Positions 1 through 64,000 of a stretch of DNA of 64,000 nt are shown here, in pieces. Positions within the stretch are counted from its first letter, which is position 1; each line of letters starts with the position of its first letter. Location: assembly GCA_002791275.1 (NCBI GenBank), contig PFWT01000006.1, positions 8,831 through 72,830 on the forward strand, given 5' to 3'. This DNA is from Candidatus Uhrbacteria bacterium CG_4_9_14_3_um_filter_41_35. GTDB taxonomy: Bacteria; Patescibacteriota; Patescibacteriia; UBA9934. Made by a program: the position numbers and the translations under genes. The notes beneath the pieces are model-generated. The model was not told the origin of the DNA. It did no database searches and saw nothing but the letters and a program-made list of their open reading frames with translations.

Positions 1-489
1 GTACCTTTAATACCGTCTCGAATTGCAGCGAGTGTGTTGTGCTTATTTGAAACTTTAACACCGTAACCTCTTAAAACTCCGTTCACCACTTCTTTTGAAG
101 TAATGTTGTCGACCGCTACCGACATCACCTGCAAACCAGCGTTTTTCGCAACATCACTCACGCTTTCATTGTTAAACAGTGGTGTTTCTCCAGGTCCGCC
201 ACTCGCTACCCAAACCGCGGAAGTATAAGCCATTTTTTCAGCGCTAGCCATTAAAAGGTTAATAAGCGCCATTGCGGTGTTGGCAACAAAAGCCTGCCCT
301 GCGGTACGCTTTACTTCAGCGGAAACCTCGGCCTGCGTAAGTTTGGTCAAAACCGCAATATCGCTAACCGGCAAACCTGTCTGCGCAAAAACAGTCCCTG
401 GGGTAAGACCAAGTGAACCAACTAATGTTGTGACCAAAAGTATACTACTTAAAGTCTTAAAAATTCCTTTTTTGATTTGAGCGATACCC
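1..489 (-). CDS. Partial CDS (N-terminal 163 aa; C-terminus beyond window start): secreted hypothetical protein with signal-peptide-like N-terminus (MGIAQIKKGIFKTLSSILLVTTLVGSLGLTPGTVFAQ...)
   Basis: Manual reverse-strand translation is continuous from ATG at 489 to position 1 with no stop, which explains its absence from the ORF track. The hydrophobic N-terminus is followed by AQ. The ORF 277..480(+) listed on the opposite strand is judged spurious. Confidence 0.45.
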
Positions 490-501
490 ATAAAATTCCC
501 A

Positions 502-1167
502 CTAATTTTGAGTTGTTGTGCTGGTCTCCAGGTTTGCTAATACATCGTTATAAAGCACCATAATTTCATCGTCCGAAAGTGCATCCACCTGATCTGCCGT
601 TGCCCCGTTGTCGAGCAGTAACTGCCGAATATCTGGTGCTGTCATTCCCTCTAAAGCTGAAACGTCGCCAGGTGTTGCTTCTGGCAAACCACCTTCAATT
701 GTTTGTTGGATACTTGGATCAAGCGGTGGCAGATTTTCAAGCAGTTGATTACCCGCGTTTTCAAAAGCACTGTTAGCGTCTGCGCCGCACGAGTCACTCA
801 AACAATTTGGATCTGTACCCGCTTTAATTTCCTCTGGATCTGAAACCCCGTCACCGTCCGTGTCTTTAAGGTAAGGGCTGGTGTGGTACGTGTAGAGCTC
901 GTCGTAATCGCTAAGACCGTCTTCGTCAGTGTCACTATTTTTTTGTGTACTAAGCTCCTCTGCCCGTTGTTCAGCAACTGATAAAAACCGTGGGCCCACA
1001 TATTCAAAATCAAACGGGGAGGCTAGGTGCCGAGACATATAAAAGCCGCCGAGCACGATCGACATCACGCTTGTAATTAAAACTAAAGCAAACCCAGCCT
1101 TCTGTTCCTTTGAAACTTCGGGCTTGGTTTTACGAATCACTATCCGTTCTCGCTTTTCATTTTCCAT
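502..1167 (-). CDS. Membrane-anchored hypothetical protein with thrombospondin type-3-like Ca-binding Asp-rich repeats (DTDEDGLSDYDE, DTDGDGVSDPEE)
   Basis: 221-aa ORF. One N-terminal TM helix (FALVLITSVMSIVLGGFYM), then two DxDxDGxxD motifs typical of TSP3/OmpA-like calcium-binding repeats. It is operonic with the upstream partial secreted protein (13-bp gap). Confidence 0.5.
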   Translation of the reverse strand: MENEKRERIVIRKTKPEVSKEQKAGFALVLITSVMSIVLGGFYMSRHLASPFDFEYVGPRFLSVAEQRAEELSTQKNSDTDEDGLSDYDELYTYHTSPYLKDTDGDGVSDPEEIKAGTDPNCLSDSCGADANSAFENAGNQLLENLPPLDPSIQQTIEGGLPEATPGDVSALEGMTAPDIRQLLLDNGATADQVDALSDDEIMVLYNDVLANLETSTTTQN

Positions 1168-1199
1168 GTCCTAAATATTATATCACAAAAAGCAGGCCA

Positions 1200-1976
1200 T
1201 TAGGCCTGCTTTCTAATACCTCTGGACAACTTTATCCACTGCTCAATCGAGAGCTCCTGTGCCCTCACCGTCTCCTTAAGTCCAATCTCTTTTAAGAGCG
1301 TTTTTACTTCACCTGATGCACATTCTTTTGCGTCACTTAAATTGCGGTGAAGCTGTTTTCGCCGGCTACTAAAACCAACTTTGGCTAGTTGAATAATCTG
1401 CTCTGCGTCTTTTGGTAAATCTGTTTTTGTAAAAAGTTCTAAAACCGTAGAGTCTATTTTGGGCGGTGGATTAAAAGCTCCTGGTTTCACATTGAACAAT
1501 CTTTTTGGAGTGGTGTAGAGCAAAATAGCCACGGTTAGCAAACTCATTGCCCCGGGTTTAGCTAGCATTCGATCAGCCTGTTCCTTTTGCACCATCACAA
1601 TCTGCCTCTTAGGCGGATTGTGTGAAGTTAAGGCATTCATAATAATTGCCGCTGCTGCGTTGTAGGGCAAATTACTCACCAAATTCCAGGACAATGACTG
1701 CGTAATGTCATCAAACGAAATTGTAACAGCGTCGTGAAACACCACCTCAGCCTGTTCATATTTTTCTTTAAGCGGTGCGATTAAATCCCGATCCGCTTCT
1801 ATTAAAATAAGCTTACCCGCTGGTTTCATTGGTGCCAGCTTTTCGGTTAAAGCCCCACCACCTGGACCTACTTCAACAATAAGTTCTGTTTCGTTTGGAT
1901 TTATTGCGTCAACAATTTTTTGAATAACCGTTTTTTCGTGCAAAAAATGCTGACCAAAAGATTTTTTAAGTGTCAT
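1200..1976 (-). CDS. rsmA: 16S rRNA (adenine1518/1519-N6)-dimethyltransferase RsmA/KsgA
   Basis: N-terminal KKSFGQHFL motif, class I SAM-binding VEVGPGGGALT, 258 aa length typical of KsgA. Confidence 0.85.
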   Translation of the reverse strand: MTLKKSFGQHFLHEKTVIQKIVDAINPNETELIVEVGPGGGALTEKLAPMKPAGKLILIEADRDLIAPLKEKYEQAEVVFHDAVTISFDDITQSLSWNLVSNLPYNAAAAIIMNALTSHNPPKRQIVMVQKEQADRMLAKPGAMSLLTVAILLYTTPKRLFNVKPGAFNPPPKIDSTVLELFTKTDLPKDAEQIIQLAKVGFSSRRKQLHRNLSDAKECASGEVKTLLKEIGLKETVRAQELSIEQWIKLSRGIRKQA

Positions 1977-1977
1977 A

Positions 1978-2586
1978 TTATTGTAAAAATTCCCCCGGAA
2001 TTATGGTTGAGCCCTGGCGAATAATTGTCACTTCTTCACCTAAAACTTTAATTGTAGTTGAGGCCGGTACTGCCGGTAGCTCACCGGCGTCAATTACAAG
2101 ATCTGGCTCCGTGTGGCCCTTAAAAATTTTCTGTACATCACGCACGGTGTAAATTGCATCCTGACCAGAAATGTTTGCGCTAGTTGCTACAATCGGCTTA
2201 CCTAAACGGCTAGCTAATGTGCTAGCAAAGGGGTGCGAACTCACCCGAATCGATTGCGTACCATACTGTGAGCAAGCAGACGAGATTTTTGAGCCATAAA
2301 CGATAGGTACAATTATATTCAATGAACCCGGCCAAAACATTTTTGCGAGTTGTTGCGCAGTTTCAGAAAGTTCTAAGTAGGTTTCTGCCTCCGATTCTAG
2401 ACCGATAATTACCGGAAGTCCCTTGCCACCCGGACGACCCTTAATTTCAAAGATCCGCCGAACAGCAGAATCGTTAGTGGCATCGCAACCCAAAGCGTAA
2501 GACGTTTCCGTTGGGTACACAATCACCTTCCCCGCTATTAAAGCCTCGAGCGCTTGTTCGATTTGAGCTGAAGTAATCTGCAACAT
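1978..2586 (-). CDS. tsaC: L-threonylcarbamoyladenylate synthase, YrdC/Sua5 (TsaC) family
   Basis: The VIVYPTETSYALGCDATNDSAVRRIFEIKGRP segment matches the YrdC family signature; 202 aa. Confidence 0.8.
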   Translation of the reverse strand: MLQITSAQIEQALEALIAGKVIVYPTETSYALGCDATNDSAVRRIFEIKGRPGGKGLPVIIGLESEAETYLELSETAQQLAKMFWPGSLNIIVPIVYGSKISSACSQYGTQSIRVSSHPFASTLASRLGKPIVATSANISGQDAIYTVRDVQKIFKGHTEPDLVIDAGELPAVPASTTIKVLGEEVTIIRQGSTIIPGEFLQ

Positions 2587-2607
2587 AAATATTCTCTAGG
2601 CCTACAA

Positions 2608-3525
2608 CTAAACTCCACGATTTAGTTTCTTGAACCAGTCGTAAGTGAGTTTTAAGCCTGTTGTTAGCTCTACCTCTGGTTGCCAATTTAAAATCTCTTT
2701 TGCGAGTGTTGCGTCGATCACACTACGCTGTACTTCACCGTCACGACCAGCTTCGTAAATAACTGAAGTCTCTTGCCCGCTAATATCCGTCACCATCTGC
2801 CAGAGTTCCTTAACTGAAGTCTCTACCCCTGTTCCTATATTTAAAATGCCAGTGTAATCGGTAGTTAGAGCCCTTACAAAAGCCTTACAAACATCACCAA
2901 CAGAAACGTAGTCACGTGTAGCTAAACCGTCGCCAAAAATTTTAGCCGGTTCCGACTTTAAAATCTTTTCAATAAAAATCGAAATCACCCCAGCCTCACC
3001 TTCGCTCATTTGCCGAGGTCCATAAACATTCGCCAGGCGAAGCGCTACATACGGAATACCACTTCCCGCTAAGTAGTATTCAAACGATTGCTTGCCAATG
3101 CCGTAGGGCGAAAGTGGATTGGCGTTTAGATCGATTCCTGTTGGGATTTCTGGGTGGTCGCCATAAATTCCACCACCACTTGAAGAAAAGATGATCTTTT
3201 TTATACCAGCCTTTTTGGCCATCTCGAGCATTGCGATTGAATCAACAATGTTATTCTGCGCATCTTTCTGCGGATTTTTCACAGACTCGGTTACACTAAT
3301 CTGCGCTGCCAGGTGGCATATTGCGTCTGGTTTTTCTTTCTCAAAAACTGAAGCCATTTCTATATCCGCAAATTTTATTTTATAAATTTTTGCTTTTGGG
3401 TTTTCAAAACGTGTTTTACTACGCTCATAATGATCAACCACAACAACACTGTGCCCAGCAAAAATCAACTCATCAACTAAATTTGACCCAATAAACCCAG
3501 CGCCACCAGTAACAATAATTTTCAT
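2608..3525 (-). CDS. NAD-dependent epimerase/dehydratase (extended SDR; UDP-sugar 4-epimerase GalE-like)
   Basis: N-terminal Rossmann motif TGGAGFIGSNL, catalytic YxxxK region and ANVYGPRQ motif; 305 aa. Confidence 0.75.
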   Translation of the reverse strand: MKIIVTGGAGFIGSNLVDELIFAGHSVVVVDHYERSKTRFENPKAKIYKIKFADIEMASVFEKEKPDAICHLAAQISVTESVKNPQKDAQNNIVDSIAMLEMAKKAGIKKIIFSSSGGGIYGDHPEIPTGIDLNANPLSPYGIGKQSFEYYLAGSGIPYVALRLANVYGPRQMSEGEAGVISIFIEKILKSEPAKIFGDGLATRDYVSVGDVCKAFVRALTTDYTGILNIGTGVETSVKELWQMVTDISGQETSVIYEAGRDGEVQRSVIDATLAKEILNWQPEVELTTGLKLTYDWFKKLNRGV

Positions 3526-3557
3526 AAAATAGATTACGTTTTTGGGCTAAATTATCC

Positions 3558-4481
3558 TTAAACAAACTCTCTGTACCAAGCCACAGTTTTAGCAACGCCC
3601 TCTGTAATACTGGTTTTTGGCTCCCAATCTAGTTCTTTTTTAATATTCGAAATATCCAGTGAAACTCTTTTAACCACATCTTCCACAAGTTCACGGTGAT
3701 CTGAATCAGCCTGCGCGCCCACCTCTTCCCGGACAATTTTAAAAATGTCGTTTGTTGAAAATTCCACGCCGCCACCCACGTTCAAAATCCCCACATAGCT
3801 AGAATCCGCCGCTTTTATTAGCGCCTGAACAGCGTCGTCAACATAAACATAATCTCGGGTGGTGTTGCCGTCGTTATTAATGTAGACCTGTTGCCCCTTT
3901 AAAAGCCGAGCTGCAAAAATACCAATCGCTCCGCTTTCCGCACTAGCGTCTTGGCGCGGTCCATAAACGTTTGCCATTCGTAAAACCACTGCTGGGATTT
4001 TGTGCACACTGTTGTAAAAATGTAAGTAGCGCTCACAAGTTAATTGCGAAATTGCGTACGGTGTGACTGGTTTTGGAATTGCAAGCTCGTTAGCTGGTAA
4101 ATCCTCCTGGTTGCCATAAACAATACTCGAGGACGCAAAAACTATTTTAGCTTTGCCATACTCACGATCAGCCTCGAAAATATTAATTGATCCAATAATA
4201 TTGTTCTCAGCGTTCATTATAGGTTCCCGCTGGCTTTCCCTGTCGTGAATATGGGCAGCTAAATGAAAGACCACTTCTGGTTTAATTTTCTTGAAAATTG
4301 TGTGTACCTCAGGCGAAGCAATATCGACAATTTTGTAACTTGCCTGCTTGTTCTTGTTTAACTTTCTTGGTTTTTTGGTATCAATAACCGTAACCGATTC
4401 TGAAATCAAAACAAGCACATCCACAAGATGTGAACCCAAAAAGCCAGAACCTCCGGTTACGATAACATTTCCAAACTTCAT
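3558..4481 (-). CDS. NAD-dependent epimerase/dehydratase family protein (second paralog)
   Basis: TGGSGFLGSHL Rossmann motif and ANVYGPRQ motif; 307 aa; tandem with the previous epimerase. Confidence 0.7.
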   Translation of the reverse strand: MKFGNVIVTGGSGFLGSHLVDVLVLISESVTVIDTKKPRKLNKNKQASYKIVDIASPEVHTIFKKIKPEVVFHLAAHIHDRESQREPIMNAENNIIGSINIFEADREYGKAKIVFASSSIVYGNQEDLPANELAIPKPVTPYAISQLTCERYLHFYNSVHKIPAVVLRMANVYGPRQDASAESGAIGIFAARLLKGQQVYINNDGNTTRDYVYVDDAVQALIKAADSSYVGILNVGGGVEFSTNDIFKIVREEVGAQADSDHRELVEDVVKRVSLDISNIKKELDWEPKTSITEGVAKTVAWYREFV

Positions 4482-4520
4482 AATGGTGATAATATAACAA
4501 CTTTTAGCAAAATTTTCAAG

Positions 4521-5633
4521 CTAACGTTCGAGTGCAGTTTTTTGTAAAAACGCCTCAATAAATGGCTCAAGTTCACCATTTAAAACCCCCTCGACCGCCT
4601 GCGTCTCGTAGCCAGTACGATGGTCTTTGACCATTTTATAGGGGTGCAGAACATAGCTTCTGATCTGATTCCCCCACTCAGGCGCAATATGTCCACCTCT
4701 TAAATCTTTTATCTCTGCTTTTTGTTCAGCTAACATTTTCTGATACAGCCGTGATTTCAAAATTTTCATTGCTGTCATTTTATTCTGCCCCTGACTGCGT
4801 TCATTTTGAATCGACACCACGGTATTTGTTGGAATATGCGTAATGCGAACTGCTGAGTTAGTCGTATTCACACTCTGACCACCAGCCCCAGAAGAGGCAA
4901 ACGTATCTATTCGTAAATCTTTTTCATCGATTGCAATACTCGATTCCTGCACCTCGGAGAGCTCAGGAATTACCTCGCAAAGAGCAAAAGACGTGTGGCG
5001 CATTTTTTCGGCATCAAACGGAGAAATACGCACCAAACGGTGGACGCCAGCCTCGGCCTTCAAAAAACCATAAGCAAACCGACCACGCACAGCAAAAGTA
5101 ATACTTTTTATCCCCGCCCCCTCACCGAGCGACTGCTCTAAAATTTCAACTTGCCAATCTTTTGACTCAGCGTAACGGATAATCATTCGAAACAGCAGAC
5201 TAGCCCAATCCGATGCGTCGTCACCACCAGCTCCAGCGTGAAGTGAAATAATGGCGTCACCCTTATCGTGCTCACCGTCAAGTAGTGTACTGAACTCCAG
5301 TTTTTGAAGACGACTAGCAACTCCGTCCAGTTGATCTTTGATAACCGCCAACATTTCGGTATCATTTTCACTTTCCGCCAGTACCGCTACCTCACTAGCT
5401 TCGCGAAGTTCCGCTTGCAACTCTTCGTAAGCATCAATCTCTGATTTTATTTGAGACGCTTCCTGACCAATTTTTTTCGCCCGGTCCTGATCACTCCAGA
5501 AATTTGGCGCAGCCATTTGTTGTTCAAAATCCACAAGTTCAAGATACAAATTATCAATCTTCAAAATATCACGTACCTTTTGCAGTCGCGTAAGCAGATC
5601 TTTAATTTGTTTATCTTGAAAAGCCATATTCAT
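4521..5633 (-). CDS. prfB: Peptide chain release factor 2 (RF2), no programmed +1 frameshift
   Basis: GGQ motif (SGAGGQSVNTTNSAVRITHIPT), SPF-region homolog and full RF2 architecture. The N-terminal region is continuous in one frame, so there is no internal UGA frameshift site. The start was moved to the ATGAATATGGCT preceded by a GGGGG Shine-Dalgarno (the ORF track extended it to 5663). Confidence 0.9.
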   Translation of the reverse strand: MNMAFQDKQIKDLLTRLQKVRDILKIDNLYLELVDFEQQMAAPNFWSDQDRAKKIGQEASQIKSEIDAYEELQAELREASEVAVLAESENDTEMLAVIKDQLDGVASRLQKLEFSTLLDGEHDKGDAIISLHAGAGGDDASDWASLLFRMIIRYAESKDWQVEILEQSLGEGAGIKSITFAVRGRFAYGFLKAEAGVHRLVRISPFDAEKMRHTSFALCEVIPELSEVQESSIAIDEKDLRIDTFASSGAGGQSVNTTNSAVRITHIPTNTVVSIQNERSQGQNKMTAMKILKSRLYQKMLAEQKAEIKDLRGGHIAPEWGNQIRSYVLHPYKMVKDHRTGYETQAVEGVLNGELEPFIEAFLQKTALER

Positions 5634-5735
5634 ATTATGCCCCCAAAACACCAAAACAACCAAAAGTACCGAGGTTGTTCTGAGAGCTACTTAGAGGCCA
5701 CAGCATACCTTATTTCCATAAAAACTCAACCTGAA

Positions 5736-5780
5736 TAAAAAAGGTCGCGCGCTAAAACCGTGACTCGAGACCTTTTTTTG
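5736..5780 (-). terminator. Rho-independent terminator downstream of groEL (bidirectional-looking hairpin flanked by A- and T-runs)
   Basis: aaaaaaGGTCGCGcgctaaaaccgtgactCGAGACCttttttt: 8-bp stem with one mismatch, flanking A6/T7. Confidence 0.5.
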
Positions 5781-5793
5781 AGTTGAGAGATTT

Positions 5794-7479
<1,686 letters not shown>

Positions 7480-7496
7480 TTAAATCCAAAAATAAA

Positions 7497-7805
7497 TTAA
7501 TCCTCAATTACCGCCACTACATCTTTAGCTGGCACTACCAGGTGTTTTACGCCTTCGATATCAACTTCAGCTGGGGCGTAAGTTTTAAAAATAATTTTTT
7601 GACCAACTTCAACTTCGACTTCACTACGAGAGCCGTTGTCAAGGAGTCGGCCTGGGCCAACAGCTACTACCTCCCCTTTTTCTGGTCGCTCTTCTTTAGC
7701 AGTTTCGGGAATATAAATTCCTGACGCTGTTTGCGTTACACGACCTGTAGCTTTGACGATAATATTGTCTCCAATTGGTTTTAATTTCATAATTTTAGTG
7801 TTCAT
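7497..7805 (-). CDS. groS: Co-chaperonin GroES (10 kDa)
   Basis: KLKPIGDNIIVKA motif and mobile loop. 102 aa, 56 bp upstream of groEL. An AGGTG Shine-Dalgarno 5 nt upstream supports the first ATG. Confidence 0.95.
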   Translation of the reverse strand: MNTKIMKLKPIGDNIIVKATGRVTQTASGIYIPETAKEERPEKGEVVAVGPGRLLDNGSRSEVEVEVGQKIIFKTYAPAEVDIEGVKHLVVPAKDVVAVIED

Positions 7806-7890
7806 TAGTACACCTAGTTTTACCTATTTCGTTCACTTTTGTCAACCAAGATTAAATAAAAAAGCTACTGTTTCCAGTATCTTTTTATGC

Positions 7891-9201
7891 TTATTTTCGC
7901 TCACCAGATCTAGCGAGTAGCGCCAGAACAAAGACCGCTAAAGTCTGCCCGCTCCAGCTCGTCCAAATGTAGTGATCAAAAAATGTGATCGTTAAAATTA
8001 AACTAGCCGTCATAAAAGCAAAGACCGCATCGATGTGTGAGAAACGTTTAAAATTAATTAGCGTAGCAGTGATAACAAGAGCGATTAGAATAAACAGACC
8101 GAGAATGCCGATCTCACCAACCACCAGCAATGGCACATTGTGGACTGGCTGATATTCAAACCACTGTCTATTAGGGAAAGCTTCGTGAATAGCCAAAGTG
8201 TAATTACCGAGCCCATAGCCAAGCAACCAGCTAGAACCGATCACCTCTGGGAAATCTCTGTACTGATCGAGTCGTTCGCTTATAGCGTGTGATTCAACCG
8301 GGCTGACACCGGAGAATCTTGAAAGTATAGCTGAGCTAAATAGCGTAATAAGTAGTGCTAAAACCACCATAAAACCCACAGCCGGTCCCACCAAGCGCTT
8401 GGCGTAACTTGGTCGCTTCACCAAAAATATGACAGTGCCAAGCACCACACCAACCGCCAGCCCAGCAAACGCAGACCTTGAAAAAGTCAGGATTAGGCCA
8501 AGTGACAGTAGAACACCAATTAAACTAAAAACTATTTGTTCAGAGTTTTTCTTTACTGACTGTAAAGTTGAGAAAATAGCAACAAGGCCAACTGCCAAAT
8601 ATCCGCCAAAAATATTTGGGTGTGAAAAACTACCGTAAGCTCTTAAAACTCGAGTATTACCAATAAGTAGAACTGCATCGCCGAGCCTTTCAGATGATCT
8701 TGATGCTAAACCTAAATAAGTTGAAGCAAACGACGCTCCATTAAAAAATTGAAAAACTCCTAACATCACCGGTAGCACTAAACCGAAAATAAAAGCTTTT
8801 AATAAAAATTTGAGCTGAACCCTTTTGTCGAGCAAAAGCAAAAATAGAACAAAAGAAAATATCAACTGAACCAAACTTGTGGAAGCTAGCGTTTTATTGA
8901 TTGAAAAAAATAAAGAAAAAATCGTAGCTAACCAAACTAAAGCCAGCCCCAGCACCACCAGTTTAGCGTAAACTTTTTTCCATTTCAGATCTAACACCAG
9001 TAACGCTATAAATAAAACCAGCATCTGTGTTACATACAAACTCTGTATTCCGTACTCGTACGGCGAGCCACCAATATTTACCTGACCGAAAATAAATCGT
9101 GTTTGCCAGGGTAAGGAAAAAAAGAAAAGTGCTAAACCGTAATTCAAAATTTGCGTTTTAGAAATGGTCTTCATTCGCCTGGCAATTTTCGAAAAATTCA
9201 T
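7891..9201 (-). CDS. Polytopic membrane protein, O-antigen ligase/polymerase (Wzy_C)-like
   Basis: 436 aa with at least 10 predicted TM helices and a large periplasmic-type loop. Architecture resembles WaaL/Wzy. No motif-level confirmation. Confidence 0.45.
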   Translation of the reverse strand: MNFSKIARRMKTISKTQILNYGLALFFFSLPWQTRFIFGQVNIGGSPYEYGIQSLYVTQMLVLFIALLVLDLKWKKVYAKLVVLGLALVWLATIFSLFFSINKTLASTSLVQLIFSFVLFLLLLDKRVQLKFLLKAFIFGLVLPVMLGVFQFFNGASFASTYLGLASRSSERLGDAVLLIGNTRVLRAYGSFSHPNIFGGYLAVGLVAIFSTLQSVKKNSEQIVFSLIGVLLSLGLILTFSRSAFAGLAVGVVLGTVIFLVKRPSYAKRLVGPAVGFMVVLALLITLFSSAILSRFSGVSPVESHAISERLDQYRDFPEVIGSSWLLGYGLGNYTLAIHEAFPNRQWFEYQPVHNVPLLVVGEIGILGLFILIALVITATLINFKRFSHIDAVFAFMTASLILTITFFDHYIWTSWSGQTLAVFVLALLARSGERK

Positions 9202-10091
9202 ATGTTCATTTTACTATTGAGAAATTCCGCTACCTCAGCCCGCCGGTCATTTTTGTGAAATTTAAGAAGCTTATCACTCACCACAATGGTTGAATCTATA
9301 TTTTGGTGATCAGTAATCTCAACTGGAAATTTTTTAAGTTGAATTTTTTTTGCTAGTCGTTCACCGATAAATAACGGCAGTTTATTTTTAACTTTTACTC
9401 GTTCCCTAAGCGCTCTATTTGCGAGTATTGAGTTAGGTAAATCTAATTTTGCCCAACTGTTTTGCAATAAGAATTTTTCAAAAATCCCCGTCTCCTGTTC
9501 ATAAACTGGGACTAATGTTCGAAGCCAAACCGACATATAAGGATCTGCTTCCCCCAGTTTTAGCTGACTAAAATCTAACGCTGACTCGCTGGCTAAAAAA
9601 CTCAAATCAACTGGATCACGTTTTGTTTCTCCTGGCCTTTGCCTTAATAAAATCATCGGCAAAACCGTTAACATTCTCGTTGTCCAGACTTTATGATCTT
9701 TTGTGATAACAAATAAATCAATATCACTAGTACTTTTTGTAAAATGTAATGGCAGTGAATTACAAAGGGCCACTCCTTTAACTGAGGGAACGCGCGCTAC
9801 GTAATTTAAAACTTTTTTCAGCTTCTTATATTTTTGAACTGCATTCAAAAAACGATCGTGCCGTAGACGAACCTCAGTCTTAATATCTTTCAAAGCATAG
9901 AACCCGTTTTTCCTTTCAATCTGTGATCGTAACCAACTCGAAGTAGCGAGTGTGCTCGTTATATCAAAATAACTCCTAGTTTTCTGTGGCTGAAGTTGCC
10001 ATTTATAAATCTCAAAACCTGTGACCGGATATCCAAAATAGGCAAAGTAGGTAATTGTCCGGTAGATATCCTTTTCAAGTTCATTTGGCAT
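9198..10091 (-). CDS. Hypothetical protein with possible nucleotidyltransferase-fold motif (G-x-S ... SDIDLFV)
   Basis: 297 aa. The GVALCNSLPLHFTKSTSDIDLFVIT segment resembles the polymerase-beta-like NTase hG[GS]x9-13Dh[DE]h signature. Overlaps the upstream gene by 4 bp. Confidence 0.3.
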   Translation of the reverse strand: MPNELEKDIYRTITYFAYFGYPVTGFEIYKWQLQPQKTRSYFDITSTLATSSWLRSQIERKNGFYALKDIKTEVRLRHDRFLNAVQKYKKLKKVLNYVARVPSVKGVALCNSLPLHFTKSTSDIDLFVITKDHKVWTTRMLTVLPMILLRQRPGETKRDPVDLSFLASESALDFSQLKLGEADPYMSVWLRTLVPVYEQETGIFEKFLLQNSWAKLDLPNSILANRALRERVKVKNKLPLFIGERLAKKIQLKKFPVEITDHQNIDSTIVVSDKLLKFHKNDRRAEVAEFLNSKMNI

Positions 10092-10106
10092 AAAATTCTT
10101 ACGCTA

Positions 10107-11126
10107 TTACTTTACTGCAAAGATCTTTTTTTGTATAAACTCGTGACCTTTGCTAATCAAATATAGGGCGCCGGTCACAATAAAAAGCAAATCACGGCCC
10201 CTTATCACAAGGGCAAAAGCGACCGCGCTCACGGGTACCCCAAGTAGCGCAAAAATTCCCGCAAAACTCCCTTCAAAAACTCCTACCCCAGCCGGAATCG
10301 GCAGAAGTAGCGCAAAACCAGGTAACGTGGCAATCAAAAATGATTGAGCAAAGTTTAAATCAAAGCCTAAAAAGTGTGCAATAAAGTACATTTCAAAGAC
10401 TCGAAAGGCTAGCATAAAAAATGATAACACGCCCACCAAAAAAATTAGTGAGTAATCGTGATTTAAAAAACGAGTCATCATTTTTTCTGTCTGCCTGAGG
10501 TCCTCACCAAAACTGGCTAAAGACTTGATTTTATTTAGACCGATATAATTAAAAGTTCGGTACATTATATCCTTACCTCTTGAAAGTGCGTGCAAAACCG
10601 TCATTAAAAATGACAACATTAAACCGACTCCAGCCAAAATTAACCAAAGTGAATAGCCAGAAACCAAATCTCCAGTGAACGCCATCACTACACCAGCCAA
10701 GATGAAAGCAACGTAAGCGGTAAGTTCAAAAGTAATGTCTAAAAGTACCGAGCTTGTTGCCTCCTTCATAGGCACTCCGTCTGCGTTTAACATAGCAATG
10801 CGAACTGGTTCACCACCAACCTGCGCCGCCGGAGTAAGATAGTTAACCGAGAAACCAGCCAGACGATTCAAGAAAATTTTGAAAACCGATAAACGCTTTT
10901 TAGCGGGCAGTAGGCTGTTCAAAATTACCTGCCACCTTAAACTGTACAGATAAAAATTTGCTATCGACAATAAAATAAAGCCTAAAAACGCAGAGATGCC
11001 AAAGAAATGAATGCTCTGAACGACCTCACCAATGCCCTGACGTGCCACTAAAAAATAAAATAATCCTAACCCAAGGGTTAATGTGACTAAAAATAATAAT
11101 ACCTTCAAAAACGTCTTTTTTGTCAT
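10107..11126 (-). CDS. Polytopic membrane protein, lysylphosphatidylglycerol-synthase-TM-region-like (UPF0104 flippase-like)
   Basis: About 8 TM helices, no soluble domain, size 340 aa. The start was chosen at MTKKTFLK (the ORF track starts at 11171). Confidence 0.45.
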   Translation of the reverse strand: MTKKTFLKVLLFLVTLTLGLGLFYFLVARQGIGEVVQSIHFFGISAFLGFILLSIANFYLYSLRWQVILNSLLPAKKRLSVFKIFLNRLAGFSVNYLTPAAQVGGEPVRIAMLNADGVPMKEATSSVLLDITFELTAYVAFILAGVVMAFTGDLVSGYSLWLILAGVGLMLSFLMTVLHALSRGKDIMYRTFNYIGLNKIKSLASFGEDLRQTEKMMTRFLNHDYSLIFLVGVLSFFMLAFRVFEMYFIAHFLGFDLNFAQSFLIATLPGFALLLPIPAGVGVFEGSFAGIFALLGVPVSAVAFALVIRGRDLLFIVTGALYLISKGHEFIQKKIFAVK

Positions 11127-11922
11127 AACTCTATCATTATAACAGAAACTAGACACAAAGTATTTCAACAATAAGATTCTTCGCCGTGATTCACGTTAGG
11201 CTCAAAATGACGCGGTTTGTAATTTTCATCGAGGTGCCAAACGTCAGTCTCAGAATGACGGTTTGGTTTTAATGATACGATGTGATTTTTATGCCGTTGT
11301 ATTGATTAGTCACCCTTCACTCATACCGTCATCCTGAAGCTGGCGACGACTTACGCTGAAGGATCTCCTTCGTTCCGTACTGAATCGAAACGCATTTACG
11401 ATATAATTCAACACTGAGATTCTTCGGTGTAATCCACGTTCACCTCAGAATGACGGTTTGGTTGGTTTAATGAGCTTAGCTTTGAACTTTATCCTTCACT
11501 CATACCGTCATCCTGAAGCTGGCGACGACTTACGCTGAAGGATCTCCTTCGCCCTGTGCTGAACCGACATTTGTTTGGTGATTCGGTAATGAGATTCTTC
11601 GGTGTGATTCACGTTCACCTCTGAATGACGGTTTAATTAGATTCTTCAATGTGCCAAACGCTAGGCTCTAAATGACGGTTTGGTTTCATGAGGACAATTT
11701 TATTCTATTGCTTCTCACCCATACCGTCATCCTGAAGCGAGCGCCAGGTTACGCTGAAGGATCTCCTTCGTTTAGCTGAACCGACATTTACTTAGTGATT
11801 CAGCAATGAGATTCTTCGGTATGGTCCACGTTCACCTCAGAATGACGATTTGGTGCGTTGTCTAGCTTATCCGATGTTGTAAAAATAAAATACAATCTTT
11901 GTGAGCATAAAATGCTCACAAA

Positions 11923-11973
11923 CTAAGACTGAGTTGCAGATGCGACTCAGTCGCATCTGCAACTCAGTCTTAG
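11923..11973. repeat. Perfect 24-bp-stem hairpin (ctaagactgagttgcagatgcgac-tca-gtcgcatctgcaactcagtcttag), preceded by an 8-bp-stem hairpin gtgagcat-aaa-atgctcac at 11901..11919
   Basis: Inverted repeat verified base by base. The identical stem occurs in copy 2 (38040..38090), but there the 3-nt loop is the reverse complement (tga). Confidence 0.9.
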
Positions 11974-11993
11974 ATAATAAATAATAAACTTGC

Positions 11994-12018
11994 AAATCAA
12001 ATCAAATCAAATCAAATC
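11994..12018 (+). repeat. (AAATC)5 pentanucleotide microsatellite; 3 perfect units in copy 2
   Basis: aaatcaaatcaaatcaaatcaaatc read directly from the sequence. Confidence 0.9.
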
Positions 12019-12116
12019 AAACCGTAACCCAGGCCTTGACTAGGGTCAATCAGTAAATTAACAAAGCTCTTTTCGTGACCTAAAACCTAACGCCCAATTC
12101 CTAACTCCTATAATAC

Positions 12117-12141
12117 ATAAAAACAGCCGAAGCTGTTTTTA
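12117..12141 (-). terminator. Rho-independent terminator of the nusA-yidC unit
   Basis: aaaaACAGCcgaaGCTGTttttat immediately downstream of the yidC stop on the minus strand. Confidence 0.6.
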
Positions 12142-12151
12142 TAACTCGATC

Positions 12152-12910
12152 TTATTTCTTCGCCTCCACCTCCACAACATTGCCAACCTTCACTGTTTTC
12201 TTATCACTCAAGAAAATCTTGTAGAGGATAATCGTTAGGAAAGTTGTTACTAGCCAGTAAAGCATTATTCCACCTGGTAGTGATGTTGAACCAAAGAGCA
12301 GAGTCATAGCTGGCATCATATAGATCATCATCTTATTCATACTTGCTGCCATATCCTCATCCATTGCTCCTGATTGCTTTCTAACATCAGGTGCTGGTCT
12401 GGTCTGAACTGTGTATTTAACCTGGTAGTACTGCGCAATCGCTGCCGCCACCGCTAGCGGGATAGAAACCACGGCTAGATCAATACCAAACGAAACCGAC
12501 TCAATCACTCCTGGGTTATGCACAAAACCGTACAAAATAGTGGGATCAACTTCCCCCAATCCTTTTTGCAAAACTTGAAAAAGTGCAATAAAAATTGGTA
12601 ATTGTACTAAAAGTGGTAAACAAGAAGCAAACGGATTAACATTATTTTCTTTGTAAACCGCCATCAACTCCTTCGACATCGTTTCTTTATCGTCTTTATA
12701 CTTCTCCCGAATTTCCTTAATAATTGGCTGAATCTCCTGCATATCTTTCTGGCTCTTTAAAGTCTTGAAAGTTAACGGAAATAGGAGCCCCTTGATAACC
12801 ACGGTCACAGCCACAATCGCTAGACCAATCCCCGCTCCAGGCCAAGCGTCGTAGAACCAAACCAGTAGATTGTAAAGTGGCTGATAAAAAATTGCAAAGA
12901 AAATATCCAT
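12152..12910 (-). CDS. yidC: Membrane protein insertase YidC (short Gram-positive/CPR type)
   Basis: 252 aa, five TM segments with a conserved hydrophilic first-TM region and a basic C-terminal tail. Confidence 0.85.
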   Translation of the reverse strand: MDIFFAIFYQPLYNLLVWFYDAWPGAGIGLAIVAVTVVIKGLLFPLTFKTLKSQKDMQEIQPIIKEIREKYKDDKETMSKELMAVYKENNVNPFASCLPLLVQLPIFIALFQVLQKGLGEVDPTILYGFVHNPGVIESVSFGIDLAVVSIPLAVAAAIAQYYQVKYTVQTRPAPDVRKQSGAMDEDMAASMNKMMIYMMPAMTLLFGSTSLPGGIMLYWLVTTFLTIILYKIFLSDKKTVKVGNVVEVEAKK

Positions 12911-12912
12911 AA

Positions 12913-14259
12913 TTATTCAGTCACTTCCTCCGCTTTTTCGTTGTCATCCTCTTCAATTTCCGCCTTTGCAATTTCCTCAGCCTCCGCCAATAGCTCTGGT
13001 ATTACCTCAGTAGCTCCAGGAACTATCACCTCTTCCTCATCTTTCGTTTCAGTTGTTGGCTTTGGTTTAACTTCTTCGCCGTCAGTTACTGAAACCTTCC
13101 AGCCAGTCAATTTAGCAGCCAATCTTACGTTCTGACCACCTCGACCAATAGCGAGCGATAACTGTCCTTCTTCCACGAGTGCTAACGCCATTCGTTCTTC
13201 TTCGTTTAGCGTTACTTCTTTTACTTTTGCTGGCGCTAAAGCTGAACCAATAAAACTAGCAGGATTTTCACTCCACTCAATCACGTCAATTTTTTCTCCG
13301 TTTAGCTCATTGATAATTGTTTGGATTCGAACACCCCGCTGACCAATGGCCGCACCAATCGGATCGATTGTGCTATCTGTGCTTGAAACAGCTACCTTTG
13401 TTCTAGCTCCAGCCTCGCGCGCCATAGCTTTGATTACCACTGTACCGTCAGCAATTTCCGGAATCTCGAGTTCGAACAAAACTCTAACCAATTCCTCGCT
13501 AGTTCGTGAAAGTAAAATTTGTGGGCCACGTGTCCCAAGGGTAACCTCACGAACATAAACTTTAATTCGGTCACCTGCAGTGTATTTTTCTGAAGGGATC
13601 TGATCTTCAGGCAACATAATTCCCGAAATTCGACCAAGGTCAACAAGCAAAACCCGACCTTCACGGCGTTGAACAGTTCCAACCAGAACTTCGCCTTCTT
13701 GCCCCTTAAACTCATTGAAAACAATTTCACGTTCCGCTTCTCGAAGCTTCTGAGTAATTACCTGTTTAGCGGTCATCGCTGCCATGCGACCAAACTCACC
13801 AGGCAACGGTAACTCTCTTCTGAACACATCTCCGATCTTTGAAGTCATCTTTAGCACCATCGCGTCCCGAAGCATAATTTCGGTCTTTGGGTTAAAAGTT
13901 GGACCATCTAAAATTTCTTCCTCTTGGTTAATCTTGTCACCGTCCTCATTTCTATCAACCCGAAGGCCAGCTTCTCGCGCTGCCTTTGCCGCTTCCCGAG
14001 CTGCTGTTTCTTCAGCCTGACGCTCCTCGATAATAGCTACTTCCTCCTCAGTTAGGTTGTCAACCACTGTTTTTACATCAAAAGCCTTTACGCCACCAGT
14101 TTCGGTGTCGAATTCAATTTCGATGTTTTGCATCCTGTCGCCATAATCTTTTCTGTACGCAGCCGCAAGTGCCACCTCGATTGTTTCAATTACTGAATCG
14201 TAAGAAAGCCCTTTTTCTTCACAAATTTGTCTAATCGCCTGCTCAATATCTGAAGCCAT
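12913..14259 (-). CDS. nusA: Transcription termination/antitermination factor NusA (with a ~40-aa Ala/Glu/Arg-rich insertion in the N-terminal domain and an acidic C-terminal tail)
   Basis: S1 domain and tandem KH domains (DPIGAAIGQRGVRIQTIINELNGEKIDVIEWSENPASFIGSALAPAKV; GQLSLAIGRGGQNVRLAAKLTGWKV) align to E. coli NusA from memory. 448 aa. Confidence 0.9.
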   Translation of the reverse strand: MASDIEQAIRQICEEKGLSYDSVIETIEVALAAAYRKDYGDRMQNIEIEFDTETGGVKAFDVKTVVDNLTEEEVAIIEERQAEETAAREAAKAAREAGLRVDRNEDGDKINQEEEILDGPTFNPKTEIMLRDAMVLKMTSKIGDVFRRELPLPGEFGRMAAMTAKQVITQKLREAEREIVFNEFKGQEGEVLVGTVQRREGRVLLVDLGRISGIMLPEDQIPSEKYTAGDRIKVYVREVTLGTRGPQILLSRTSEELVRVLFELEIPEIADGTVVIKAMAREAGARTKVAVSSTDSTIDPIGAAIGQRGVRIQTIINELNGEKIDVIEWSENPASFIGSALAPAKVKEVTLNEEERMALALVEEGQLSLAIGRGGQNVRLAAKLTGWKVSVTDGEEVKPKPTTETKDEEEVIVPGATEVIPELLAEAEEIAKAEIEEDDNEKAEEVTE

Positions 14260-14427
14260 ATTTTTTTAAATTTTATTTTACATTTATAATAAACGTGCCC
14301 GGCATTCAGCCGAGCATTCATCAGTAATAAAATACTACCAGAACATCAGAATTAAGGCAAGATACTTGACAAAACCTCTAAATAATTCTAATCTGAACCG
14401 TTCTGTTCATTTAAACTTGGAGAAATC

Positions 14428-15162
14428 ATGACCCCTACATTTAAATACCCATATTTTCAGTTCTTCATTGATCCTGTTAGTTTAGGACCAAGGAAAATTA
14501 TGGGTACTGATGACCAGTATCTTGTGCAATCTTTAAAAGATGATCAGGGCAACGCCTTTGATCTCACCTTAAAGTACAGTCGATCTCGAGAATTTGAGAT
14601 CGATGAGAACGTGATCCGACAATATGCTGTTCTTCCACGTTCGGTCTTGAAGTTTGTGTACCGAGTGGTCTATGTATTCTTGGCCCGCGGTCCTGCACTC
14701 AGCAAACTACCTTCACCCGGTTGCTATCCAGACAAAAAAAACAACTGGCGCATCGTGGTTGAAACAACGGGTGATGCTACTTGCTGGCGAATTAGTCTTG
14801 TGGCTGCCGATCTAGTTAGTCTTCACCTCCTGCAAAAACGATTGTCGGCGGGAGAATTCAGAAACCTGAGCGTGATACCGGAAGTAGCACCGCCTCCGCC
14901 ACGGCTAAATCCGGTAGCGAGTCGCGATCGGATTGCTCGGCGGGGCAAGAAGATTGTTACAGCCCCCTTCACGACAGAAGTTGAAGTAAAAGCTCAATTA
15001 ATCGATTCCGGACTCTACCGTGCGTATTTTTCAAGTGGACGAGTTACGCAACTTAAAAACGGAGAGTTCAAGGTCAAGGTCAGTTCGCTTGATAAAAGCT
15101 ATGCTGAACAGTTTCTTGCCGAACTGACAGCCGGTCGATTAAAGCCCGTTCGTGAGGAGTAA
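14428..15162 (+). CDS. Hypothetical protein (compositionally GC-enriched relative to neighbours)
   Basis: 244-aa ORF with no recognisable motif. Visibly higher GC, for example gcgggagaattcagaaacctgagcgtgataccggaagtagcaccgcctccgccacgg. Confidence 0.5.
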   Translation: MTPTFKYPYFQFFIDPVSLGPRKIMGTDDQYLVQSLKDDQGNAFDLTLKYSRSREFEIDENVIRQYAVLPRSVLKFVYRVVYVFLARGPALSKLPSPGCYPDKKNNWRIVVETTGDATCWRISLVAADLVSLHLLQKRLSAGEFRNLSVIPEVAPPPPRLNPVASRDRIARRGKKIVTAPFTTEVEVKAQLIDSGLYRAYFSSGRVTQLKNGEFKVKVSSLDKSYAEQFLAELTAGRLKPVREE

Positions 15163-15190
15163 TGCTGTGCATCAAGTGCACAGCATTTTT
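15162..15190. terminator. Bidirectional hairpin terminator between convergent genes
   Basis: ATGCTGTGCAtcaagTGCACAGCATtttt. Confidence 0.55.
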
Positions 15191-15192
15191 AA

Positions 15193-15549
15193 TTACTCCC
15201 CCACACCCTCAATGTGATTGAACTCTAGCTCGGTTTTACCAAAAGTAATTGCCACCACATCAATTCGCCACGGTTTTAAAAGCCAATTTTTTTCTTTTAA
15301 AAACTTATCCCCCACGGCAATAATTTTTTCAATTTTACTGGCCGTTACCGACTCTTCCGGAAAACCAAAGTCCGAAGTTTTACGCGCCTTCACCTCAACA
15401 AAAACGACCTCACTACCGTCTAAAGCAATTAGGTCGATTTCACCGAATCTACTTCGGTATTGTTTTGCAATAATTTTTAAGCCTTTGTTCTGAAGATATT
15501 TGGCAGTGAGGTCTTCGGCCTTGTTTCCAAATATTCTTCTAAGATCCAT
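15193..15549 (-). CDS. YraN family (UPF0102) endonuclease-like protein
   Basis: GEIDLIALDGSEVVFVEVKARKT is the hallmark of the YraN/UPF0102 PD-(D/E)xK-like family; 118 aa. Confidence 0.75.
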   Translation of the reverse strand: MDLRRIFGNKAEDLTAKYLQNKGLKIIAKQYRSRFGEIDLIALDGSEVVFVEVKARKTSDFGFPEESVTASKIEKIIAVGDKFLKEKNWLLKPWRIDVVAITFGKTELEFNHIEGVGE

Positions 15550-15550
15550 A

Positions 15551-15967
15551 TTATCGGTTTCGTCTTGGAATGTATTTATTGAATGTTGCTCTGTTTGTCG
15601 CTTCCTCTTTTGCCTTAGGTACCATCACTTTTGCAAAACGCACAATACTTACTGCCCAAGCAACCAAACCGATCGCCCAAAGAATATACCAAAAACGTGC
15701 ACTGAACAAGTAGATTTCTTCGTAGGTAAAAAAGAAAATCCCCATCCCTACAAATCCCATAGTTACGAGCATTGAAGCTAGTTTTTGGTAAGTCTTCACA
15801 AGGTAACGATCATCTTTTTTGTTTTTCGCTACGATTTTAGCTACGGCTCCAAAAAGGATTAAACCACTAAACCCTAGGAAAAATGCTTTTTCAAAAACTG
15901 GGCTAAGACCAACAGGTGCTAGGTTCAGCCAAAAACTCGGATTTAAAACTGGTGTTAGATCTATCAT
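15551..15967 (-). CDS. Small integral membrane protein (4 TM), hypothetical
   Basis: 138 aa, hydrophobic profile only. Confidence 0.4.
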   Translation of the reverse strand: MIDLTPVLNPSFWLNLAPVGLSPVFEKAFFLGFSGLILFGAVAKIVAKNKKDDRYLVKTYQKLASMLVTMGFVGMGIFFFTYEEIYLFSARFWYILWAIGLVAWAVSIVRFAKVMVPKAKEEATNRATFNKYIPRRNR

Positions 15968-15979
15968 ACGGTTGGAATA

Positions 15980-16543
15980 TTAACTATTTGCTAGTTTTTC
16001 GTCAAGCATCGCCTGAATACCATAGTGGTGTTCTCCTGCACTAAAATCATAGAGCCCCTGCCAACCCTCTCCAGCCAAGTGACGCATCACTTCCATCACG
16101 TCTGTTCGGTGCTCAACCGGTGGCGCGACCAAACTTTCCGTTCTCGGTGACCAATCCACAATCAAAATCCGTCCGCTCGGGTTTAACAGTCTCCGCATCT
16201 CCCGCAATACTGCGCGTAAGTCATTCACTACCCACAAGTTATTCACAAAAAAGATCCGGTCGAGCGTGCCTGCTTCAATCTGCACTCCCTCTTCCCGTTC
16301 AAAATCCCCCCAAATAATATCCGTGTTCAAATGCCCACCACTTGCTAAACGACTTTGCAAAGACTCAAGCGCCTGCGGCATAATATCCACTGCGTACACT
16401 CGCCCGTTTTCCCCTACCATTAACGACGCTGGCAATACCATGTGCCCCGCCATCCCACAACCAAAATCCGCCACGTGCATCCCTGGCCCAACTCCACATT
16501 CACGCAGTAATTTTCGCGCGTCTAAAAGTGTGTTTCCGATCAT
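15980..16543 (-). CDS. Class I SAM-dependent methyltransferase
   Basis: Motif I VADFGCGMAGH and motif post-I VYAVDI; 187 aa. Confidence 0.7.
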   Translation of the reverse strand: MIGNTLLDARKLLRECGVGPGMHVADFGCGMAGHMVLPASLMVGENGRVYAVDIMPQALESLQSRLASGGHLNTDIIWGDFEREEGVQIEAGTLDRIFFVNNLWVVNDLRAVLREMRRLLNPSGRILIVDWSPRTESLVAPPVEHRTDVMEVMRHLAGEGWQGLYDFSAGEHHYGIQAMLDEKLANS

Positions 16544-16797
16544 ACCGTTCCCCCAAAAATTTTTCTTAAAAAGTCACCAAACAAAATATCCACCATATCG
16601 GTTAAAATAATCGCCCCGAGCATCATGGTTCCGACTGCTACCATTTTATAAAAAGTCTTCGTTTGTCCAACGCCCAAAGTCCGCTCTGCCCAGTCGTTTC
16701 GGCCAAAGATGCTTTGCACAGTTTCAGTTTTCCAGACGGCTAAAAAGGAGACAATAATAACCCCCAGCCCAATTAATATTCGTGTAAGTGGTGACAT
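16540..16797 (-). CDS. Small membrane protein, hypothetical
   Basis: 85 aa, two hydrophobic helices, 4-bp overlap with the downstream methyltransferase. Confidence 0.35.
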   Translation of the reverse strand: MSPLTRILIGLGVIIVSFLAVWKTETVQSIFGRNDWAERTLGVGQTKTFYKMVAVGTMMLGAIILTDMVDILFGDFLRKIFGGTV

Positions 16798-16893
16798 ATA
16801 TTTCTTTTCTCCATTATGCCATAAATCTGAATATTGGGGTACAGATTATATATAATATAGGTATTCTATTATTCTGTATTTTATAGGTTCACA

Positions 16894-16919
16894 TAAAACC
16901 ACGTTCAAGGCGTGGTTTT
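16894..16919. terminator. Hairpin terminator downstream of SulP gene
   Basis: aaaACCACGttcaaggCGTGGTtttg. Confidence 0.5.
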
Positions 16920-16924
16920 GTTCG

Positions 16925-18586
16925 TTAATCTTTACCCTCTTCCAGGGTAATCGCATTAATCGCGTCCGAGGTTCGGTTATAGATTTTTCCGTCAACTTGT
17001 TTTTGTTTATAAAAATCTTTTTTATAAATTAGTTTCTCAACCTCCTTGTTAATCCCTGAAAGCAAGATATGTTTGTTCTTATTTTTCTTTAAGGCGGAGA
17101 TGAATTCACCAAGATAATCTATACCGTCAATGTCAGCGTAAAATGAATATCTAAGTGAAACAATTACATAATTATTGTTACGAATTTTTTCGGCCGCCTC
17201 GAGGTGGGCCGGCATATTTATGTAAGTCATAGTTCCTGAAATTTTGTACACAACCACATCCGAATCTACCACTTCTTTTTTCAAAAATTCATTCTTCAGT
17301 AATGCTTCGGTTATGGCACCATTTTTCCAAAGCAAAACCTCAGTTTGACCGTACGAAAGCTTATTTACAAAAATTAGGAGCGCAATTACTGTACCAATCA
17401 AAATCCCGATAATCGGGTCCTCCACCACCACAATTATTGCCACAAAAAGTGAAAGCGCAAATGCAATTTTTTCGTTTTCGATAAGGTGGATGAAGTGTTT
17501 TTTTTCTACCATCCTGATCGCCACCACTACTAAAATTGAGGCAATCGCTACCATTGGTAGTAATTTGAAAAAATCGATAAAAAAGATCGCAATTACACCA
17601 ACCGCTATTGCGCTCACTAGTCCCGAGGATTTGTGTGTTGCGCCGCTTTTTATGTTTAACGCAGTTCTAGCTAGTGCCGCCGTGGCTGGAATTCCGCCCA
17701 TTAAACCCGAACCGATGTTAGCAATTGAAAGACCAAGGACTTCTTTGCGGTGATCAAATTTACTGTCGGTCATATTGTCCGCAATTTGCCCAGAAAGCAG
17801 GGTTTCAAGGATGGCAATAATTGCTGTCGCAATTGCCAACTGCCAGATTTCTTTGCTAAGCAAAATACTTAGGGAAAACTGCGCTAGTGGATTTTCAAAC
17901 AGTGTGGCGTGAATTGAAGGATATTTATCACCGAGCGTTAGAATAGCTGGTGTGTAACCAAGTGCTGGCAGTGCCAGCATAAGAGCGATCGATACAAAAG
18001 CGGCTATCGCAGAACCTGGGACTTTTGGAAATTTTTTATCCCAAACAATTATAAACATTGTGCAGAAAATAAAGATCAACAAAACTTGCCAGTTAGTTTT
18101 TTCTAAATTTTGTAAAAGTAGGTGAGTATTGCCAAGTACACTTTCGACTTTGTCTAAACCAGTTATCCCAAGGGCGTTGTCGAGCTGACCGAGGCCGATA
18201 ATAAAAGCCACCCCGAGCGTAAAACCGTGAACAATCGCCCGCGGGATGAAAATAATATATTTATCTAGATGAAAAATGTAAGCGATAAAAATTAGCAACC
18301 CAGAAAGCACCGCTACAACCGGGAGAACTTGGTAACCATTAATTAAAGCATAGGACCCTAAAATTCCCGACAGCGCCCCAGTTGGTCCGACAATGTTGTA
18401 ATTACTGCTTCCAACTACTGCCGCCAACAAACCCGCCCAAAATGCAGTAATAATCCCCTGAGTCGGCGTTGCGCCCGAAGTGATTGCAAGCGCCAGAGCC
18501 AGCGGGATACTAACAATACTCACAGTTAAGCCCGATTTCCAGTTCCGACCCACAGACTTTACCAAATCTAAAGTGTTAGAAAACAT
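16925..18586 (-). CDS. SulP family inorganic anion (sulfate) transporter with C-terminal STAS domain
   Basis: N-terminal SulP signature (GLTVSIVSIPLALALAITSGATPTQGIITAFWAGLLAAVVGSSNYNIVGPTGALS), multiple TM helices and a C-terminal STAS-like region; 553 aa. Confidence 0.85.
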   Translation of the reverse strand: MFSNTLDLVKSVGRNWKSGLTVSIVSIPLALALAITSGATPTQGIITAFWAGLLAAVVGSSNYNIVGPTGALSGILGSYALINGYQVLPVVAVLSGLLIFIAYIFHLDKYIIFIPRAIVHGFTLGVAFIIGLGQLDNALGITGLDKVESVLGNTHLLLQNLEKTNWQVLLIFIFCTMFIIVWDKKFPKVPGSAIAAFVSIALMLALPALGYTPAILTLGDKYPSIHATLFENPLAQFSLSILLSKEIWQLAIATAIIAILETLLSGQIADNMTDSKFDHRKEVLGLSIANIGSGLMGGIPATAALARTALNIKSGATHKSSGLVSAIAVGVIAIFFIDFFKLLPMVAIASILVVVAIRMVEKKHFIHLIENEKIAFALSLFVAIIVVVEDPIIGILIGTVIALLIFVNKLSYGQTEVLLWKNGAITEALLKNEFLKKEVVDSDVVVYKISGTMTYINMPAHLEAAEKIRNNNYVIVSLRYSFYADIDGIDYLGEFISALKKNKNKHILLSGINKEVEKLIYKKDFYKQKQVDGKIYNRTSDAINAITLEEGKD

Positions 18587-18697
18587 AAATGAAAATTTTG
18601 AATAGATGTTATTATTAAACCTACTAAGCTTAGAGTATTTTCATTATATAGTCAATTTATATTTTACTGGGATAAAAATTTGCATTATTTGTATTTT

Positions 18698-21600
18698 TTA
18701 TAGATTTTTAGCCGAAATATCGAAGAATCGTTCAAAGAAACTTGTTAGCTTATTTAAAACATTTTCTCGTTTTTTGCCATAACCGCCATCAGGAGAAAAA
18801 CGAGATGGGCGATTTATCATTATTTTACTAATTACAGTACCGGTTGTCGCTACATTTCCGTCTCTAAAAGCATTATTTATGAATTTGTAGGTAGCTTCTG
18901 GGTCAAGGTTTTCATTTTCAATTATTTTGTTGAGTTCTTCAATTTTCTTTTCTTCTACAAATTTTTGCCAATCTTCATCAATGATTGAATGAACATCAAG
19001 AGAAGTAATAAATTTATTGATAAGATCTTTTTTATTTCGGAGTTCAACACTAGAATCAATGGCTTTATTAATATCAACTAAAAGCTCTTTGTTTTTAGTA
19101 TGATCTTCATGATAGTGCTTAATAAGACCTAGAACATAATCAATATTAATTTCTACTTGTTTAATAAGCTCCATTTCAAAGACCACATCGTCATTAACAT
19201 TTTCTTTTTCTCCCTCTTCACCTTTACGAAATTCATTATATAAATCAATGTACATGCTATGGTAATCTTGCACATCACGCTCAGTCAAAATTTCATTTCC
19301 TGCAAATTCATCAAAAGTTGTAAGGATGTTTCGGACACGCAAAACCGCTCCGTATGATCTAATAAAATCTGTTTGAATCTGCTCTCCTACAATCCTTTCT
19401 CCTACCGGGAAATTTTCCAAAAGCTCATCAATCAAACTTTTGTATCCTCGGACTTCTTTATCGTCGTCTTTATAACCATTGTAATAGTCATTATAAGCTT
19501 TAAGAAGAACAATCCCACTGGCTTCCTTATCTCCAAAAAGTGCAATAGATTCGTTTGTCGCTTTTTCTAAATTGCGAAAACAAACAATATTTCCAAAGGT
19601 TTTTACACTATTCAAAATACGATTAGTTCTAGAAAATGCTTGAAGTAAACCATGCAAACGCAAGTTTTTATCTACCCAAATGGTATTCAGAGTTGTAGCA
19701 TCAAATCCAGTCAAAAACATGTTTACTACAATCAGAATATCAATTTCTCTATTTTTAACTCGCTCACTAACATCTTTGTAATAGTTTTGAAATTTATCTG
19801 ACGAAGTATCATAAGAAGTGCCAAACATTTTATTGTAATCACTAATGGCATTTTCAAGAAAATCTCGAGAACTAATATCAAGTCCGCTTGTATCTTCAGA
19901 ATTTTCATCAATCATTCCGTCCGCGTCTTCATCATTTACTCCAAAACTAAAAATTGTTGCTATTTTAAGTCGTTTATCGCTAGGTTCGTCGGCTAATTGT
20001 TTTTTAAATTCAAGATAATACTTTTTTGCCACATCAATAGAAGAAACGGCGAAAATTGAATTAAAGCCCGCTAGTCTGCGATCCTGTATTTTATAAAAAC
20101 TATTTCGTTTGGTTTTTTGGTCAAAGTGTTCCCGAATATATTTCACAATGTTTTCCAGTCGCTCCGGTGCTGAAAGAACAGCCTCGCGATCAATATCACG
20201 AACTTGAGCGTCTTCAATATTTTCCGCTTCATGAACGGTTGAAACATAATCAACTTTAAACGGTAAAACATTTTTGTCAGCAATAGCGTTAACAATTGTA
20301 TAGGTGTGAAGTTTCTCGCCAAAAGCCTGCTCGGTAGTTTTAAAATCAAGCCGACCACCAGATGAAGAATTTACAGCAAAAATAGGCGTGCCAGTAAAAC
20401 CAAATAAATGATATTTACTAAATGCTTTTACAATACTTGCATGCATATCGCCAAATTGCGAACGATGACATTCATCAAAAATTAAAACAATATGACCGTC
20501 AAAAATAGTATGATTTTTATTTTTACTTATAAATCTATCTAATTTTTGAATTGTGGTAACGATTATTCGAGAGTTTGAATCTTCTAACTGTTTTTTTAAT
20601 TTAGCTGTACTCGTATTACTGTTCGCCGCCCCTTTTTCAAATTTATCGTATTCTCGCATTGTTTGATAATCCAAGTCTTTACGATCAACTACAAACAATA
20701 CTTTGTCTATATACGGCAATTTACTAGCCAACTGAGCAGTCTTAAAACTTGTCAAAGTTTTTCCCGATCCGGTTGTATGCCAAACATAACCGCCAGCCTC
20801 AACTGTTCCGAGTTTTTTATAATTTGTACTAACCTCAACCCTGTTCAATATTCGTTCGGTCGCAACAATTTGATATGGCCTCATTACCAAAAGTTGCTTT
20901 TCGGTAGTAAATACGCAATATTTAGTTAGAATATTTAAAATCGTATGCTTAGCAAAAAATGTTTTGGCAAAATCCATTAAATCAGTAATCGGCCGATTGG
21001 TTGCGTCTGCCCACCAGCTCGTAAATTCAAAACTATTGCTCGATTTTTTTCCTTTTTTAATTTTACCCTCGCTTGATTCTTTTATGTGTTGAAATCTGGT
21101 TGTATTGCTGTAATATTTTGTATGAGTTCCGTTTGAGATGATAAATAACTGCACATATTCAAAAAGTCCGCTGGAAGCCCAAAAACTTTCTCGTTGATAA
21201 CGATTAATTTGATTAAATGCTTCGGAAATAGCAACTCCACGGCGTTTTAACTCAATATGAATAAGAGGTAGTCCATTCACAAGTACCGTCACATCATAAC
21301 GATTAGCCCGCTGTCCGTCTTCGGTCGTATATTGATTAATTACTTGCAGGCTATTATTATGGACATTTTTCTTATCTATCAAGTCTATATTTTTAAAAGT
21401 TCCGTCATCTCGGTCTAATATTTTCGTGCTGTCTTCTTGAATAGTAGTGGTTTTTTCTTCAATACTCTGATTTGGATTAGCGATAACACTCACAAAAAAC
21501 TTTTCCCATTCAGTATCTGAAAAAGTAAAATTATTTAATTTTTCCAGCTGCTGACGCAAGTTTAACACCAATTCATTTTCTGAAGTGATATTCAAATATT

Positions 21601-21754
21601 CATACGCTTGAGTTTCCAGTTGCTTAATAAAAGCACGCTCAAGCTCGGCCTCACTTTGGTAGTGAGCCACTCTTTTTTCATCAGACACATACTCGGAAAC
21701 AACCGTGCTTTGTGTGCTTTCAGCGACTAAATTGTATTTGTTCTTATTTGGCAT
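18698..21754 (-). CDS. hsdR: Type I restriction enzyme R subunit (HsdR), type IC (EcoR124I-like)
   Basis: 1018 aa with DEAD-box helicase motifs (GSGKTLTSFK; FVVDRKDLDYQT; DECHRSQFG) and the PD-(D/E)xK nuclease region (NRYDVTVLVNGLPLIHIELKRRG). Long colinear identity to EcoR124I HsdR as recalled from memory. 11-bp overlap with hsdS. Confidence 0.95.
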   Translation of the reverse strand: MPNKNKYNLVAESTQSTVVSEYVSDEKRVAHYQSEAELERAFIKQLETQAYEYLNITSENELVLNLRQQLEKLNNFTFSDTEWEKFFVSVIANPNQSIEEKTTTIQEDSTKILDRDDGTFKNIDLIDKKNVHNNSLQVINQYTTEDGQRANRYDVTVLVNGLPLIHIELKRRGVAISEAFNQINRYQRESFWASSGLFEYVQLFIISNGTHTKYYSNTTRFQHIKESSEGKIKKGKKSSNSFEFTSWWADATNRPITDLMDFAKTFFAKHTILNILTKYCVFTTEKQLLVMRPYQIVATERILNRVEVSTNYKKLGTVEAGGYVWHTTGSGKTLTSFKTAQLASKLPYIDKVLFVVDRKDLDYQTMREYDKFEKGAANSNTSTAKLKKQLEDSNSRIIVTTIQKLDRFISKNKNHTIFDGHIVLIFDECHRSQFGDMHASIVKAFSKYHLFGFTGTPIFAVNSSSGGRLDFKTTEQAFGEKLHTYTIVNAIADKNVLPFKVDYVSTVHEAENIEDAQVRDIDREAVLSAPERLENIVKYIREHFDQKTKRNSFYKIQDRRLAGFNSIFAVSSIDVAKKYYLEFKKQLADEPSDKRLKIATIFSFGVNDEDADGMIDENSEDTSGLDISSRDFLENAISDYNKMFGTSYDTSSDKFQNYYKDVSERVKNREIDILIVVNMFLTGFDATTLNTIWVDKNLRLHGLLQAFSRTNRILNSVKTFGNIVCFRNLEKATNESIALFGDKEASGIVLLKAYNDYYNGYKDDDKEVRGYKSLIDELLENFPVGERIVGEQIQTDFIRSYGAVLRVRNILTTFDEFAGNEILTERDVQDYHSMYIDLYNEFRKGEEGEKENVNDDVVFEMELIKQVEINIDYVLGLIKHYHEDHTKNKELLVDINKAIDSSVELRNKKDLINKFITSLDVHSIIDEDWQKFVEEKKIEELNKIIENENLDPEATYKFINNAFRDGNVATTGTVISKIMINRPSRFSPDGGYGKKRENVLNKLTSFFERFFDISAKNL

Positions 21755-22865
21755 ATTCTTTTTCTTTGAAAGTTAAAAGTTTCCCGCGGTAATATTCATA
21801 TTGCTGTCTGCGAGCTTTGAGTTCAGCGGGAAGACCGATTGAAATGTCATTTACAAGTGCATCAAATTTGTCGAGGATTGAAACTATTCTTTTTTGTTCG
21901 GTAAGTGGAGGTGTTGGGATTTTTATTTGATTTAAAATTGCCTGAGTTAAACTTGGACGTCCTGATCCTGTATCCAATTTCATTAAATCAACAGTTTTCA
22001 AATAGTGAAATAAAAACTTTGGAATAATTTTTTCTTCGTTTATTTCAGTATAATAAATAGTATCTACATTCCAAAACGGATCCTCTAAATAGTAAAGGTT
22101 TGTAATACTTCCTTTTCTTGGAATTAAAACAGTAGGCTTATCGTAGACCGATTTATTTACATAACCCATAACCCCTCCTGTGCCATAAACAGGAATTTTA
22201 CCATTTCCTAACTTCTTCCAGTCTTTTCCATTCTTAATCTTTGCAACACCTTGTAGTAAATCCCATTTTGAATTCGCATCAAAAGTCAACAACTCATTGC
22301 GATAATGCTCATACTGCTTTTTTCTTGCTTCCAGTTCTGCTTCCAGTTCTGCTTCCAGTTCTGCTTCCAGTTCTGTAAAACTATTAAGAATTTTAACAAT
22401 TTCTTCTTGGATGGCAAGAGGTGGGATGGGGATTAAAGTTTTTTTCAGAAAACTAAAGTGTCTTGTGTATTTACCTGTTTTTGAATAAAAATTATTTAAA
22501 GCATAGTAAAAATATTTTATATTTAATATATTTGAATTTGTTTTTAGAATTTTAATACCGTCCGCCCCTTGAGCAAAAGAAAAATCAATATATTTTAGTG
22601 CCTCAGTGTGGTCTCCGAAAATAACATATAAATCTTTAGCCATAACTGCAGCATTATCATCAGTATAGCCAACAATAAAATCTTGTCCTTGATCTATGAT
22701 AGGAAATTCACCTATTTCCTTGTAGTATTTTTTTGTAAGCTTTTTAGGAGGAGCACAGGTTGTTACGATTTTATTTATAAGCAAATTATCAATATCAAAA
22801 AACTCCACACCTGCTGGGCATAGTTCTGAGATTAGTTTTTCGATTTTTGGTTGGTTGGTTGTCAT
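21744..22865 (-). CDS. hsdS: Type I restriction-modification specificity subunit (HsdS), type IC-like with (ELEA)4 central repeat
   Basis: Two target-recognition halves, each ending in a conserved coiled-coil (ELEARKKQYEHYRNELLTF and ELKARRQQYEYYRGKLLTF). A central tandem 4-aa repeat TELEAELEAELEAELEA is encoded by a 12-bp DNA repeat. 373 aa. Confidence 0.85.
   Translation of the reverse strand: MTTNQPKIEKLISELCPAGVEFFDIDNLLINKIVTTCAPPKKLTKKYYKEIGEFPIIDQGQDFIVGYTDDNAAVMAKDLYVIFGDHTEALKYIDFSFAQGADGIKILKTNSNILNIKYFYYALNNFYSKTGKYTRHFSFLKKTLIPIPPLAIQEEIVKILNSFTELEAELEAELEAELEARKKQYEHYRNELLTFDANSKWDLLQGVAKIKNGKDWKKLGNGKIPVYGTGGVMGYVNKSVYDKPTVLIPRKGSITNLYYLEDPFWNVDTIYYTEINEEKIIPKFLFHYLKTVDLMKLDTGSGRPSLTQAILNQIKIPTPPLTEQKRIVSILDKFDALVNDISIGLPAELKARRQQYEYYRGKLLTFKEKEYAK
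22321..22385 (-). repeat. 12-bp tandem repeat (ttccagttctgc)x4 plus a degenerate fifth unit inside hsdS; encodes ELEA repeats in the central spacer-length-determining region
   Basis: Direct reading: cttgc TTCCAGTTCTGC x4 TTCCAGTTCTGT. Confidence 0.9.
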
Positions 22866-24328
22866 ACTAATAATGGAATTAAAGATTCAATGGAAGTTTT
22901 AAGTTCTTCATCTGTAAATTTTGTATTATTTGGATTTTCGGGGTGGTGAATTATATTTCTAATTTTAGTGGGTAAGGTAGTATTGTATTCAATAACGGTT
23001 TTGTCTGACTTTAAATGTTTATACTTTTTGTCTATTTTAATAGCTTCACCACTTTTATTAAAAAGATATTTATCAAAATCTTCTGATTTACAATATTTCT
23101 CGTCTTCTAAAATAGCTTTTGCTTGAATAAAACCATAAAGCTCGTTGTGAAATTCAACAGATAAAACGCCAAACGCATAATAATTAATTTCCCCCCAAGA
23201 AGGACTTGAGGATCCAAACAAATCGAATTCATTGCCAGCTTCAACTTTGTTCATTCCTGAATCTTTTGAGAATATATTCATTGAATGGGTTTCTTTTTTA
23301 TATTTTTTCAATAAATATGGTGAGTGAGTAATTATAAAAATTTGTGACTTGTCGGATATTTTTTCAAGGGCGTCAAGAAGTTTGTTTTGAGCTTGCGGAT
23401 GTAAAAAAGTTTCTGGCTCATCAATAAAAAATAGTATTGGTTTAGAAATTCCGTTTTCATCTGATGAAGAAATATCAGCATACACTTGAATAAGTGCTAA
23501 TGCTAAGGCTCGTTGCATTCCTGTACCTTTTTCAGAACTTTTTGTTTCAATGCCATTTTCAGATAGAGCAATATTCCCCGTTTTGAAAAAACTCTCAATT
23601 TCAGGTAATAAAAAACTAAATCTTACTTCTGTTTCTCCGTACTGTTCAGACAAAATACTTTGTATTTTTTGTTCAACTGGTTGTAGCGTTTTAGCTAAAC
23701 TATTTTCGCCCTCTCCAAAAGTTTCTTTATGAGAATTTTGAAAATTTCTCCAAGTATCAGAAGTAATAAAATCTTTTGTTATCGTATTTATAATTTTTCC
23801 GCTAATTTTTGTTTTTGAAAAATCAGAAATATCACCAGAATTTGTATCAGCCCAAACAAACTGTGCATCAAAAAGTGCCGTAATTGTATTATCTATTCCT
23901 GTAGGATTCTCAAATTGGTTTGCAGTTGGATTAAACACACGAACATTTTTAATATCAAGCTTCTTTTTCTTTCCGTCTTGTGTAATTTCTTTTTCTTCGC
24001 TAGAACGCATTATGCGTAAACTTTTTTCACCATTAGTATCAATGAGGGAAGATTTATATTTTTTTAAGGCATCTATTTCAACAATAGATTCAATATCCTC
24101 ACCTTTGAATTCAATTTCAATAGAAACAAAACTATCTGTTTCAATTTCTGTCTTAGTGATGACTTCACTTCTATCCTTTTTTGAGCGTATAAAGTCAATA
24201 GCTTCAAAAACTGATGATTTGCCACAATTATTGTCACCAACAAAAAAATTCACGCCTTTGTCAAAAAGAATTTCGTGATCACCTTTAAAGCCTTTAAAAT
24301 TATGGAGTTTTATTTTTGATATATACAT
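22862..24328 (-). CDS. ABC-type ATPase fused to a C-terminal HEPN-like (Rx4H) domain; PrrC/RloC-like putative anticodon nuclease / restriction-linked abortive-infection protein
   Basis: Walker A FVGDNNCGKSS, ABC-signature-like SEKGTGMQRA, Walker B PILFFIDEPETFLH and H-loop IITHSP. The ~145-aa C-terminal domain carries KIRNIIHHPENPN (R-x4-H). 4-bp overlap with the hsdS start. 488 aa. Confidence 0.55.
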   Translation of the reverse strand: MYISKIKLHNFKGFKGDHEILFDKGVNFFVGDNNCGKSSVFEAIDFIRSKKDRSEVITKTEIETDSFVSIEIEFKGEDIESIVEIDALKKYKSSLIDTNGEKSLRIMRSSEEKEITQDGKKKKLDIKNVRVFNPTANQFENPTGIDNTITALFDAQFVWADTNSGDISDFSKTKISGKIINTITKDFITSDTWRNFQNSHKETFGEGENSLAKTLQPVEQKIQSILSEQYGETEVRFSFLLPEIESFFKTGNIALSENGIETKSSEKGTGMQRALALALIQVYADISSSDENGISKPILFFIDEPETFLHPQAQNKLLDALEKISDKSQIFIITHSPYLLKKYKKETHSMNIFSKDSGMNKVEAGNEFDLFGSSSPSWGEINYYAFGVLSVEFHNELYGFIQAKAILEDEKYCKSEDFDKYLFNKSGEAIKIDKKYKHLKSDKTVIEYNTTLPTKIRNIIHHPENPNNTKFTDEELKTSIESLIPLLV

Positions 24329-24337
24329 AATTTTTAA

Positions 24338-24420
24338 TGATTTTTTTCAATATCCGCCATAATCTCATCAATCGCCGTCCTAAGCTCATTTTGCCCCACT
24401 GCAATTTTTAATTTCGCGTT
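24338..24420 (-). pseudogene. 3'-terminal remnant of an hsdM gene (encodes ...KIAVGQNELRTAIDEIMADIEKNH*); there is no start codon, and a stop lies a few codons upstream
   Basis: Nucleotide and peptide similarity to the 3' end of the intact hsdM at 25487.. (IVARQNELRNAIDEIVVDIEGTN*). It has the same spacing to the downstream gene start as hsdM has to dinD. Confidence 0.65.
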
Positions 24421-24628
24421 TGTTATATTATATTTCAGCCATTTTACAAGCTAACTGAATCTCTTCATCTTGGCTTTCTAACCACAGATCAACGTCTAAC
24501 TTATGTTCAGTTTTATTTTGGCTAATCATCTCCAATACAGGTTTTTTGTATTTAGATCAATAAATTTGGCACCATTATTGTCCTCAAAGAATTTTAATAC
24601 GTTTTCTACATTTATTGGATTTTTCATA

Positions 24629-25477
24629 TTATCCTTCATTATCCTTTAAAAATTTTTTATCATCATTCCCAAGATAGTTTTTCTCACTAATTACACTTCT
24701 ACCAAGCTCTTTTTCAGTTTCCTTCCTCGCGTTGCCTGCCACCTTACCACCTCTTTTGGCTACTCTTTTACTTTCAGTAATTCCTTTTGGTTTTTCTTGA
24801 CTCGATATTTCCGTGGTAACTTTTTCGCCAAGCATTGTAAAAATAAGCTCGAGATCCGTCATATTGTCTCTAAGATTTGCCTTAGATTTATCGGGAATAT
24901 TTTTGAGCTTCATATATTCGCTCGGCGTCATTCCAAAAGTCGCTTTGCTGATTTCTGCGGTCAAAATAGCATAGTCTCTTTGCTCTGTGATTCCTCTCTG
25001 TTTCCATTCATCCGTTAAATTTTGACGGATAGCAATTCCACGAAGTCTTTTGTCTATCCAATCTTGAGGATAGCCCTTTGCTTCATAGAGCTTTTTCATT
25101 CTTTCTTGGGCCAGTTCTGGATTTTCTATTTCCTCGATTCTTTCATAACCCACTTTGGCAAGCCACCTTTTGAAAGGTTCAGCTTTTGGAGAAGGGATGG
25201 ACTGGATAATTCTTAAAATCCCTTCAGTATTTGCACAATCTGTTTCTCTCATTTTTCCGTCTGGTGCAAGGAGTTTCAACCCGTGACAAAATGTCACGAC
25301 TTCACTTCCTTCTTCATTAAGTCTCTGTTTTAATTTTCTCCAATAAGCTCCCGCATCAGGACTTTCTGTAAGAGCAAAACATATATCAACGACCGAAAAA
25401 TACCATTCTTCATTATGCCAAATTTTACGAATTTGTTTTTTTTCAAACAGTGCGATTTTGTTGTGAGTATTTGCCAT
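24629..25477 (-). CDS. DinD-like / Bro-N domain protein (DNA-damage-inducible protein D family)
   Basis: N-terminal Bro-N-like segment (KIALFEKKQIRKIWHNEEWYFSVVDICFAL). The C-terminal region (KSKANLRDNMTDLELIFTMLGEKVTTEI; basic tail KRVAKRGGKVAGNARKE) resembles E. coli DinD as recalled from memory. 282 aa, 9 bp downstream of hsdM. Confidence 0.6.
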   Translation of the reverse strand: MANTHNKIALFEKKQIRKIWHNEEWYFSVVDICFALTESPDAGAYWRKLKQRLNEEGSEVVTFCHGLKLLAPDGKMRETDCANTEGILRIIQSIPSPKAEPFKRWLAKVGYERIEEIENPELAQERMKKLYEAKGYPQDWIDKRLRGIAIRQNLTDEWKQRGITEQRDYAILTAEISKATFGMTPSEYMKLKNIPDKSKANLRDNMTDLELIFTMLGEKVTTEISSQEKPKGITESKRVAKRGGKVAGNARKETEKELGRSVISEKNYLGNDDKKFLKDNEG

Positions 25478-25486
25478 ATTACTATT

Positions 25487-27064
25487 TTAGTTAGTTCCTT
25501 CAATATCCACCACAATCTCATCAATCGCATTTCGAAGCTCATTTTGCCTTGCGACAATTTGGGAAATTTTACTGTTAAGTTCTTTTATATCAATTATTTC
25601 GCGAGTATCTTCTGCTACTACATAACTTGATACTGCAATATTATAATCATTTTCGCTAATAGTTTTATTATCCACCAGTTTTGCAAAATACTCTGTGTCT
25701 TTACGCTCAATAAACGCATTAAGAATTTTTTTGCGATTTTCTTCACTTAATTTGTTTTTATTTCCACCTCGCACAAATTCTTTAGAAGCGTCTATAAACA
25801 AAGTCTTATTATCTTTTTTACTTTTTTTCAATATAACAACACAGGTTGCGATAGTTGTTCCGAAAAAGAGATCGGGCGGTAATTGTATAACTGAATCTAT
25901 GTAGTTATTATCAATCAAATATTTACGGATTTTTTGTTCAGCTCCACCACGATAAAGAACCCCCGGAAATTCAACAATTGCCGCGGTTCCGCTGGTTGAG
26001 AGCCAAGAAAGCATGTGCATGGTAAACGCTAGATCTGCCTTGCTTTTTGGTGCCAAAACTCCTGCGGGAGAAAAACGAGGATCATTTATTATTAAAGGAT
26101 TGGCATCGCCGTCCCACTTGATTGAATATGGCGGATTGGAAACAATGGCGTCAAAAGGTTCATCGTCCCAGTGTTTTGGATCAGTAAGAGTATCACCATG
26201 GGCAATATCAAAATTGTTATAATTGATATCATGCAAAAACATGTTTATACGGCAGAGGTTGTAGGTAGTGAGGTTTATTTCCTGTCCGTAGAAACCAAGA
26301 CGAACATTGTCTTTACCGAGCACTTTTGCAAATTTAAGAAGAAGTGAACCGGAACCGCAACAAGGATCATAAACTTTATTTACTTCTGTTTTACCAACGG
26401 TTGTAATTTCAGCCAAAAGTTCACTTACTTCTTGAGGGGTAAAAAATTCTCCTCCAGATTTACCAGCATTTGAAGCATACATGGTCATCAAAAATTCATA
26501 AGCATCACCGAAAGCGTCAATTGTGTTATCTCCATAATCACCCAAGCGAAGATCACCGATAGCTTCTAACAGTTTTACAAGTTTTTGATTTCTTTTCTCA
26601 ACTGTTCCGCCTAGCTTATTTGAGTTCACATCCAAGTCATCAAACAATCCTTTAAGATCGTCTTCGCTATCAAATCCTTTGGCAGAATTTTCGATATTAT
26701 CAAAAACCTTAGAAAGTGTTTCGTTAAGCTTTGCATCGCTACGGGCATTTTTATGAACATTTATAAAAAGTTCGCTCGGCAGAATATAAAAACCTTTATT
26801 AATTATTGTTTCTATTCTACCAAATTCCGCTTCTTTATCACTCAACTTAATATAATCAAATTGTTCTTGTCCGAAAACTCGCCTTTCATCTTCATTGATA
26901 AAGTTAGTTAGATTTTCGCTAATGAAACGATAAAAAAGCATTCCAAGAACATACTGTTTAAAATCCCAGCCGTCGACACTTCCTCGCAAGTCATTCGCAA
27001 TTTGCCAAATAGCACGATGTAACTCCGAGCGTTCTTGCTCTTTTGTTGTATTTAAATTTGTCAT
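25487..27064 (-). CDS. hsdM: Type I restriction-modification N6-adenine DNA methyltransferase (HsdM), type IC (EcoR124I-like)
   Basis: Motif I DPCCGSGSLLL and motif IV VSNPPYSIKW. N- and C-terminal regions colinear with EcoR124I HsdM (recalled). 525 aa. Confidence 0.95.
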   Translation of the reverse strand: MTNLNTTKEQERSELHRAIWQIANDLRGSVDGWDFKQYVLGMLFYRFISENLTNFINEDERRVFGQEQFDYIKLSDKEAEFGRIETIINKGFYILPSELFINVHKNARSDAKLNETLSKVFDNIENSAKGFDSEDDLKGLFDDLDVNSNKLGGTVEKRNQKLVKLLEAIGDLRLGDYGDNTIDAFGDAYEFLMTMYASNAGKSGGEFFTPQEVSELLAEITTVGKTEVNKVYDPCCGSGSLLLKFAKVLGKDNVRLGFYGQEINLTTYNLCRINMFLHDINYNNFDIAHGDTLTDPKHWDDEPFDAIVSNPPYSIKWDGDANPLIINDPRFSPAGVLAPKSKADLAFTMHMLSWLSTSGTAAIVEFPGVLYRGGAEQKIRKYLIDNNYIDSVIQLPPDLFFGTTIATCVVILKKSKKDNKTLFIDASKEFVRGGNKNKLSEENRKKILNAFIERKDTEYFAKLVDNKTISENDYNIAVSSYVVAEDTREIIDIKELNSKISQIVARQNELRNAIDEIVVDIEGTN

Positions 27065-27066
27065 AA

Positions 27067-27276
27067 TTATTTAATTAAATCATCTACACCAACACCAAAG
27101 GCATTAGCAATTTTGGTTAGCGTGTCGATAGTAGGATTCTTGTTTGCACCACTCTCAACAGTAACCACGGTATTTAAAGAAAGGTCCGCTAATTTTGAAA
27201 GGCGATCTTGCGAAATACTCTGTTCTACGCGCAATCGTTTAATGTTTTTTCCGATGTTATTTTTAAAATTTTGCAT
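27067..27276 (-). CDS. XRE-family helix-turn-helix transcriptional regulator (69 aa), 3 bp upstream of hsdM
   Basis: HTH_3 pattern IKRLRVEQSISQDRLSKLADLSLNTVVTVESG. Confidence 0.8.
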   Translation of the reverse strand: MQNFKNNIGKNIKRLRVEQSISQDRLSKLADLSLNTVVTVESGANKNPTIDTLTKIANAFGVGVDDLIK

Positions 27277-27385
27277 ACAATATAATGTATAGGTTTTGTT
27301 GAATAATATTACTTTAAATTCCTCCTGTCAAAAAAGTTGTTCCGCCAATAGGTGGAACTCCATATATTATCCTCATCAAAAAAGT

Positions 27386-27488
27386 GTTTCCGTGGTGGAG
27401 CGGAAAAAACCATTTTTCCCCTAATTAAAAGAAAAATAAATTTGAAAATTTGTTAAAACAAGTGGACGCTAGGCGCCACGGAAACTAA
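27386..27488. promoter_or_regulatory. Candidate operator/promoter region upstream of the XRE-hsdM operon, containing inverted repeats gtttccgtggtg / gccacggaaac about 88 bp apart and the near-palindrome gttccgccaataggtggaac (27331..27350)
   Basis: Inverted repeats read directly from the sequence; function inferred. Confidence 0.3.
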
Positions 27489-27548
27489 AAAGAATAGGGC
27501 GCAATGTGGCACGAAACATAACGAAGTAGCAACCCCTAATCACACGCT

Positions 27549-27815
27549 TTAATATGATTTGATCCGCTTTTTCCGTATAGGATAATAGACTACTCCAAAA
27601 ATAATAAACAAAACCCCACTCACAGCAGCAGCCCCTCCAACATATAGAAAAAAACTATCCTCCTCAAATAATTTAATAGCTGCAATGCCAAGAACAAATG
27701 CAGAAAAACCCGTTCTTACATACGCAAGTGTGTTGCGCTCATTGGCAAGAATAGTTCTTTCCTGAGCAAGAAGTTTGTGTGATTCAAACGATTTTTTTAA
27801 ATGATTATTTTCCAT
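27549..27815 (-). CDS. DUF202 (YidH-like) small membrane protein
   Basis: LANERNTLAYVRTG motif followed by two TM helices. The start was chosen at MENNHLKK (the ORF track extends to 27893). Confidence 0.6.
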   Translation of the reverse strand: MENNHLKKSFESHKLLAQERTILANERNTLAYVRTGFSAFVLGIAAIKLFEEDSFFLYVGGAAAVSGVLFIIFGVVYYPIRKKRIKSY

Positions 27816-28406
27816 AATGTTATTGTTTATTGTTTTCTTAATAAAGATTACTGGCAAAGTAGTCATCCTAATCGCGGCTAACACAGTAGCCATCCAACAC
27901 CTTCCGCAGTGAATCCCAAATGGTTCACCGATGATCCGATTTTAGCACAAGCAAAACGAGTGGAAATTTTGGATATGCAGTGCCAATGAACCTGAATTTT
28001 ATTTATTTTTTTGTATAAGGCTCAAACGTCATCCCTTAATTTTATAAAAAGCTTAATCGGATTCATCTGTGTTACTATTCCTTCCGAAATTTTAAAACTC
28101 AGAGATATTAATTGAACACATTATCAAGATCGTTAGATGTAATAAGCGTATCACCTTCAAAGCGGCTTAAATCACGTTTCAGTTCTACTTTTGTCTCCGG
28201 AAATTGCTAAACCGTCAATTATTAATGACCATAAACTGTATCGTTCCTTAATTAATTTAAAAGAGCACACTTGAAATAGTTATCTAAATTATACTACAAG
28301 TTTGCTCGATCTGAAATATAACCAATTAAATATGAGCAATGGAAATATTAAGCACCTGGGAGACGATGTTACGAGCTTAATAATTTTTGATTTTCAAATT
28401 TAACAA

Positions 28407-28435
28407 CAAAAATTCCCAGTAAACTGAGAATTTTT
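28407..28435 (-). terminator. Terminator hairpin immediately 3' of tRNA-Val(TAC)
   Basis: Minus strand reads AAATTCTCAGtttaCTGGGAATTTttg. Confidence 0.5.
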
Positions 28436-28436
28436 G

Positions 28437-28513
28437 TGGTGGGCGCTGAGGGACTCGAACCCCCGACCCTCTCGGTGTAAACGAGATGCTCTAGCCAGCT
28501 GAGCTAAGCGCCC
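28437..28513 (-). tRNA. tRNA-Val (anticodon TAC), CCA encoded
   Basis: Manual cloverleaf: GGGCGCT-TA-GCTC..GAGC-A-TCTCG-TTTACAC-CGAGA-GGGTC-GGGGG-TTCGAGT-CCCTC-AGCGCCC-A-CCA. Confidence 0.9.
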
Positions 28514-28531
28514 TTATTCATTTGTGAGAGA

Positions 28532-28560
28532 AATATAACATAGACCTAAATTTTTGACAA
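28532..28560 (-). promoter_or_regulatory. Sigma70-like promoter for tRNA-Val(TAC) (TTGTCA-17-TATATT on minus strand)
   Basis: Hexamers read from the reverse complement; divergent to the tRNA-Leu promoter. Confidence 0.45.
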
Positions 28561-28566
28561 GTGTTG

Positions 28567-28595
28567 TTGACAAGTCGCCATTTTCTAGTTATATT
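28567..28595 (+). promoter_or_regulatory. Near-consensus sigma70 promoter for tRNA-Leu (TTGACA-17-TATATT), 8 nt upstream of the tRNA 5' end
   Basis: ttgacaagtcgccattttctagttatatt read directly; a second TTGACA lies 12 bp upstream. Confidence 0.6.
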
Positions 28596-28603
28596 CGTTG
28601 CAC

Positions 28604-28691
28604 GCGCGGGTGGTGGAATTGGTAGACACGCAGGCTTGAGGGGCCTGTGCCTGTAATGGGCGTGGAAGTTCGAGTCTTCTCTCGCGCACCA
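28604..28691 (+). tRNA. tRNA-Leu (anticodon GAG), long variable arm, CCA encoded
   Basis: Manual fold colinear with E. coli tRNA-Leu: GCGCGGG-TG-GTGG-AATTGGTAGACAC-G-CAGGC-TTGAGGG-GCCTG-variable arm-GGAAG-TTCGAGT-CTTCT-CTCGCGC-A-CCA. The ORF 28589..28792(-) overlapping it is spurious. Confidence 0.9.
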
Positions 28692-28745
28692 GTCGAGTCC
28701 TGCTCAAATTGTTTGGGCGGTAGTTGACAGCAAAAAAATGACGAT

Positions 28746-29099
28746 TTATTCGTCATTTTTTTGTTTAAGGTCCGTCTTGCTCGGTAAATCAACCTGATCT
28801 TTGCGTACTAGCCAAATTAACAGCAAGTCAGCAATTACAGCACCCACTAAAAAGGAGCCAGTAGTAAAACCTAGAGCCATCAGCATATCCGTAACCGCGA
28901 TCGATATGACTAAATTTAAAGTACAGCTATTTCTTTGTATAGTCCCTATAATCGCAGCAAAATAAGCTACACCAACTAATATAAATACCACACCGGTAGG
29001 CTGAGGAATCAATGATATCGCACCAGAAACCTGAGCAACAGCTCGAAGTGCCAATATAAACACCAATACAATCCCGTAATTACTAATTTTATTTTTCAT
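28746..29099 (-). CDS. Small integral membrane protein (about 3 TM), hypothetical
   Basis: Hydrophobic profile only. The start was set at MKNKISNYG to avoid overlap with the upstream gene. Confidence 0.4.
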   Translation of the reverse strand: MKNKISNYGIVLVFILALRAVAQVSGAISLIPQPTGVVFILVGVAYFAAIIGTIQRNSCTLNLVISIAVTDMLMALGFTTGSFLVGAVIADLLLIWLVRKDQVDLPSKTDLKQKNDE

Positions 29100-29100
29100 A

Positions 29101-29847
29101 TTAAAACTTCCGCTCTTTACCAATAATTAATTTCAAATGGCTGGCTAAAACCGAAATTCTAAACTCTTTGCCTTCAAACTGTTCACCGTCTACTCGAATC
29201 CGAACCGTATTTTCGCCCGACATCGTGAGTTCTTTCACGGGCACAACCGTTGATTTAACTTTCTTTCGACTAAAGAGCGATCGATTCACGGTTCGAATTA
29301 CTAATTCAATTTTTCCGTCCGCCGGATTAGCTGCTGGAACAGTTTCATCTTCAATGGCCAGATTTCTAATTTCAATCGAGCATTTTTTAACCGGAAAGAC
29401 TTTAAACTTTCGACCGCAATCAATTTCCATACCCGCGCCATTGTCGATCATGCAGGAATTTATAAAACGATGACCGTTGATGACACCAGTATCAATTGCC
29501 TCAACCATTCGAGCAGAAATAACGTCGCAGGCAGCCACACCGTTTGGAATCCCCAGCATACTAGCAATAAAGTTTCCGTCTTTGCCAAGTGGAATAATCC
29601 CAAGAACCGAGCGGTGGTCAGCGGCAGCGTCGATAACTTTACGCAGGGTTAAATCATTACCCACGGCGATGATAGTTTTTGCCCCTTTCAGACTAGCGTC
29701 ACGAATAAGTTCCGAGGCGTCTCGAAAAAGAGCAAGACGGGCAATCTTGCCACTTATGCCAAGGTCAGTTAACCTTGTTTCAATATTCGCCAGCTCGCGT
29801 TCATACTTTGCGTCCTGTACGAATTCATCGTAAACGTAGTAGTACAT
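29101..29847 (-). CDS. Diacylglycerol-kinase catalytic-domain family lipid kinase (YegS/BmrU-like)
   Basis: DAGK_cat pattern TIIAVGNDLTLRKVIDAA .. LGIIPLGKDGNFIASMLGIP, then a beta-sandwich C-terminal part; 248 aa. Confidence 0.7.
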   Translation of the reverse strand: MYYYVYDEFVQDAKYERELANIETRLTDLGISGKIARLALFRDASELIRDASLKGAKTIIAVGNDLTLRKVIDAAADHRSVLGIIPLGKDGNFIASMLGIPNGVAACDVISARMVEAIDTGVINGHRFINSCMIDNGAGMEIDCGRKFKVFPVKKCSIEIRNLAIEDETVPAANPADGKIELVIRTVNRSLFSRKKVKSTVVPVKELTMSGENTVRIRVDGEQFEGKEFRISVLASHLKLIIGKERKF

Positions 29848-29923
29848 ATAAGACTATAACCATGACCCTAACTATAACTTCAGATTGTCGAGGTTATCGT
29901 TATTGTTATTGTCACCGCTACTG

Positions 29924-30307
29924 TTATTCCTCCGTTTCGATATCTTTACCCGGCTTCCCTTTTGGGATTTTCACTTCACTACCATCCATTGTGACCTTAC
30001 CGTTTATCTGCGCACCAGACAAAACTGACAGCACATCAACTGAAATGTCACCAATAATTCTAGCGCTTGGTGAAAGTTCTAATTTCCCAGCAATTGTTAC
30101 ATTCCCGCGTACCTCTCCAGCAATTACCGCGTTTTGTGCCAAAATATCCGCTTTAATCTTTGCCTGCTCACCAATTCTTAAATCACTAGCTGTCTGAATA
30201 TTCCCGTTTACATCTCCCTCAATGACAACGTCACCCTCACTTACAAAATCCCCCTCTACGCGCACACCAAGCGCGATAATAGTTTCTTGTCCGTTTCCTT
30301 TTGCCAT
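29924..30307 (-). CDS. Bactofilin (polymer-forming cytoskeletal protein, DUF583)
   Basis: Repetitive beta-helical motif (VRVEGDFVSEGDVVIEGDVNGNIQTASDLRIGEQAKIKADILAQNAVIAGEVRGNVTIAG); 127 aa. Confidence 0.8.
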   Translation of the reverse strand: MAKGNGQETIIALGVRVEGDFVSEGDVVIEGDVNGNIQTASDLRIGEQAKIKADILAQNAVIAGEVRGNVTIAGKLELSPSARIIGDISVDVLSVLSGAQINGKVTMDGSEVKIPKGKPGKDIETEE

Positions 30308-30381
30308 ATATTTTTGGTTTTGAGGTTCAGTGAGATTTCACACTTCACTTAAAACTCAATCTTAGGTTAGTTATTTGAAAA

Positions 30382-32088
30382 CTACATCTCCTTCAGCGTT
30401 TCCATGCCAAGGATCTCACATGCATTATCTAAAGTTTGACGTACTGCGTCAATTAATGCAAGTCTAGCCGAGGTTCCCACCTTATCTTCTTCCTCAACTA
30501 TGCGAACTTCGTGATAATACTCCGCAAACATTTTTGCGGTATCAAAAGCCCACTGCGCAATCGAAGCGATGTTGAAAGTCTGACCCGCCTTCTGAATCAC
30601 TAGCGGATAATCAGCAATTGTTCGAATTAGAGCCTCCTCCTTTTCTGAAGTTAATAGGCCCTTTGTATATTTTGGTTTAATCTTTGTTTTTGCCTTAATA
30701 CTTTCGATTCTGGCAATCGTGTACAAAATATATGGCCCGGTAAACCCATCAAAACTGAGCGCCTCAGCCATATCAAAAGTAATAATTGTGTTTGGATCTT
30801 GGCGCAACATCATAAAGTTGATTGCTGAAATTGCTACCGTCTCCGCTACCTTATTAAGTTGTTTTTCACTCCAATCAGGGTGCCGCTCTGCAGTTTCTCG
30901 CTTAATCGCGCCTACCATTGTTTGGTGCAGATCATTAAAAGTTACAATATTCCCAGCTCTAGACGACATCGCCCCCTCTGGCAGATTAACCATATCGTAA
31001 GCTAAATGCACCAATTTTTCCTGAAAGCCCATCAATTTTAGAGTTGCAAATAGTTGTTTAAAATATAGAGATTGTCTATTATCAACTACAAAAATCTGAC
31101 GATCAGGACTAAATTGCTTGTCTTTTTTATAGGCTAAAGCCAAGTCCTTTGTTGCGTAAAGCGAAGAACCATCGGTTTTTAGAATTAAAAATGCGCCTAA
31201 ATTTTCAGCCTCTAAATCAACAATCGTTGCACCCTCACTCTTCTTCGCAATACCATCCGTCAGCATTTTTTTTACAAGTTCTTTACCTCCCTCTTCAACC
31301 TCACTTTCGTAATACCAAACATCAGGGCTAACATGTAGTAACTCAAAAATACGTTCAAATTCCTGAATGCTCCACTGACGGGTTTCTTTCCAAAGCTTAG
31401 TAATTTCATCTTCTCGCGCCTCAAGATCACGTTGGACGGCATCAATCTCAGCTTTAGCTTCTTCGTGCTCTGCTACATAAGTTGTAGCTTCGGTATAAAT
31501 TTCCTGCAAACGTTTAGTTCTGTCTTCCTTAACCAGCTCAGCGTCTCCCTGAAACTTTTGAAAGCCCCAAAGTGCTTTTGCCACGTGAGCGCCGATGTCG
31601 CCGATATAAGCAGCACCAACTGTTTCGTAGCCGTTTACCTTCAAAATATTCAAAACCGCCTGCCCAAGCACAGCATTTCTAATATGACCCACGTGAAATT
31701 CCTTATGCGTGTTTGGCTGAGCATACTCAACTAAAACTTTTCGGTCCTTACCCGACTCACCAAAACCATATTTTGTTCCAGCCCGTTTTACATCTTCAAG
31801 CACAGCCGAAAAAACCGCTTCATCGTTGAAGTGAAAATTCACATATGGTCCGACCGCAATAATTTTTTCAATAAATGTGGTGGGTCCGATGCTCGCCGCA
31901 AGTTCAGTTGCGATTTCAACTGGGTTGCGCCCTTCACCCTTAGCTAACTCAAAACATGGAAAGGCAATATCTCCCATTTTTCTATCAGGTGGTGCGTCAA
32001 ACATATCAACGGTCACCAAAAACTTTTTTCCAATCGCTTTTTTAAGTGAGGTAATTGCTTCTTGAATAGCTTTCTGTTTTGTATACAT
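30382..32088 (-). CDS. argS: Arginine--tRNA ligase
   Basis: Class I HIGH-type motif (PNTHKEFHVGHIRNAVLG), N-terminal Arg-tRNA-binding add-on domain and C-terminal DALR anticodon-binding domain; 568 aa. Confidence 0.92.
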   Translation of the reverse strand: MYTKQKAIQEAITSLKKAIGKKFLVTVDMFDAPPDRKMGDIAFPCFELAKGEGRNPVEIATELAASIGPTTFIEKIIAVGPYVNFHFNDEAVFSAVLEDVKRAGTKYGFGESGKDRKVLVEYAQPNTHKEFHVGHIRNAVLGQAVLNILKVNGYETVGAAYIGDIGAHVAKALWGFQKFQGDAELVKEDRTKRLQEIYTEATTYVAEHEEAKAEIDAVQRDLEAREDEITKLWKETRQWSIQEFERIFELLHVSPDVWYYESEVEEGGKELVKKMLTDGIAKKSEGATIVDLEAENLGAFLILKTDGSSLYATKDLALAYKKDKQFSPDRQIFVVDNRQSLYFKQLFATLKLMGFQEKLVHLAYDMVNLPEGAMSSRAGNIVTFNDLHQTMVGAIKRETAERHPDWSEKQLNKVAETVAISAINFMMLRQDPNTIITFDMAEALSFDGFTGPYILYTIARIESIKAKTKIKPKYTKGLLTSEKEEALIRTIADYPLVIQKAGQTFNIASIAQWAFDTAKMFAEYYHEVRIVEEEDKVGTSARLALIDAVRQTLDNACEILGMETLKEM

Positions 32089-32118
32089 AAGTGAAGTGGC
32101 AATCGTAGTCCCGAAGTG

Positions 32119-33321
32119 TTATTTATTTTTTATTTTAACAAAGTGTCGTTTGCCCTTTTGTAGTACATTGCCCTCTTTTGTCAGTCCTTGCAACTCTTGC
32201 TCATAAGAAGTTATCACTACTCCATCTAATTTTACGGAATTTTGATCAACTAATCGGCGGGCTTCTGACTTTGAACTTGCAAAACCAACCTCAATCAAAA
32301 CATCAATTATATTGGTATTTACAAGTTTTTTAAGTTCAATATCCTCTGGAGTTTCACCAGCTTTAAAGACCTTGTCAAAACCCTCTCTAGCTTTTCTGGC
32401 CTCTTTCTTCCCGTGATACATTGCAGAAACCCGTTCTGCTAGCTCCGCTTTGATCTCACGTGGATTCACCTGAAGCGCCAACTGTTTTCGCGCTCCCGCA
32501 ATTTCTTCGGGTGCATAATCAGAAGCAAGTTCCATATATGGCAAAATCATACTGTCGTCCATCGCCATCAACTTTCCAAAAATATCTTTTGCAGAATCAT
32601 TGAGCGCAATAAACCCACCCTCTGATTTACTCATCTTTTTCCCCTCCGCGTTTTCGAGAAGTTTCATAGTAATCACAAACTTTTCACGCCCATTGATCTG
32701 ACGCTGAAGTGTGCGACCGGCTAACATATTAAATGTTTGATCACTACCACCAATTTCCGCATCTACATCCATTGCCACTGAATCATAGCCCTGCATTAAC
32801 GGGTACATAAATTCGTGCACATAAACTGGCTTCCCTTCCTTGATTCGAGTTTCAAACATATCACGTTCAAGCATTTGCTGAACAGTAAAATGACTCGCAA
32901 GATTAACCACTTCGCTAAAATTCATTTTCTGTAACCACTTGTGGTTGAACATTAACTTCACTGGATTTTTACCTTCAAAATTCAAAATTTTCCCAGCTTG
33001 CTCTTTGTAAGTTACTGCATTTTTCAAAACCTCCTTTTGTGTTAACTGAGTTCGCACTGCAGTTTTATCGGTTGGATCACCAATCATTGCGGTAAACGAA
33101 CCTAAAAGCAGAATTACTTCGTGGCCCAAATCCTGAAACTCTCGAAGCTTTCGCAAACCAATCGCGTGACCAATGTGAAGCATTGGACTGGTTGGATCGA
33201 TTCCGATATAAATTTTTAGTTTTTTTCTTCCCTGAAGCGCAACTTTTAAACTTTCAGCTGAAGGCAAAACCTCACTCACACCTCGAGTTAATAACTGATC
33301 GATTTTTTCTTCTTTGTTCAT
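32119..33321 (-). CDS. tyrS: Tyrosine--tRNA ligase (with C-terminal S4 domain)
   Basis: HIGH (DPTSPMLHIGHAIG) and KMSKS (KKMSKSEGG) motifs, S4-like C-terminus; 400 aa. Confidence 0.92.
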   Translation of the reverse strand: MNKEEKIDQLLTRGVSEVLPSAESLKVALQGRKKLKIYIGIDPTSPMLHIGHAIGLRKLREFQDLGHEVILLLGSFTAMIGDPTDKTAVRTQLTQKEVLKNAVTYKEQAGKILNFEGKNPVKLMFNHKWLQKMNFSEVVNLASHFTVQQMLERDMFETRIKEGKPVYVHEFMYPLMQGYDSVAMDVDAEIGGSDQTFNMLAGRTLQRQINGREKFVITMKLLENAEGKKMSKSEGGFIALNDSAKDIFGKLMAMDDSMILPYMELASDYAPEEIAGARKQLALQVNPREIKAELAERVSAMYHGKKEARKAREGFDKVFKAGETPEDIELKKLVNTNIIDVLIEVGFASSKSEARRLVDQNSVKLDGVVITSYEQELQGLTKEGNVLQKGKRHFVKIKNK

Positions 33322-35984
33322 AGATTATTTATAACTGCCTCGAGTTTTAAAACACGCTCTTTCGCCTCCGCAAGCGAAGCCTCTCTTTGCGTAATAACTT
33401 CTGCGCTCGCATTCGCCCTGAACCCAGCATTACCCAAAGTTTTTTCAAGCGAAAGCACGTAAGCCTTTGCTTCTGCAAATTCTTTTTCTGTCTTGGTTTT
33501 TTCTGCCTCAAGATCAACTAGATCAGCAAGTGGAACGTGAATAGTAGTTTGTCCGACTACACGTGTTGTCACCTGTTCTGGTTTTGTGTCGGTTTCTACA
33601 AAAGTTACCTCCCCTAATTTTACCTGATCAATAATAATTTTTTCTTCACTCTGAACCGCACCCGCATTGACTAAAATAACATCAATCTTTTTTGAATATG
33701 GAATATTATAAGTTGCCCGCACGTTTCGAAGCTGAGCAATTATTCCCCGCAAAACTTCGAAGGTTTCAGCAACCTCTGTTTCAAGTTCGCGTAGAGGCTT
33801 TGGCCACTCCGCTACTATCAGCATGCCAAGCCCAAACTCTTTGTAAAGTTCCTCGGTCACAAATGGCATAAACGGGTGCCAAAGTTTTAGGACGTTTTGC
33901 AATACATACAACAAAATTTTGTCGGTGTTTTCCGCAAGCTCTGGTGAGCGCTTTTGCGTTTTTGCAAACTCAAGGTATTCATCGGCAAAATTATTCCAAG
34001 TAAATTCACGTAAAGTTTCACCAGCCAGCGAGAACTCGTGCTTCTCAAGATGCTCCGTTACTTTTTTAATCACTTCTGAAAGCCGGCCTAGAATATATTT
34101 ATCTGGTAGTGTCTTGCCATCAGCCTCGGTAATCTCTTCAACATTTTGAACCGACATTAAGACAAAGCGACTAATGTTCCAGAGTTTATTTGTAAAATTT
34201 CTAAATGCAGAAACCTTATCTTCTGAAAGCTTCATATCGTTACCCGGAGTCCCGCCGATCATCAAAGAAAGACGAGTTGCGTCGGCACCATACTTTTCAA
34301 TCATTGTGAGTGGATCGATTACATTTCCGAGCGACTTCGACATTTTACGTCCGCTTTCGTCACGCACTAAACCGTGAAGATAAACTTCTTTAAACGGCAC
34401 CTGACCAACAAGGTAAGTCGACATAAGTACCATTCGCGCTACCCAGAAAAACAAAATATCGTAACCAGTTTCAAGCACTGAAGTTGGGTGGTAAAAATTC
34501 AAGTCATCAGTTTCTTTTGGCCAACCCAAAGTTGAGAATGTCCAAAGCCCGCTACTAAACCAAGTGTCGAGCGTATCTGAATCCTGCTCCCAGCCCTCAC
34601 CTTCAGGCGCTTCAACACCAACGTACATATCATCACCTCGGTACCAAACCGGTACGCGGTGACCAAACCAAATCTGACGACTTATGTTCCAGTCTCGTAA
34701 ATTATCAATCCAGTGGAAATAAGTTTTCGAAAAACGCTCTGGCAAAATTTTAATTTGCTCAGACTTCACTGCGTGTTGCATGAGTTTTTTGAGCGTCACC
34801 ATTTCCCCATTTTGAATACCAGTCATGGTATTCAAACCAGTTGCCTTAAAAGCAAACTCTTTATTTACATCAATAAACCACTGATCCATCGGTAAAGGTT
34901 CGATCACTCCCCCGCTTCGCTGTGCCACGGATAAATTTTGAGTAATTTCGACCTCTGCCTCAAGTAGATTATTTTCTCTTAGCCAGTTCACAACCGTTTC
35001 CCGAGCTTCAATTGTTGTTTGCCCGGCAACCAACGTTCCTGCCTCTTTGGTCATTCGGCCATCCTTGCCAATCACAACAACCATACCAAGCGTATGGTTT
35101 CGCGCCATATCAGAGTCGACCATACTGTGAGCCGGAGTTACACCAAGCGCACCCGTTCCAAAAGTCTGATCAACATTTGGGTCTGCAATGATTTTAATAT
35201 TCAAATTTGCTCCAGCAAACTCAACCTGGTATTCCTTGCCAACAAATTCAATATATCTTGGATCCTCGGGGTTGACCGCTACAGCTGTATCGCCAACCTT
35301 TGTCTCTGGTCGTGTAGTTGCAATACTAATTGGAAAATCCTGACTGTACTTAAAGGTATACATTTTTGCAGTACCTTCAATATACTCAACTTCTTCATCT
35401 GAAACTGTGGTTTGTCCTTTTGGATCCCAGTTGATCACGCGGTGACCTTTGTAAATTAAACCGTCGCCATACATTTGTGTGAAGGCGGTTCGTACTGCAA
35501 AATTTCGTTCTTCATCGAGCGTATAGGCCTCCCGACTCCAGTCAACCGAAGCCCCCATTTTTTTCATCTGATTAACAATCGTGTCGTGACTCTCTTGAGC
35601 GAATTGATTAACTCGCTCCAAAAATGCTTCCCGACCTAAGTCGTGACGATTTATACCCTCCTTCTCGATAAGCAATTTTTCAACTTTTGATTCCGTTGCA
35701 ATCGCAGCGTGATCAGTGCCTGGGAGCCAGAGCGCTCGTTTACCGTTCATTCGATTAAACCGGATCATTGCGTCCTCTATTGCCAACATAACCGCGTGTC
35801 CCATATGCAGGGTACCGGTCACATTTGGCGGTGGAAGTACGATTGTAAACGGTTCAGTCCGTTTTTCAAGGTTAGGTAAATTATCTGGATTAAAGAATCC
35901 ACTTTCTAACCATTTTAAATAAGTTGCGTCCTCAACCCAAGCTGGGTCATAGGCTTTTGATAGCTCTTTTTCAGAATCACTCAT
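33318..35984 (-). CDS. valS: Valine--tRNA ligase
   Basis: HMGHA motif (PPPNVTGTLHMGHA), editing domain, KMSKS motif and a C-terminal coiled coil; 888 aa. 4-bp overlap with tyrS. Confidence 0.95.
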   Translation of the reverse strand: MSDSEKELSKAYDPAWVEDATYLKWLESGFFNPDNLPNLEKRTEPFTIVLPPPNVTGTLHMGHAVMLAIEDAMIRFNRMNGKRALWLPGTDHAAIATESKVEKLLIEKEGINRHDLGREAFLERVNQFAQESHDTIVNQMKKMGASVDWSREAYTLDEERNFAVRTAFTQMYGDGLIYKGHRVINWDPKGQTTVSDEEVEYIEGTAKMYTFKYSQDFPISIATTRPETKVGDTAVAVNPEDPRYIEFVGKEYQVEFAGANLNIKIIADPNVDQTFGTGALGVTPAHSMVDSDMARNHTLGMVVVIGKDGRMTKEAGTLVAGQTTIEARETVVNWLRENNLLEAEVEITQNLSVAQRSGGVIEPLPMDQWFIDVNKEFAFKATGLNTMTGIQNGEMVTLKKLMQHAVKSEQIKILPERFSKTYFHWIDNLRDWNISRQIWFGHRVPVWYRGDDMYVGVEAPEGEGWEQDSDTLDTWFSSGLWTFSTLGWPKETDDLNFYHPTSVLETGYDILFFWVARMVLMSTYLVGQVPFKEVYLHGLVRDESGRKMSKSLGNVIDPLTMIEKYGADATRLSLMIGGTPGNDMKLSEDKVSAFRNFTNKLWNISRFVLMSVQNVEEITEADGKTLPDKYILGRLSEVIKKVTEHLEKHEFSLAGETLREFTWNNFADEYLEFAKTQKRSPELAENTDKILLYVLQNVLKLWHPFMPFVTEELYKEFGLGMLIVAEWPKPLRELETEVAETFEVLRGIIAQLRNVRATYNIPYSKKIDVILVNAGAVQSEEKIIIDQVKLGEVTFVETDTKPEQVTTRVVGQTTIHVPLADLVDLEAEKTKTEKEFAEAKAYVLSLEKTLGNAGFRANASAEVITQREASLAEAKERVLKLEAVINNL

Positions 35985-36361
35985 AATAAGGCCAGTTTAG
36001 CGAAAAAGCAGTAAAAGATCAATGTTTAACAGATTGAAGCGGACACTTTGAGAAAATAGGTCAATATTTACTAATATTAGGGTAAATTTTGTCAATGCGT
36101 GTAATAAATTCCGTGTGTGGGTCAATCTAATGAATCTAGGGATCAGTTCAAATGTGGCTGATCCGCTGTTGCAACTGATTCTTATTTAAAACGATATTCA
36201 CATAAACCGTGAATATCTGATAAACTCACCGTGGGTTAGAAAATAAATATTATAGAGATTTTACAATCAAAAGCTTGACTAATTAGCTTGCTCACGATAA
36301 TCTACTTTTTCCCCATGCTGAAAGGAAATAGATCAGATATAAATCACACCTTCAGCTTCGC

Positions 36362-37504
36362 ATGTCATTAAAGCAGCACGAACAATTTTTGCAAACTCTT
36401 GAGCAGTCAAAAAGACCGCTTATTGTGCTTCCTGAAAAAGCAAATGAAGACGATTTCGCTTCAGCTTTTGGTGTTGCTGGATTACTTTCAAAGTTAAACA
36501 AACCAGTTGACATTGCTTCAGCCGGTGGTGCCTCTCCGCAAAGTTTAAATTTTCTAAAGAGCGCACAAAAAATAAAAGGTGACCTGCCAAATATCCGGAA
36601 GATGACCCTAACCCTAAAAACACAAACAGCAAAAGTGGACGAACTTTCTTACCGGGTTGAGGGCGACACTCTGCAAATAAATATTGTTCCAAAAACCGGA
36701 GCCTGGACAGCGGAAGATGTAAAGATTGTGACCGACAGCTACAAATACGATTTAATTATTTCAATTGGCGCTAAAGAGCTGGAACATTTCGGCAAGCTTC
36801 ACGAGCTTTACGCAGATTTTTTCTTTTCAGTGCCAATCATCAACATCGACCACACCACAGACAATGAATTTTTTGGCCAAATGAATTTGGTCGATATAAA
36901 TGCTGTTTCGAGTTCTGAAGTGATTCACGGACTATTTAAAGAAATAGATCCCGGACTAATTGATGAAGAAATCGCTACGTATTTTCTTACTGGAATTATC
37001 TATAAAACAAAAAGTTTTCGAAATGAAAATGTAACACCTCAAACACTCAAAGTTGCCGGAGAACTTATTGCTCGCGGAGCTAGGCGAGACGAGATTGTTA
37101 AAAATCTTTACAAAACCAGAACCGTGGAAACACTACGCCTCTGGGGCAGAGCGCTAGCCAGACTTAAATCCGATGACAGCCTTGGTTTTGTGTGGACACT
37201 CCTTAGTCGCCAAGACTTTATAAACGCTGGAGCCGACGAAACTGCGCTCGAAAATGTAATCGAAGAACTGATGATGACATCACCGGACGCCAATGTTGCA
37301 GCCGTTTTCTACGAGGAAAAAAATAATAATGTTCGAGCGTTCCTTCACGCCAGCAGACCGTACGACGCACTCTTGCTCGGTGCCCCCTTCTCTGCCTCCG
37401 GAACCAGAGAACGGGCTTTTCTCAACTTAAAAGAAGACAGTCTAGTTAAAGCCGAGAAACGAGCCATTACGCACATAAAAACACAACTAAAAGAATCACG
37501 CTAA
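36362..37504 (+). CDS. DHH/DHHA1-family phosphoesterase-like protein (NrnA-like; DHH motif degenerate: IDHT)
   Basis: Overall NrnA-like architecture with NIDHTTDNEFFG in place of the canonical DHH motif; 380 aa. Assignment tentative. Confidence 0.5.
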   Translation: MSLKQHEQFLQTLEQSKRPLIVLPEKANEDDFASAFGVAGLLSKLNKPVDIASAGGASPQSLNFLKSAQKIKGDLPNIRKMTLTLKTQTAKVDELSYRVEGDTLQINIVPKTGAWTAEDVKIVTDSYKYDLIISIGAKELEHFGKLHELYADFFFSVPIINIDHTTDNEFFGQMNLVDINAVSSSEVIHGLFKEIDPGLIDEEIATYFLTGIIYKTKSFRNENVTPQTLKVAGELIARGARRDEIVKNLYKTRTVETLRLWGRALARLKSDDSLGFVWTLLSRQDFINAGADETALENVIEELMMTSPDANVAAVFYEEKNNNVRAFLHASRPYDALLLGAPFSASGTRERAFLNLKEDSLVKAEKRAITHIKTQLKESR

Positions 37505-38190
37505 CCGTGATTTTTTGTGTCGTTATTTTGACTAGTCGCCCCGCACCCATACCGTCATCCTGAAGCGAGCGACGATTCACGCTGAAGGATCTCCTTCGCC
37601 CTGTGCTGAACCGACATTTGCTTGGTGATTCGGTAATGAGGTTCTTCGGTGTGATTCACGTTCACCTCAAAATGACGGTTTACTTAGGTTCTTCAATGTA
37701 ACTCACACCAGGCTCTGAATGAGGATATGATGAAATTCTTCGCCGTGATTCATACTAGACTCAGAATTACGGTTTGGTTTTTAGTAGTGCGATGTGATTT
37801 TTATGTCGTTATTTTGACTAGTCACCCCTCACCCATACCGTCATCCTGAAGCGAGCGACGATTCACGCTGAAGGATCTCCTTCGCCCTGTGCTGAATCGA
37901 CATTTGCTTGGTGATTCGGTAATGAGATTCTTCGGTGTGATCCACGTTCACCTCAGAATGACGATTTGGTGCGTTGACTAACTAGTCAATATTGTCATAA
38001 ACAAAAACACAATTCTTGTGAGCATAAAATGCTCACAAACTAAGACTGAGTTGCAGATGCGACTGAGTCGCATCTGCAACTCAGTCTTAGATAATAAAAA
38101 AACACCGCAATCAAATCAAATCAAATCAAATCAAACCGTAACCCAGGTCTTGGCCAGGGTCAATCAGTAAATTTAAAAAGCTCCTTTTAT
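37505..38190 (+). repeat. Composite ORF-free mosaic repeat element, copy 2. It has two ~290/185-bp direct sub-repeats containing the A and B modules, the 8-bp hairpin (38018..38036), the perfect 24-bp-stem hairpin (38040..38090, loop tga), (AAATC)3 and the same conserved tail.
   Basis: Direct comparison with 11172..12075: module B (cacccataccgtcatcctgaagcgagcgacgattcacgctgaaggatctccttcgccctgtgctgaaccgacatttgcttggtgattcggtaatgag) is repeated at 37543 and 37835. The hairpins and tail match copy 1 nearly base for base. Confidence 0.85.
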
Positions 38191-38254
38191 AGCCTAAAGC
38201 CTAATACAAAAATGCATTCCTATTTTTTACACAAAGTGGTATAATTTTTTTTAA

Positions 38255-39718
38255 ATGGGAGGTATTCTTCAGACATATGCCAGACAGTCAGCACCGCCGG
38301 AGCACCGGGTGGAACTTTTTGTTCGTGGAGAAACACGACTTACCTGGATAGGCTTACTTTTTAATGAATATCCGAACGCTGAAGTTTACCTAGTTGGCGG
38401 AACTCTGCGTGACATTATTCTCGGTCGCGTACCAAACGACATCGATCTTTTAGTTCGTAACGTACCACCTGCAGAACTCGATATCTGGCTAAACGCACAC
38501 GGCGCTTCTGAATTTGTGGGTAGGTTTGGAACTTACAAGTTTGTGCCACACGGGAATGTAAATAAACAAGCAATCGACATCGCGCTACCTCGAACCGAAC
38601 GCAAACTGGAAGATCACGCTGGCGGGCGTCGTGATATGGATGTTTCTTTTGATTACAAACTGCCGATTAAAGACGACCTAGCTCGGCGTGATTTTACAAT
38701 TAACGCCATGGCCTACAACATTAAAACTGGTCGGCTCATTGACCCCTTTCTTGGCCTTCAGGATTTATACAACGAACTTATTAACGCTGTACTTGTACCA
38801 GCGACCAGGTTCGAAGAAGACGCTACGCGCTTACTTCGTGGTCTGCGCTTTGCAAGTCAGCTTAATTTTGGAATTGAAAAACTTACTTGGCAAGCAATTC
38901 TAGCTAACATCGAGCTACTCAATAAAAAAGCGCCAACCGAAGACGGTACCCGAGCCTACATTGTGCCCCGTGAAGCAATTGGCCGCGAGTTTATTCTGGG
39001 TTTTATGGAGCACCCCGTGCACACGCTTCGACTCTGGAGTGAATCAAAGGCACTCCATATGTTCATGCCAGAACTTGCCGAACTAGAATTTAAAAATGAC
39101 AACGAACTGCAAAAAACACTCAATCTTCTAAATACCCTCAAAAACAAATCTTTTATCGCCAGTTACGGATACTTGAACACTCCTCTTAATGTGCTCGTGG
39201 CTGGTCTCATGGTCTTTACACACGGCGATAAGCACAAGCACGCGCACAATATTTGTACAAAACTTCACTTCCATCAATTTCCACCTGACCATAAAGCAAG
39301 TATGAATTGTGAAACAATTAAGTGGTTAGTCGAACACGTTGATATGTTCGAGGAAATTGATCCAGCGAGTATTCGACCAAGTCAATTTGAAAAAATGTTT
39401 CTTTCAAAACGCGGTCAGGAGCTTCTACTGCTGATGCATGCCAAACATATTGCTAGCGCTAAACACAGTGTGGCAAGAGAAAGGCTCCATACGGCTCGGC
39501 GGATTAAAGACGCTATGCAAACTATATTTGCAGATAGTGATCTAAATGGTAGATTACCACAATTAATTTCTGGCCGAGATATTCAAGAGTTCGGGATTCT
39601 GCCTGGCCCAACCTATCGTGAAATTTTAGACGAAGTTCGCGATGCTCAACTAGCTGGTGAGATTGTTTCTTTCGATGACGCAAAAACTTTCTTACGCCAT
39701 ATTGTAAATAAAATATAA
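38255..39718 (+). CDS. cca: CCA-adding tRNA nucleotidyltransferase / poly(A) polymerase-family protein with HD domain
   Basis: Head-domain motif YLVGGTLRDIILGRVPNDIDLLV and RRDFTINAMAY; C-terminal HD-like region; 487 aa. An A-rich promoter with TATAAT lies at ~38249. Confidence 0.8.
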   Translation: MGGILQTYARQSAPPEHRVELFVRGETRLTWIGLLFNEYPNAEVYLVGGTLRDIILGRVPNDIDLLVRNVPPAELDIWLNAHGASEFVGRFGTYKFVPHGNVNKQAIDIALPRTERKLEDHAGGRRDMDVSFDYKLPIKDDLARRDFTINAMAYNIKTGRLIDPFLGLQDLYNELINAVLVPATRFEEDATRLLRGLRFASQLNFGIEKLTWQAILANIELLNKKAPTEDGTRAYIVPREAIGREFILGFMEHPVHTLRLWSESKALHMFMPELAELEFKNDNELQKTLNLLNTLKNKSFIASYGYLNTPLNVLVAGLMVFTHGDKHKHAHNICTKLHFHQFPPDHKASMNCETIKWLVEHVDMFEEIDPASIRPSQFEKMFLSKRGQELLLLMHAKHIASAKHSVARERLHTARRIKDAMQTIFADSDLNGRLPQLISGRDIQEFGILPGPTYREILDEVRDAQLAGEIVSFDDAKTFLRHIVNKI

Positions 39719-39748
39719 AACGACCCCACCTTAGTGAGGTCGTTTTAT
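39717..39748 (+). terminator. Rho-independent terminator after cca
   Basis: aaaaCGACCccaccttagtgaGGTCGttttatt. Confidence 0.55.
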
Positions 39749-39784
39749 TAAACAAAAAAAAAGAGTTTGCACTCGCATTACTCT

Positions 39785-39970
39785 TCACGAACTACGCCCT
39801 TTAGTTCTATCCTCCAAAACCCGCTCGGTTTCATCCACGCTGTTTTCAATCAGCTGGTTAATCATAGACGCAGTCGCCATAGCGGCCAAATCTGCATCCC
39901 GGTAAATAAGGAGATACTCTGCGTAGAGCACCCTCATAAGCTGACCCAGGTTGAGCGTTAACAATTTCAC
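39785..39970 (-). CDS. Hypothetical small protein (61 aa) in a GC-enriched segment
   Basis: ORF only; could be non-coding. Confidence 0.2.
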   Translation of the reverse strand: MKLLTLNLGQLMRVLYAEYLLIYRDADLAAMATASMINQLIENSVDETERVLEDRTKGRSS

Positions 39971-40056
39971 CTCCGTTAGCAGCCCAATTTATCTTAGGCT
40001 GTAGTCGGAGCTGGCGACGTGGTCGCTAATATTTGAAAATTCATTGAATCCTCAAA

Positions 40057-40284
40057 TTATCTCTTGCTGGAATAACTGACCATAATCAAACCGTGTTGAC
40101 CATGCTTTAGTTCCGCATAAGCGTTACCAGCATCGAGATCAACTACCGCTTCGAAGTAGTCAATCTGCTCCCTCCAGAGAGACTTCATTACCAGACACTC
40201 GACGACAGCGCCGTCAGCGTACCTGGCACAGGCGTACTTAAGGAAATCAAGCACAAATGCCGCAATCTCCTCTTTAGTTTTCAT
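40057..40284 (-). CDS. Hypothetical small protein (75 aa) in a GC-enriched segment
   Basis: ORF only. GC-enriched composition. Lies adjacent to the 3' end of tRNA-Val(GAC). Confidence 0.3.
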   Translation of the reverse strand: MKTKEEIAAFVLDFLKYACARYADGAVVECLVMKSLWREQIDYFEAVVDLDAGNAYAELKHGQHGLIMVSYSSKR

Positions 40285-40650
40285 AAAACCTCCAAAAGTT
40301 CAGTAAAAACTTGAATCTCATTCAAACCTTTACTGAACTATGGAATAGATTTTGTTCTACTCCAGAAAAGTAACTAGCCGAAATATTCGATAACTTTCGA
40401 ACTCATCCAAAGAAAAAAAGCTAATGTTAGCCAATATTGCTTTAGTGAGTAGGTACAAAAGTACTGCAATAAACCCTAACATTAGCTTTCTGATGGTTTT
40501 TAGACTAAAGTTTATGATGTGAAAGACGCCTTTTCTTCATCTTTATGTGTTATTTCTGTTTCTTTATCAATTTTAAAAATCCTCTCTAGTATAGCATAAT
40601 TTGTAGGTTTTGTCAAGCGAAAAAGCACTTTTTTCTTAATAATCTAATCA

Positions 40651-40679
40651 AAAAACCCCAGCTTATGCTGTGGTTTTTT
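40651..40679 (-). terminator. Terminator hairpin immediately 3' of tRNA-Val(GAC)
   Basis: Minus strand reads aaaaAACCACAGCataaGCTGGGGTTttttg. Confidence 0.5.
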
Positions 40680-40680
40680 G

Positions 40681-40757
40681 TGGTGGACATAGGGGGACTC
40701 GAACCTCCGACCTTCACAATGTCAATGTGACGCTCTAACCAGCTGAGCTATACGTCC
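40681..40757 (-). tRNA. tRNA-Val (anticodon GAC), CCA encoded
   Basis: Manual cloverleaf: GGACGTA-TA-GCTC-AGCTGGTTA-GAGC-G-TCACA-TTGACAT-TGTGA-AGGTC-GGAGG-TTCGAGT-CCCCC-TATGTCC-A-CCA, with one A:C mismatch in the T-stem. Confidence 0.85.
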
Positions 40758-40774
40758 AATTTTTGTTATTTTAC

Positions 40775-41203
40775 CTAAATATTGTCAAACGTCAATTCTT
40801 CTTCTTTATCAAGACCCATATTACTATCGATCCATGATTGATTACCAGCTCTTGTGATCAGCATTAAAAACAAACCGATCATTATAAGCGCCCCAAAACC
40901 AATCAGACCGGCGATTGTAAGCTCTAAAACCCCACAACCAATCACAGACGAAAGTGTGTCTAAAAAATTCAGGTTAGGTTCTGCGCAAGCTTTCACCTGC
41001 CCTTCTCCAAGCCTAATGCCACCATAACTGGCACTAATTGCGGTAACCATCGAAGTAATTGTAAACAAACAACTGAATCTCGCTTTTCGCATTTTGGTCA
41101 TTCTAAAAAGTGCCATCACGGCAAAAAAAACACCACCTACAAACCAGTAAACCGGAAACCAGAAAGCAGTAATAATCGCTACAAACCAAAATATTTCTGT
41201 CAT
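40775..41203 (-). CDS. Integral membrane protein (4 TM), hypothetical; a 48-aa hydrophobic mini-ORF (about 41204..41350) abuts its start
   Basis: Hydrophobic profile. The upstream mini-ORF MLPFATFVFFIGILITYYSIKNNSSDARMFAISVFVVSFGFGFIDYLINF* ends exactly at this gene's start codon. Confidence 0.45.
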   Translation of the reverse strand: MTEIFWFVAIITAFWFPVYWFVGGVFFAVMALFRMTKMRKARFSCLFTITSMVTAISASYGGIRLGEGQVKACAEPNLNFLDTLSSVIGCGVLELTIAGLIGFGALIMIGLFLMLITRAGNQSWIDSNMGLDKEEELTFDNI

Positions 41204-41477
41204 AGATTAAAAATTAATCAGGTAATCGATAAAACCGAAACCAAAGCTCACCACGAAAACTGAAATTGCAAACATTCGGGCATCTGAAGAGTTATTTTTT
41301 ATAGAATAATATGTAATCAAAATTCCAATAAAAAATACAAATGTGGCAAATGGTAGCATAAGCTCTACAAATCAACAGTTTATTTGAGTAACTTAGATGA
41401 AGTAGAACGTCTTGGCAAGCTAGGCTCTGAGTTATATATTGATTATAGCTTATAAATAAAAGAAACACGATTTTCCT

Positions 41478-41927
41478 ATGCTTGAATGGAACCCCTCAAT
41501 CTCCGTTAACGACGCAACTATAGATAGTCAACACCAAAAACTACTACATCAAATTAATGTACTTTTAGAAACAATACGTTCTCATTCAGAAAAAGAGAAG
41601 ACTGAAGAAAGTTTGAAGTTTCTGGATGATTACATTAACGATCATTTAGCTTATGAGGAAGTGTATATGAAAAAACACCAATATCCTGCATATAAAGAAC
41701 ATAAGCAGATTCACCAGACTTTCAAAAAAAGATATAAAGCCTTTAAAATAGAGCTAAAAACCGAGTCTAATGAGGTCGTTACAAACAACATAGAGAATTT
41801 CCTAGCTAACTGGTGGTGGAACCATATTTCAGTAGAAGATCAAAAATATCAGGATTATATTGAATTAATTGGAAAAGTACACCTCAAAAAGGAATCAGAA
41901 AACTTCCACCAGACTATTCAGAGTTAA
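41478..41927 (+). CDS. Hemerythrin-like metal-binding protein (bacteriohemerythrin family)
   Basis: W-x-P-S-x-S-V-x-x-x-ID-x-QH-x-x-L N-terminal motif (LEWNPSISVNDATIDSQHQKLL), H..EE and WW.NHI..ED.KY C-terminal His/Glu ligand motifs; 149 aa. Confidence 0.7.
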   Translation: MLEWNPSISVNDATIDSQHQKLLHQINVLLETIRSHSEKEKTEESLKFLDDYINDHLAYEEVYMKKHQYPAYKEHKQIHQTFKKRYKAFKIELKTESNEVVTNNIENFLANWWWNHISVEDQKYQDYIELIGKVHLKKESENFHQTIQS

Positions 41928-41940
41928 ATTAAACCTCTAC

Positions 41941-41969
41941 AAAAAATACTTCCGCAAGGGAAGTATTTC
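41941..41969. terminator. Bidirectional hairpin terminator between the hemerythrin gene and tRNA-Ile
   Basis: aaaAATACTTCCgcaaGGGAAGTATTtctt. Confidence 0.5.
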
Positions 41970-42046
41970 TTGGTGGACCCACTTGGACTTGAACCAAGGA
42001 CCGCCGAGATATAAGCTCGGTGCTCTAACCAGCTGAGCTATGGGTC
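41970..42046 (-). tRNA. tRNA-Ile with anticodon TAT (UAU; decodes AUA), CCA encoded
   Basis: Manual cloverleaf: GGACCCA-TA-GCTC-AGCTGGTTA-GAGC-A-CCGAG-CTTATAT-CTCGG-CGGTC-CTTGG-TTCAAGT-CCAAG-TGGGTCC-A-CCA. All stems are perfectly paired and the anticodon loop is C-U-U-A-U-A-U. Confidence 0.8.
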
Positions 42047-42144
42047 CGAATTTGTTTTCAGATTGAAAAAAAATTGTGTCTGAAACTGAAAAAAAAATAC
42101 CATTTAGACTTGATTTTGTCAAAGTAATGTGCCATACTCCTAGA

Positions 42145-43056
42145 ATGAAAAATCTTGCATACAAAATTGAAACTCCAGAGCGTCTTGACCAAGTGGTGGC
42201 CAAAGCTCTTCAGATTTCGCGAAGTAAAGTTCAAAAAGCCATAAAGGCCAAACAAATCCTAGTAAACGGTAAGGTTGAAACACCTCATTTTAAGCTTCAG
42301 GGAACCGAAATCCTCGCTTTTGACCCAACAAGTTTTGACGATAAAGTAATGAGTATCGACAAACCTCTGCCGTTAGACATCATCTACGAAAATGACGATG
42401 TTCTTGTTATAAACAAGCCGGCCAACCTTCTGGTTCACGAAACAGAATCTAGCACAGAGACAACTTTAGTTGATTCGATTTTAGCGTATAATAAAAAAAT
42501 AGCAAAAGTTGGCAACGATCCAAAGCGTGCCGGTATTGTGCACAGACTCGACAAAGACGCTTCTGGTGTAATGATCGTTGCTAAAAACAACAACGCTTTT
42601 GACCATCTTAAGAGGCAATTCATGGAACGAAAGACAACAAAACGCTACACAGTTATGGTTATGGGTCAGATGGAAAAGGATCACCAAACAATCATGATGC
42701 CAATCAGTCGCTCTAAAACTCATGGCCGAATGGCAGCTAAGCCAGCGAGCCAGGGTGGAAAAGAAGCGATTACACATTACGATGTTGTGGAGCGGTTCCG
42801 TCATCATTCCCTACTCGACGTTACTATTGAAACTGGGCGAACCCACCAGATTAGAGCCCATATGTTTGCACTTGCCCACCCGGTTGTTGGTGATAGACTG
42901 TACCGAATGAAGGGGATCAAACCTCGTCCGATCGGAAGAATCTTCCTACACGCTCGGGAACTCACAATTACTCTACCAAACGGTGAAGAAAAAATATTTA
43001 CTGCGCCCCTACCTGAGGATCTTCAGCTGGTACTTGCAGAGATTCCAAAATCATAA
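42145..43056 (+). CDS. rluD: RluA-family 23S rRNA pseudouridine synthase (RluD-like, N-terminal S4 domain)
   Basis: S4 region (ERLDQVVAKALQISRSKVQKAIKAKQILVNGK) and catalytic HRLDKDASG motif. The ORF track starts at GTG 42076; the ATG at 42145 matches the RluD N-terminal alignment better. Confidence 0.8.
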   Translation: MKNLAYKIETPERLDQVVAKALQISRSKVQKAIKAKQILVNGKVETPHFKLQGTEILAFDPTSFDDKVMSIDKPLPLDIIYENDDVLVINKPANLLVHETESSTETTLVDSILAYNKKIAKVGNDPKRAGIVHRLDKDASGVMIVAKNNNAFDHLKRQFMERKTTKRYTVMVMGQMEKDHQTIMMPISRSKTHGRMAAKPASQGGKEAITHYDVVERFRHHSLLDVTIETGRTHQIRAHMFALAHPVVGDRLYRMKGIKPRPIGRIFLHARELTITLPNGEEKIFTAPLPEDLQLVLAEIPKS

Positions 43057-43095
43057 ATCTAGAGTTAACGCTGGTTTTTTGCTTGAATAATTTCT

Positions 43096-43737
43096 TTGAA
43101 CTCAATACTAAATATGACCTACGAGGAAGCCCTAGGCTATCTTAAACAAATTCCGAACCTTAAAATCACCCTGTCAGGAGATATCGGATCTGGAAAATCT
43201 ACTTTTAGTAAACGGCTGTCTGCAACCCTAGGTATTGATCGGATTTACATAGGTCAACTAATGCGTGAGGAGGCACAAAGACGTGGTATGACCTTGGATG
43301 ATTTTAATGAGCTGTTAAAAATCGACAAAACAATTGATCAAGAAATTGATTTGGCGCAAAGAAAAAAAGCCGAAGGCTATAAAAAAGTTATTTTTGAAGG
43401 GCGAACTTCTTGGTACTTTGTGGAAAACGCTGATCTAAAGATCTTTTTGAAAGTAAACCCGGATATTGCAGCGCAAAGGGTTTGGGGTGATAATGACAAT
43501 CATTTGCGCGACACTTATAGCTCGATAGAACAAATTGTCGAGGCAAACAAAGCGCGTAAAGAAAATGAAATTGCCAGATATAAGGCGCTTTACAACATTA
43601 ACATTGCAGATGAGAGGAATTTTGACCTGATAATAGATACCTCAAATACTGGAATTGAAGAAACTTTCCGAGATAGCCTAGTAAGCATCGCGCAGTTTAT
43701 GAAGCAGAAGCAGGACTTGACTAATATTAGCGAGTAA
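43096..43737 (+). CDS. P-loop nucleoside/nucleotide kinase (cytidylate-kinase-like)
   Basis: Walker A ITLSGDIGSGKST at the N-terminus, about 200 aa, NMP-kinase-like layout. Specific substrate not determinable. Confidence 0.5.
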   Translation: MNSILNMTYEEALGYLKQIPNLKITLSGDIGSGKSTFSKRLSATLGIDRIYIGQLMREEAQRRGMTLDDFNELLKIDKTIDQEIDLAQRKKAEGYKKVIFEGRTSWYFVENADLKIFLKVNPDIAAQRVWGDNDNHLRDTYSSIEQIVEANKARKENEIARYKALYNINIADERNFDLIIDTSNTGIEETFRDSLVSIAQFMKQKQDLTNISE

Positions 43738-43819
43738 GCTACACTGACGCCACTATTTAACAACCGATGAATGAAGACATTAATGCCTTCCTCTGATCAG
43801 GTGAAGTAACAAAAGTCTT

Positions 43820-44254
43820 ATGACGGAAGAGGAAAAGAAAGCTGTAGAAGCTCCTGAAATGGAAGCCCAGTCAGAGGAAAAAGAGGTAGAAACTACTTCA
43901 ATCCCTGAATCAGATGTAGAGGCTGAAGTTGTGGAAATGCCACATTCAGACATTCGCCCAGGAATGCTTGTACGAGTTCACGAAAAAATTAAAGAAGCAA
44001 ACCCAAAGGGAGAAATTAAAGAACGAATTCAGGTTTTTGAAGGAATTGTGCTTGGTCTAAAGAGTGCAAGCTCTGCAAGAACAATGACTGTTCGAAAAAA
44101 CTCAAAGGGTTGGATGGTTGAAAAAATCTTCCCACTTTCTTCACCAAACATCGACAAAATCGAAGTTGTGAAGCAGTATCGAACTAGACGAGCTAAAATC
44201 ACTTTCTTGCGCGGAAAGCACAAACGAAAGATGATCGAGGTAAAAACAAAATAA
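43820..44254 (+). CDS. rplS: 50S ribosomal protein L19 with acidic N-terminal extension
   Basis: The core (RPGMLVRVHEKI...ERIQVFEGIVLGLKSASSARTMTVRKNSKGWMVEKIFPLSSPNIDKIEVVKQYRTRRAKITFLR) aligns to bacterial L19. Confidence 0.85.
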   Translation: MTEEEKKAVEAPEMEAQSEEKEVETTSIPESDVEAEVVEMPHSDIRPGMLVRVHEKIKEANPKGEIKERIQVFEGIVLGLKSASSARTMTVRKNSKGWMVEKIFPLSSPNIDKIEVVKQYRTRRAKITFLRGKHKRKMIEVKTK

Positions 44255-44274
44255 ATAACGATTTTATATCGTAA

Positions 44275-44308
44275 GCAAAAAACCCACGTTTAAAAACGTG
44301 GGTTTTTG
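44275..44308. terminator. Bidirectional terminator between rplS and uvrA
   Basis: aaaaAACCCACGTTtaaaAACGTGGGTTtttg. Confidence 0.6.
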
Positions 44309-44389
44309 TCAGCTAGACACGCACCAAATAAAGTTTGATGCTCACACCTAGCTCGAACCTATAAAATATCTAACCAACAGTCAGATATT

Positions 44390-47230
44390 TTATTTCATTG
44401 ATATCTTTAAGTGCTTTCCTGTTAGTGTTTTGTTCTTGGCAATATCTTTCGGTGTTCCTTCACCGACCACAATTCCACCTTTTTGCCCACCTTCTGGACC
44501 CATATCAATAAGCCAATCTGACGATTTCATTATGTCGGTATTATGTTCAATTACAAGCACAGTATTACCTTTGTCGACCAACGCTTGTAACACACCAAGT
44601 AATCGCTCAATGTCCTCAAAATGTAAGCCTGTTGTTGGTTCATCAAGAATATACAGCGTCTTCCCGGTTGAACGTCTTGAAAGTTCTGTTGCTAATTTTA
44701 CTCGCTGAGCCTCACCACCTGAAAGCGTCGTCGCCGACTGACCCAAACGTAAATAGCCCAGCCCAACTTCGTTTAAAATATTCAACTTATCTGCAATCAG
44801 AGGTTTGTCAGCAAAAAATCTTCGCGCTTCGTCAATTGTCATCCCTAAAACATCGGAGATGTTTTTACTTCGGTAGTGAACTTCAAGTACATCTACATGA
44901 TATCTAGTACCATTACACTGAACACAATCAGTGTAAACATCAGGCATAAACTGCATTTCAATCCGAATCTGCCCATCTCCAGCACAACCTTCACAGCGAC
45001 CCCCACCTTTTACATTAAAACTAAACTTTCCAGCATCATAACTTCTAAGTTTTGCCTCTGGCGTTTCAGTAAACAAATCTCTAATCGCCGTAAACACACC
45101 TGTGTACGTTGCCGGATTTGATCTTGGCGTGCGACCAATTGGCGACTGATCCACCGTTACAACCTTATCGATATTATTCAAACCTTTTATCTCCTTATGC
45201 GCCCCTGGAAACGCTTTAGCTCTGTAAAAATGTTTTGCAAGAACCCTACCTAAAATGTCTAAAATTAACGTTGATTTTCCAGACCCAGACACGCCGGTTA
45301 CGCAAACCATTTTTCCAAGCGGAATATCGACCGAAACATTTTGCAAATTGTTTTCAGTTGCCCCCTTAATTGAAAGCTTTTTACCGTTCCCAATTCGCAC
45401 CTTGTCCCTAATTTTAATTCTCTTTTTTCGAGACAAGTATTGCCCAGTTAATGAGTTTGGATTCTTAATTAACTGTTCTGGAATTCCTTCAGCAACTATC
45501 TGTCCGCCGTACGCTCCTGCACCTGGACCAACATCAAAAACATAATCAGCTGATCTGATCATTTCCTCATCGTGTTCAACAACTAAAACGGAATTTCCCA
45601 TATCCCTCAGGTGTTTGATGGTTTTAATCAGATGTTCGTTGTCTCGAGGGTGAAGTCCAATCGAAGGTTCGTCGAGTACATAAATTACCCCTGAAAGTGC
45701 TGACCCAAGTTGTGTTGCTAACCTAACCCGCTGTGATTCTCCACCTGAAAGCGTCATTGCGCTACGGTCTAGTGTAAGATAACCCAAACCAACATCAATT
45801 AAATGCTCGGCTCTTTCACGAATCTCTTTTTGAACCCGTTCAATCACTAGTCTTTCAGCTTCTGAGAAACCAAGTAAATTATTTTTTTTACTTGTTACTT
45901 TGAGAAGTTCGTCGAAAAACGCAGGTACAGCTTCAATTGGGCGCGTAACTACATCCGCAATACTTTTGCCTGCAATTGTAAACAATAAAACCTCTGGTCG
46001 AAGGCGCATCCCTTTGCAACCAGGGCAAACCATACTGCGCATATATGTTTCGAGCTCTTTGCGAACGTAGTCCGAATTTGTTTCTCGATACTTCTTATCG
46101 AGCATCCCGAGCACACCTAAAAATCTCACCTTTTCACCTTTAAAATCAAACAGTTCGTCCCCTGTTCCGTTTAAAAATATTTCTAAATTTTTCTTACTAA
46201 AAGTTTCAAGTGGTTCGTTTAAACTGAACTTATACTTCCTACTAACTTTTGTTAAAAGCTCCAAATTGCCAGACTGATTCCCAGCAATTCTACTCCAAGG
46301 TTTCACCACACCTTCGGCAATAGTCAGTCGCTTGTTTGGAATAACTAACTTCGGTTCCAAAACGAGCTTCATTCCAAGACCGGTACATTCTTCGCAAGCT
46401 CCGTGAAGTGAGTTAAAAGAGAATAGTTTTGGCTCGGGTTTTGGAATATTAAAACCGTTTAAGAGATTATAACCTTTTACCAGTTCCACCTCATCTCCAC
46501 TGTCGTCCCGGTACATCAATAATCGATCATTGCCAAGATCAAAGGCTCTCTCCAAAATAGTCTTCATTCTTTCGGTATTAATCCTTTCTCCAGCTGAAAA
46601 GCGCCCGGCCAAAATCTCGATAGTGTGCTCTTTGGTTTTTAGCTTGCGCATATCCACAGCTTCATCAAGGTCCATAAGCAGGCCGTCAAATCTTACCTCT
46701 TTAAAACCCGCATTTTGAGCGCCGACTAATACATGTTGGTGTTCACCCTTTTGGTTTTCAACCATCGGAATAAACAAAAGCACCTCACAAAATTTAATTA
46801 CACTGAGTATTTGATCAGCAATATTCTCGATTGAATTTTCCTTGATTGGCTCACCTGTTTCCGGGTGATGCGGCCGACCTATCCGCGCGTAAAGCACGCG
46901 AAGATAATCATAAATATCCGTCACTGTTCCGACGGTTGAACGTGGATTATTAGATGATGATTTTTGATCAATTGCAACCGTTGGTGAAAGACCGTCTATT
47001 GAATCCACATCAGGTTTATCTTGAAGTTCCAAAAACTGACGCGCATAACTCGACAGAGATTCCATATAGCGCCGCTGTCCCTCTGCGTAAACAGTATCAA
47101 ATGCCAGTGAAGATTTTCCACTTCCAGATAAACCGGTAAAGACAACTAGCTTGTCTTTCGGTATCTCACAGTCAACATTTTTAAGGTTGTGCACTCGCGC
47201 TCCGCGAATGGAAATAAAATCATTTTTCAT
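44390..47230 (-). CDS. uvrA: Excinuclease ABC subunit A (UvrA)
   Basis: The N-terminus ([48 protein letters not shown]) is virtually identical in pattern to E. coli UvrA. Two ABC ATPase modules and zinc-finger cysteines are present. The start was placed at [12 protein letters not shown]. Confidence 0.97.
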
Positions 47231-47310
47231 GCAAAATCCGTTCATTTTTAAATGAACGGAGCATAGCATTTAATAAAAGGCGTGGCAAGAGTAGATGTTC
47301 GCTCTAAAAA

Positions 47311-48945
47311 CTATGGAGTTGGAGAAATTAACTTTTGTGCGGCATCCGTTGCTTTACTCATATTAGAACTCGGCGCTCCACTTGTGAAACCAACATTCTG
47401 ACAGTCGAAAGCTACGAACTTATCTGGACCAAAAATTCCCAGTGCCGTAACTTTTATATAGCCATTTTCTAAATCGTTCACCGTCAATTCTTTAGTCGCG
47501 CAACTACCCCCAGCGTCCTTCGCAATATTACAAACATCTTTCCCACACACTGAATCAAAAAGTTTCTTATACTCCTCGTGATTCACGAAATCTGTTGGAA
47601 CATACCAGTAAAGAAAACCGAACTGAGTAGATAATTCTGAAGTGGTAATACCTGACAAATTTCTAGTAGTAAACTTATTTGCCCTAGTCCCAAGATAAGT
47701 GTAGGCCGAACAACCTTCATCTCCATGTTCCGCTTTTAATATATTGCAATCTAGCCCATTGTCCGCATGCTTGTAGTAAACCTCGACACACCTGTCTATC
47801 GGTACCGAACTTAAAACCGATGCATTAAAATAATGACACGAGGACTTAACACCATCCTTAACTTCGAGATTACTTAGTGCTGCACACGTTGATTGTGAAG
47901 GTTTCGGCGGTACATCTGTGGTTCTGTAACCAATCTCCCCGCAGGTATAGCAAGCGTAGTTGTGCTCTGTGTCTTGCAAACACTCCTCGGTCTTTCCGGG
48001 ACACTCAAAGTATGTGCAGGTATCTCCCACCACAAAACCATCCGAACCCTGCAGTTCATCTCCGTTTGCACTAACTATGCTTGTGATCACTCCCTTTTTA
48101 CCGCAGAGCGCCTGACTTTCCATTGTAATTGTAAAAATGACATCCTTTCTTTCAGACAGTGCAGTACATCCAAGGCTCTTATCTACATAATCCATCTCCC
48201 TTATTTTCGGTACACCTAAATTTTTAAACTTAACTACACTTGGATCAATAAGAGTTCCGAGAGTAACAGCAAAGAATAATAAAGTGAGCCCAATAATCAC
48301 TGAGTTAATTCTCTGTTTAGCTTTACTGATTTCATTTTCGCGACCACGGGCCAGCATCCACTCAACGCCAGCGACCATAATCATCACTATCGCAATTAAA
48401 GCTCCAGCACCGAGCAAAAAATCATAAACCGCGTTTATATATTCACCAAGATTTCCTGATTTTTTAAGACTCCCAATTGGGACCCCTAAAGTTACCTTTG
48501 TTGAACCGCCGAAATCTGGAATATAACCAGACGGATTATAACAATACCCTTGGCCCGGCAAACAAAAATTTTCCTGCCCTCCCCAAACCGAAGGTTCAGG
48601 TTCTGCCTTATCCTCAACTGGTCTTCTATCCGAAGAACAGGCCGCAGCTGTCCAGCACATCTTATTATTTTCCGGTCGGTTATCTACCTGATCTTGGTTG
48701 TAACAACCAAGTGTACTAATGCCCGGGCCTTTGCATAAGTTTCTACACTCCTCTATCCCTGCAACCGCAGTTTTTTTCTCAGCCCCATTTTCGGTTTTGC
48801 AAAAACAGTCACAAGAAGATATATCTCCTGATGTTGTGGTTTTCGCCCCCACAAAAGAAGAGGTACCTGCGAATCCGATACTAATTACAATTATTAAGGC
48901 AAATTTAAACAGGGTTTTAAACATATTAAACAAATTATAGCACAA
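47311..48945 (-). CDS. Cys-rich secreted/membrane protein with a central two-TM segment reminiscent of TrbC/VirB2-type pilins
   Basis: Signal peptide; about 150-aa Cys-rich N-terminal domain; TM pair (LLGAGALIAIVMIMVAGVEWML ... VIIGLTLLFFAVTLGTLI); about 300-aa C-terminal domain with more than 20 Cys; 544 aa. Family assignment is speculative. Confidence 0.45.
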   Translation of the reverse strand: MCYNLFNMFKTLFKFALIIVISIGFAGTSSFVGAKTTTSGDISSCDCFCKTENGAEKKTAVAGIEECRNLCKGPGISTLGCYNQDQVDNRPENNKMCWTAAACSSDRRPVEDKAEPEPSVWGGQENFCLPGQGYCYNPSGYIPDFGGSTKVTLGVPIGSLKKSGNLGEYINAVYDFLLGAGALIAIVMIMVAGVEWMLARGRENEISKAKQRINSVIIGLTLLFFAVTLGTLIDPSVVKFKNLGVPKIREMDYVDKSLGCTALSERKDVIFTITMESQALCGKKGVITSIVSANGDELQGSDGFVVGDTCTYFECPGKTEECLQDTEHNYACYTCGEIGYRTTDVPPKPSQSTCAALSNLEVKDGVKSSCHYFNASVLSSVPIDRCVEVYYKHADNGLDCNILKAEHGDEGCSAYTYLGTRANKFTTRNLSGITTSELSTQFGFLYWYVPTDFVNHEEYKKLFDSVCGKDVCNIAKDAGGSCATKELTVNDLENGYIKVTALGIFGPDKFVAFDCQNVGFTSGAPSSNMSKATDAAQKLISPTP

Positions 48946-49026
48946 AGATCCTTAAATGATGTTATACTAATAACAGCGGAACAGAGGGTTTACAAAAACA
49001 AGGGTTTTTGGTAGTCTAACCACACT

Positions 49027-49236
49027 ATGATATTAGATATTGTACAAATTATTTTAGCTGTCCTGTTAATCGGATCAATCCTTTTGCAGGCTCGTGGTAC
49101 CGGTCTTGGCGCCGGTTTTGGTGGAGAAGGAACAGTTTTCCGAACTAAACGCGGTGTAGAAAAAAAATTACACAACACCACAATAGTTATTGCTATTTTA
49201 TTCTTCGGTATTTCTTTAGCGAACGTTTTGTTCTAA
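49027..49236 (+). CDS. secG: Preprotein translocase subunit SecG
   Basis: 69 aa, two TM helices separated by the Gly-rich loop (LLQARGTGLGAGFGGEG). Confidence 0.7.
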   Translation: MILDIVQIILAVLLIGSILLQARGTGLGAGFGGEGTVFRTKRGVEKKLHNTTIVIAILFFGISLANVLF

Positions 49237-49252
49237 TAAACAGAACTTCTAA

Positions 49253-51088
49253 ATGTCCCAAGGTAAAACATCTATTATTACACGAATAATTAAGCGCATT
49301 AAGCATAATGCGCGAAGTTTGTTTAAACAAAAATCTGGAGGGGCAAAAAAAGCCGATATTGGACTTGCGATGGAGCAGGTTATTAAAGCTAGAGAAACTC
49401 AGACTTTTCCCTCACTAGCTCAGCTTGTCCACCTACCAAAATTACTTACAGCTACCGAAAAACAGATAGCACTTGTGGCTATTTTAACAATCATTACCAC
49501 TGGTTCGGTTCTAGGTTTTCAATATTTCAACGGTGGCCGTGTTGAAGTTGCTTCGATCGGTGGTGTTTATACAGAAGGTTTTATTGGTTTTCCACAACTT
49601 ATCAACCCACTTTACGCCAGCACCAGTGACGCTGACAATGACCTAGCTCACTTAATCTATTCTGGATTAATGCGGTACGACAGCAATGAAGGTTTAGTTC
49701 CAGATCTCGCAGAGTCCTACACTGTGTCAGAAGACGGTAAGACCTACACTTTCAATTTGCGAGATGATGCTAAATGGCACGATGGCAAGCCTGTTCAGGT
49801 GGATGACATTATCTTTACTTTTACCGCTATTCAAAATCCTGAATACCGAAGTCCCCTTCAAATTAGCTTTTCTGGTATCTCAATAAAACAAACAGGTGAG
49901 CACACTGTGGTTTTTGAGCTAAGCGAACCGTTCAATCCATTCCTTTCCCTACTGACAGTTGGGATTTTACCTTCTCATTTGTGGCAAGATATCGCCCCAC
50001 TCAACGTAGCTGTTACTGAACTCAATAAAAAACCTATCGGTTCTGGTCCTTTTACATTCGAAAAACTAGAAAAAGATAGTAAAGGTATTAGGAGCTACAC
50101 CCTTAGCGCGAACCGTGATTTTTACCGAGGTTCGCCAAAAATTGATAGTTTCATTGTAAAATTTTACACCGACGCAACTTCCGCAACCGAGGCATTAAGA
50201 AATCAAAATATTGAAGGAATTTCTTACCTACCTCCAGAAGTAGTAACTGATTTTGAAAATGATCCAAAATTAAACATCTTCTCACCAGCACTTCACCAAT
50301 ATAATGCGGTTTTCTTCAACCAAAAAAACAGTGTGGTTATCGAAGATGACGCTGTTCGTAAAGCGTTAGCGGGGTCAGTTGATCGAATTGAACTAATTAA
50401 CGAGGCGCTAGGAGGCCGCGGAAAAGTTACAAATTCCTTTATTTTAGACGGTATGATTGGTGCTTATCCAGACTTAGTAGTGCCAAAACTAGATCTTGCA
50501 GATGCTAATAAAACCCTCGAAGATGCTGGTTGGCTTCTCGAGGAAGGTTCCCCTATTCGAAAAAAAGGTGAACAATCCTTAAGTATTCAAATTTCAACTT
50601 TAGGTTCAGAGGAATTTGTTAAGACAGCAGAAGTTCTAAAAACCCAGTGGTTAAAAGTGGGGGCAGATATTTCTATAAATATAATTTCAAATACCGACTT
50701 CCAGAACAATACCTTACGCAACCGGGAATATGACATTCTGCTTTCTGGCGAACTTTATGGTATTGATCCAGATCCTTACGCTTTTTGGCATTCTTCACAA
50801 ACAAATTACCCTGGATTTAACCTTTCAGGTTTTAGCAACCGTAAAGCTGATGAGTTCATAGAACAAGGCAGAATTGATACTGACCCTGAAAAACGTGCCG
50901 AAGCCTACCGCGCTTTGCAGGATCTTGTGATTGAAGAAAACTCGGCCATCTTCCTGTACCAACCGACTTATAGCTTTGCATTACCTAAAAAACTCCAAAA
51001 TGTCTCGGTTTCACATATCATTTCACCAGCCGATCGTTTTAGCACGATCACTGACTGGTATATTAAAACAAAAAAGATTTTTGAGTAA
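49253..51088 (+). CDS. ABC transporter substrate-binding protein, family 5 (oligopeptide/dipeptide/nickel; OppA/DppA-like), membrane-anchored
   Basis: 611 aa with an N-terminal TM anchor. SBP_bac_5 hallmarks: YTFNLRDDAKWHDGKPVQVDDIIFTF; the LSGELYGIDPDPYAFWHS region. Confidence 0.8.
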   Translation: MSQGKTSIITRIIKRIKHNARSLFKQKSGGAKKADIGLAMEQVIKARETQTFPSLAQLVHLPKLLTATEKQIALVAILTIITTGSVLGFQYFNGGRVEVASIGGVYTEGFIGFPQLINPLYASTSDADNDLAHLIYSGLMRYDSNEGLVPDLAESYTVSEDGKTYTFNLRDDAKWHDGKPVQVDDIIFTFTAIQNPEYRSPLQISFSGISIKQTGEHTVVFELSEPFNPFLSLLTVGILPSHLWQDIAPLNVAVTELNKKPIGSGPFTFEKLEKDSKGIRSYTLSANRDFYRGSPKIDSFIVKFYTDATSATEALRNQNIEGISYLPPEVVTDFENDPKLNIFSPALHQYNAVFFNQKNSVVIEDDAVRKALAGSVDRIELINEALGGRGKVTNSFILDGMIGAYPDLVVPKLDLADANKTLEDAGWLLEEGSPIRKKGEQSLSIQISTLGSEEFVKTAEVLKTQWLKVGADISINIISNTDFQNNTLRNREYDILLSGELYGIDPDPYAFWHSSQTNYPGFNLSGFSNRKADEFIEQGRIDTDPEKRAEAYRALQDLVIEENSAIFLYQPTYSFALPKKLQNVSVSHIISPADRFSTITDWYIKTKKIFE

Positions 51089-51325
51089 AAGCATTGACAG
51101 TCTCTCTAAAAAATGCTAATATTCAAGCTTCTGTTCCGATATTTTTTCAAAGACTTCGTGTTTTAAAGGTATTTTTGCAGTTTTTAATAAAATAGCTGAT
51201 TTTGCTTGTAGTGAGTTTTGCATTCGAGCCAATACAATTATTTTTTTAATTTGTAATTTAAAATAGTTGAAACACTTTCTTGTTCTTTTGAACATTTTTT
51301 AGTGAGATTTCAGCAATAAAAATAT

Positions 51326-53203
51326 ATGGAAAACAAGAAACCAGTACAGCCTAAACACACACCAGGGGATAACAATAAGCCAACTACCCCACCAACACGA
51401 CGGCCACTTGCAAGACGGCCAAATAGTCGGCAGAACGTTCGGTCAACCGTAAGGTCAACCGGCGATCACAGAACAATCGTAAAACAACCTCATACTAAAA
51501 CTCAAACTAAAACCTACACCACTCCAACAGGAGACAAGGTGCGCGTTATTGTTTTGGGTGGTTTAGAAGAAGTTGGTCGTAACTGTACCTTAATTGAGTA
51601 TAAAAACGATATCATTATCATTGACCTTGGGCTTCAATTCCCAGACGAAGGTATGCCCGGAGTTGATTACATTATTCCAAACATGAGCTACCTAAAGGGT
51701 AAGGAGAAAAATGTCCGCGGAGTTATTATTACTCACGGTCACTACGACCACATTGGAGCTATCCCTCACACTGTGCCATACATTGGTAACCCAACAGTTT
51801 ACGCACTACCAATTGCAGCTGGAATTATTAAGAAGCGTCAAACAGACTTTAAAACTGCCCAGATCAATGTTAAAGACATCACGATCGCAACCGAACTTCA
51901 GCTTGGTGCTTTCAAAGTTCACTTCTTTCACATCAACCACAACATTCCAGATTCTGCTGGTATCGTGGTTGAAACGCCAATGGGAACTATTTGTCACACT
52001 GGTGACTGGAAATTTGACTACCACCCAGTTGGTGCCGCTCCAGCCGATCTTCGAAAGATCGCGCGTGTTGGAGAAGCTGGTGTTGCTCTTCTTATGGGTG
52101 ACTCAACAAACTCAGATAGGCCAGGTCACCAAACCAGCGAACGCGTGATTGGGCTTGAACTTGAGAGGATTTTAGAAAAAGCTGAAGGACGTGTAATTAT
52201 CGCTACTTTTGCTTCCCTACTTTCGAGAGTTAAGCAGATTATGGAGCTTTCTGAAGGCATGGGTAAGAAAGTTGCTCTTGAAGGTTATTCGATGAAAGCT
52301 AACGTTGAAATCGCTCGAGCGCTCGGTTTCATTAAAGTTTCAGACAAAACAATTATTACCACCGAGCAACTCAAAAACTATCCAAACGAAAAGATTGTAG
52401 TTATTTGTACCGGAGCTCAGGGTGAAAAAAATGCCGCGCTTAATCGAATTGCAAACAATGAACATCGCTTTATTAAGCTCGACAGAACAGACACCGTTGT
52501 TTTCTCAAGTTCAGTAATTCCGGGAAATGAACAGTCTGTTCAGAAACTAAAAGACACATTCTATCGAAAGCGAGCCCACGTTATTCACAAAGATATTATG
52601 GATGTGCACGCCGGAGGTCACGCGATGCAGGACGACATTAAGCTAATGCTTTCGCTTTTCACACCTAAATACTACATGCCGATTGAAGGAAATCATTTCC
52701 TACTTCGTGAAAACCAAATGGTAGCACTTTCAATGGGCTGGAAAGAGGAGAATACCTTCGTTGCCGATAATGGTCAGGTGATCGAGATCTGGAAAGACGA
52801 AAAAGGAGAATCTCAGGCTAGAATGACTAACGAGAAAGTCCCAAGCGAATATGTTTTTGTAGATGGTCTTGGCGTTGGTGATGTTTCGCACGTTGTACTT
52901 CGTGATCGAAATGCACTTGCGGACGAGGGAATTGTGGTTGCAATCGTTCAGGTTGAAAAGAAAACCGGAAAGGTTGTTGGAACTGCGGATATCGTAAGTC
53001 GTGGTTTCGTACTCATGAAAGACAATAAGAATTTAATCAATGAAACAAGGGCACTTATTCAAAAAGTCGCCTCAAACAACGATCCAAATTCTGAAATCGA
53101 CCGTGAATACGTGCGAAATCAGGTGCGCGATGAAGTTGGAAAATTCCTCTTCAAGAAAACAGAAAGACGACCTATGATCCTGCCTGTTATTTTGGAAGTA
53201 TAA
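51326..53203 (+). CDS. rnj: Ribonuclease J (metallo-beta-lactamase/beta-CASP RNase) with a ~70-aa basic low-complexity N-terminal extension
   Basis: HxHxDH motif (ITHGHYDHIGA), beta-CASP motifs and a C-terminal domain; 625 aa. Confidence 0.9.
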   Translation: MENKKPVQPKHTPGDNNKPTTPPTRRPLARRPNSRQNVRSTVRSTGDHRTIVKQPHTKTQTKTYTTPTGDKVRVIVLGGLEEVGRNCTLIEYKNDIIIIDLGLQFPDEGMPGVDYIIPNMSYLKGKEKNVRGVIITHGHYDHIGAIPHTVPYIGNPTVYALPIAAGIIKKRQTDFKTAQINVKDITIATELQLGAFKVHFFHINHNIPDSAGIVVETPMGTICHTGDWKFDYHPVGAAPADLRKIARVGEAGVALLMGDSTNSDRPGHQTSERVIGLELERILEKAEGRVIIATFASLLSRVKQIMELSEGMGKKVALEGYSMKANVEIARALGFIKVSDKTIITTEQLKNYPNEKIVVICTGAQGEKNAALNRIANNEHRFIKLDRTDTVVFSSSVIPGNEQSVQKLKDTFYRKRAHVIHKDIMDVHAGGHAMQDDIKLMLSLFTPKYYMPIEGNHFLLRENQMVALSMGWKEENTFVADNGQVIEIWKDEKGESQARMTNEKVPSEYVFVDGLGVGDVSHVVLRDRNALADEGIVVAIVQVEKKTGKVVGTADIVSRGFVLMKDNKNLINETRALIQKVASNNDPNSEIDREYVRNQVRDEVGKFLFKKTERRPMILPVILEV

Positions 53204-53255
53204 GTTATAAAAAAGGAGCTTGAAAAAAGCTCCTTTTTTGTTATCCTAGAGAGGT

Positions 53256-54233
53256 ATGAAAATCCTAACAGGAATCCAACCAACTAATATACTTCACATC
53301 GGAAATTACTTTGGCGCGCTTAAACCAGCTGTTAAATTATCGCAAGAAAATGATCTGTTAATGATGATCGCAGACTATCATGCTATCACCGTTCCTCAAG
53401 ATCCGAAACAATTAAAAGAAAATATTCTGTTTGCCACCGCTGCCTATATTGCAACCGGAATCGATCCCAAAAAAACTGTTCTTTTTCAACAGTCACAGGT
53501 GCCTGAGCACACTGAGCTTGGCTGGATATTGCAAACTCTAACTTATATGGGCGAAGCTGAGCGGATGACTCAGTTTAAAGACAAGTCAGGTGATAATCAG
53601 AAAAGGGTTTCTGTTGGCTTATTCACCTACCCAACCCTAATGGCAGCAGACATTCTCCTCTATAACACCGAAGCTGTGCCGGTTGGTGCCGATCAAAAAC
53701 AACATCTTGAACTAACTCGAGATCTAGCAGAACGCTTCAACCATCAGTTCGGTAAAACGTTTGTTGTGCCTGAGCCTCTGATTCCTGAACATGGGGCAAA
53801 AATTTTATCACTGAACGATCCCTTAAAAAAAATGAGTAAGAGCTCACCTACTGCCAAGAGCTACGTGTCTATTATGGACACGCCGGACGTAATAGTTAAA
53901 AAAATTCGGTCGGCTGTAACCGATTCTGAGCGAACAATTACTGTTGACGACAACCGTCCAGGCTTAAAAAACCTCTTAACAATCCTGCACTTAATTACCG
54001 GTGAGAGTCTAGTCGATATTGCAGGCAGTTATGAAGATAAAGGAATGAAGGAGCTAAAAGATGATCTCGCCGAAGCTTTGGTACTTTATCTTGGTCCACT
54101 TCAGGCGGAAATTAGGGGTTTACTCGAAAATAAAGACGAACTGCAGAAGATTATCGAAATTGGTTCACGAGAGGCGCACAAACTGGCAAATAATCAAATA
54201 AAAATTGTAAAAAATAAGATGGGCTTACTTTAG
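53256..54233 (+). CDS. trpS: Tryptophan--tRNA ligase
   Basis: HIGH-region variant (TGIQPTNILHIGNYFGA) and KMSKS (KKMSKSS) motifs; 325 aa. Confidence 0.92.
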   Translation: MKILTGIQPTNILHIGNYFGALKPAVKLSQENDLLMMIADYHAITVPQDPKQLKENILFATAAYIATGIDPKKTVLFQQSQVPEHTELGWILQTLTYMGEAERMTQFKDKSGDNQKRVSVGLFTYPTLMAADILLYNTEAVPVGADQKQHLELTRDLAERFNHQFGKTFVVPEPLIPEHGAKILSLNDPLKKMSKSSPTAKSYVSIMDTPDVIVKKIRSAVTDSERTITVDDNRPGLKNLLTILHLITGESLVDIAGSYEDKGMKELKDDLAEALVLYLGPLQAEIRGLLENKDELQKIIEIGSREAHKLANNQIKIVKNKMGLL

Positions 54234-54376
54234 TCCAAAAAAACACAAGTTCAAAAAACTTGTGTTTTTTATATTAATCTAGAATTTTGTTGACAAATAA
54301 CACTATTCTAGCTATATTTTTCTAGTCTAGCATCTCTGCTTGACACCCTCCCTGAAACCCCAAACTTGGAAAGATC

Positions 54377-55057
54377 GTGGAAATTCCCCATCACGACAAC
54401 CACCCCTTGACTCCCACCGAAACAAAGCTCGTAGAAGATGCGCGTCAACAACTCATTGAGCGCATTCAATACGAGCTCCTGGTCCGCAATCCGGATCCTT
54501 TAAGTAAAGAGGCAGAGTGTCTCTACATGATCTATGCGATCGCTTGTGCAGATCGGAGACTACCCATCACCAAGATCACTGCCCTTTGGATCGCCCTTGG
54601 GAAGATCGTTCTTGAGATGGACCAGCAGTTCTGCGCAAATTTCACCGAAGCTTACCGCGAGATGATCTTCAGTCACGAAGGACCAAACACCGGTCCATTT
54701 GTGTCTCAAATTCGCAGTTGGCATCGGGTCGTAGCCCATGCTCGCGTTTTCACGCGAGAAGAACTACTTGAGTACCTGAAGCTCGCCGTACAGCGAGCCA
54801 CGGTCGAGAGTGGGAAGCGCCCCATCCTTTCGGCTATGCTCATGCTCGCCGAGAAGTACGCAACCTGCAACCATACGGTTGCCATCTGGCGGGAAAATCT
54901 CCGCAAGGTTGTGACCACCCCTGACTTCTCTTTCGAGCGTTTTTGCGCCGAAATGATTCCACCAGAAGAGATTCGCGAAAAGGAGGAATGGCGGACAGCA
55001 GCCAATTCGTACTTCGCCAAAAGCTTCAGCGAAACTGAGAACAGCGCGTCAGCCTAA
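54377..55057 (+). CDS. Hypothetical protein (GC-enriched gene, likely horizontally acquired)
   Basis: 226-aa ORF, about 52% GC against roughly 40% for neighbours by eye. Followed by the hairpin ccttgcGTCCCCgtggacgtgaGGGtCttttttt. Confidence 0.5.
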   Translation: MEIPHHDNHPLTPTETKLVEDARQQLIERIQYELLVRNPDPLSKEAECLYMIYAIACADRRLPITKITALWIALGKIVLEMDQQFCANFTEAYREMIFSHEGPNTGPFVSQIRSWHRVVAHARVFTREELLEYLKLAVQRATVESGKRPILSAMLMLAEKYATCNHTVAIWRENLRKVVTTPDFSFERFCAEMIPPEEIREKEEWRTAANSYFAKSFSETENSASA

Positions 55058-55113
55058 CTAGGCATCTTACCCTTGCGTCCCCGTGGACGTGAGGGTCTTT
55101 TTTTAAAAAAAGT

Positions 55114-55764
55114 CTATTTCTTAGTTTTTACCACAATTCCAAATTGTAAATATCTGGTATCCGCAAATAGTCCTAGCGTTAAAATATTAATTAAACTAAA
55201 TTTCGAGGAGTCTACATACCCATTCAAACCCTGGATCCTGTCTAAATTAAAACCTAATCTTTCAAACATTTTTATAATACTTTTTTTCGTAAAAAAACGA
55301 ACGTGTGTTCTATCTAAAATACCGGAATCTTCATAGTCCCAGGTTTTTCTAAAAATAAGGTTGATTAAATTATTCAAGAACCGAACGTTTGGTATGGAAG
55401 CAACGATAACTGCATCTTCATTCAAATATTTTTTCAACTCAGTAAGCAAAACCTCGTTTTGCACAATGTGTTCAAGCACATCGTTTAAAATAATTGCATC
55501 AAAAGTTTCGCCAGTAATTTTTGGAAGCGCGCTAAACACATCGCTTATGATCACTTTATCTAAAACCTGCCCCGCTTTAGTGCCAGACACTACATCCATT
55601 TCGATTCCCCAGACTTCAGCCTGTAATTCGTTTTTCAAAATTGAACCAAAGACACCCTCTCCACAACCAATATCCAAGATCTTTTTTGCGGTCCGCGGAA
55701 CAAATTGAAGCATCTCGATTCGAGCATTTATATAATAAGTTTCAGGTTTTTTCATACAGTCCAC
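55114..55764 (-). CDS. Class I SAM-dependent methyltransferase
   Basis: Motif I ILDIGCGEGVFG and motif II AIILNDVLEH; 216 aa. Confidence 0.7.
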   Translation of the reverse strand: MDCMKKPETYYINARIEMLQFVPRTAKKILDIGCGEGVFGSILKNELQAEVWGIEMDVVSGTKAGQVLDKVIISDVFSALPKITGETFDAIILNDVLEHIVQNEVLLTELKKYLNEDAVIVASIPNVRFLNNLINLIFRKTWDYEDSGILDRTHVRFFTKKSIIKMFERLGFNLDRIQGLNGYVDSSKFSLINILTLGLFADTRYLQFGIVVKTKK

Positions 55765-55821
55765 AATGTAACATGAAAGCCGATCTTAGCCAATAATTCC
55801 AAGTTTTGATCACTTTTTATA

Positions 55822-55850
55822 TTGACAAAACAGCTAATTAATGATATTCT
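55822..55850 (+). promoter_or_regulatory. Sigma70-like promoter of rnpB (TTGACA-17-TATTCT)
   Basis: ttgacaaaacagctaattaatgatattct, 6 nt upstream of the predicted P1 5' end. Confidence 0.55.
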
Positions 55851-55856
55851 TTACCC

Positions 55857-56277
55857 GCTTAGAAAATTGGATGATCACTTGAGTATTTATATTCGAGAGG
55901 AAAGTCCGGACACTCCTTATATGGCAACGTATATTGAAAACGAGCGTCGCTAACGGCGACCGGAATATGTATTGGGAATCAAGGAATTGGAGAATCTTTA
56001 AGTCTAACTTAATCATCCCCTGCCTCCTGATTAAATCTAGGGAAAGTGCCACAGAGACAATACTAGCCAAGCCTAGCTTGGTGAAAGGTGAAAAGTTTGG
56101 TGAGGTCGTTTACGGCTACACCGATCGCCCTGCGGTGACGCAGTGGTGTGGTAAACCCGCTTAGGTGCAAGAACAAATTTGGTAGTTTGCTAGAGATATT
56201 TGGCAACAAATATCGCAGATAGATGATCATCGTCCGGCTCCGCCGGATACAAAATCCGGCTTATAGATTTTCTAAGT
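55857..56277 (+). ncRNA. rnpB: RNase P RNA (bacterial type, rnpB)
   Basis: Universally conserved GAGGAAAGTCCGGAC (P4 5' strand) near the 5' end, GGTGAAA-GGTGAAA region and ACAAAATCCGGCTTAT (P4 3' strand). The P1 helix is formed by gcttagaaaat (55857-55867) and attttctaag (56265-56274). ORFs 55834..56070(-) and 55934..56164(+) in the track are spurious. Confidence 0.8.
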
Positions 56278-56283
56278 GCTAAA

Positions 56284-56311
56284 ACCACTCCGCTATCGCG
56301 GGGTGTTTTTA
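56284..56311 (+). terminator. Rho-independent terminator after rnpB
   Basis: CACTCCGCtatcGCGGGGTGttttt. Confidence 0.55.
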
Positions 56312-56437
56312 TTTATTTTTTGGCGTTAGACTAGTGCATTAGAATCATTAGTACGAATAAGTTCACAAAATTCTTTTCTATCTTTATGACAATCTTGTAT
56401 TGTCATTTTCCCCCAGTTTGATAAGGTATTTGTATCT

Positions 56438-57850
56438 ATGAAACGGATTGATTTATTTATTACTGTAGTCTTAATCCCACTTGATTATCTTACCCTCCTG
56501 GTTGCCGGATGGTTAGCTTACGCTTTGCGTTTTTCGCCAATATTTGCCAATATTCGACCAGTTACTTTTGACCTGAATTTTACAAACTACATGAGCGCCG
56601 TTTTGCCGTTAGCACTGGTCTGGATTCTGGTATTTGCCGTTGCTGGGCTTTACGCCACTCAACGTCAACGCCTAGCAACTGAACTCACGCGCGTTATTCT
56701 GGCTGTTTCTGCAGGTATTGCTGTTGTCCTAGCGATTGCCTTTTTCTCCCGGGAACTCTTCGACTCCCGTTTTATCGTGCTAGCTGTTTGGTTTATTTCA
56801 ACAGTCTTTGTAATGTTTGAGCGTTTTATTACTAGAACTATTCAAAAAAAACTCTACACTTACGGGATTGGTGTAAATAATATTGTTATCATCGGCACCA
56901 CAGATACCGGTAAAGCCCTGAAAAATTACTTCGACCGCTACCCTCGACTTGGTTACGCTGTCAGTGCGCACTACGCAAACTTTAATAAAGAAACGGAACG
57001 AAGGATTCTGGAACTAAAAGAAACGAATAAGATAAATACTATCTTCGTAGTTGATCCTAACTTCGATCGCGTCACAATTCTAAGGATTAAATCGTTTTCC
57101 GACATTGAACACCTCACCTTTCAGTATTCAGCCGAACTCTTTCCAAGTGCAGCCGTGGTGCCGATTATTCATATGTTTGCCGGTGTTCCAGTTATTGAAG
57201 TCCCCAAAACTCCACTCGACGGCTGGGGAGCAATTTACAAACGCGGGTTTGATATTTTTTTCGCGGCACTTTTAATAATTTTAAGTTTACCAGTTCAAAT
57301 TCCGACAGTTATTTTTCTACTTCTTGAAAAACAAGGCGGTATTCTTTATAAACAAGAACGGGTTGGTCAAGGTGGTAAAACGATTAAATATTTCAAATTC
57401 AGATCAATGATTAAAGACGCGCACCAGCTTCGCTCGAATCCTGATTTTTTAAAAGAGCACGGAAATATGCGCGCAGGTTCACCAATGTTCAAGCTTGAAA
57501 AAGACCCAAGAGTTACCAAAGTTGGCGCCTTCATACGTAAATTTTCGATCGATGAAATTCCAGAGTTTTATTTAGTTCTTATGGGTAGAATGAGTCTTGT
57601 TGGACCGCGCCCTCACTTGCCTGAAGAAGTTCAAAACTATCATCCAGAACAAAAAAAAGTACTCACAATTAAGCCTGGCATTACTGGTCTGGCGCAAATT
57701 AGTGGTCGAGCTAGCTTAGCTTTTGACGAGGAAGTCAGGCTTGATATGTACTACATTGAAAACTGGAGTCCGTGGCTAGATTTTATTGTGTTACTTAAAA
57801 CTCCACTCGTAGTACTCTTACAAACAGGAACCGGCAAAAAACGTCTTTAA
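56438..57850 (+). CDS. Polyprenyl-phosphate hexose-1-phosphate transferase (bacterial sugar transferase, WbaP/CpsE-like); initiating enzyme of polysaccharide synthesis
   Basis: Five N-terminal TM helices and a C-terminal Bac_transf domain (IDEIPEFYLVLMGRMSLVGPRPHLPEEV ... KPGITGLAQISGR); 470 aa. Confidence 0.85.
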   Translation: MKRIDLFITVVLIPLDYLTLLVAGWLAYALRFSPIFANIRPVTFDLNFTNYMSAVLPLALVWILVFAVAGLYATQRQRLATELTRVILAVSAGIAVVLAIAFFSRELFDSRFIVLAVWFISTVFVMFERFITRTIQKKLYTYGIGVNNIVIIGTTDTGKALKNYFDRYPRLGYAVSAHYANFNKETERRILELKETNKINTIFVVDPNFDRVTILRIKSFSDIEHLTFQYSAELFPSAAVVPIIHMFAGVPVIEVPKTPLDGWGAIYKRGFDIFFAALLIILSLPVQIPTVIFLLLEKQGGILYKQERVGQGGKTIKYFKFRSMIKDAHQLRSNPDFLKEHGNMRAGSPMFKLEKDPRVTKVGAFIRKFSIDEIPEFYLVLMGRMSLVGPRPHLPEEVQNYHPEQKKVLTIKPGITGLAQISGRASLAFDEEVRLDMYYIENWSPWLDFIVLLKTPLVVLLQTGTGKKRL

Positions 57851-57960
57851 AGCAACCGCAAAAACCTAGTTTTTGAAACCGTTTCAAAAACAATCTTACG
57901 TTTTCATTCAAGATCAAGCTACTTGATCAATCTAGTTTTTTCTTATAAACTCCACCCATT

Positions 57961-59073
57961 ATGAAGGTTGCCTTGGTTCATGATCATCTCACACAAAACG
58001 GAGGAGCTGAACGTGTTTTAGAAGCCCTGCAGGCCATTTGGCCAGAAGCTCCAACATACACGCTTCTTTATGATGAGAAAAAAATGAAGGGTACTTTTGG
58101 GCATCGTGAGATTCGCACATCTTCGTTACAAAATTTACCATTTGCTATTTCAAAATCCAAATGGTATTTGCCTTTTATGCCAACCGCAACCGAAGGCTAT
58201 GATTTGTCGGGTTTTGATGTGATTATTTCAAGTTCAAGCGCTTTTGCAAAAGGTATTATCCCGCCACCTCACGGTATTCATATTTCATACTGTCATACAC
58301 CAACCCGCTACCTTTGGAGTGACACACATGAATATAGTAAAAATAATATTCCAAAATTACTTCAACCATTTTCGGCGCTTTTATTAACTCATCTCCGAAT
58401 ATGGGACAAACTATCTGCAGACCGTGTTGATTTTTTTATTGCGAATTCAGACACAACAAAACGCCGTATTAGCCGTTACTATCAACATAAAAGTGATGTC
58501 ATTTATCCGCCAGTTGATATAGAACATTTCACCATTAGTCAGAAACCAAAAAATTATTTTCTTATTGGTGGTCGGCTTGTTGCCTACAAGCGCTACGATT
58601 TGGTTATTGATGCCTTTACTCAACTCGGCTTACCACTCAAAGTCTTTGGTGACGGACCAATGGAAAAAGAACTTCGTGCTTCAGCTGGTGATAACGTGGA
58701 GTTTTTAGGGCGCGTTTCAAACGAAGAACGAGCTCGGCTTTTTGCAGAGGCAATAGCCTTTATGCATCCGCAAGAAGAAGATTTCGGTATTACGCCAGTT
58801 GAGTCCATGGCTGCCGGGAGACCAGTGATCGCCTACAATCGTGGCGGTGCAGTTGAGTCTGTTATTGAAGGAAAAACTGGTACACTTTTCAACAAACAAA
58901 CCTGGCAGGAAGTTGCGGACATAGTAATGAATTTTGATCATACAAAATACGATCCGGAAAAAATTCGCAAGCACGCAGAAGAATTCTCAACTACAATTTT
59001 CCGAAAAAATATTTATAATTTCGTGACTGAAAAATGGGAAGATCACAAGCGAAAAATATTAGGTCAACTCTAG
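57961..59073 (+). CDS. Glycosyltransferase family 4 (GT-B, group 1)
   Basis: C-terminal EEDFGITPVESMAAGRPVIA (E-x7-E-like motif); 370 aa. Confidence 0.8.
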   Translation: MKVALVHDHLTQNGGAERVLEALQAIWPEAPTYTLLYDEKKMKGTFGHREIRTSSLQNLPFAISKSKWYLPFMPTATEGYDLSGFDVIISSSSAFAKGIIPPPHGIHISYCHTPTRYLWSDTHEYSKNNIPKLLQPFSALLLTHLRIWDKLSADRVDFFIANSDTTKRRISRYYQHKSDVIYPPVDIEHFTISQKPKNYFLIGGRLVAYKRYDLVIDAFTQLGLPLKVFGDGPMEKELRASAGDNVEFLGRVSNEERARLFAEAIAFMHPQEEDFGITPVESMAAGRPVIAYNRGGAVESVIEGKTGTLFNKQTWQEVADIVMNFDHTKYDPEKIRKHAEEFSTTIFRKNIYNFVTEKWEDHKRKILGQL

Positions 59074-59074
59074 T

Positions 59075-60211
59075 ATGAAAATTGGAGTAGACATTCGTCA
59101 TTTAGCCGGCGGAGATCTTTCCGGAGTTGGCTATTATACCGTGAATATCATTAAAGAAATGAGTAAACTCGCACCAAACGACGAGTTTATTTTATTTGCG
59201 TCCGGTACAGCGTCTGCACTGAAAAAAGTGCCTCAGTTTTCAGAAAGCAATATTAAGGTCGTAAAAAAAGATTTGCCGAATAAAATCGTGAGTACCTATA
59301 TGAAATCGCCTTACGGTCCGGCGCTTGAAGACTTTTTGGACGAAAAAATTACAGCTTGGTTTTTCCCAAACATTAATATGATCCGAACAAAACTACCGTA
59401 CGCGCTTACAATGCACGACGTTAGTTTTAGGACAATGCCAGAATTTTTCACTAAAAAAACTAAAGTCTGGCACAGGCTGGCCAATGTAAAAAAACTTTTA
59501 AATGATGCCCAAATAATTTTTTCAGTTTCGGGTAGCACTAACACAGATTTACAAAATATCTGGAGGATTAATTCTAATAAAATAACAATAACCCACCTCG
59601 GAGTTTCGGAAAATTATAACTCGCAATTAAGCTCAGCTGATAAAAATTATTTACGAACATACAAAATAAATTTTCCGTATTTTTTAACACTTTCAACGCT
59701 TGAACCAAGGAAGAATATTGAATCTGTGATTGAAGCCTACGAGATATTTTGCGAAAATTCTAAACAGAATCCTTCCCCTCATTTAATCATCGCTGGTGGC
59801 AGTGGTTGGAAAACCGAGGAAATTATCCGTCTTGCTAGAACTTCAAAATTTAAGAACAATATTCATTTAATCGGTTACGTTGCCGACAAACATAAACCAG
59901 CACTATATCGAAACGCAAATATTTTTTTATTTCCATCTTTTTATGAGGGTTTTGGCTTGCCTGTGCTCGAAGCAATGGCTTGTGGTACACCCGTAATAAC
60001 CAGTTTTACTGGTTCGATGCCGGAAGTTGTTGAAGATTCAGCTATACTAATCGATCCCTATAATGTTTCAGATATTGTGATGGCGCTCGGAATTTTAAAT
60101 GATTCAGAGCTAAGATCAGAGTTAATCGATAAGGGCAAAAAACAATCAGCTAAATTTACTTGGCATAAAACAGCAGAGCAAACGCTTGACAATCTAAGAA
60201 AATTAGGGTAA
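59075..60211 (+). CDS. Glycosyltransferase family 4 (GT-B, group 1)
   Basis: YEGFGLPVLEAMACGTPVITS motif; 378 aa; 1-bp spacing to the upstream GT4. Confidence 0.8.
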   Translation: MKIGVDIRHLAGGDLSGVGYYTVNIIKEMSKLAPNDEFILFASGTASALKKVPQFSESNIKVVKKDLPNKIVSTYMKSPYGPALEDFLDEKITAWFFPNINMIRTKLPYALTMHDVSFRTMPEFFTKKTKVWHRLANVKKLLNDAQIIFSVSGSTNTDLQNIWRINSNKITITHLGVSENYNSQLSSADKNYLRTYKINFPYFLTLSTLEPRKNIESVIEAYEIFCENSKQNPSPHLIIAGGSGWKTEEIIRLARTSKFKNNIHLIGYVADKHKPALYRNANIFLFPSFYEGFGLPVLEAMACGTPVITSFTGSMPEVVEDSAILIDPYNVSDIVMALGILNDSELRSELIDKGKKQSAKFTWHKTAEQTLDNLRKLG

Positions 60212-60248
60212 TTTTCAGCATTGATCTTTCAACAACAGGAGTAGAAAA

Positions 60249-60938
60249 ATGCAGTTTCAATCTTTGGTTTTCTTTCCGTGTGGCGGTATGGTTCTGATGA
60301 ACGACGAACACGGGTCGCCGATCGGCTGTGTGTTCTCAAGCAAAGACGGGGCAAAAATCATCCTTGGCGCTTGCACTGCAGACACCGACCTTGCCGAGGC
60401 ACAGACAGCTCTCGAAGAAGACTTTGTTGAGATCAATGCCGAGTCCGAGGTTCAGATCTTGGACGCTCCGGAAAGTTCTGCGGTGAACGAACTCTTGATC
60501 GAGGCGTATGAGATGTCCACTTTGAGAGAGTTCAATTTGGACGCACTGCCTCCCGGTAGATTTCATATGTTCGAACTTCGTGTAGTGGGTGATTTTTCAT
60601 TCGCGATCCTGGGCTGGAGAAACCTGCGTGGAGATTTTTATCTCTCGGTCATCTATTCCATCGACCAGATCCGAATCCTCCTGCGGGGTCTTGATTTCGT
60701 AACCGATGACGAGCGAAAGCTCGTTATTGGGACATTGAAGAGAATCGGATTCGCGTCTAAGTCGCGTCGACTTAGACTACTGGCAAAGAGCCAGATTTTC
60801 GGTTACATGTGCTTCGCTCAACTTTTGAAGACAAGCGCAAAAGCCGAGCAAAAGCGTATCGAGGATACTCTAAACAAGGACGCGGGACCAAACCCGTTGT
60901 TCGTAGCCTCGATCATCATACCGGGTATCTCGGAGTAG
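60249..60938 (+). CDS. Hypothetical protein (GC-enriched insertion within glycosyltransferase cluster)
   Basis: 229-aa ORF with visibly GC-rich codons (gcggtgaacgaactcttgatcgaggcg...) and no recognisable motif. Confidence 0.45.
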   Translation: MQFQSLVFFPCGGMVLMNDEHGSPIGCVFSSKDGAKIILGACTADTDLAEAQTALEEDFVEINAESEVQILDAPESSAVNELLIEAYEMSTLREFNLDALPPGRFHMFELRVVGDFSFAILGWRNLRGDFYLSVIYSIDQIRILLRGLDFVTDDERKLVIGTLKRIGFASKSRRLRLLAKSQIFGYMCFAQLLKTSAKAEQKRIEDTLNKDAGPNPLFVASIIIPGISE

Positions 60939-61121
60939 TTTATGACTACAAATGCCACCTTCTGGTGGCATTTTTTTATTTGAAAATTATTTAATTCAAA
61001 TAAATAATTTGTTTATTTTATAAGAATTATTAATTTTTGATTTTGTATAAATTAAGTGCTCAAAACTACAAAATCTTATCCCCTTTTTATTCTGAAGAAA
61101 TCACTTTAAATATGGTAAAAT

Positions 61122-62252
61122 ATGACTATGAAGATCGGAATTGACGCACGATTTTATGGACCTCGCGTAGGTGGTGGTGGCATTGGAAGATATGTCGCAG
61201 AATTAGTGACTCATTTGCAGGAACTTGATCAGGAAAATGAATACATAATTTTCTTAAAAAAAGAAAATTTCCACGAATGCAAAATCACTAATCCCAATTT
61301 TTACAAAAAAATGGTAGATGTTCATTGGTACGGTTTAAAGGAGCAGATGGTGATGCCGAGAGAAGTTCGGCTATCTAAAGTTGATTTTATGCATTACCCC
61401 CACTGGAACATTCCACTTTTTTCTAGAGTCCCTTTCATAGTCACGGTCCACGATCTCATTTTAATCGAAGACAAACACTCAGCTAGATCGAGTACACGAA
61501 ACAAAATATTGCACGGTTTCAAATACGCAATTTTTAGAACGGTGCTTGAAAATGCCATTCACCGAAGCAAACATATTTTAACCGTTTCAAGTTACAGCAA
61601 AGAAGCTATTTTAAAACATTTCGGTATCCGCCAGGACAAAATTACGGTTACGCCAAACGGAATCATTCCTGCCCTAAACAATAAAAATATCAGTCTCACA
61701 AAGATGGGCGTTTACGAACCGTATTTTCTCTATGTTGGCAACGCCTACCCGCATAAAAATCTTGAAACAATGTTAGAGGCTTTTGCTGATTTTTCTGAAA
61801 AAATTCCGTACGTTCAATTAGTTATTGCTGGCAGAAGAGACATGTTTTCTAAAAAGCTAGAAAAATATGCTCGGGAATTAGGGGTGAACCAAGAACGTTT
61901 ACGTTTTATCGATCTGCCAAGCGATGATGAAATATCTGCCCTCTATAGATCATCCAATCTCTTCATCTACCCGTCTAAACTCGAGGGCTTTGGTATGCCA
62001 CCGCTTGAAGCTATGAGCTATGGTACGCCTGTTGCTGCGGCTTTTGCCTCCAGTTTGCCGGAAGTCCTCGGTAGCTCTGCACATTATTTTAACCCTGAAG
62101 AGGCTGATCAACTTGAAAAAATAATGATTGAAGCCATAAAAAATCCTGAGCTTATTCGTTCTAAAGTTGAAGCTGGTAAAGAACAGGTGAAAAAATTCAC
62201 CTGGAAAAACTTAGCCGAGAAAACCCTAGCCGAATATAAAAAAATGCGTTAG
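61122..62252 (+). CDS. Glycosyltransferase family 4 (GT-B, group 1)
   Basis: LEGFGMPPLEAMSYGTPVAA motif; 376 aa. Confidence 0.8.
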   Translation: MTMKIGIDARFYGPRVGGGGIGRYVAELVTHLQELDQENEYIIFLKKENFHECKITNPNFYKKMVDVHWYGLKEQMVMPREVRLSKVDFMHYPHWNIPLFSRVPFIVTVHDLILIEDKHSARSSTRNKILHGFKYAIFRTVLENAIHRSKHILTVSSYSKEAILKHFGIRQDKITVTPNGIIPALNNKNISLTKMGVYEPYFLYVGNAYPHKNLETMLEAFADFSEKIPYVQLVIAGRRDMFSKKLEKYARELGVNQERLRFIDLPSDDEISALYRSSNLFIYPSKLEGFGMPPLEAMSYGTPVAAAFASSLPEVLGSSAHYFNPEEADQLEKIMIEAIKNPELIRSKVEAGKEQVKKFTWKNLAEKTLAEYKKMR

Positions 62253-62276
62253 TCATTCAACAACTATAAACCTTTA

Positions 62277-64000
62277 TGCGTGACCAAAAAGTTAATATTA
62301 AAAAACAAAATGAGGAACAAAATGTTTCCATGCTTTTTGATGACGCTCTGCCAGAATCACTCAAGTTCGAAGGCGTGGTGCCTAAAAATAAAAAAGGTTT
62401 GAATTTACACACCGACAACACCACACCACTTTCTCCATACATCATCCACCTTTCAAATCACGAGGAGCCACAAAGTGCTACGCCAAATTTGGATGCTTTA
62501 GCTGAAAGTTTAATGATCGACCCAGAACTATTGCTTGACGACGATTCTGCGTTTGTTGATGAAAATGATTTGTCACTTACTTTCGATGAAATAGTTGCTC
62601 AACTAAGTGAACCGAAATATTTAGAAGTTCCAAAAGCTAAAACTGTATTTAAAAAAATAAACTCAAATATTTGTCCTGCAGAAGTACCCGTACAGAACCA
62701 ACTTCCGCAAGATATTTACAGTGAAATAGCTAGTTTTGAAATAACCGAGTTTACACGCGATGATCTTGTAAGTCTACTTCTTGAGTTAATCAAATCACAG
62801 GAAGAATTCGAAGAATTTTCAGAAAACAACAAAGGCTATGTAATTCACGAAGACAGTGGTATTGCTGAAGAAATTGAAACGATGTTTGAAGAAGAGGCTA
62901 AAAAAACTAGCTCGAGCTTTTTTGGACTGTTACCATTTTTAGGTGAAGTTAGGTTTAGAGCTATCGCAGTTTTTGTCCTACTTTCCTTCTCGATTGTACT
63001 ACCCCTTCAGGCAATGAAAAGCATTTCTGGGGTTACAGATCGTCAGGCCACTATTACCAATGCCGGAAAAGCGGCCATAGAAAACTTTACACGTGGTACG
63101 GACGCGCTCGAAGCTGATCGTTTTGACGTTGCAGGTTCGAACTTCAGAAGAGCTTCGGAAAATTTTGCTGATGCCGAAGAAAGCCTTGCAAGTTTAAATT
63201 TAGCAGTCCAAGGTATTGCAAAGGCTATCCCAAAAACAGATAGAACCCTGGAAACTGCTAAAGGTTTAATCGAAGCTGGACAGTCACTTTCACTAGCTGC
63301 ATCTCAACTATCAGACGCAGCACAAAATATAAAGGCTCAGCAGTCACCAACAATTTCAACAAAGCTCGCAATGATGAAAACCTACGTTGAAAGTATTTTG
63401 CCAAAAATTGACACTGCTTCTAAAGCGCTCGAAAAAGTTGATCCAAGCGTTTTGGGTGCAGAAGAGGCAATTAAAGTGAGTGAGCTCAAAGATAAAACGC
63501 CAAAAATTGCTGAATCAATGCGTGAATTCATTGAGTTTGCCGACACTCTTACAACAATTTTGGGTGATGAACGAAAAATGAAATATTTGATCGCCTTCCA
63601 AAACAACACTGAGTTACGACCAACTGGTGGATTTATCGGTAGTTTTGCAGAGATGGATATGTTAAACGGCGAAATTACAAATATCCACATTCCAGAGGGT
63701 GGCACTTATGATCTTCAGGGTCAGCTCACCAAGTTTGTAGAAGCGCCTCAGCCACTTGGTCTAATTAACGATCGCTGGGAATTTCACGACGCTAACTGGT
63801 TCCCAGATTTTCCAACTTCAGCTAGAAAATTAATGTGGTTCTACGATAAAGCCGGTGAACCAACTGTGGATGGTGTTATCGCAATTAACGCAGACCTTAT
63901 CCCTGCCCTACTCGAAATTACTGGACCAATTGAAATGCCGACCTACGAACGGACAATTGATTCAGAAAACTTCCTTTTCGAAACTCAAAAAATCGTGGAA
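62277..64000 (+). CDS. Partial CDS (runs off window end): DUF4012-like membrane-anchored protein associated with cell-wall polysaccharide loci
   Basis: Manual translation from ATG 62277 is open to the window end (more than 574 aa). It has an acidic N-terminal region and one TM helix (FRAIAVFVLLSFSIVLPL). The segment YLIAFQNNTELRPTGGFIGSFAEMDMLNGEI matches the characteristic DUF4012 motif as recalled. Confidence 0.55.

Follow-up and report, generated by a model that had tools for sequence, protein, structure and literature searches.

Layout of the copy-1 element

The window (the whole stretch of DNA that was analysed, 64 kb, from the CPR bacterium Candidatus Uhrbacteria CG_4_9_14_3_um_filter_41_35) carries a non-coding element referred to hereafter as copy 1, with the start of an LPG_synthase_TM-family gene to its left and, to its right, the YidC gene's terminator. 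The initial annotation had placed the element between the promoter side of a membrane-protein gene and the YidC terminator, and had described some 900 bp devoid of ORFs of 60 aa or more; both statements hold, as positions 11171–12090 contain no ORF of 60 aa or more and the longest within 11172–12075 spans 42 aa. Copy 1 comprises nine copies of one 46-nt hairpin module, three on the + strand (“B”) and six on the − strand (“A”), followed in order by a 10-bp hairpin, a perfect 51-bp palindrome, a (CAAAT)5.8 microsatellite and a conserved tail. A module census with a covariance model (R1, run over the whole 64-kb window with filters off) returned 15 modules, nine in copy 1 and six in a second array (copy 2), with zero elsewhere in the 64 kb. 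The component parts, in window coordinates, are as follows (strand given where assigned):

11171–11216, − strand: REP module, A type, GCC/GGC stem subtype (R1 54.7 bits)
11217–11264, − strand: degenerate A-type REP, head-to-tail after the previous module (R1 13.5 bits, E 0.12; repeat family D4)
11268–11321: AT-rich spacer S, 33% GC, recurring ahead of B modules
11323–11369, + strand: REP module B1, with CGTC tag, stem AT-CCT-[GA]-AGC and 14-nt loop (R1 65.9 bits)
11373–11417: linker L1, imperfectly palindromic, joining the two REPs of the dimer (71% of cells paired)
11414–11459, − strand: REP module A, GGTG/CACC subtype, partner of B1 (R1 67.9 bits)
11502–11548, + strand: REP module B2 (R1 65.9 bits)
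11552–11592: linker L2, GCTGAA...TTCGGT palindrome
11589–11634, − strand: REP module A, partner of B2 (R1 60 bits)
11636–11681, − strand: degenerate REP module, in a head-to-tail run of period 47 (R1 16.8 bits)
11721–11767, + strand: REP module B3 (R1 63.7 bits)
11771–11809: linker L3, GCTGAA...TTCAGC palindrome
11806–11851, − strand: REP module A, partner of B3 (R1 64.2 bits)
11898–11922: hairpin with 10-bp stem, TTTGTGAGCA-taaaa-TGCTCACAAA (kept in 5/7 tails)
11923–11973: perfect 51-bp palindrome with 25-nt arms (near-invariant in seven diverged loci)
11993–12021: pentanucleotide microsatellite (CAAAT)5.8
12022–12090: conserved tail common to copy 2, CCGTAACCCAGG..GGGTCAATCAGTAAATT..
37520–38205, + strand: second array (copy 2), two B and four A modules with the same hairpin/palindrome/microsatellite tail

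The three B modules that had been counted are present (matches at 11322, 11501 and 11720, with zero matches in shuffled sequence), and the “at least five” A modules become six under R1, four of them strong (11171, 11414, 11589, 11806) and two degenerate (11217, 11636). The reverse complementarity noted between A and the first part of B is real and extends to the entire module, the whole of A being a diverged reverse complement of B. A and B are thus the same element in opposite orientations, a relationship overlooked in the initial annotation. B and A are joined into dimers by linkers of 39–45 nt, A-to-B junctions are occupied by spacers of 35–54 nt, and modules also form head-to-tail runs with a period of 46–48 nt. 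GC content is 43–57% in the REP modules and 33–36% in the spacers. Units within one array are 72–92% identical to each other and too diverged for Tandem Repeats Finder, which therefore reports the microsatellite only and misses the long-period repeat; copy 1 as a whole is 100% identical across three independent samples.

A covarying hairpin module, its tail and its distribution

Each module folds with an unpaired CGTC tag, followed by a stem of five pairs (A-T, T-A, N-N', C-G, T-A), a tandem G.A/A.G and three to four further pairs, closed by a loop of 12–14 nt. In 52 distinct modules the CGTC tag precedes a stem opening with A-T and T-A; four stem positions vary, and all of these stay Watson–Crick via double changes (C-G/T-A, A-T/G-C, G-C/C-G and C-G/T-A). 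Across the aligned modules 93.7% of cells are paired, versus 82% in shuffles, and both-side changes number 55 cells against 20 expected. The first two stem pairs are A-U (39/39) and U-A (39/39). The tag ahead of the stem reads CGTC or TGTC in every aligned module, having formed part of the extraction pattern, although R1 recovers exactly this set of modules and nothing more; for the B arms, whose precise sequence the search patterns dictated, invariance is partly ascertainment. Module 3' ends are conserved as ...GGATC-TCC or ...GAATC-TCA, where the class consensus tail is CCA. The REP stems, then, keep pairing through compensatory changes, and loops and linkers vary.

Beyond copy 1, further copies were found in copy 2, which shares with it the last B-linker-A unit and the entire tail (module B occurring there twice, at 37548 and 37834), and in 13 additional arrays from metagenome contigs, giving at least 15 arrays at unrelated loci. 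All 15 are intergenic, with every gene-orientation context represented, and measure 0.13–1 kb; the orientation of the element is constant while those of the flanking genes differ. A further 60 modules were recovered, and 60/60 lie inside arrays. Two contigs from different samples (L039 and L041) cover the same locus and differ by one 218-bp unit, a length difference for which an assembly artefact is possible. A third (L033) matches the window at 100% identity on one side of the shared tail and another array locus, also at 100%, on the other; given this full identity to a different locus on each side, we dropped the idea of a diverged strain, and the contig is a chimera or a recombinant, possibly an artefact of short-read assembly. 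Arrays of this kind break short-read assemblies and can yield chimeric contigs, which matters for the quality of CPR MAGs.

The base of the hairpin extends well past this lineage. MAGs labelled with approximately nine higher taxa (Acidobacteriota, Omnitrophota, Patescibacteria, Verrucomicrobiota, Bacteroidota, Oligoflexales, Gemmatimonadales, Gamma- and Alphaproteobacteria) contain the CGTC-AT-CCUGA-AGC...GCU-GA-AGG-AU-C base with its tandem G.A letter for letter, and the remaining stem covaries freely: the stem centres are unrelated in sequence yet self-complementary, with 92 extra base pairs versus 14.7 expected.

Orthologous sites in relatives are compact. From the YidC gene to the next gene, the copy-1 site measures 45 bp in one relative (L056) and 57 bp in another (L055), and the genes overlap in a third (L057), compared with ~1 kb here. 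At the copy-2 site, a relative of 77% identity (L058) carries one canonical CGTC REP dimer, CGTC-ATCCCGGA-TTCGA-TCCGGGAT-CCA, after which comes the same GGTTTGGTG flank that the A modules of the window also have; the REP of this relative has an 8-bp stem, a 5-nt loop and a CCA tail (the dimer ends GGGAT-CCA). In small genomes whose relatives leave gaps of 45–65 bp at array loci, at least 15 non-coding arrays of 0.13–1 kb are unexpected, which suggests that the CPR arrays are tolerated or useful.

The tail departs in its dimensions from its initial description. The “8-bp hairpin” exists, with a stem of 10 bp; the “perfect 24-bp hairpin” is indeed perfect, its arms being 25 nt and 100% complementary around 1 nt; and the microsatellite given as (AAATC)5 is (CAAAT)5.8. 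The palindrome differs among the seven loci by one arm change (L035), by replacement of the last 4 nt (L037) and otherwise at the centre base only. The microsatellite varies among loci in both unit number and sequence, for example (AAATC)7 and (AAACC)6. Read on the − strand, both the 51-bp palindrome and the 10-bp hairpin receive terminator-like scores, with T-rich sequence after them. In 4/7 tail-bearing loci, a gene read on that strand ends next to the tail; in copy 2 and L041 it adjoins gene starts. The 51-bp palindrome and the microsatellite are absent from every described REP or NIME, and a REP model leaves both unaccounted for.

RNA, recombination and decay as alternative explanations

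The initial annotation had proposed a long-range stem of ~14 bp between B and A. This stem does appear in the minimum-energy fold (z about −5), but covariation supports the local hairpins instead: of its 14 pairs, two never form in the 22 units and a third is broken in 11/22, with no covariation, whereas the local hairpins show compensatory changes. We therefore rejected it as a conserved structure; it arises incidentally from the presence of one palindrome in two inverted copies. A strand-specific RNA was likewise rejected, as folding is equally good on both strands (mean −49.9 versus −49.1 kcal/mol, + better in 12/22 units) and the wobble bias is contradictory, wobbles favouring + in one helix and − in another, with 13 G.T versus 39 A.C in the linkers. 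Searches of Rfam 15 (the window and seven cross-phylum loci at the gathering threshold, the element to E 10) gave nothing relevant: the 51-bp palindrome alone drew matches, to miRNA-hairpin models and below threshold. Inspection of the sequence showed no unique spacers and no catalytic cores, and assignments as CRISPR, hammerhead or group II intron domain 5 were dropped.

Some E. coli REPs act as terminators, insulators or 3' mRNA stabilisers. An account in which the arrays work mainly as RNA, their read-through transcripts folding into the REP, 25-bp and 10-bp hairpins and serving in such roles or as a source of small RNAs, can point to units whose folding is much stronger than that of shuffles (z −3 to −6), to the terminator-like − strand tail with its position at gene 3' ends in four of seven loci, and to the argument of Di Nocera et al that many REPs are transcribed (PMC3733652). 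We nevertheless regard it as unlikely: the YidC gene has its own canonical terminator outside the element, the tail sits beside gene starts in copy 2 and L041, folding shows no strand preference, the wobbles favour opposite strands in different helices, no Rfam family matches, and a terminator role requires neither nine modules nor an invariant palindrome. Of the three identities offered in the initial annotation, the structured ncRNA gene array thus finds no support, with neither an Rfam match nor strand asymmetry nor any link to gene orientation, and the MITE/REP-like mobile family was essentially right, in the form of CGTC-class REPs.

In Neisseria, a recombination role has been proposed for dRS3 together with the Nf-phage transposase. 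A comparable device here, in which the hairpins or the 51-bp palindrome bind a site-specific recombinase or transposase and promote exchange or rearrangement of flanking genes, would agree with the NIME-like architecture and GC wave, with the unit-number variation at one locus, with the hybrid contig that joins two array loci via the shared tail, with the position of copy 1 next to envelope genes (LPG_synthase_TM, Wzy_C), and with a palindrome whose near-invariance in seven diverged loci suggests sequence-specific recognition. That contig is possibly an assembly chimera, however, and copy 1 is unchanged in its three independent samples. Neither a recombinase nor an integrase nor a transposase was found in the 64-kb window or beside the ten small array-flanking ORFs tested, the window gene tables listing no Y1_Tnp or other transposase and Pfam assigning none to those ORFs. 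No Y1 transposase was found across ~360 kb (overlaps included) of the window and related loci, tblastn with an approximate IS200 TnpA query (a weak test) gave no match, and neither the palindrome, the REP nor the whole element matched viral-contig, phage or plasmid collections. We consider such a device rather improbable. By far the least credible is a neutrally decaying segmental duplication that drifts without hairpin-level constraint, an outcome that the initial annotation had named as refuting. It would accommodate the modest identity of units within arrays (72–92%), the silence of Tandem Repeats Finder on the long period and the 71% pairing of the linker palindrome; it is contradicted by the compensatory changes in the REP stems, by the same hairpin base with covarying centres in many phyla, by the canonical REP dimer at an orthologous site in the relative, and by the at least 15 arrays at unrelated loci.

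Interpretation and relation to known repeat systems

We conclude that the copy-1 element is probably a REP cluster of the CGTC-tagged superfamily, acting as non-coding selfish or structural repeat DNA. The stretch adds a further, modified case to a known kind of repeat and represents neither a new gene nor a new RNA. In the mechanism that we propose for this REP cluster, an array would originate by seeding into the intergenic space that separates a terminator from a promoter, and would grow, and still change length, via unequal recombination or slippage between its repeated units, acting at the DNA level. Its hairpins would probably extrude in single-stranded DNA or read-through RNA and could then be recognised by whichever trans-acting enzyme propagates CGTC REPs. 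Side effects may include recombination breakpoints, assembly breaks and possibly transcription barriers. Mobility of the element we infer from presence/absence alone. Apart from the REPs themselves, no TIR was found, nor any clear target-site duplication at 11171/12090 or 37520/38205, so that neither copy is bounded like a MITE; in another Patescibacteria MAG, single dimers sit within 13-bp TIRs. A Y1_Tnp gene in the relative L056 lacks surrounding CGTC REPs.

CGTC-tagged REPs are a large class of repeats. The superfamily, as outlined in the survey by Di Nocera, De Gregorio and Rocco (2013, PMC3733652), includes Neisseria dRS3 and Rickettsia RPE-4/RPE-6 and is characterised by a CGTC tag (or TGTC/CCTC), a stem whose first two positions are AT, a short tail (consensus CCA) and dimers with sometimes structured spacers of 20–100 bp; it has no transposase, and it forms clusters in Neisseria (dRS3) and Wolbachia. 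By the account of that survey, which established the class, the spread and action of these REPs were unknown, and a dedicated transposase had yet to turn up (PMC3733652). The modules described here share the unpaired tag, the A-T/T-A stem start, the mostly intergenic location, the opposite-orientation dimers with 20–100 bp, sometimes structured spacers and, in the sequence examined, the lack of an associated transposase; the short 3' tail is possibly shared, being conserved here but other than CCA, and a canonical member occupies the orthologous site in the close relative L058. They differ in the stem: set against the dimensions given for the four published CGTC families (stem 8–9 bp, loop 4–5 nt, exceptions in loop length noted; PMC3733652), the tandem-G.A subtype has five pairs, the tandem G.A/A.G and three to four pairs around a 12–14 nt loop, whereas the L058 REP fits exactly. 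They differ, too, in occurring, in the sequence examined, solely in arrays and often head-to-tail with a period of 46–48 nt, where the survey treats arrays and head-to-tail runs as rare or negligible, and in their CPR/Patescibacteria host, since the hosts it lists are Proteobacteria, Chlorobi, Bacteroidetes, Spirochaetes and Thermotogae (PMC3733652). We found no report of REPs in CPR/Patescibacteria genomes in the literature, and literature searches by repeat sequence returned nothing.

Other REP systems resemble the arrays in architecture. E. coli BIMEs likewise alternate REP orientation with conserved linkers, and the inverted REP doublet of Pseudomonas REPINs is likewise predicted to fold as one long hairpin. 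The tag of BIMEs and REPINs is GTAG, however, and they are mobilised by RAYT (Y1) transposases, encoded in the REPIN/RAYT system by a single-copy gene with GTAG REPs on its flanks, in contrast to the CGTC tag here and to the lack of any RAYT/Y1 transposase in the ~360 kb of window and related loci; furthermore, the REPIN doublet is a dispersed replicating unit, whereas the doublets here sit in arrays.

A close architectural parallel may be drawn with the NIMEs of Neisseria (Parkhill 2000; Bentley 2007, PMC1797815), intergenic dRS3 arrays with repeated spacer families of 50–150 bp, whose GC content is high over the palindromes and low over the spacers, and which were reported as not observed outside Neisseria (PMC1797815). 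Both systems are long intergenic arrays of palindromes from the same superfamily, with repeated spacer families (here S and L), a GC wave, array lengths that apparently vary (here L039/L041, where an artefact is possible) and arrays implicated in recombination. The palindromes themselves differ (ATTCCC-N8-GGGAAT in dRS3 versus ATCCTGAAGC-N12-14-GCTGAAGGAT, or ATTCTGAGS..., here), and the link to dRS3 lies at the superfamily level alone, as given in the survey (PMC3733652). The arrays here are, moreover, capped by the 51-bp perfect palindrome and microsatellite. In NIMEs the palindrome serves a phage or IS recombinase as an integration site; no phage or IS110-type recombinase was seen in the window or array loci. 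It is conceivable, if a long shot, that the tandem-G.A hairpin base is the recognition element of a widespread trans-acting enzyme (a CGTC REP mobiliser or recombinase) and that, in this streamlined CPR genome, the palindrome-capped arrays constitute a NIME-like system driving gene rearrangement or exchange. A second, unrelated lineage with NIME architecture would open the recombination-array hypothesis to comparative tests.

Composition and surroundings of the arrays

The repeats at window 11171–12090 (copy 1) and 37520–38205 (copy 2) are built from one hairpin of 46 nt: modules A (– strand) and B (+ strand) of the initial annotation are a single element in opposite orientations. The reverse complement of A reads CCGTCAT-TCTGA-GS...SC-GAAGA-ATC, and B reads CCGTCAT-CCTGA-AGC...GCT-GAAGG-ATC. 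The outer part of this imperfect hairpin comprises an unpaired CGTC and then the pairs A-T, T-A, N-N’, C-G and T-A; the inner part comprises tandem G.A/A.G, three to four further pairs and a loop of 12–14 nt. Copy 1 holds three B modules (at 11322, 11501 and 11720; shuffled sequence gave 0 matches) and five to six A modules, in agreement with the numbers first proposed, and is ORF-poor as described (longest ORF 42 aa within 11172–12075). Copy 2 carries B modules at 37548 and 37834, and aligns closely with copy 1 over the last B-linker-A unit and the entire tail. Exact matches of its proteins assign the window to Candidatus Uhrbacteria bacterium CG_4_9_14_3_um_filter_41_35, a MAG of the CPR/Patescibacteria. 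Both hairpins annotated at the end of copy 1 exist, with stems slightly longer than the 8 bp and 24 bp originally assigned.

Terminal part of copy 1 (window coordinates)
11898–11922: hairpin with a 10-bp stem
11923–11973: perfect palindrome, 25-nt arms around one base
thereafter: microsatellite (CAAAT)5.8, then the tail

As annotated, copy 1 lies between the start of an LPG_synthase_TM-family gene on its left (promoter with an extended –10, TGTTATAAT, on the – strand, 9 nt upstream of the ATG) and, on its right, an intrinsic terminator belonging to the 252-aa YidC gene. Copy 2 has the terminator of a DHH/NrnA-like gene on one side and the gene for a CCA-adding enzyme on the other, both genes lying on the opposite strand. 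In the window (11127–11145) and in L056 (4760–4783; a contig of the relative GCA_964482565.1, YidC 70% identical), a TTATAAT –10 box stands just 6–9 nt from the LPG_synthase_TM-family ATG, a spacing that points to leaderless transcripts, or nearly so, in these Uhrbacteria. Elsewhere in the window, genes for type I restriction-modification (HsdR, HsdM), an ATPase of the SMC_N/AAA_15 type and two further proteins, one Bro-N and one HTH, occupy a low-GC stretch at 18698–27064 (GC 0.32–0.35 versus about 0.41), which adjoins tRNA genes at 28440–28688 and has the look of an acquired defence island. The RNase P RNA (bacterial class A, 55859–56279) is 421 nt long against a 367-position model and thus has about 50 nt of insertions.

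Pairing within and between modules

The stem of the single module is preserved by double changes. The window and related contigs supplied 52 distinct modules, in which four variable stem positions are nearly always Watson–Crick paired and switch between C-G (23) and T-A (28), A-T (24) and G-C (27), G-C (35) and C-G (17), and C-G (40) and T-A (11), with full pairing in 49 of 52. Across the aligned set, 93.7% of cells are paired (82% in shuffles; 28–44% in slid registers) and both sides have changed in 55 cells, versus 20 expected. Model R1, a covariance model trained on these modules, recovered 15 modules when run without filters over the whole window, every one within copy 1 or copy 2.

The initial annotation had instead proposed a long-range stem joining B to A, and we compared the two arrangements by folding and covariation over 22 distinct B-linker-A units. 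Energetically the long-range proposal is favoured: the preferred fold of the whole unit is a single long hairpin in which B pairs with A and the linker forms the tip (z-score –3.2 to –5.7 on either strand), and for isolated modules of this lineage folding is no better than in shuffled sequence. The pattern of substitution, however, speaks against it, in that two pairs of the B5’:A3’ stem never form, a third is broken in 11 of 22 units (as is one pair of the B3’:A5’ helix), and both-side changes occur at no pair of the long-range B:A stem in the 22 units. Under the local model, two pairs in the A hairpin are compensatory, in 11 of 22 units each, and zero units leave them unpaired.

A structured non-coding RNA, also suggested at the outset, is not borne out. 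The two strands fold equally (mean –49.9 kcal/mol for + and –49.1 kcal/mol for –, the + strand being better in 12 of 22 units); wobble in the linker palindrome on the + strand comprises 13 G.T versus 39 A.C, a bias contradicted by the many G.U among the central B:A pairs on that same strand. Equal folding and contradictory wobble together provide no evidence for a strand-specific RNA, and a search of Rfam matched no family.

Further arrays and the terminal palindrome

Scanning metagenomes with a lineage-specific B pattern gave 17 loci, representing 13 distinct further arrays of 0.13–0.7 kb. Every one of them lies between genes, be these convergent, divergent or tandem, and its orientation does not depend on that of the flanking genes; R1 identified 60 modules in these loci, none outside arrays. 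The sequence of copy 1 is 100% identical across contigs of three samples. Several contigs end inside arrays (including those of L032 and L034), and the contig behind L054 begins at about window 38034, within the tail of copy 2. Two retrieved loci (L039 and L041) are one locus differing by a 218-bp unit. A further contig, L033 (ENA ERZ27293359 k141_815510), matches the window at 100% identity from NusA across YidC and the palindrome, and from there on matches the L041 locus, also at 100%; the join falls inside the shared palindrome tail, and the contig is either a true recombinant or an assembly chimera through that tail. In L047 a tRNA-like 3’ end (TGGTGCGCCGTGGAGGATTTGAACC...) lies directly beyond the tail (about 12180–12400, – strand view), so that this array probably adjoins a tRNA gene.

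Seven loci carry the 51-bp palindrome. ACAAA and the palindrome are essentially invariant among them, with flanks diverged to about 60% identity: the exceptions are the centre base (C, G or A), one changed arm position at one locus and, in L037, the absence of the final four bases of the right arm. The adjacent hairpin, microsatellite and tail vary, the microsatellite being (AAATC)5–7, (AAACC)6 or absent. On the – strand, palindrome and hairpin resemble tandem terminators; such a role would need no invariance of sequence. We infer that a protein may recognize the palindrome by its sequence. Viral contigs, phages and plasmids gave no match, the window’s gene tables and ten small array-flanking ORFs contain no transposase or recombinase, and tblastn, a weak test, found no transposase. 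L056 encodes a 209-aa Y1_Tnp protein of IS200/RAYT type (7996–8625), its gene flanked by direct copies of GAGGCTAAGCCTTTGTGGATAA, with a shorter, more diverged match near 7881; no CGTC REPs lie near this gene.

Origin of the arrays and relation to CGTC-tagged REPs

The copy-1 site, about 1 kb in the window, measures 57 bp in a relative with YidC 83% identical and 45 bp in one with 70% identity, and in a third (71%) the genes overlap; none of the three has a REP there. The gene order from YidC to LPG_synthase is kept in two contigs of relatives (L056 and L057). The copy-2 site is 65 bp in one relative and holds a single canonical dimer within 211 bp in another. The arrays are therefore lineage-specific expansions, and at one site at least, a relative has just one REP dimer where the window has an array. 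We infer a DNA-level mechanism: a dimer, once seeded, would have been expanded by unequal recombination into selfish or structural repeats, with involvement of a putative trans-acting partner.

That relative, whose DHH/NrnA-like protein is 77% identical, also links the window modules directly, by sequence, to CGTC-tagged REPs. The first half of its dimer at the orthologous site reads CGTC-ATCCCGGA-TTCGA-TCCGGAAT-C and is followed by 21 nt; the second half is the reverse complement of CCGTC-ATCCCGGA-TTCGA-TCCGGGAT-CCA, and after it comes GGTTTGGTG, the flank also found after the window’s A modules.

The hairpin extends well beyond this lineage. An exact-match scan (CCGTCATCCTGAAGC-N8-24-GCTGAAGGATC, one genome per species) returned 28 stretches versus about 0.005 by chance (our estimate), in MAGs labeled Acidobacteriota, Omnitrophota, Patescibacteria, Saccharibacteria, Verrucomicrobiota, Bacteroidota, Oligoflexales, Gemmatimonadales, Gammaproteobacteria/Pseudomonadales and Micavibrio; the variable hairpin centres are unrelated in sequence yet self-complementary (92 extra stem pairs versus 14.7 expected). 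The Patescibacteria MAG JBAZQK01 has single B-35 nt-A dimers on five contigs (L004, L005, L007, L008 and L027), each enclosed by terminal inverted repeats of 13 bp (TAGGACTTACGCG/CGCGTAAGTCCTA); here the same REP dimer is packaged in the manner of a MITE. In a Thermoanaerobaculaceae MAG (L006, L009, L015, L021, L022) and an Acidobacteriota MAG (L016), each locus contains several copies of the tandem-G.A CGTC hairpin beside related ...CTCAGGATGAC modules, and multi-REP arrays may exist in Acidobacteriota too.

Of the options raised initially, the MITE/REP-like family is the one essentially upheld: the element is a real, non-random mosaic array, NIME/BIME-like, of CGTC-tagged REPs, a known kind, and we rejected both a new RNA gene and a new element type. 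Outside one preprint naming both terms, our literature search returned no report of REPs in CPR genomes. As outlined by Di Nocera, De Gregorio and Rocco (2013, PMC3733652), who defined the superfamily, its members have a terminal CGTC, short tails and no associated transposase, form mostly oppositely oriented dimers with spacers of 20–100 bp that may be structured, and include Neisseria dRS3 and Rickettsia RPE-4/6; in Neisseria and Wolbachia they build large clusters. The window modules share the tag, AT start, dimer organization, intergenic location and absence of a transposase, but depart from the published stem of 8–9 bp and loop of 4–5 nt. In the intergenic mosaic elements of Neisseria (NIMEs), dRS3 palindromes flank repeat families of 50–150 bp, GC rises and falls in a wave, and length varies (PMC1797815); the window array is likewise a mosaic of palindromes and repeated spacers, its REPs alternating in orientation between two spacer families, one AT-rich (S) and one a palindromic linker (L), with GC of 43–57% in modules and 33–36% in spacers (window 40%), and its A modules also forming head-to-tail runs with a period of 46–48 nt. 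What marks it as a variant of this known kind are the tandem G.A in the stem, the large loop, the head-to-tail runs, the palindrome–microsatellite cap, the CPR host and, in the sequence examined, a distribution in arrays only.

Follow-up and report, generated by a model that had tools for sequence, protein, structure and literature searches.

A probable horizontally acquired EcoR124-family type IC restriction-modification cassette with nested genes in Candidatus Uhrbacteria

The chromosome of Candidatus Uhrbacteria, a tiny-genome groundwater bacterium of the CPR, very probably carries an intact, horizontally acquired type IC restriction-modification (R-M) cassette of the EcoR124 family with additional genes nested within it. 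The locus is an ordinary, though well documented, instance of a known pattern: an acquired EcoR124-type system together with two nested candidate anti-virus genes.

Gene content and family placement

Within the 64,000-nucleotide stretch of DNA that was analysed (the window), the cassette genes lie on the minus strand in the order XRE-hsdM-BroN-(scar)-ATPase-hsdS-hsdR, and beyond them come the DUF202 gene, non-coding DNA and, last, tRNA-Val(TAC). The features, by position in the window, are:

16925-18586, minus: SulP anion transporter, putative lineage-specific cargo at the same hotspot (from synteny with relatives)
18698-21754, minus: hsdR, type IC restriction/translocase subunit, 1018 aa (Pfam HSDR_N, SWI2_SNF2/ResIII, T1R_D3-like, EcoR124_C)
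21744-22865, minus: hsdS, specificity subunit, 373 aa, two variable target-recognition domains (TRDs; Methylase_S x2)
22326-22375, no strand: perfect tandem repeat, 12 bp x 4.2 (TRF: period 12, 100% match), encoding (ELEA)x4 in the HsdS central coiled-coil
22862-24328, minus: ABC-type ATPase, 488 aa, with an uncharacterised C-terminal domain (AAA_15/AAA_21/SMC_N)
22865-23245, minus: C-terminal orphan domain of the ATPase, 127 aa, candidate effector or sensor (AF2 pLDDT 90.7)
24329-24628, minus: non-coding "scar" between the ATPase and Bro-N genes
24329-24407, minus: hsdM remnant in the scar, covering the final ~23 codons of an older copy and its native 5-nt junction with the start codon of the ATPase gene
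24408-24628, minus: decayed small-ORF fragments that probably arrived with the Bro-N gene (only 33-37-aa ORFs, two frames)
24629-25477, minus: Bro-N domain protein, 282 aa (Bro-N E 3.3e-13; PADLOC candidate PDC-S13 E 1.9e-123, full length)
25487-27064, minus: hsdM, type IC N6-adenine methyltransferase subunit, 525 aa (TIGR00497 hsdM E 7e-232)
27067-27276, minus: XRE-family HTH protein, 69 aa (HTH_3 E 1.3e-11; PADLOC HTH_VI and Control_protein E 9e-10)
27303-27331, minus: promoter-like site upstream of the XRE gene, TTGACA-17-TATTAT (11/12 consensus positions; consensus match only)
27549-27893, minus: DUF202 small membrane protein, low-GC cargo at the island edge (PF02656 E 2.3e-11; GC 0.348)
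27894-28395, no strand: AT-rich non-coding stretch (GC 0.32) holding the right edge of the acquired DNA
28406-28437, minus: tRNA-Val terminator hairpin, 14-bp stem followed by a T-run, native and not part of the island
28437-28513, minus: tRNA-Val(TAC) (ARAGORN, Rfam)
28604-28691, plus: tRNA-Leu(GAG), divergent partner of tRNA-Val (ARAGORN)

The genes are tightly packed, with hsdS and hsdR overlapping by 11 nt, the ATPase gene and hsdS overlapping by 4 nt, and gaps of 2 and 9 nt. The catalytic motifs are all intact across the cassette. An earlier note on this DNA had described a complete type IC R-M locus of closely spaced or overlapping minus-strand genes in a CPR-like context, and this description holds: every gene is present where it was placed, the domains and motifs are intact, and the host is Candidatus Uhrbacteria, a CPR bacterium, the name under which public records list the exact proteins.

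HsdR is colinear with EcoR124I HsdR (PDB 2w00, E 1.5e-252) at ~47% identity as counted from the HMMER alignment, and it retains the nuclease D..ExK, GSGKT, DECH and QAFSRTNR motifs. HsdM, in which DPCCGSG and NPPY are intact, matches EcoR124II HsdM (7bst_D, E 2.7e-186) at ~55% identity counted in the same way, and EcoKI HsdM scores only 54 bits against it. The conserved regions of HsdS match EcoR124II HsdS (7bst_A). The colinearity of HsdR with EcoR124I, described in the earlier note, is real, but the "high" similarity claimed there for HsdM and HsdR is moderate. Nor are enterobacterial plasmids the nearest kin: an E. coli plasmid HsdR is ~43% identical to that of the window, whereas HsdR proteins of other CPR cassettes reach 84-94%.

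The cassette is predicted to be enzymatically active. From what is known of the family, an M2S complex would methylate a bipartite target, and an R2M2S complex would translocate along and cleave unmodified DNA. The four 12-bp ELEA repeats, which line up with the TAEL repeats in HsdS of EcoR124II, would set the spacing between the half-sites; the type IC gap-length mechanism is reviewed in PMC3874165. Three copies are found in related cassettes L067, L071 and L073, three in L066 (one imperfect) and four in L076, and unequal crossing-over at the repeats may alter specificity, as with TAEL x2/x3 in EcoR124I/II. At the DNA level, hsdS matches other cassettes only in its central region (22277-22443) and its 3' conserved region (to 21922), with no match to the TRDs among the compared cassettes. 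Two metagenome contigs (L005 and L006) terminate within the hsdS tandem repeat.

The XRE protein is probably the controller of the operon. In L073 and L075 hsdM is immediately preceded by a small HTH homolog, and in L066 one small gene intervenes between the two. Promoter-like sites across the region are no more numerous in total than in shuffled sequence.

Horizontal acquisition and the insertion site

Base composition sets the island apart from the core genes, with GC of 0.342 against 0.42±0.04 and GC3 of 0.26 against 0.38. Individual island genes range from 0.30 to 0.38 in GC and from 0.19 to 0.30 in GC3, and every one falls ~2 SD below the core in GC3. Six relatives without R-M genes keep the order ArgRS-bactofilin-DAGK-tRNAs-g16540-MT-..-NusA-YidC; in one of these comparisons (L042), where the R-M block is absent, ~50 bp separate the tRNA pair from the g16540 homolog, and in L036, L046 and L053 the corresponding site is occupied by unrelated cargo. 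In housekeeping proteins the syntenic relatives reach just 55-67% identity, and because the relatives are this distant, the absence of the block from them does not date its gain. The named homologs of HsdR at 84-94% identity all belong to CPR groups, among them Magasanikbacteria, Spechtbacterales, Pacebacteria, Moranbacteria and Parcubacteria, and their cassettes lie in unrelated genomic contexts. At the DNA level, hsdR is 91% identical to Magasanikbacteria locus L071 and hsdM is 89-93% identical to L071/L072. Horizontal acquisition, as put forward in the earlier note, is thus supported by composition, by synteny and by close HsdR relatives in other CPR lineages, and the donors appear to have been CPR bacteria rather than enterobacterial plasmids.

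Vertical inheritance within the Uhrbacteria lineage, with loss from the sampled relatives and a gene-specific bias accounting for the low GC, seems very improbable. The index of the collection lists the exact HsdR in 41 blocks, all 23 of the 23 contigs read carry it, the six contigs shown have it in the same context, and its nearest homologs are all from the CPR, as this explanation would have it. Nevertheless, HsdR is far better conserved across differently named CPR groups than are the housekeeping proteins of syntenic relatives, the homologous cassettes occupy unrelated contexts, GC3 is depressed in every island gene, and a mosaic of ~90% and 76% identical segments points to recent recombination between cassettes.

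The earlier note placed the DUF202 gene, then a gene-free stretch and then the 3' end of tRNA-Val(TAC) facing the island, and the coordinates (ARAGORN) confirm this; since the tRNA lies on the minus strand, its 3' end faces the island. The DUF202 gene, the start of which is at 27815 according to metagenome gene callers, is missing from the corresponding site in relatives. The stretch that follows (27894-28395) has no ORF longer than 34 aa, no Rfam match and no match to any compared locus. It is conceivable, though quite unlikely, that the block is a tRNA-targeted integrative island that entered site-specifically at the tRNA-Val 3' end, its integrase and att repeat having since decayed. The block abuts the 3' side of tRNA-Val, separated by ~500 bp of this AT-rich DNA, and integrative vehicles do exist, because similar cassettes in L067/L068 and L071 adjoin an inovirus-like block, with a large serine recombinase also present in L068. 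However, the tRNA-Val 3' 23-mer is not repeated anywhere in the whole 64 kb even when 3 mismatches are allowed, no direct repeat brackets the island, profile and ORF searches detected no integrase domain or remnant ORF, and neither mobile-element ends nor a target duplication was found. The terminator hairpin is intact and, together with tRNA-Val, is conserved in island-free L042 (window 28396-28518, 82%). In relatives the tRNA pair is flanked on either side by unrelated cargo, and although it still adjoins DAGK there, it is itself rearranged, being inverted or tandem in some. The earlier note was right that integrase and direct repeats are missing, but its suggestion of insertion at the tRNA 3' end is not borne out, and the site is instead a variable accessory-gene hotspot by the tRNA-Leu/tRNA-Val pair.

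Judged by synteny, the lineage-specific block is larger than the cassette, spanning ~16.8-28.4 kb with SulP included. In L036, L042, L043, L046, L049 and L053 the interval from the tRNA pair to the g16540 homolog contains no SulP gene, and the best homologs of SulP are at most 74% identical and scattered across CPR phyla without synteny. Because the composition of SulP is core-like (GC 0.41), the 11.6-kb block probably does not reflect a single event, and SulP is probably a separate, older gain.

The exchangeable slot and its nested genes

The junction between hsdM and hsdS is an exchangeable slot that holds different ABC-ATPase genes within near-identical CPR backbones. The 488-aa ATPase occupies it in L064, L066, L067, L075 and L076, and the Bro-N gene is missing from these otherwise homologous cassettes. 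Elsewhere the same backbone carries PDC-S46 (L071) or a 532-aa ATPase. The window is a mosaic in this respect: its hsdR and hsdM are ~90% DNA-identical to L071, the slot of which holds PDC-S46, whereas the ATPase block is 88-89% DNA-identical to L075/L076. Contiguous with that block is the scar, which contains one copy of a 76-nt direct repeat (24332-24407), the other being the 3' end of the present hsdM (25485-25560; 79% identity, blastn E 1.9e-14). The scar copy translates as IAVGQNELRTAIDEIMADIEKNH* and the corresponding end of the present hsdM as IVARQNELRNAIDEIVVDIEGTN*, and the segment 24329-24407 is the tail of an older hsdM. The remainder (24408-24628) has no match among the other compared loci. 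The Bro-N gene entered the slot by recombination, and we propose that it joined after the ATPase, which would have duplicated the hsdM 3' end and left the scar.

In the ATPase, Walker A, Walker B and the H-loop are intact, and the fold matches Rad50, SMC, GajA and PtuA. The PADLOC Old model aligns with just the ATPase portion (positions 2-346 of 578), and PADLOC v2.0.0 has no full-length model for the protein. There are at least 1105 homologs, the best 120 of which are 71-97% identical. The JGI annotation of the family reads "putative ATP-dependent endonuclease". The orphan domain has the invariant motifs WGEINY, EFHNELYGF and IRNxIHHPEN and is found in 507 representative clusters, nearly always at the C-terminus of 450-520-aa proteins. 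It has no match in Pfam, PADLOC, PDB sequence, PDB fold or BFVD, and the PDB-fold and BFVD comparisons revealed no recognisable nuclease fold. The HEPN label given to this region in the earlier note consequently finds no support in Pfam, PADLOC or PDB sequence and fold searches. A candidate catalytic His in the domain is not conserved among distant homologs, which, like the missing nuclease fold, counts against a defence role. Identification of the ATPase as PrrC was rejected, given that the PrrC and AAA_13 models are unmatched, no anticodon-nuclease domain is recognisable and a true PrrC coexists with it in L076.

The Bro-N protein had been called dinD-like. The Bro-N domain and a weak match to DinD (E 0.005) agree with that label, but the full-length match is instead to PDC-S13. 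The protein also matches a full-length phage family, phrog_15286 (E 5.8e-104). Occurrence of this family in phages counts against a defence role.

Genes embedded in type I R-M loci have been described as defence candidates (bioRxiv 10.1101/2024.01.29.577857). Our best guess from context is that the nested ATPase and Bro-N genes are modules of a second line of defence against phages, carried along with the R-M system. In this reading the ATPase would combine sensing and effector functions and be triggered by disturbance of the cell through infection or anti-restriction, by analogy with PrrC and OLD/Gabija, families of which it is not a member. A less likely, though possible, reading makes the ATPase a type IC accessory subunit or regulator (acting, for example, in assembly or in alleviating restriction), or else a DNA-repair factor of the RecF/SMC type, and the Bro-N protein a phage-derived regulatory remnant. 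Consistent with this, the ATPase is translationally coupled to hsdS by the 4-nt overlap and starts 4-6 nt after hsdM in relatives, identity is high among the homologs listed, the C-terminal domain lacks a nuclease-like fold match, and the Bro-N match is to a full-length phage family. However, other genes occupy the slot in the same backbone, EcoR124I does without a subunit of this kind (family knowledge; PMC3874165), and full-length homologs on Lactobacillus and Klebsiella plasmids are solitary, flanked by IS elements and without R-M genes. Because these homologs stand alone, coupling of the ATPase to R-M is not required.

It is also doubtful that the R-M system serves mainly for nucleotide scavenging from foreign DNA in a host-dependent, nucleotide-auxotrophic bacterium, or as a selfish addiction module, rather than in anti-phage defence. 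Scavenging has been raised for the CPR (PMC12455944) and the cassette behaves like a mobile unit; sequence does not separate these roles. The candidate defence genes that travel with the cassette, like PrrC in L076, are consistent with anti-phage defence.

Comparison with known systems

Among the closest known systems are EcoR124I/II, the plasmid-borne type IC systems of E. coli, with which the cassette shares a colinear HsdR with an EcoR124_C domain, an HsdM much nearer to EcoR124II than to EcoKI, the hsdM-hsdS-hsdR order and a 12-bp/4-aa repeat at the TAEL position of the HsdS central coiled-coil (PMC3874165). It differs in the limited identity of HsdR and HsdM, in having ELEA x4 rather than TAEL x2/x3, in its upstream XRE gene, in the two additional genes that separate hsdM from hsdS, and in its chromosomal location in a CPR bacterium.

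EcoprrI-PrrC of E. coli CT196 (prrA-prrB-prrC-prrD; reviewed in PMC3874165) is likewise a type IC operon with a nested ABC-type NTPase gene, and the proposed logic, a latent second-line effector travelling with R-M, would be the same. However, the window ATPase sits between hsdM and hsdS and not between hsdS and hsdR, and it differs from PrrC in its unmatched models and in having no recognisable anticodon-nuclease domain; the two occur together in L076. With the OLD nucleases, Gabija GajA, PARIS AriA and Septu PtuA it shares an N-terminal ABC ATPase in sequence and fold, but instead of Toprim or another known effector domain and a partner gene it has the 127-aa orphan domain.

Genes nested in type I R-M are exactly the pattern described by Payne et al. 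2024, among whose PADLOC PDC candidates the Bro-N gene (PDC-S13, full length) and the gene in the same slot of L071 (PDC-S46) are found, whereas for the 488-aa ATPase PADLOC v2.0.0 offers no model of full length. Finally, in the Patescibacteria MAG nzgw456 a "putative ATP-dependent endonuclease" is reported alongside type I R-M genes on a genomic island (PMC12455944). This is a different genome, likened to the window by description only, but it too is a CPR genome with a horizontally acquired full type I R-M system, and the endonuclease wording is the same as the JGI annotation of the window ATPase family.

The type IC operon

A co-directional cluster of genes on the minus strand is confirmed by the ORF listing and by profile searches, as the earlier note had claimed for XRE, hsdM, the ATPase, hsdS and hsdR near tRNA-Val.

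Features of the R-M locus (window positions)
28437-28513, minus strand, tRNA-Val(TAC), beyond the DUF202 gene and ~500 bp of AT-rich non-coding DNA
27549-27893, DUF202 gene, upstream of the R-M cluster
27067-27276, minus strand, XRE-HTH gene, 69 aa
25487-27064, minus strand, hsdM, 525 aa
24629-25477, minus strand, gene for the Bro-N protein, 282 aa
24329-24628, within the minus-strand cluster, non-coding scar, 300 bp
22862-24328, minus strand, gene for the ABC-type ATPase, 488 aa
21744-22865, minus strand, hsdS, 373 aa
18698-21754, minus strand, hsdR, 1018 aa

The cluster forms an intact type IC operon, in which the genes are translationally coupled. Catalytic motifs are intact in HsdR (D..ExK, GSGKT, DECH and QAFSRTNR), in HsdM (DPCCGSG and NPPY) and in the ATPase. 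HsdR carries the family-specific C-terminal domain EcoR124_C (PF12008; Pfam E 8e-64) and aligns colinearly with EcoR124I HsdR over residues 8-1015 (PDB 2w00_A, E 1.5e-252), while HsdM scores 623 bits against EcoR124II HsdM (7bst_D) versus 54 bits against EcoKI HsdM. Classically, type IC systems were defined by subunit complementation and by antibody cross-reactivity with EcoR124I (PMC3874165); judged by sequence, this R-M system is clearly a member of type IC, the EcoR124 family. The earlier claim that HsdM and HsdR are colinear with, and highly similar to, their EcoR124I counterparts thus stands for the colinearity of HsdR and for type IC, but not for the word "high", as identities counted from the HMMER alignments are ~47% for HsdR against EcoR124I and ~55% for HsdM against EcoR124II. 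From what is known of the family, M2S would methylate a bipartite target and R2M2S would restrict unmodified DNA.

In profile searches, the XRE-HTH protein matches HTH_3 and the PADLOC Control_protein model (E 9e-10), and by analogy with its family it would be the controller of the R-M operon. A small HTH gene keeps this upstream position in two of the fetched CPR loci with related type IC cassettes (L073 and L075) and nearly so in a third (L066). A likely promoter, a consensus match only, lies upstream of XRE. Between this promoter and the DUF202 gene, 27340-27480 holds three hairpins, of which two resemble each other and are followed by a T-run (TTCCGctccaccaCGGAA..CTTTTTTGA and GTTCCacctattggcGGAAC..CTTTTTTGA) and the third is GC-rich; they are probably a stack of terminators insulating the R-M operon. 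Elsewhere in the window, and unrelated to the cassette, is a bacterial RNase P RNA of class A (55859-56279; Rfam 166.6 bits).

A perfect in-frame tandem repeat within hsdS (22326-22375; 12 bp x 4.2, 100% match) encodes ELEA x4 in the central conserved (D1) helix, which aligns to the TAEL region of 7bst_A; EcoR124I and EcoR124II carry TAEL x2 and x3, respectively, at exactly this place. In type IC systems the HsdS repeat sets the gap between the half-sites and is altered by unequal crossing-over (PMC3874165). Among related CPR cassettes, L076 has four copies, and L066, L067, L071 and L073 have three, one of those in L066 being imperfect. If the family rule holds, ELEA copy number would fix the spacer, and four copies predict 1 bp more than in the three-copy relatives. 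Two independent metagenome contigs of the window strain (L005 and L006) end inside the repeat, at 22363-22375, which hints at, and is not proof of, variation within populations in repeat number or in the upstream TRD. A search among HsdS homologs for strains that differ in repeat number only returned no near-identical proteins. The exact HsdS protein is missing from a 15-billion-protein collection that does contain all other island proteins for which a look-up was made, and that indexes contigs of identical DNA; its absence is probably a database artefact.

Horizontal origin and the insertion site

The CPR-like context proposed for the locus is real, because the exact window proteins are deposited under Candidatus Uhrbacteria bacterium CG_4_9_14_3_um_filter_41_35 and CG_4_10_14_0_2_um_filter_41_7. 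Every island gene is lower in GC (0.30-0.38) and in GC3 (0.19-0.30) than the 41 other long ORFs in the window (0.42+-0.04 and 0.38+-0.06, respectively). A DAGK-based metagenome scan found relatives with a long syntenic backbone, in the order ArgRS-bactofilin-DAGK-[tRNA-Leu/tRNA-Val]-g16540-methyltransferase-g15551-...-NusA-YidC (g16540 and g15551 being window backbone genes), and with housekeeping identity of 55-67%. None of these syntenic relatives has R-M genes, DUF202 or SulP at the window position. In one of them, L042 from a 653-kb contig, only ~50 bp separate the tRNA pair from the g16540 homolog, and three others (L036, L046 and L053) carry unrelated cargo at the island site, namely GNAT/HAD genes, an MFS transporter and ferredoxin/Kazal genes. 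The synteny comparison supports acquisition by horizontal transfer; absence from the site in relatives, together with atypical composition, is a trait common to any horizontally acquired hotspot cargo.

The best 120 HsdR homologs are 84-94% identical, and all of those with an informative organism name are CPR, including Magasanikbacteria (94%), Spechtbacterales, Pacebacteria, Moranbacteria and Parcubacteria. The fetched related cassettes occupy unrelated neighbourhoods, and the best plasmid matches to HsdR are lower, at 59-66% identity in Actinobacteria and Fusobacterium and ~43% on E. coli plasmids. Therefore, the cassette is mobile and circulates within CPR.

Directly beside the type IC cassette, three other CPR contigs carry an inovirus-like block (L067 1747-8287, L068 128-8287 and L071 1-4886) composed of Zot and several small ORFs, with a REP_ORF2-G2P rolling-circle Rep in L067 and L068. 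In addition, a 538-aa large serine recombinase is encoded in L068 and a LexA/S24-like repressor in L071. The cassette may travel with this block as its vehicle; the window contains nothing similar. A DUF2130 gene (426-428 aa) that follows hsdR in L067 (15721-17001), L071 (13072-14355) and L073 (13073-14359) is absent from the window cassette; no PADLOC model matches it, and it may be one more accessory gene of the mobile unit. In L075 the cassette belongs to a small defence island, with a 1006-aa GmrSD_N/DUF4357 protein (17198-20218; type IV restriction-like) encoded 1.5 kb downstream of hsdR.

The earlier note had suggested possible insertion at the 3' end of tRNA-Val, in the manner of a tRNA-targeted integrative genomic island, while reporting no integrase or direct repeat. 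That absence holds: the profile search of ORFs found no integrase domain, the 3' 23-mer of tRNA-Val has no second copy at <=3 mismatches, and a general repeat scan found no direct repeat bracketing the island. The terminator hairpin just after tRNA-Val (28406-28437) is native, because it is conserved in the island-free L042. With no integrase, no tRNA 3' repeat at the far boundary, no bracketing repeat and the native terminator kept in place, insertion at the tRNA 3' end is not supported. The gene-free stretch at 27894-28395 has no ORF >34 aa, no Rfam family and no match elsewhere. DNA homology to other cassettes extends from 18684, which lies 14 nt beyond the hsdR stop, to within or just past the start of XRE/hsdM (27073-27138), and this comparison found no common mobile-element ends at the cassette borders. 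A 19-nt imperfect inverted repeat near the island ends (18654-18672 and 28414-28432, 79% complementary) was dropped because such a match is expected by chance in a 14-kb AT-rich region.

An accessory-gene hotspot next to a tRNA pair is the best description of the site. The pair, tRNA-Leu(GAG) and tRNA-Val(TAC), lies by DAGK (28437-28691). Its two genes are divergent in the window and in the relatives L033 and L036; in L040, L042, L043 and L046 the pair is inverted as a whole, and in L047-L055 the two genes are in tandem, 1 nt apart. The region is a hotspot of local rearrangement. Across the pair from the island, between DAGK and tRNA-Leu, a small ORF (28746-29123; 125 aa in the ORF listing, 117 aa from gene callers) is lineage-specific cargo, without a Pfam match and without a homolog in any of the syntenic relatives. 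By synteny, the lineage-specific block on the island side also takes in SulP (16925-18586). SulP is probably a separate gain, because its composition is core-like and its homologs, <=74% identical, are scattered over CPR phyla without synteny; a search of reference genomes with SulP found no shared neighbours and no island-free close relative.

The mosaic cassette and its nested genes

The cassette is a mosaic. The hsdR gene and the 3' part of hsdS (18684-21922) share 91% DNA identity with the Magasanikbacteria locus L071, and hsdM (25499-27073) shares 89-93% with L071 and L072. The block between them (22800-24406), made up of the hsdS 5' end, the ATPase and the scar, is 88-89% identical to L075 and L076 and lacks an equivalent in L071. 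Within the scar, 76 nt duplicate the 3' terminus of hsdM as it now stands (24332-24407 versus 25485-25560; 79% identity, blastn E 1.9e-14); their translation ends in IAVGQNELRTAIDEIMADIEKNH and a stop, with the ATPase ATG five nt later. Loci in which hsdM lies immediately before the ATPase have the same junction, and the order hsdM-ATPase-hsdS-hsdR without a Bro-N gene is found in L064, L066, L067, L075 and L076. In the window, the Bro-N gene, carrying its own hsdM tail, recombined in upstream of the resident ATPase.

The contents of the hsdM|hsdS junction differ between related backbones: L071 has a 733-aa protein of the PADLOC phage-defence candidate (PDC) family PDC-S46, L073, with HsdR 91% identical, has a 532-aa AAA_15 protein with the same C-terminal domain as the window ATPase, and L076 has the 488-aa ATPase there and a bona fide PrrC (4377-5468; PADLOC E 1.5e-101) in hsdS|hsdR. 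These differences, taken with the DNA mosaic, mean that the hsdM|hsdS junction is an exchangeable slot. L076 is also one CPR type IC operon with two nested modules.

The Bro-N gene nested in the window operon had been called dinD-like. Its similarity to DinD is weak, and the full-length match is instead to PDC-S13 (E 1.9e-123; residues 4-273 on model positions 3-271 of 286); the phage family phrog_15286 also matches over the full length. The PDC families, which are still candidates, were derived from genes found inside BREX, DISARM and type I R-M systems (bioRxiv 10.1101/2024.01.29.577857). A search of literature and supplements for PDC-S13 returned no matches.

The N-terminal 350 residues of the second nested protein are an ABC ATPase of the Rad50/SMC/OLD/GajA/PtuA kind. 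In the full-length AF2 model this part is poor (pLDDT 60), and fold matches only restate "ABC ATPase". The C-terminal 127 residues are modelled confidently (pLDDT 90.7) as helices and a beta-hairpin, with many invariant polar residues and the invariant motifs WGEINY, EFHNELYGF and IRNxIHHPEN. Among 507 representative clusters with this domain, nearly all have it C-terminal to the same ATPase. The domain has no match in Pfam or PADLOC (E up to 10 in each), in PHROGs, in a PDB profile search, or, using the confident domain model, in Foldseek searches of PDB and BFVD.

Three known families were weighed for this protein. As a PrrC anticodon nuclease it fails on the absence of an AAA_13 match and of PrrC from the best 25 PADLOC matches listed for the whole protein, the real PrrC in L076 scoring E 1.5e-101 for comparison; like prrC, the ATPase gene is nested in a type IC hsd operon, but in a different slot, between hsdM and hsdS in the window and in five other loci. 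As an OLD-family nuclease it has the ATPase part but covers only positions 2-346 of the 578-position Old model, with no Toprim or any other Pfam match in residues 354-488. The HEPN assignment of the earlier note rests on the motif RNIIHH, that is R457-N458-x-x-H461-H462, which was compared with the Rx4-6H motif of HEPN domains and is invariant in close homologs. It is not firmly conserved, because distant homologs have RNCIHY (L073) or RNEIDH (pLH1), neither His being universal. The best PDB Foldseek match has E 1.6, with no HEPN in the top 50, and profile searches are negative; Foldseek is weak on small helical domains, and the exclusion of a HEPN fold is not strong. On this evidence the HEPN label lacks support.

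The ATPase family is widespread in CPR and is also found alone on Firmicute and Klebsiella plasmids. On Lactobacillus and Klebsiella plasmids, full-length homologs (35-40% identical) are solitary genes flanked by IS elements, which argues that the ATPase is an autonomous module. From their context, the two nested genes would be co-transferred second-line defences, and the ATPase would act like PrrC or OLD-type sensors while belonging to neither family. A bolder proposal, which we put forward tentatively and consider rather unlikely as a whole, is that the 488-aa ATPase is the first representative of a new family of effectors in the hsdM|hsdS slot, an infection- or anti-restriction-triggered toxin with a new catalytic fold, and that the hsdM-tail-flanked slot is a recombination "socket" for swapping modules.

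Significance and precedents

Bacteria such as the host have very small genomes and few CRISPR systems, and the locus is a clean, well-bounded case of small-genome bacteria obtaining and remodelling their defences. A type IC cassette is shared across CPR lineages at 84-94% protein identity, its specificity predicted to be resettable by TRD exchange and the 12-bp repeat, with an internal slot that swaps putative second-line modules by recombination. The locus mainly adds a documented case, because every principle seen here is already published; only the orphan domain at the C-terminus of the 488-aa ATPase family is still unexplored, and that family is singled out as the one uncharacterised protein family worth testing. 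Gap-length switching and PrrC in type IC systems are reviewed in PMC3874165, and embedded defence candidates have been described through guilt-by-embedding (Payne et al. 2024, bioRxiv 10.1101/2024.01.29.577857). The genomic island reported from a Patescibacteria MAG (PMC12455944) holds a complete type I R-M system and a "putative ATP-dependent endonuclease", the same wording that the JGI annotation uses for the family of the window ATPase.

Follow-up and report, generated by a model that had tools for sequence, protein, structure and literature searches.

An OLD-type ATPase with a HEPN-like C-terminal domain, nested in a type IC restriction-modification operon, as a candidate back-up phage defence

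PrrC and RloC are tRNases that combine an ABC ATPase with a HEPN domain. PrrC is the E. coli anticodon nuclease of the type IC EcoprrI operon; the Hsd complex keeps it latent, Stp activates it, and it cuts the anticodon loop of tRNA-Lys. PrrC has about 396 residues and an R...E...H arrangement in which a glutamate stands four residues after the arginine (R-x3-E), and we take AAA_13 to be its Pfam family. RloC is much larger and contains a Rad50-like ATPase with a long coiled coil and a zinc hook. PARIS consists of the ABC ATPase AriA and the Toprim tRNase AriB; like PrrC, it responds to anti-restriction proteins as its trigger. An abortive tRNase activity has also been reported for P2 Old. HEC-04, an ABC ATPase with a fused Toprim nuclease, is embedded in larger defence systems, the setting exploited by "guilt by embedding" (bioRxiv 2024.01.29.577857, Payne et al.). 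ERFG_01251 and APECO1_4465 are listed as families of the ABC-HEPN type in the HEPN-domain census of Anantharaman et al. (2013, PMC3710099).

Here we analyze a 488-aa protein encoded in a stretch of 64,000 nucleotides from a Candidatus Uhrbacteria genome (hereafter the window). We refer to it as OLD-HEPN, after its OLD-type ATPase and its HEPN-like C-terminal domain.

Gene and operon context

The OLD-HEPN gene occupies positions 22862-24328 on the minus strand of the window (488 codons plus stop, ATG start), as read from the open reading frame and its translation. The preliminary description had given exactly these coordinates, with the strand unstated. The gene lies in an operon whose minus-strand order is HTH_3, hsdM, Bro-N/DinD-like, OLD-HEPN, hsdS and hsdR, and all features described below are on the same strand. 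At the operon head is a Cro/C1-type HTH_3 gene (27067-27276; Pfam HTH_3, 1e-11), with a promoter-like TTGACA-17-TATTAT at 27331-27303. It is followed by hsdM (25487-27064; Pfam N6_Mtase, 3e-116, plus HsdM_N) and by a second embedded gene of the Bro-N/DinD-like kind (24629-25477; Pfam Bro-N, 3e-13; PADLOC candidate PDC-S13, 2e-123). A remnant of an hsdM 3' end, recognized by alignment to the hsdM 3' ends of a related locus (L003) and of the window itself, lies directly upstream of the OLD-HEPN start (24329-24420).

On the other side of OLD-HEPN are hsdS (21744-22865; Pfam Methylase_S) and hsdR (18698-21754). HsdR carries an EcoR124_C domain (8e-64), in keeping with a host restriction-modification (R-M) system of type IC. 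The hsdS gene contains a perfect 12-bp repeat in 4.2 copies that encodes (ELEA)4, which we take to be the counterpart of the TAEL repeats of EcoR124I. The stop codon of OLD-HEPN and the ATG of hsdS overlap by 4 bp (ATGA), and OLD-HEPN is translationally coupled to hsdS in the window. Of 16 related type I loci, 11 keep the same overlap. Both this overlap and the slot between hsdM/dinD and hsdS had been pointed out before, and sequence and Pfam matches bear them out.

ATPase and C-terminal domains

The N-terminal part of the protein (residues 1-357; 23258-24328) is an ABC ATPase domain that matches Pfam AAA_15 (4e-33) and AAA_21 (5e-24), and the PADLOC Old model covers exactly these residues (2e-51). 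It contains a Walker A motif (GDNNCGKSS, residues 31-39; 24212-24238), a Q-loop glutamine (Q156), an ABC signature (SEKGTGMQRA, residues 265-274; 23507-23536), a Walker B motif with D-loop (ILFFIDEPETFLH, residues 298-310; 23399-23437) and an H-loop (ITHSP, residues 333-337; 23318-23332). Across 21 full-length homologues that are 71-90% identical, G36, K37, Q156, the whole signature, D303, E304 and H335 are invariant. The preliminary description had claimed a full ABC nucleotide-binding set, and every motif that it quoted is present and conserved.

Residues 3-374 of P2 Old align colinearly with the ATPase of the window protein (BLASTP, 26% identity over 370 aa, E=5e-24), and hhalign relates the two proteins with a probability of 99.5%. 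PADLOC AriA models match the window protein as well, at 1e-24 to 2e-33. Judged from these alignments, the ATPase belongs to the OLD family and has the same domain and inserts as P2 Old. A transporter-type ABC protein was considered and rejected, since TM partners are missing and the best matches are ATPases of the Rad50/SMC/OLD/PtuA type. The full-length AF2 model, built from a shallow alignment, reached a pLDDT of 55 over the ATPase and was left out of the fold searches.

The C-terminal domain (residues ~368-488; 22865-23227) was modelled with AF2. This domain model has a pLDDT of 96.7 and is all-helical except for one hairpin. Its layout is helix 1, helix 2, a beta-hairpin insert, helix 3 ending in the R-x4-H motif, a loop and helix 4 (in domain-local numbering, helices 27-44, 51-65, 88-97 and 109-123, hairpin 68-87), which matches the layout that defines the HEPN fold (PMC3710099). 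HEPN domains carry an R-x4-6-H motif that ends helix 3 and has a polar residue after the arginine (PMC3710099). In the window protein, RNIIHH (R457 to H462; 22943-22960) shows this spacing at the end of predicted helix 3, with an asparagine following the arginine.

The preliminary description had already noted the pair of R457 and H462. Across 58 diverse C-terminal domains that are 31-63% identical to the window copy, these two columns, and no others, are invariant. In this set, conservation reaches at least 90% at H461, P463, E464 and N465, and the residue after the motif arginine is mostly N, H or D. Helix 1 carries a further motif (EFHNELYGF; 23129-23155) in which H394 and E396 are at least 90% conserved. 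These two could possibly be extra active-site residues; they sit in helix 1, whereas the usual HEPN acidic residue sits in helix 2.

Profile searches had been proposed for both halves of the protein. The ATPase gave the expected AAA_15 and AAA_21 matches, while the C-terminal domain matched no HEPN family and no PrrC model. The 58 C-terminal domains, scanned individually against Pfam, hit no HEPN family, and the domain of the window protein, as a single sequence or as a profile, returned nothing specific from Pfam, PDB, NCBIfam or PADLOC. An hhalign comparison with a purpose-built DUF86/HepT profile placed the RN...H in register at a probability of 0.6%, which is not significant; an Abi_C protein encoded at a related locus likewise gave no significant match. 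Foldseek of the C-terminal model against PDB and the viral BFVD returned only noise. Since both hhalign tests were non-significant, the assignment rests on fold, topology and motif, by which the modelled domain is probably a HEPN domain.

Databases label members of the family "AAA family ATPase", "ATP-dependent nuclease", "OLD family endonuclease" or "RecF". NCBI, JGI and UniRef names of this kind ("ATP-dependent nuclease", "endonuclease of the OLD family"), together with the OLD-type ATPase, would make the protein an ATP-dependent DNA nuclease like the classical OLD enzymes. However, the names stem from the ATPase only. The seat of OLD nuclease activity is the Toprim domain, and the Toprim half of Old (residues ~390-586) is without a BLASTP counterpart in the window protein, which has no Toprim match in Pfam. 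In addition, R-x4-H HEPN sites are metal-independent RNases (PMC3710099). We therefore consider a DNase very improbable. The best PADLOC model, Old, spans only residues 1-357 here and likewise covers only the ATPase in the members from E. coli, Klebsiella, Streptococcus and Lactobacillus. Because this model scores strongly on the ATPase alone, annotation pipelines will mislabel the effector of OLD-HEPN as a DNase, and a large family is effectively invisible under current annotation.

Family distribution and proposed function

To analyze the family, we collected 1105 homologues of the window protein, the best 120 of which are 71-97% identical to it. The exact protein occurs on 23 contigs, and the closest relatives are found in Patescibacteria (CPR) MAGs, in agreement with the CPR-like genome that had been suggested. 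Overall, the family comprises 518 or more clusters (50% identity) and occurs in at least 586 species genomes, and every size variant tested has both AAA_15 and the HEPN-like domain.

R-M genes lie within four genes of OLD-HEPN in 40 of 79 species loci (type I in 20, type III in 12, type II in 9 and type IV in 4); type I operons house only about a quarter of the species loci. About half of the relatives have no recognizable R-M neighbour, and coupling to R-M is thus not obligatory. The preliminary description had called the protein restriction-linked; this is right for the window gene inside its type IC operon and does not hold throughout the family, whose members can occur apart from type I R-M. 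In Bacteroidales, Ignavibacteria, Daviesbacteria and an unclassified MAG, linkage to type I systems recurs with distantly related HsdR proteins (24-41% identity). Some stand-alone copies sit on plasmids between IS elements, and another lies next to a prophage integrase. OLD-HEPN has no evident partner, antitoxin or trigger, and a two-gene system was rejected because no neighbour cluster is common to the family.

RhuM, Fic, AbiEii, Abi_C, GmrSD and DUF2130 are also often encoded nearby. The toxin-like ones among them (RhuM, Fic and AbiEii) would suit a protein whose C-terminal domain is a non-catalytic HEPN-like or helical module for oligomerization or for binding RNA, DNA or protein, and which acts as an ATPase regulator or sensor through another effector, such as HsdR or a neighbouring toxin. 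Some HEPN domains are indeed non-catalytic (PMC3710099), and neither sequence searches against catalytic HEPN families nor Foldseek gave a match. This is unlikely, in our view, given that the conservation centred on R457/H462 and the four residues beside H462 is typical of an active site and not of an interface, that no candidate partner accompanies the stand-alone plasmid copies, and that no neighbour is shared by the whole family.

The operon of the window has a GC content of 30-37%, compared with 40-46% in the flanks, and tRNA genes are nearby. These features, and the plasmid copies between IS elements, could point to a mainly selfish addiction or stabilization module, one that penalizes cells for losing the R-M island or plasmid. 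Against this, OLD-HEPN lacks a cognate antitoxin gene and occurs as a single gene in many lineages, and we hold addiction to be decidedly unlikely as the main role; defence and addiction are, moreover, compatible with each other.

Together, the architecture of an ATPase plus an R-x4-H domain with a HEPN-like predicted fold, the embedding in a type IC operon and the coupling to hsdS make a restriction-linked back-up RNase the best functional reading. With moderate confidence, based on sequence, structure prediction and analogy, we suggest that OLD-HEPN is a single-chain OLD ATPase plus HEPN RNase that acts in abortive or back-up defence, analogous to PrrC and PARIS. As a family, it looks like a widespread back-up phage defence.

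We then propose a mechanistic model for this putative RNase. The OLD-type ATPase would serve as sensor and switch. Upon infection, a phage-derived cue would shift the nucleotide state of the ATPase or the arrangement of its oligomer. This cue could be an anti-restriction protein, lost R-M function or aberrant DNA ends, as used by PARIS, PrrC and P2 Old. The shift would pair two HEPN domains into a composite, metal-independent RNase site, which may cut tRNA or other cellular RNA, so that translation stops and the infection is aborted. Since the window copy is nested in the operon and translationally coupled to hsdS, it would be co-expressed and co-inherited with the restriction enzyme and form a second line of defence. 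It may also contact HsdM, HsdS or HsdR, and the R-M complex might control its latency.

A more specific and quite tentative idea, which we regard as possible but rather doubtful, is that OLD-HEPN is an independently evolved "restriction guard", whose ATPase senses inactivation of or attack on the adjacent R-M enzyme, for instance by DNA-mimic or Stp-like anti-restriction proteins, and unleashes tRNA cleavage by the HEPN domain, alike for type I, II and III systems and from CPR bacteria to streptococci and enterobacteria. If so, PrrC-style guarding would be a general, convergent layer of R-M immunity and not an E. coli curiosity. The recurrence in type I, II and III R-M operons makes it possible to ask whether back-up RNases generally guard R-M systems, as do the members in Streptococcus, Lactobacillus, E. 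coli and Klebsiella, which include the copies of E. coli SCU-316 (WP_233618192.1) and Klebsiella pA2508. In CPR/Patescibacteria, whose defence repertoire is sparse, OLD-HEPN would also contribute an abortive-infection component.

Comparison with known systems

The family appears to be unnamed: the only name for this architecture found in the literature is the "ABC-HEPN" of the 2013 HEPN census, whose families ERFG_01251 and APECO1_4465 (PMC3710099) are candidate equivalents of OLD-HEPN. Three 50-kb segments of the APEC O1 chromosome, placed by a guessed gene index, did not contain the APECO1_4465 gene.

OLD-HEPN was previously presented as PrrC/RloC-like, and the likeness to PrrC is considerable. 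In both, an ABC-type NTPase is followed by a C-terminal R/H nuclease domain of the HEPN class (putatively so for OLD-HEPN), and both sit between hsdM and hsdS of a type IC system. Among relatives of OLD-HEPN, RhuM or Fic genes occupy the same slot, as has been reported for PrrC-like loci. One could thus imagine a genuine divergent PrrC/RloC anticodon nuclease, held latent by the Hsd complex, freed by a Stp-like peptide and cutting tRNA-Lys. However, the ATPase is AAA_15/AAA_21 and colinear with P2 Old, with no AAA_13 match in Pfam at E<=0.1. Not one of the 58 C-terminal domains is hit at E<=0.1 by a PADLOC model, that of PrrC among them, and PrrC is absent from the 25 best PADLOC matches of the whole protein. 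The glutamate that had been anticipated about four residues after the arginine is not there: position +4 is H461, and the conserved glutamate is E464 at +7, so the motif is R-x4-H and not R...E...H. Many members, furthermore, have no type I R-M system beside them. Family membership is accordingly withdrawn, and a true PrrC is very improbable. The size of 488 residues against about 396, once taken as a possible sign of a new family member, reflects a different ATPase lineage and not a divergent PrrC. OLD-HEPN seems to resemble PrrC in design, not in ancestry.

With RloC, OLD-HEPN shares an ABC ATPase and a (here predicted) HEPN tRNase in one chain, and the capacity to act without an R-M partner, a feature of RloC, may apply to it too; beyond the generic ABC fold, no similarity between the two was seen. 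HEC-04 is likewise an ABC ATPase with a fused nuclease, putative in OLD-HEPN, embedded in a defence operon, but its nuclease is a Toprim domain, and none of the HEC models covers the OLD-HEPN C-terminal domain. PARIS couples an OLD-type ABC ATPase to an RNA-cutting effector and is conceptually close as a guard triggered by anti-restriction; it differs in having two genes and a Toprim effector, where OLD-HEPN has one polypeptide and a HEPN-like one.

The ATPase is laid out like that of P2 Old and class 1 OLD proteins, being colinear over ~370 residues including the inserts, and OLD-HEPN shares with them the form of a single-gene module in prophages and on plasmids. The difference lies in the effector, as the Toprim nuclease domain is replaced by a HEPN-like domain of ~120 aa. 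If our reading is correct, OLD-HEPN is an OLD chassis in which the Toprim effector has been swapped for HEPN, which would support OLD-type ATPases as interchangeable sensors wired to different suicide nucleases. It would then represent a third route to the design of ABC ATPase plus HEPN, joining PrrC and RloC.

Gene and restriction operon in the window

The OLD-HEPN gene (22862-24328, minus strand) starts with ATG and encodes 488 residues. All motifs quoted in the preliminary description are found in the translation: Walker A GDNNCGKSS (residues 31-39), the ABC signature SEKGTGMQRA (265-274), Walker B ILFFIDEPETFLH (298-310), the H-loop ITHSP (333-337) and RNIIHH (R-x4-H, 457-462); the Q-loop glutamine is Q156. 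The claimed nesting also holds: on the minus strand an HTH_3 gene (27067-27276) is followed by hsdM (25487-27064), a Bro-N/DinD-like gene (24629-25477), OLD-HEPN, hsdS (21744-22865) and hsdR (18698-21754), and the operon is type IC because its HsdR has an EcoR124_C domain. The OLD-HEPN stop codon lies within an ATGA overlap with the hsdS start, as claimed. Judged from sequence, the gene shares a transcript with the restriction-modification (R-M) system, and its translation is coupled to that of hsdS.

The OLD-HEPN start is immediately preceded by a ~90-nt relic of an hsdM 3' end (24329-24420, minus strand), which encodes a peptide that terminates in NELRTAIDEIMADIEKNH and a stop codon. In L003, the locus of the closest relative, the ATPase starts 5 nt past the hsdM end. 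The Bro-N gene thus seems to be an insertion that separated hsdM from the ATPase gene and left the hsdM end in two copies. The Bro-N/DinD-like protein (282 aa), the product of a second embedded gene, matches, along its entire length, PDC-S13, a single-gene defence candidate in PADLOC (E=2e-123). In relatives this slot holds RhuM, Fic or Bro-N genes or is empty; the same companions were noted at PrrC-like loci in 2013 (PMC3710099). A spacer of ~200 nt (24420-24628, minus strand) separates the Bro-N gene from the hsdM remnant; its only ORFs are two of ~33 codons, and none reaches 60 aa.

The 69-aa Cro/C1-type HTH protein, encoded immediately 5' of hsdM here and upstream of hsdM in the relatives' loci L003 and L006, may be the controller (C) protein of the operon. 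Its gene is preceded by the region's best promoter-like site, TTGACA-17-TATTAT (27303-27331, minus strand; 11/12). A perfect 12-bp tandem repeat in hsdS (22326-22375, 4.2 copies) gives HsdS an (ELEA)4 stretch in its central conserved region, resembling the 4-aa repeats of EcoR124I-type enzymes, whose copy number sets the recognition-site spacer length; slippage at this repeat could change specificity. The R-M operon (18700-27300) has a GC content of 30-37% (OLD-HEPN gene 29.9%) between flanks of 40-46%, and tRNA-Val and tRNA-Leu genes (28437-28513 and 28604-28691) lie ~1.1 kb away, which suggests a horizontally acquired island.

An OLD-type ATPase fused to a HEPN-like domain

The profile search proposed for residues 1-340 returned AAA_15 (4e-33) and AAA_21 (5e-24), while AAA_13 was absent from the Pfam matches of the 488-aa protein even at E<=0.1. 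The top PADLOC model was Old (2e-51; residues 1-357, model positions 2-346 of 578), followed by AriA, GajA and PtuA, and PDB sequence matches comprised Rad50, PtuA, an OLD-family nuclease and retron ATPases. Against phage P2 Old, BLASTP paired residues 1-376 with Old 3-374 (26% identity, E=5e-24), and hhalign with the family alignment gave a probability of 99.5%; neither method matched any part of the protein to the C-terminal Toprim half of P2 Old. By these Pfam, PADLOC and P2 Old comparisons, the first three quarters of the protein form an OLD-family ABC ATPase rather than one of PrrC/RloC type.

The ABC motifs are all invariant in 21 full-length homologues. Among 58 C-terminal domains, 31-63% identical to the window copy, R457 and H462 are the only invariant columns (58/58 for the Arg and His whose conservation the preliminary description had left to be checked). 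On the evidence of this invariance, both sets of motifs are under selection.

The domain itself has the recurrent motif [YF][IV]R[NH]x[IVM]HHPEN. For residues ~365-488, sequence searches gave no match to any family in Pfam (single sequence or 58 members scanned separately), PDB (single sequence or profile), NCBIfam or PADLOC. An AlphaFold2 model built from the 58-sequence alignment (pLDDT 96.7, pTM 0.89) comprises a short helix (local 14-22), a helix holding the conserved H394 and E396 (27-44), a helix (51-65), a beta-hairpin (68-87), a helix ending in R457...H462 (88-97), a loop bearing P-E-N and a final helix (109-123). This is the HEPN architecture described in PMC3710099, where a polar residue after the Arg is also described. 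Foldseek with the model found no match in PDB or BFVD, hhalign against a purpose-built DUF86/HepT profile gave a probability of 0.6%, though RN...H falls in register, and profile-profile comparison with an Abi_C protein gave no match. We consider it probable that the domain belongs to the HEPN fold; that it is a catalytic RNase, as predicted, is likely with less assurance. Taken together, our results show that the protein joins an OLD-type ABC ATPase to a HEPN-like domain whose R-x4-H pair is invariant.

Distribution and genomic neighbourhoods

All 1.84 billion cluster representatives were scanned for the C-terminal domain (E<=1e-3), and at least 518 carry it. Most members measure 460-500 aa and carry the domain at their C-terminal end; longer variants (536-769 aa) also combine AAA_15 with it. 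At least 586 genomes (one per species) encode a relative, and the matches listed include Patescibacteria, Streptococcus, Corynebacterium, Brevibacterium, Bacteroidales, Campylobacter and Gammaproteobacteria. Of 5426 complete E. coli genomes, 10 have related copies; sequenced phages seldom have the gene. Database names are generic, OLD nuclease or RecF, and PADLOC v2, Pfam and NCBIfam hold no model for the C-terminal domain.

R-M and defence genes are overrepresented around members of the family. Among the closest relatives the placement between hsdM and hsdS is exactly that of the window copy, and 11 of the 16 loci arranged in this way have the ATGA overlap with hsdS. An R-M gene lies within four genes at no fewer than 40 of 79 species loci, a lower bound because the R-M reference set is small. 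Type I systems account for 20 loci (usually between hsdM and hsdS), type III for 12 (in streptococci directly behind Mod-Res), type II for 9 (DpnII cassette; N6_N4 and EcoRI-type methylases) and type IV for 4 (GmrSD). Type I linkage recurs with HsdR proteins 24-41% identical to that of the window (Bacteroidales, Ignavibacteria, Daviesbacteria and an unclassified MAG), suggesting that OLD-HEPN was recruited repeatedly. Comparison of the relatives' loci revealed no neighbour gene common to the whole family; thus, OLD-HEPN is a single-gene module.

Two Bacteroidales type I operons (L045, 6279-8417, and L047) each embed three defence genes, namely Abi_C, itself another HEPN family, then OLD-HEPN, then a GmrSD type IV gene. 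In Streptococcus suis, mitis, oralis and pseudopneumoniae (L033, L037, L040-L044, L046, L048), the 493-aa member comes right after a type III Mod-Res pair, with housekeeping tex on its other side, and thus closes a type III R-M island; these hosts are cultured and tractable.

Stand-alone copies keep all C-terminal motifs; they are found on L. helveticus pLH1, on an IncFIB plasmid of Klebsiella, where IS elements flank the gene, and in E. coli SCU-316, where the neighbour is a prophage integrase. The SCU-316 chromosomal member (L085, 6529-9446; 482 aa, annotated 'ATP-dependent nuclease') has the prophage-type integrase immediately before it and phage capsid genes after it, a position typical of prophage-borne defence cargo.

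Proposed mechanism and relation to known systems

PrrC and RloC are ABC+HEPN tRNases controlled by their own NTPase domains, AriA of PARIS senses anti-restriction proteins to release a tRNase, and P2 Old has been reported as a tRNase that acts abortively once DNA substrates trigger it. From these precedents we infer that the OLD-HEPN ATPase would sense an infection cue, that a nucleotide-dependent rearrangement would unite two HEPN domains into an active RNase, and that this RNase would arrest translation. The conserved coupling to hsdS hints that the Hsd complex may restrain OLD-HEPN, as for PrrC; the protein is able to work autonomously, as the abundance of R-M-free copies shows.

The observation in the preliminary description is thus confirmed and its interpretation partly supported: 'PrrC/RloC-like' fits the ABC plus R-x4-H design, but not the ATPase lineage, the C-terminal sequence or the motif spacing. 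The family is large, mis-annotated and embedded again and again in three R-M classes, with members in tractable hosts (E. coli, Klebsiella, Streptococcus). Recent overviews name PrrC and RloC alone as ABC+HEPN systems; the nearest description is the brief 2013 mention of the ERFG_01251 and APECO1_4465 ABC-HEPN families (PMC3710099). The design principle is already known. OLD-HEPN shares its ATPase with the OLD family, whereas the OLD Toprim domain has no counterpart in it, and it is an effector swap on an OLD chassis. In function it would converge on PrrC and PARIS, working like PrrC without being a member of the PrrC family.

Follow-up and report, generated by a model that had tools for sequence, protein, structure and literature searches.

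A 12-bp repeat in hsdS as a probable spacer ruler in a type IC-like restriction-modification system of Candidatus Uhrbacteria

[quoted passage not shown] With one more 12-bp unit, the recognition domains of EcoR124 lie about 1 bp further apart (PMC3874165, PMC10030836, PMC7383803), and two or three repeats correlate with spacers of 6 or 7 bp, respectively (PMC10030836). Both linker lengths are active, as EcoR124I and as EcoR124II (PMC3874165), and three TAEL units appear to be optimal (Loenen et al. 2014, PMC3874165). The N-terminal half-dimer of EcoR124I recognises GAAN7TTC (PMC2877798). Tetra-amino-acid repeats correlate with spacer length in type IC systems (PMC10030836, PMC3874165), hybrids between EcoR124I and EcoDXXI behave as predicted (PMC3874165), and in the hsdS genes of Mycoplasma pneumoniae the numbers of ELSA/TELS units vary among near-identical strains (PMC8836594). 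Lineages of the CPR reportedly lack CRISPR-Cas for the most part and depend on restriction-modification and abortive infection (PMC4742961).

Ever since EcoR124I and EcoR124II, textbooks have described the 12-bp repeat of type IC HsdS as a ruler, and we propose no new mechanism. Rather, we extend the known ruler repeat to uncultured Candidatus Uhrbacteria (CPR) and describe a single locus at which, without cultivation, both established ways of altering type I specificity appear to be visible: deletion of one unit, and exchange of the second target-recognition domain at the repeat.

The hsdS repeat and its genomic setting

The window, by which we mean the whole 64-kb stretch of DNA that was analysed, encodes a GroEL with the same sequence (100% identity) as its counterpart in Candidatus Uhrbacteria bacterium CG_4_9_14_3_um_filter_41_35 (CPR/Patescibacteria); the host population is Candidatus Uhrbacteria from groundwater metagenomes. 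One of its ORFs is a type I R-M specificity gene, hsdS, with two target-recognition domains (TRD1 and TRD2) and in the company of hsdM and hsdR (Table 1). At its start, hsdS overlaps the stop of the ATPase gene that lies upstream, and at its end the start of hsdR. Because EcoR124 subunits are the best matches of HsdS, HsdM and HsdR alike in phmmer searches of PDB sequences, and because HsdR carries an EcoR124_C domain, we class the R-M system as type IC-like by sequence; the classical definition of the family goes by complementation of subunits, cross-reaction of antibodies and DNA hybridisation. The tetra-amino-acid repeat that is a feature of type IC systems (as defined in PMC10030836) is found here too, with (ELEA)4 aligning onto TAELTAEL. 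We assume from the intact ORFs that the system is active.

Within hsdS, TRF detects 4.2 copies of a 12-bp unit that match at 100% and contain no indels. The unit reads TGCTTCCAGTTC on the plus strand, and translation of the coding strand gives the peptide ELEAELEAELEAELEA. This is the top-scoring tandem repeat of the 64-kb window (score 100; runner-up 67). A probe of two units matches only this tract in the window, and in dinucleotide-preserving shuffles of the sequence it matched in 0 of 100. Ahead of the first unit stands an ACA codon (Thr) that resembles GCA, and on the other side RKKQ is encoded. The first-pass annotation had described four in-frame copies encoding (ELEA)4, plus a degenerate fifth, over 22321-22385. 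The four perfect copies and their translation are borne out by our analysis. The fifth unit is not real, as the period goes on for 2 nt only, and the claimed extent of 65 nt is too wide for a periodic tract of 50 nt. Its placement of the repeat between the two target-recognition domains agrees with the two Pfam Methylase_S matches, one on either side.

An AlphaFold (AF2) model of HsdS, built from 38 sequences and with a mean pLDDT of 89, consists of two beta-rich domains, a helix of residues 150-192 and helices within residues 321-363. The repeat lies inside the single unbroken helix 150-192. In the PDB, the fold of this model matches HsdS structures, the best of them being EcoR124I HsdS (7bst_A).

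Table 1. Positions of the repeat, the parts of hsdS and the other genes of the R-M cluster in the window
Feature	Position	Strand	Evidence
12-bp tandem repeat, (GAACTGGAAGCA)x4 + 2 nt, encoding (ELEA)4, HsdS residues 165-180	22326..22375	-	TRF, translation, unit count
hsdS, 373-aa specificity subunit	21744..22865	-	ORF list; Pfam Methylase_S x2; EcoR124 HsdS E=2e-42; fold match 7bst_A
Target-recognition domain 1 (TRD1), about aa 20-147	22425..22808	-	AF2 secondary structure; variable block in allele alignment
Central conserved helix, aa 150-192, holding the repeat	22290..22418	-	AF2 model; alignment to EcoR124
Target-recognition domain 2 (TRD2), about aa 200-317	21915..22268	-	Pfam best stretch 204-350; AF2; block-replaced in L026
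C-terminal conserved helices, aa 321-339 and 344-363, kink at GLP	21777..21905	-	Linker alignments, AF2
hsdR, 1018 aa, EcoR124_C domain	18698..21754	-	Pfam PF12008 E=8e-64; TIGR00348 E=5e-170; EcoR124I HsdR E=1e-252
Old-like/AAA_15 (AAA_21) ATPase gene, between hsdM and hsdS, accessory	22862..24328	-	Pfam; PADLOC Old E=2e-51
Bro-N domain gene, between hsdM and ATPase gene, accessory	24629..25477	-	Pfam; PADLOC PDC-S13 E=2e-123
hsdM, 525 aa	25487..27064	-	TIGR00497 E=7e-232; EcoR124 HsdM E=2.7e-186
69-aa HTH gene, directly upstream of hsdM	27067..27276	-	Translation; Pfam HTH_3/HTH_19 precomputed on identical contigs

The neighbouring genes carry several features of their own. The 69-aa HTH gene ends 2 nt ahead of the hsdM start, and its product may act on the R-M operon as a controller-type regulator. 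The ATPase matches only the N-terminal 346 of the 578 positions of the PADLOC Old profile, with no match to a Toprim part, and the Bro-N protein matches PDC-S13, a candidate defence family of PADLOC. With an ATPase gene and a Bro-N gene inside it, the operon resembles others that contain restriction-linked genes, for example EcoPrrI with prrC. Because a 76-nt direct repeat of 79% identity (24332..24407 and 25485..25560) duplicates the 3' end of hsdM beyond the Bro-N gene, the sequence suggests that the Bro-N gene came in as a cassette through recombination with another hsdM. Small ORFs of 33 aa and 37 aa are called at the region of this repeat on metagenome contigs and are probably remnants of the duplicated hsdM end. 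In the ATPase gene, a T7 homopolymer (24242..24248, minus strand) lies near codon 27. A metagenome contig (L112/L116; JGI sample 3300025808) has T6 at this place and otherwise no difference from the window over 5.8 kb; the T6 splits the gene into ORFs of 84 aa and 382 aa and could stem from a sequencing error or from ON/OFF variation by frameshift.

The cluster as a whole (about 18000..28000) has a G+C content of 31-36%, against 40-44% in its flanks, and is bordered by a SulP transporter gene on one side and by the genes for tRNA-Val (28437..28513) and tRNA-Leu (28604..28691) on the other. Because of this low G+C content and the tRNA-adjoining location, it is consistent with a horizontally acquired island. 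Elsewhere in the window, there are perfect pentanucleotide repeats outside large ORFs, (CAAAT)5.8 at 11993..12021 and (AATCA)5.4 at 38109..38135, the latter about 120 nt upstream of a gene for a CCA-adding enzyme. TRF also reports an AT-rich 25-nt tandem repeat (2.3 copies, 72% matches) at 60998..61055.

Linker length in homologs and in EcoR124

We scanned 80 genomes from many phyla for homologous linkers and counted linker length between the conserved anchors F and RKKQY. The homologs found are distant, their best segments reaching no more than 75% identity, and the locus of the source species itself is not among them. The central linker was 13 aa long in 38 cases, 17 aa in 34 and 9 aa in 5, while the C-terminal linker was 17 aa in 74 of 74. 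The best 120 protein homologs give a similar picture, with a central linker of 13 or 17 aa and rarely of 9 aa. By these anchored counts, the linker classes of the homologs differ by whole 4-aa units, and the resulting length rule (9, 13 or 17 aa for the central linker, always 17 aa for the C-terminal one) puts the repeat counts of units with unlike sequences on a common scale.

Four perfect units are ordinary among these HsdS homologs, because several genomes share the linker TELEAELEAELEAELEA or have TELTA-type units of equal length. The identical TELEAELEAELEAELEA, with a perfect period of 49-50 nt, is present in L065, L074, L089, L107, L062 and L087, and TELTA-type units with the same linker length are found in other genomes. 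A simple run-length count had pointed to four units as an unusually expanded tract; we rejected this, as the anchored linker is the common 17-aa form. Where two units of the same gene code for the same amino acids, their DNA is identical in 129 of 178 pairs (72%), whereas across genomes the majority units are identical in DNA in 9% (ELEA) and 28% (ELTA). Because units are alike within genes yet differ across genomes, we take the within-gene identity as the mark of units that continue to turn over (concerted evolution) and not of protein-level selection alone.

The comparison with EcoR124 provides a calibration for these lengths. In the phmmer alignment to 7bst_A, F-TELEAELEAELEAELEA-RKKQY of the window (17 aa) stands opposite F-TALTAELTAELNM-RKKQY of EcoR124 (13 aa), and because both F-linker-RKKQY segments are aligned, the ELEA repeat is placed exactly at the TAEL position. 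The analogy to the TAEL repeat that had been drawn at first pass is upheld as regards position, which is homologous by this alignment and in the best fold match. Linker length is 13 aa in EcoR124I, which has two TAEL units and recognises GAAN6RTCG, and 17 aa in EcoR124II, EcoDXXI and EcoPrrI, which have three TAEL units and are all N7. Judged by length, four ELEA units (17 aa) fall into the EcoR124II/EcoDXXI class and three units into the EcoR124I class. The central linker of the window HsdS is also equal in length to its own C-terminal linker (DALVNDISIGLPAELKA, 17 aa). Because spacer length depends on the recognition domains too, as GAAN7TTC of the EcoR124I half-dimer illustrates (PMC2877798), the assignment to N6 or N7 is a calibrated guess. 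By it, the bipartite site of the window allele is predicted to have the longer of the two spacers, N7 provided that the calibration on EcoR124 applies, and a 3-unit allele is predicted to recognise the same half-sites 1 bp closer together (N6 class).

Unit number and recognition domains in metagenome contigs

Because the genome scan returned distant homologs only, we based the within-species comparison on metagenome contigs, which were found by searching for exact matches to the proteins HsdS, ATPase, HsdR, Bro-N and HsdM. The contigs retrieved share 99.7-100% identity with the window. In the index, 37 blocks contain the exact 373-aa HsdS, compared with 41 for hsdR, 41 for hsdM and 44 for the ATPase. 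Among consensus contigs with complete tracts, at least 20 have four units and one has three; the four-unit tracts come from ERZ27293389, ERZ27293392, ERZ27293400, ERZ17912254 and JGI 3300025034, among other samples. This one (L012/L113; ENA ERZ27293359, contig k141_775290) differs from the window by a single 12-nt gap, with 0 mismatches over 9209 nt, and encodes an intact HsdS of 369 aa. We thus find a single instance of two alleles whose sole difference is how many 12-bp units they contain. It is unlikely that the three-unit tract is a collapse artefact, because the contig was assembled with k=141, so that each k-mer spans the full 50-nt tract. At the consensus level the four-unit tract is stable, given one three-unit contig against at least 20 with four, the latter including two slightly diverged strains (L007 and L026, 0.3%) that keep four units.

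Three further contigs (L027 and two that share a sample, L014 and L021) end within the tract, each with 38-39 nt of periodic sequence. We rejected these ends as a sign of read heterogeneity, as 38-39 nt fits an assembler k smaller than the 50-nt tract. The 12.5-kb contig L112 ends 88 nt past the repeat, at the start of TRD2; its last 88 nt correspond to about 22238..22325 of the window. This end may reflect TRD2 alleles that co-exist in the sample; the break point does not match the point at which the alleles diverge. An exact look-up in a protein cluster collection returned no match for synthetic 2-, 3- or 5-unit versions of the protein, nor for the 373-aa HsdS itself.

Additional alleles came from a DNA-pattern scan of JGI metagenomes with a probe that demanded the exact 21-nt flank and the repeat. 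Six alleles with four TRD1 types and four TRD2 types have the identical 21-nt flank and repeat. L024 and L022 combine TRD1 type B with TRD2 type b and have four units, L023 combines C with c and has four units, and L025 combines D with d and has three units, one of them with a synonymous change. L027 has TRD1 B; its contig ends in the tract after three units, so that TRD2 is not covered and the unit count is not determinable. The remaining allele, L026, pairs TRD1 A with TRD2 b and has four units. It is identical to the window across the ATPase gene, TRD1 and the repeat, and identical to the L024 allele from the first codons past the repeat onward, hsdR included. The crossover falls in a 72-nt stretch common to both parents, of which 50 nt are the repeat. 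By this mosaic of identities, L026 is a TRD1-A/TRD2-b recombinant in which the second recognition domain and hsdR were swapped.

A spacer ruler, its alternatives and known systems

Based on these data, we think it probable that the tetra-amino-acid repeat acts as the ruler in this type IC-like HsdS, that it sets the spacer of the recognition site and shifts it when a unit is lost or gained, and that the same tract is also a crossover site. In the mechanism we propose, (ELEA)4 within the long central helix would pair antiparallel with the C-terminal helix, and the helix pair would fix the distance and the twist between the TRDs and hence the length of the non-specific spacer of the bipartite site. 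Four units give a central linker that equals the C-terminal linker and by its length belongs with EcoR124II and EcoDXXI, the N7 class. Slipped-strand mispairing or unequal crossing-over among the identical units could remove or add one unit, which would keep the frame and bring the linker to 13 or 21 aa, and the natural 3-unit allele with its 13-aa linker would have a spacer 1 bp shorter, as EcoR124I has relative to EcoR124II. Together with its conserved flanks, the tract is also DNA in which otherwise divergent hsdS alleles of the community are identical, and TRD2 was exchanged by a crossover at this site. The first-pass interpretation is upheld in essence, with phase-variable switching as a conjecture. 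The reading as a spacer-length switch is supported by homology and by natural variation; the effect on specificity is what we would expect from them, and we likewise infer the mutational mechanism and the rate of unit change.

A more static account would hold that the repeat is a fixed structural coiled-coil spacer at the optimal length of 17 aa, and that the 3-unit contig reflects a misassembly or a rare mutation with neutral or deleterious effect. The constancy of the locus speaks for this: every contig read but one has four units, the diverged L007 and L026 retain them, the number of blocks with the exact HsdS is close to the numbers for its neighbours in the operon, and three TAEL units, the 17-aa class, are apparently optimal (PMC3874165). 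However, linkers of 13 aa and 9 aa are common among intact homologs, so shorter forms function, and both lengths are active in EcoR124I/II (PMC3874165). The homogenised units within genes, which differ across genomes, require ongoing turnover, and the assembly of the 3-unit contig with k=141 makes collapse improbable. We therefore regard a fixed spacer as unlikely. Somewhat easier to entertain, though still the less likely account of the locus, is that the tract is chiefly a recombination cassette, a shared patch of homology for the exchange of recognition domains, with changes in unit number as a by-product. The flank and repeat shared by the six alleles with their diverse TRDs and the L026 hybrid, with its crossover inside the identical stretch made up largely of the repeat, are what such a cassette would leave behind, and both engineered and natural type IC hybrids are known (Gubler et al. 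1992, cited in PMC3874165). Yet a single recombinant was seen, its crossover interval includes 21 nt of non-repeat flank, and the six alleles were selected with an exact-flank probe, so that their shared sequence is partly a selection effect. A role as a cassette is moreover compatible with the ruler function and does not exclude it.

Simple-sequence repeats that frameshift hsdS or hsdM, and hsdS invertons, are known elsewhere (PMC7383803, PMC7672463), and the tract might in principle serve ON/OFF phase variation or belong to a switch that inverts hsdS. We give this next to no credence. The 12-bp unit is divisible by three and its changes stay in frame, as in the intact 3-unit allele, which rules out a frameshifting ON/OFF tract. 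An inverton or shufflon is likewise ruled out: a search of 17-29 kb gave no significant inverted repeats and no second copy of the conserved hsdS regions, and the window holds no second hsdS (the ORF in Table 1 is the sole Methylase_S ORF of the cluster) and no other copy of the 12-bp unit. At the other extreme, the ruler of this CRISPR-poor CPR lineage could belong to a contingency locus that often switches between N6 and N7 and, at the same time, to a community-wide crossover cassette that exchanges half-genes together with hsdR among Patescibacteria. We hold this wider scenario to be distinctly improbable; if true, it would be the principal way in which an ultra-small symbiont diversifies its defences.

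As a ruler repeat, the tract is most readily compared with EcoR124I and EcoR124II (R124 and R124/3). In both cases a 12-bp repeat lies in frame at the same position of the central helix, directly ahead of RKKQY, the HsdM, HsdR and HsdS proteins are homologous, and linker forms of 13 aa and 17 aa occur that are one unit apart. The unit itself is TAEL there and ELEA here, and EcoR124 has partial flanking units (TAL...NM) whereas the 17-aa linker of the window is made up of four perfect units. The window locus also differs in being chromosomal, in belonging to an uncultured Candidatus Uhrbacteria and in having two extra genes between hsdM and hsdS. The type IC HsdS proteins of EcoDXXI, EcoPrrI and NgoAV likewise have tetra-amino-acid repeats (TAEL, LEAT, SEAL, TSEL) in the central conserved region, and the three-TAEL form of EcoDXXI and EcoPrrI has the linker length class of the window, but the repeat sequences are different and the recognition domains are unrelated to those of the window HsdS. 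The operon of EcoPrrI contains prrC, whereas the cluster described here contains the Old-like ATPase and Bro-N genes.

For changes in unit number, the hsdS genes of Mycoplasma pneumoniae offer a parallel, with in-frame 12-bp units that vary in number in near-identical backgrounds. There the differences reach 16 units and many hsdS genes are orphans, whereas here we find only three versus four. For changes in recognition domains, the reassortment of TRDs in StySQ/StySJ (type IA) and in EcoR124I x EcoDXXI hybrids (type IC) resembles L026, a hybrid of two alleles that co-occur, in that the junction lies in the central conserved region (PMC3874165). Unlike these hybrids, L026 comes from an environmental CPR population, and its hsdR was exchanged along with TRD2.
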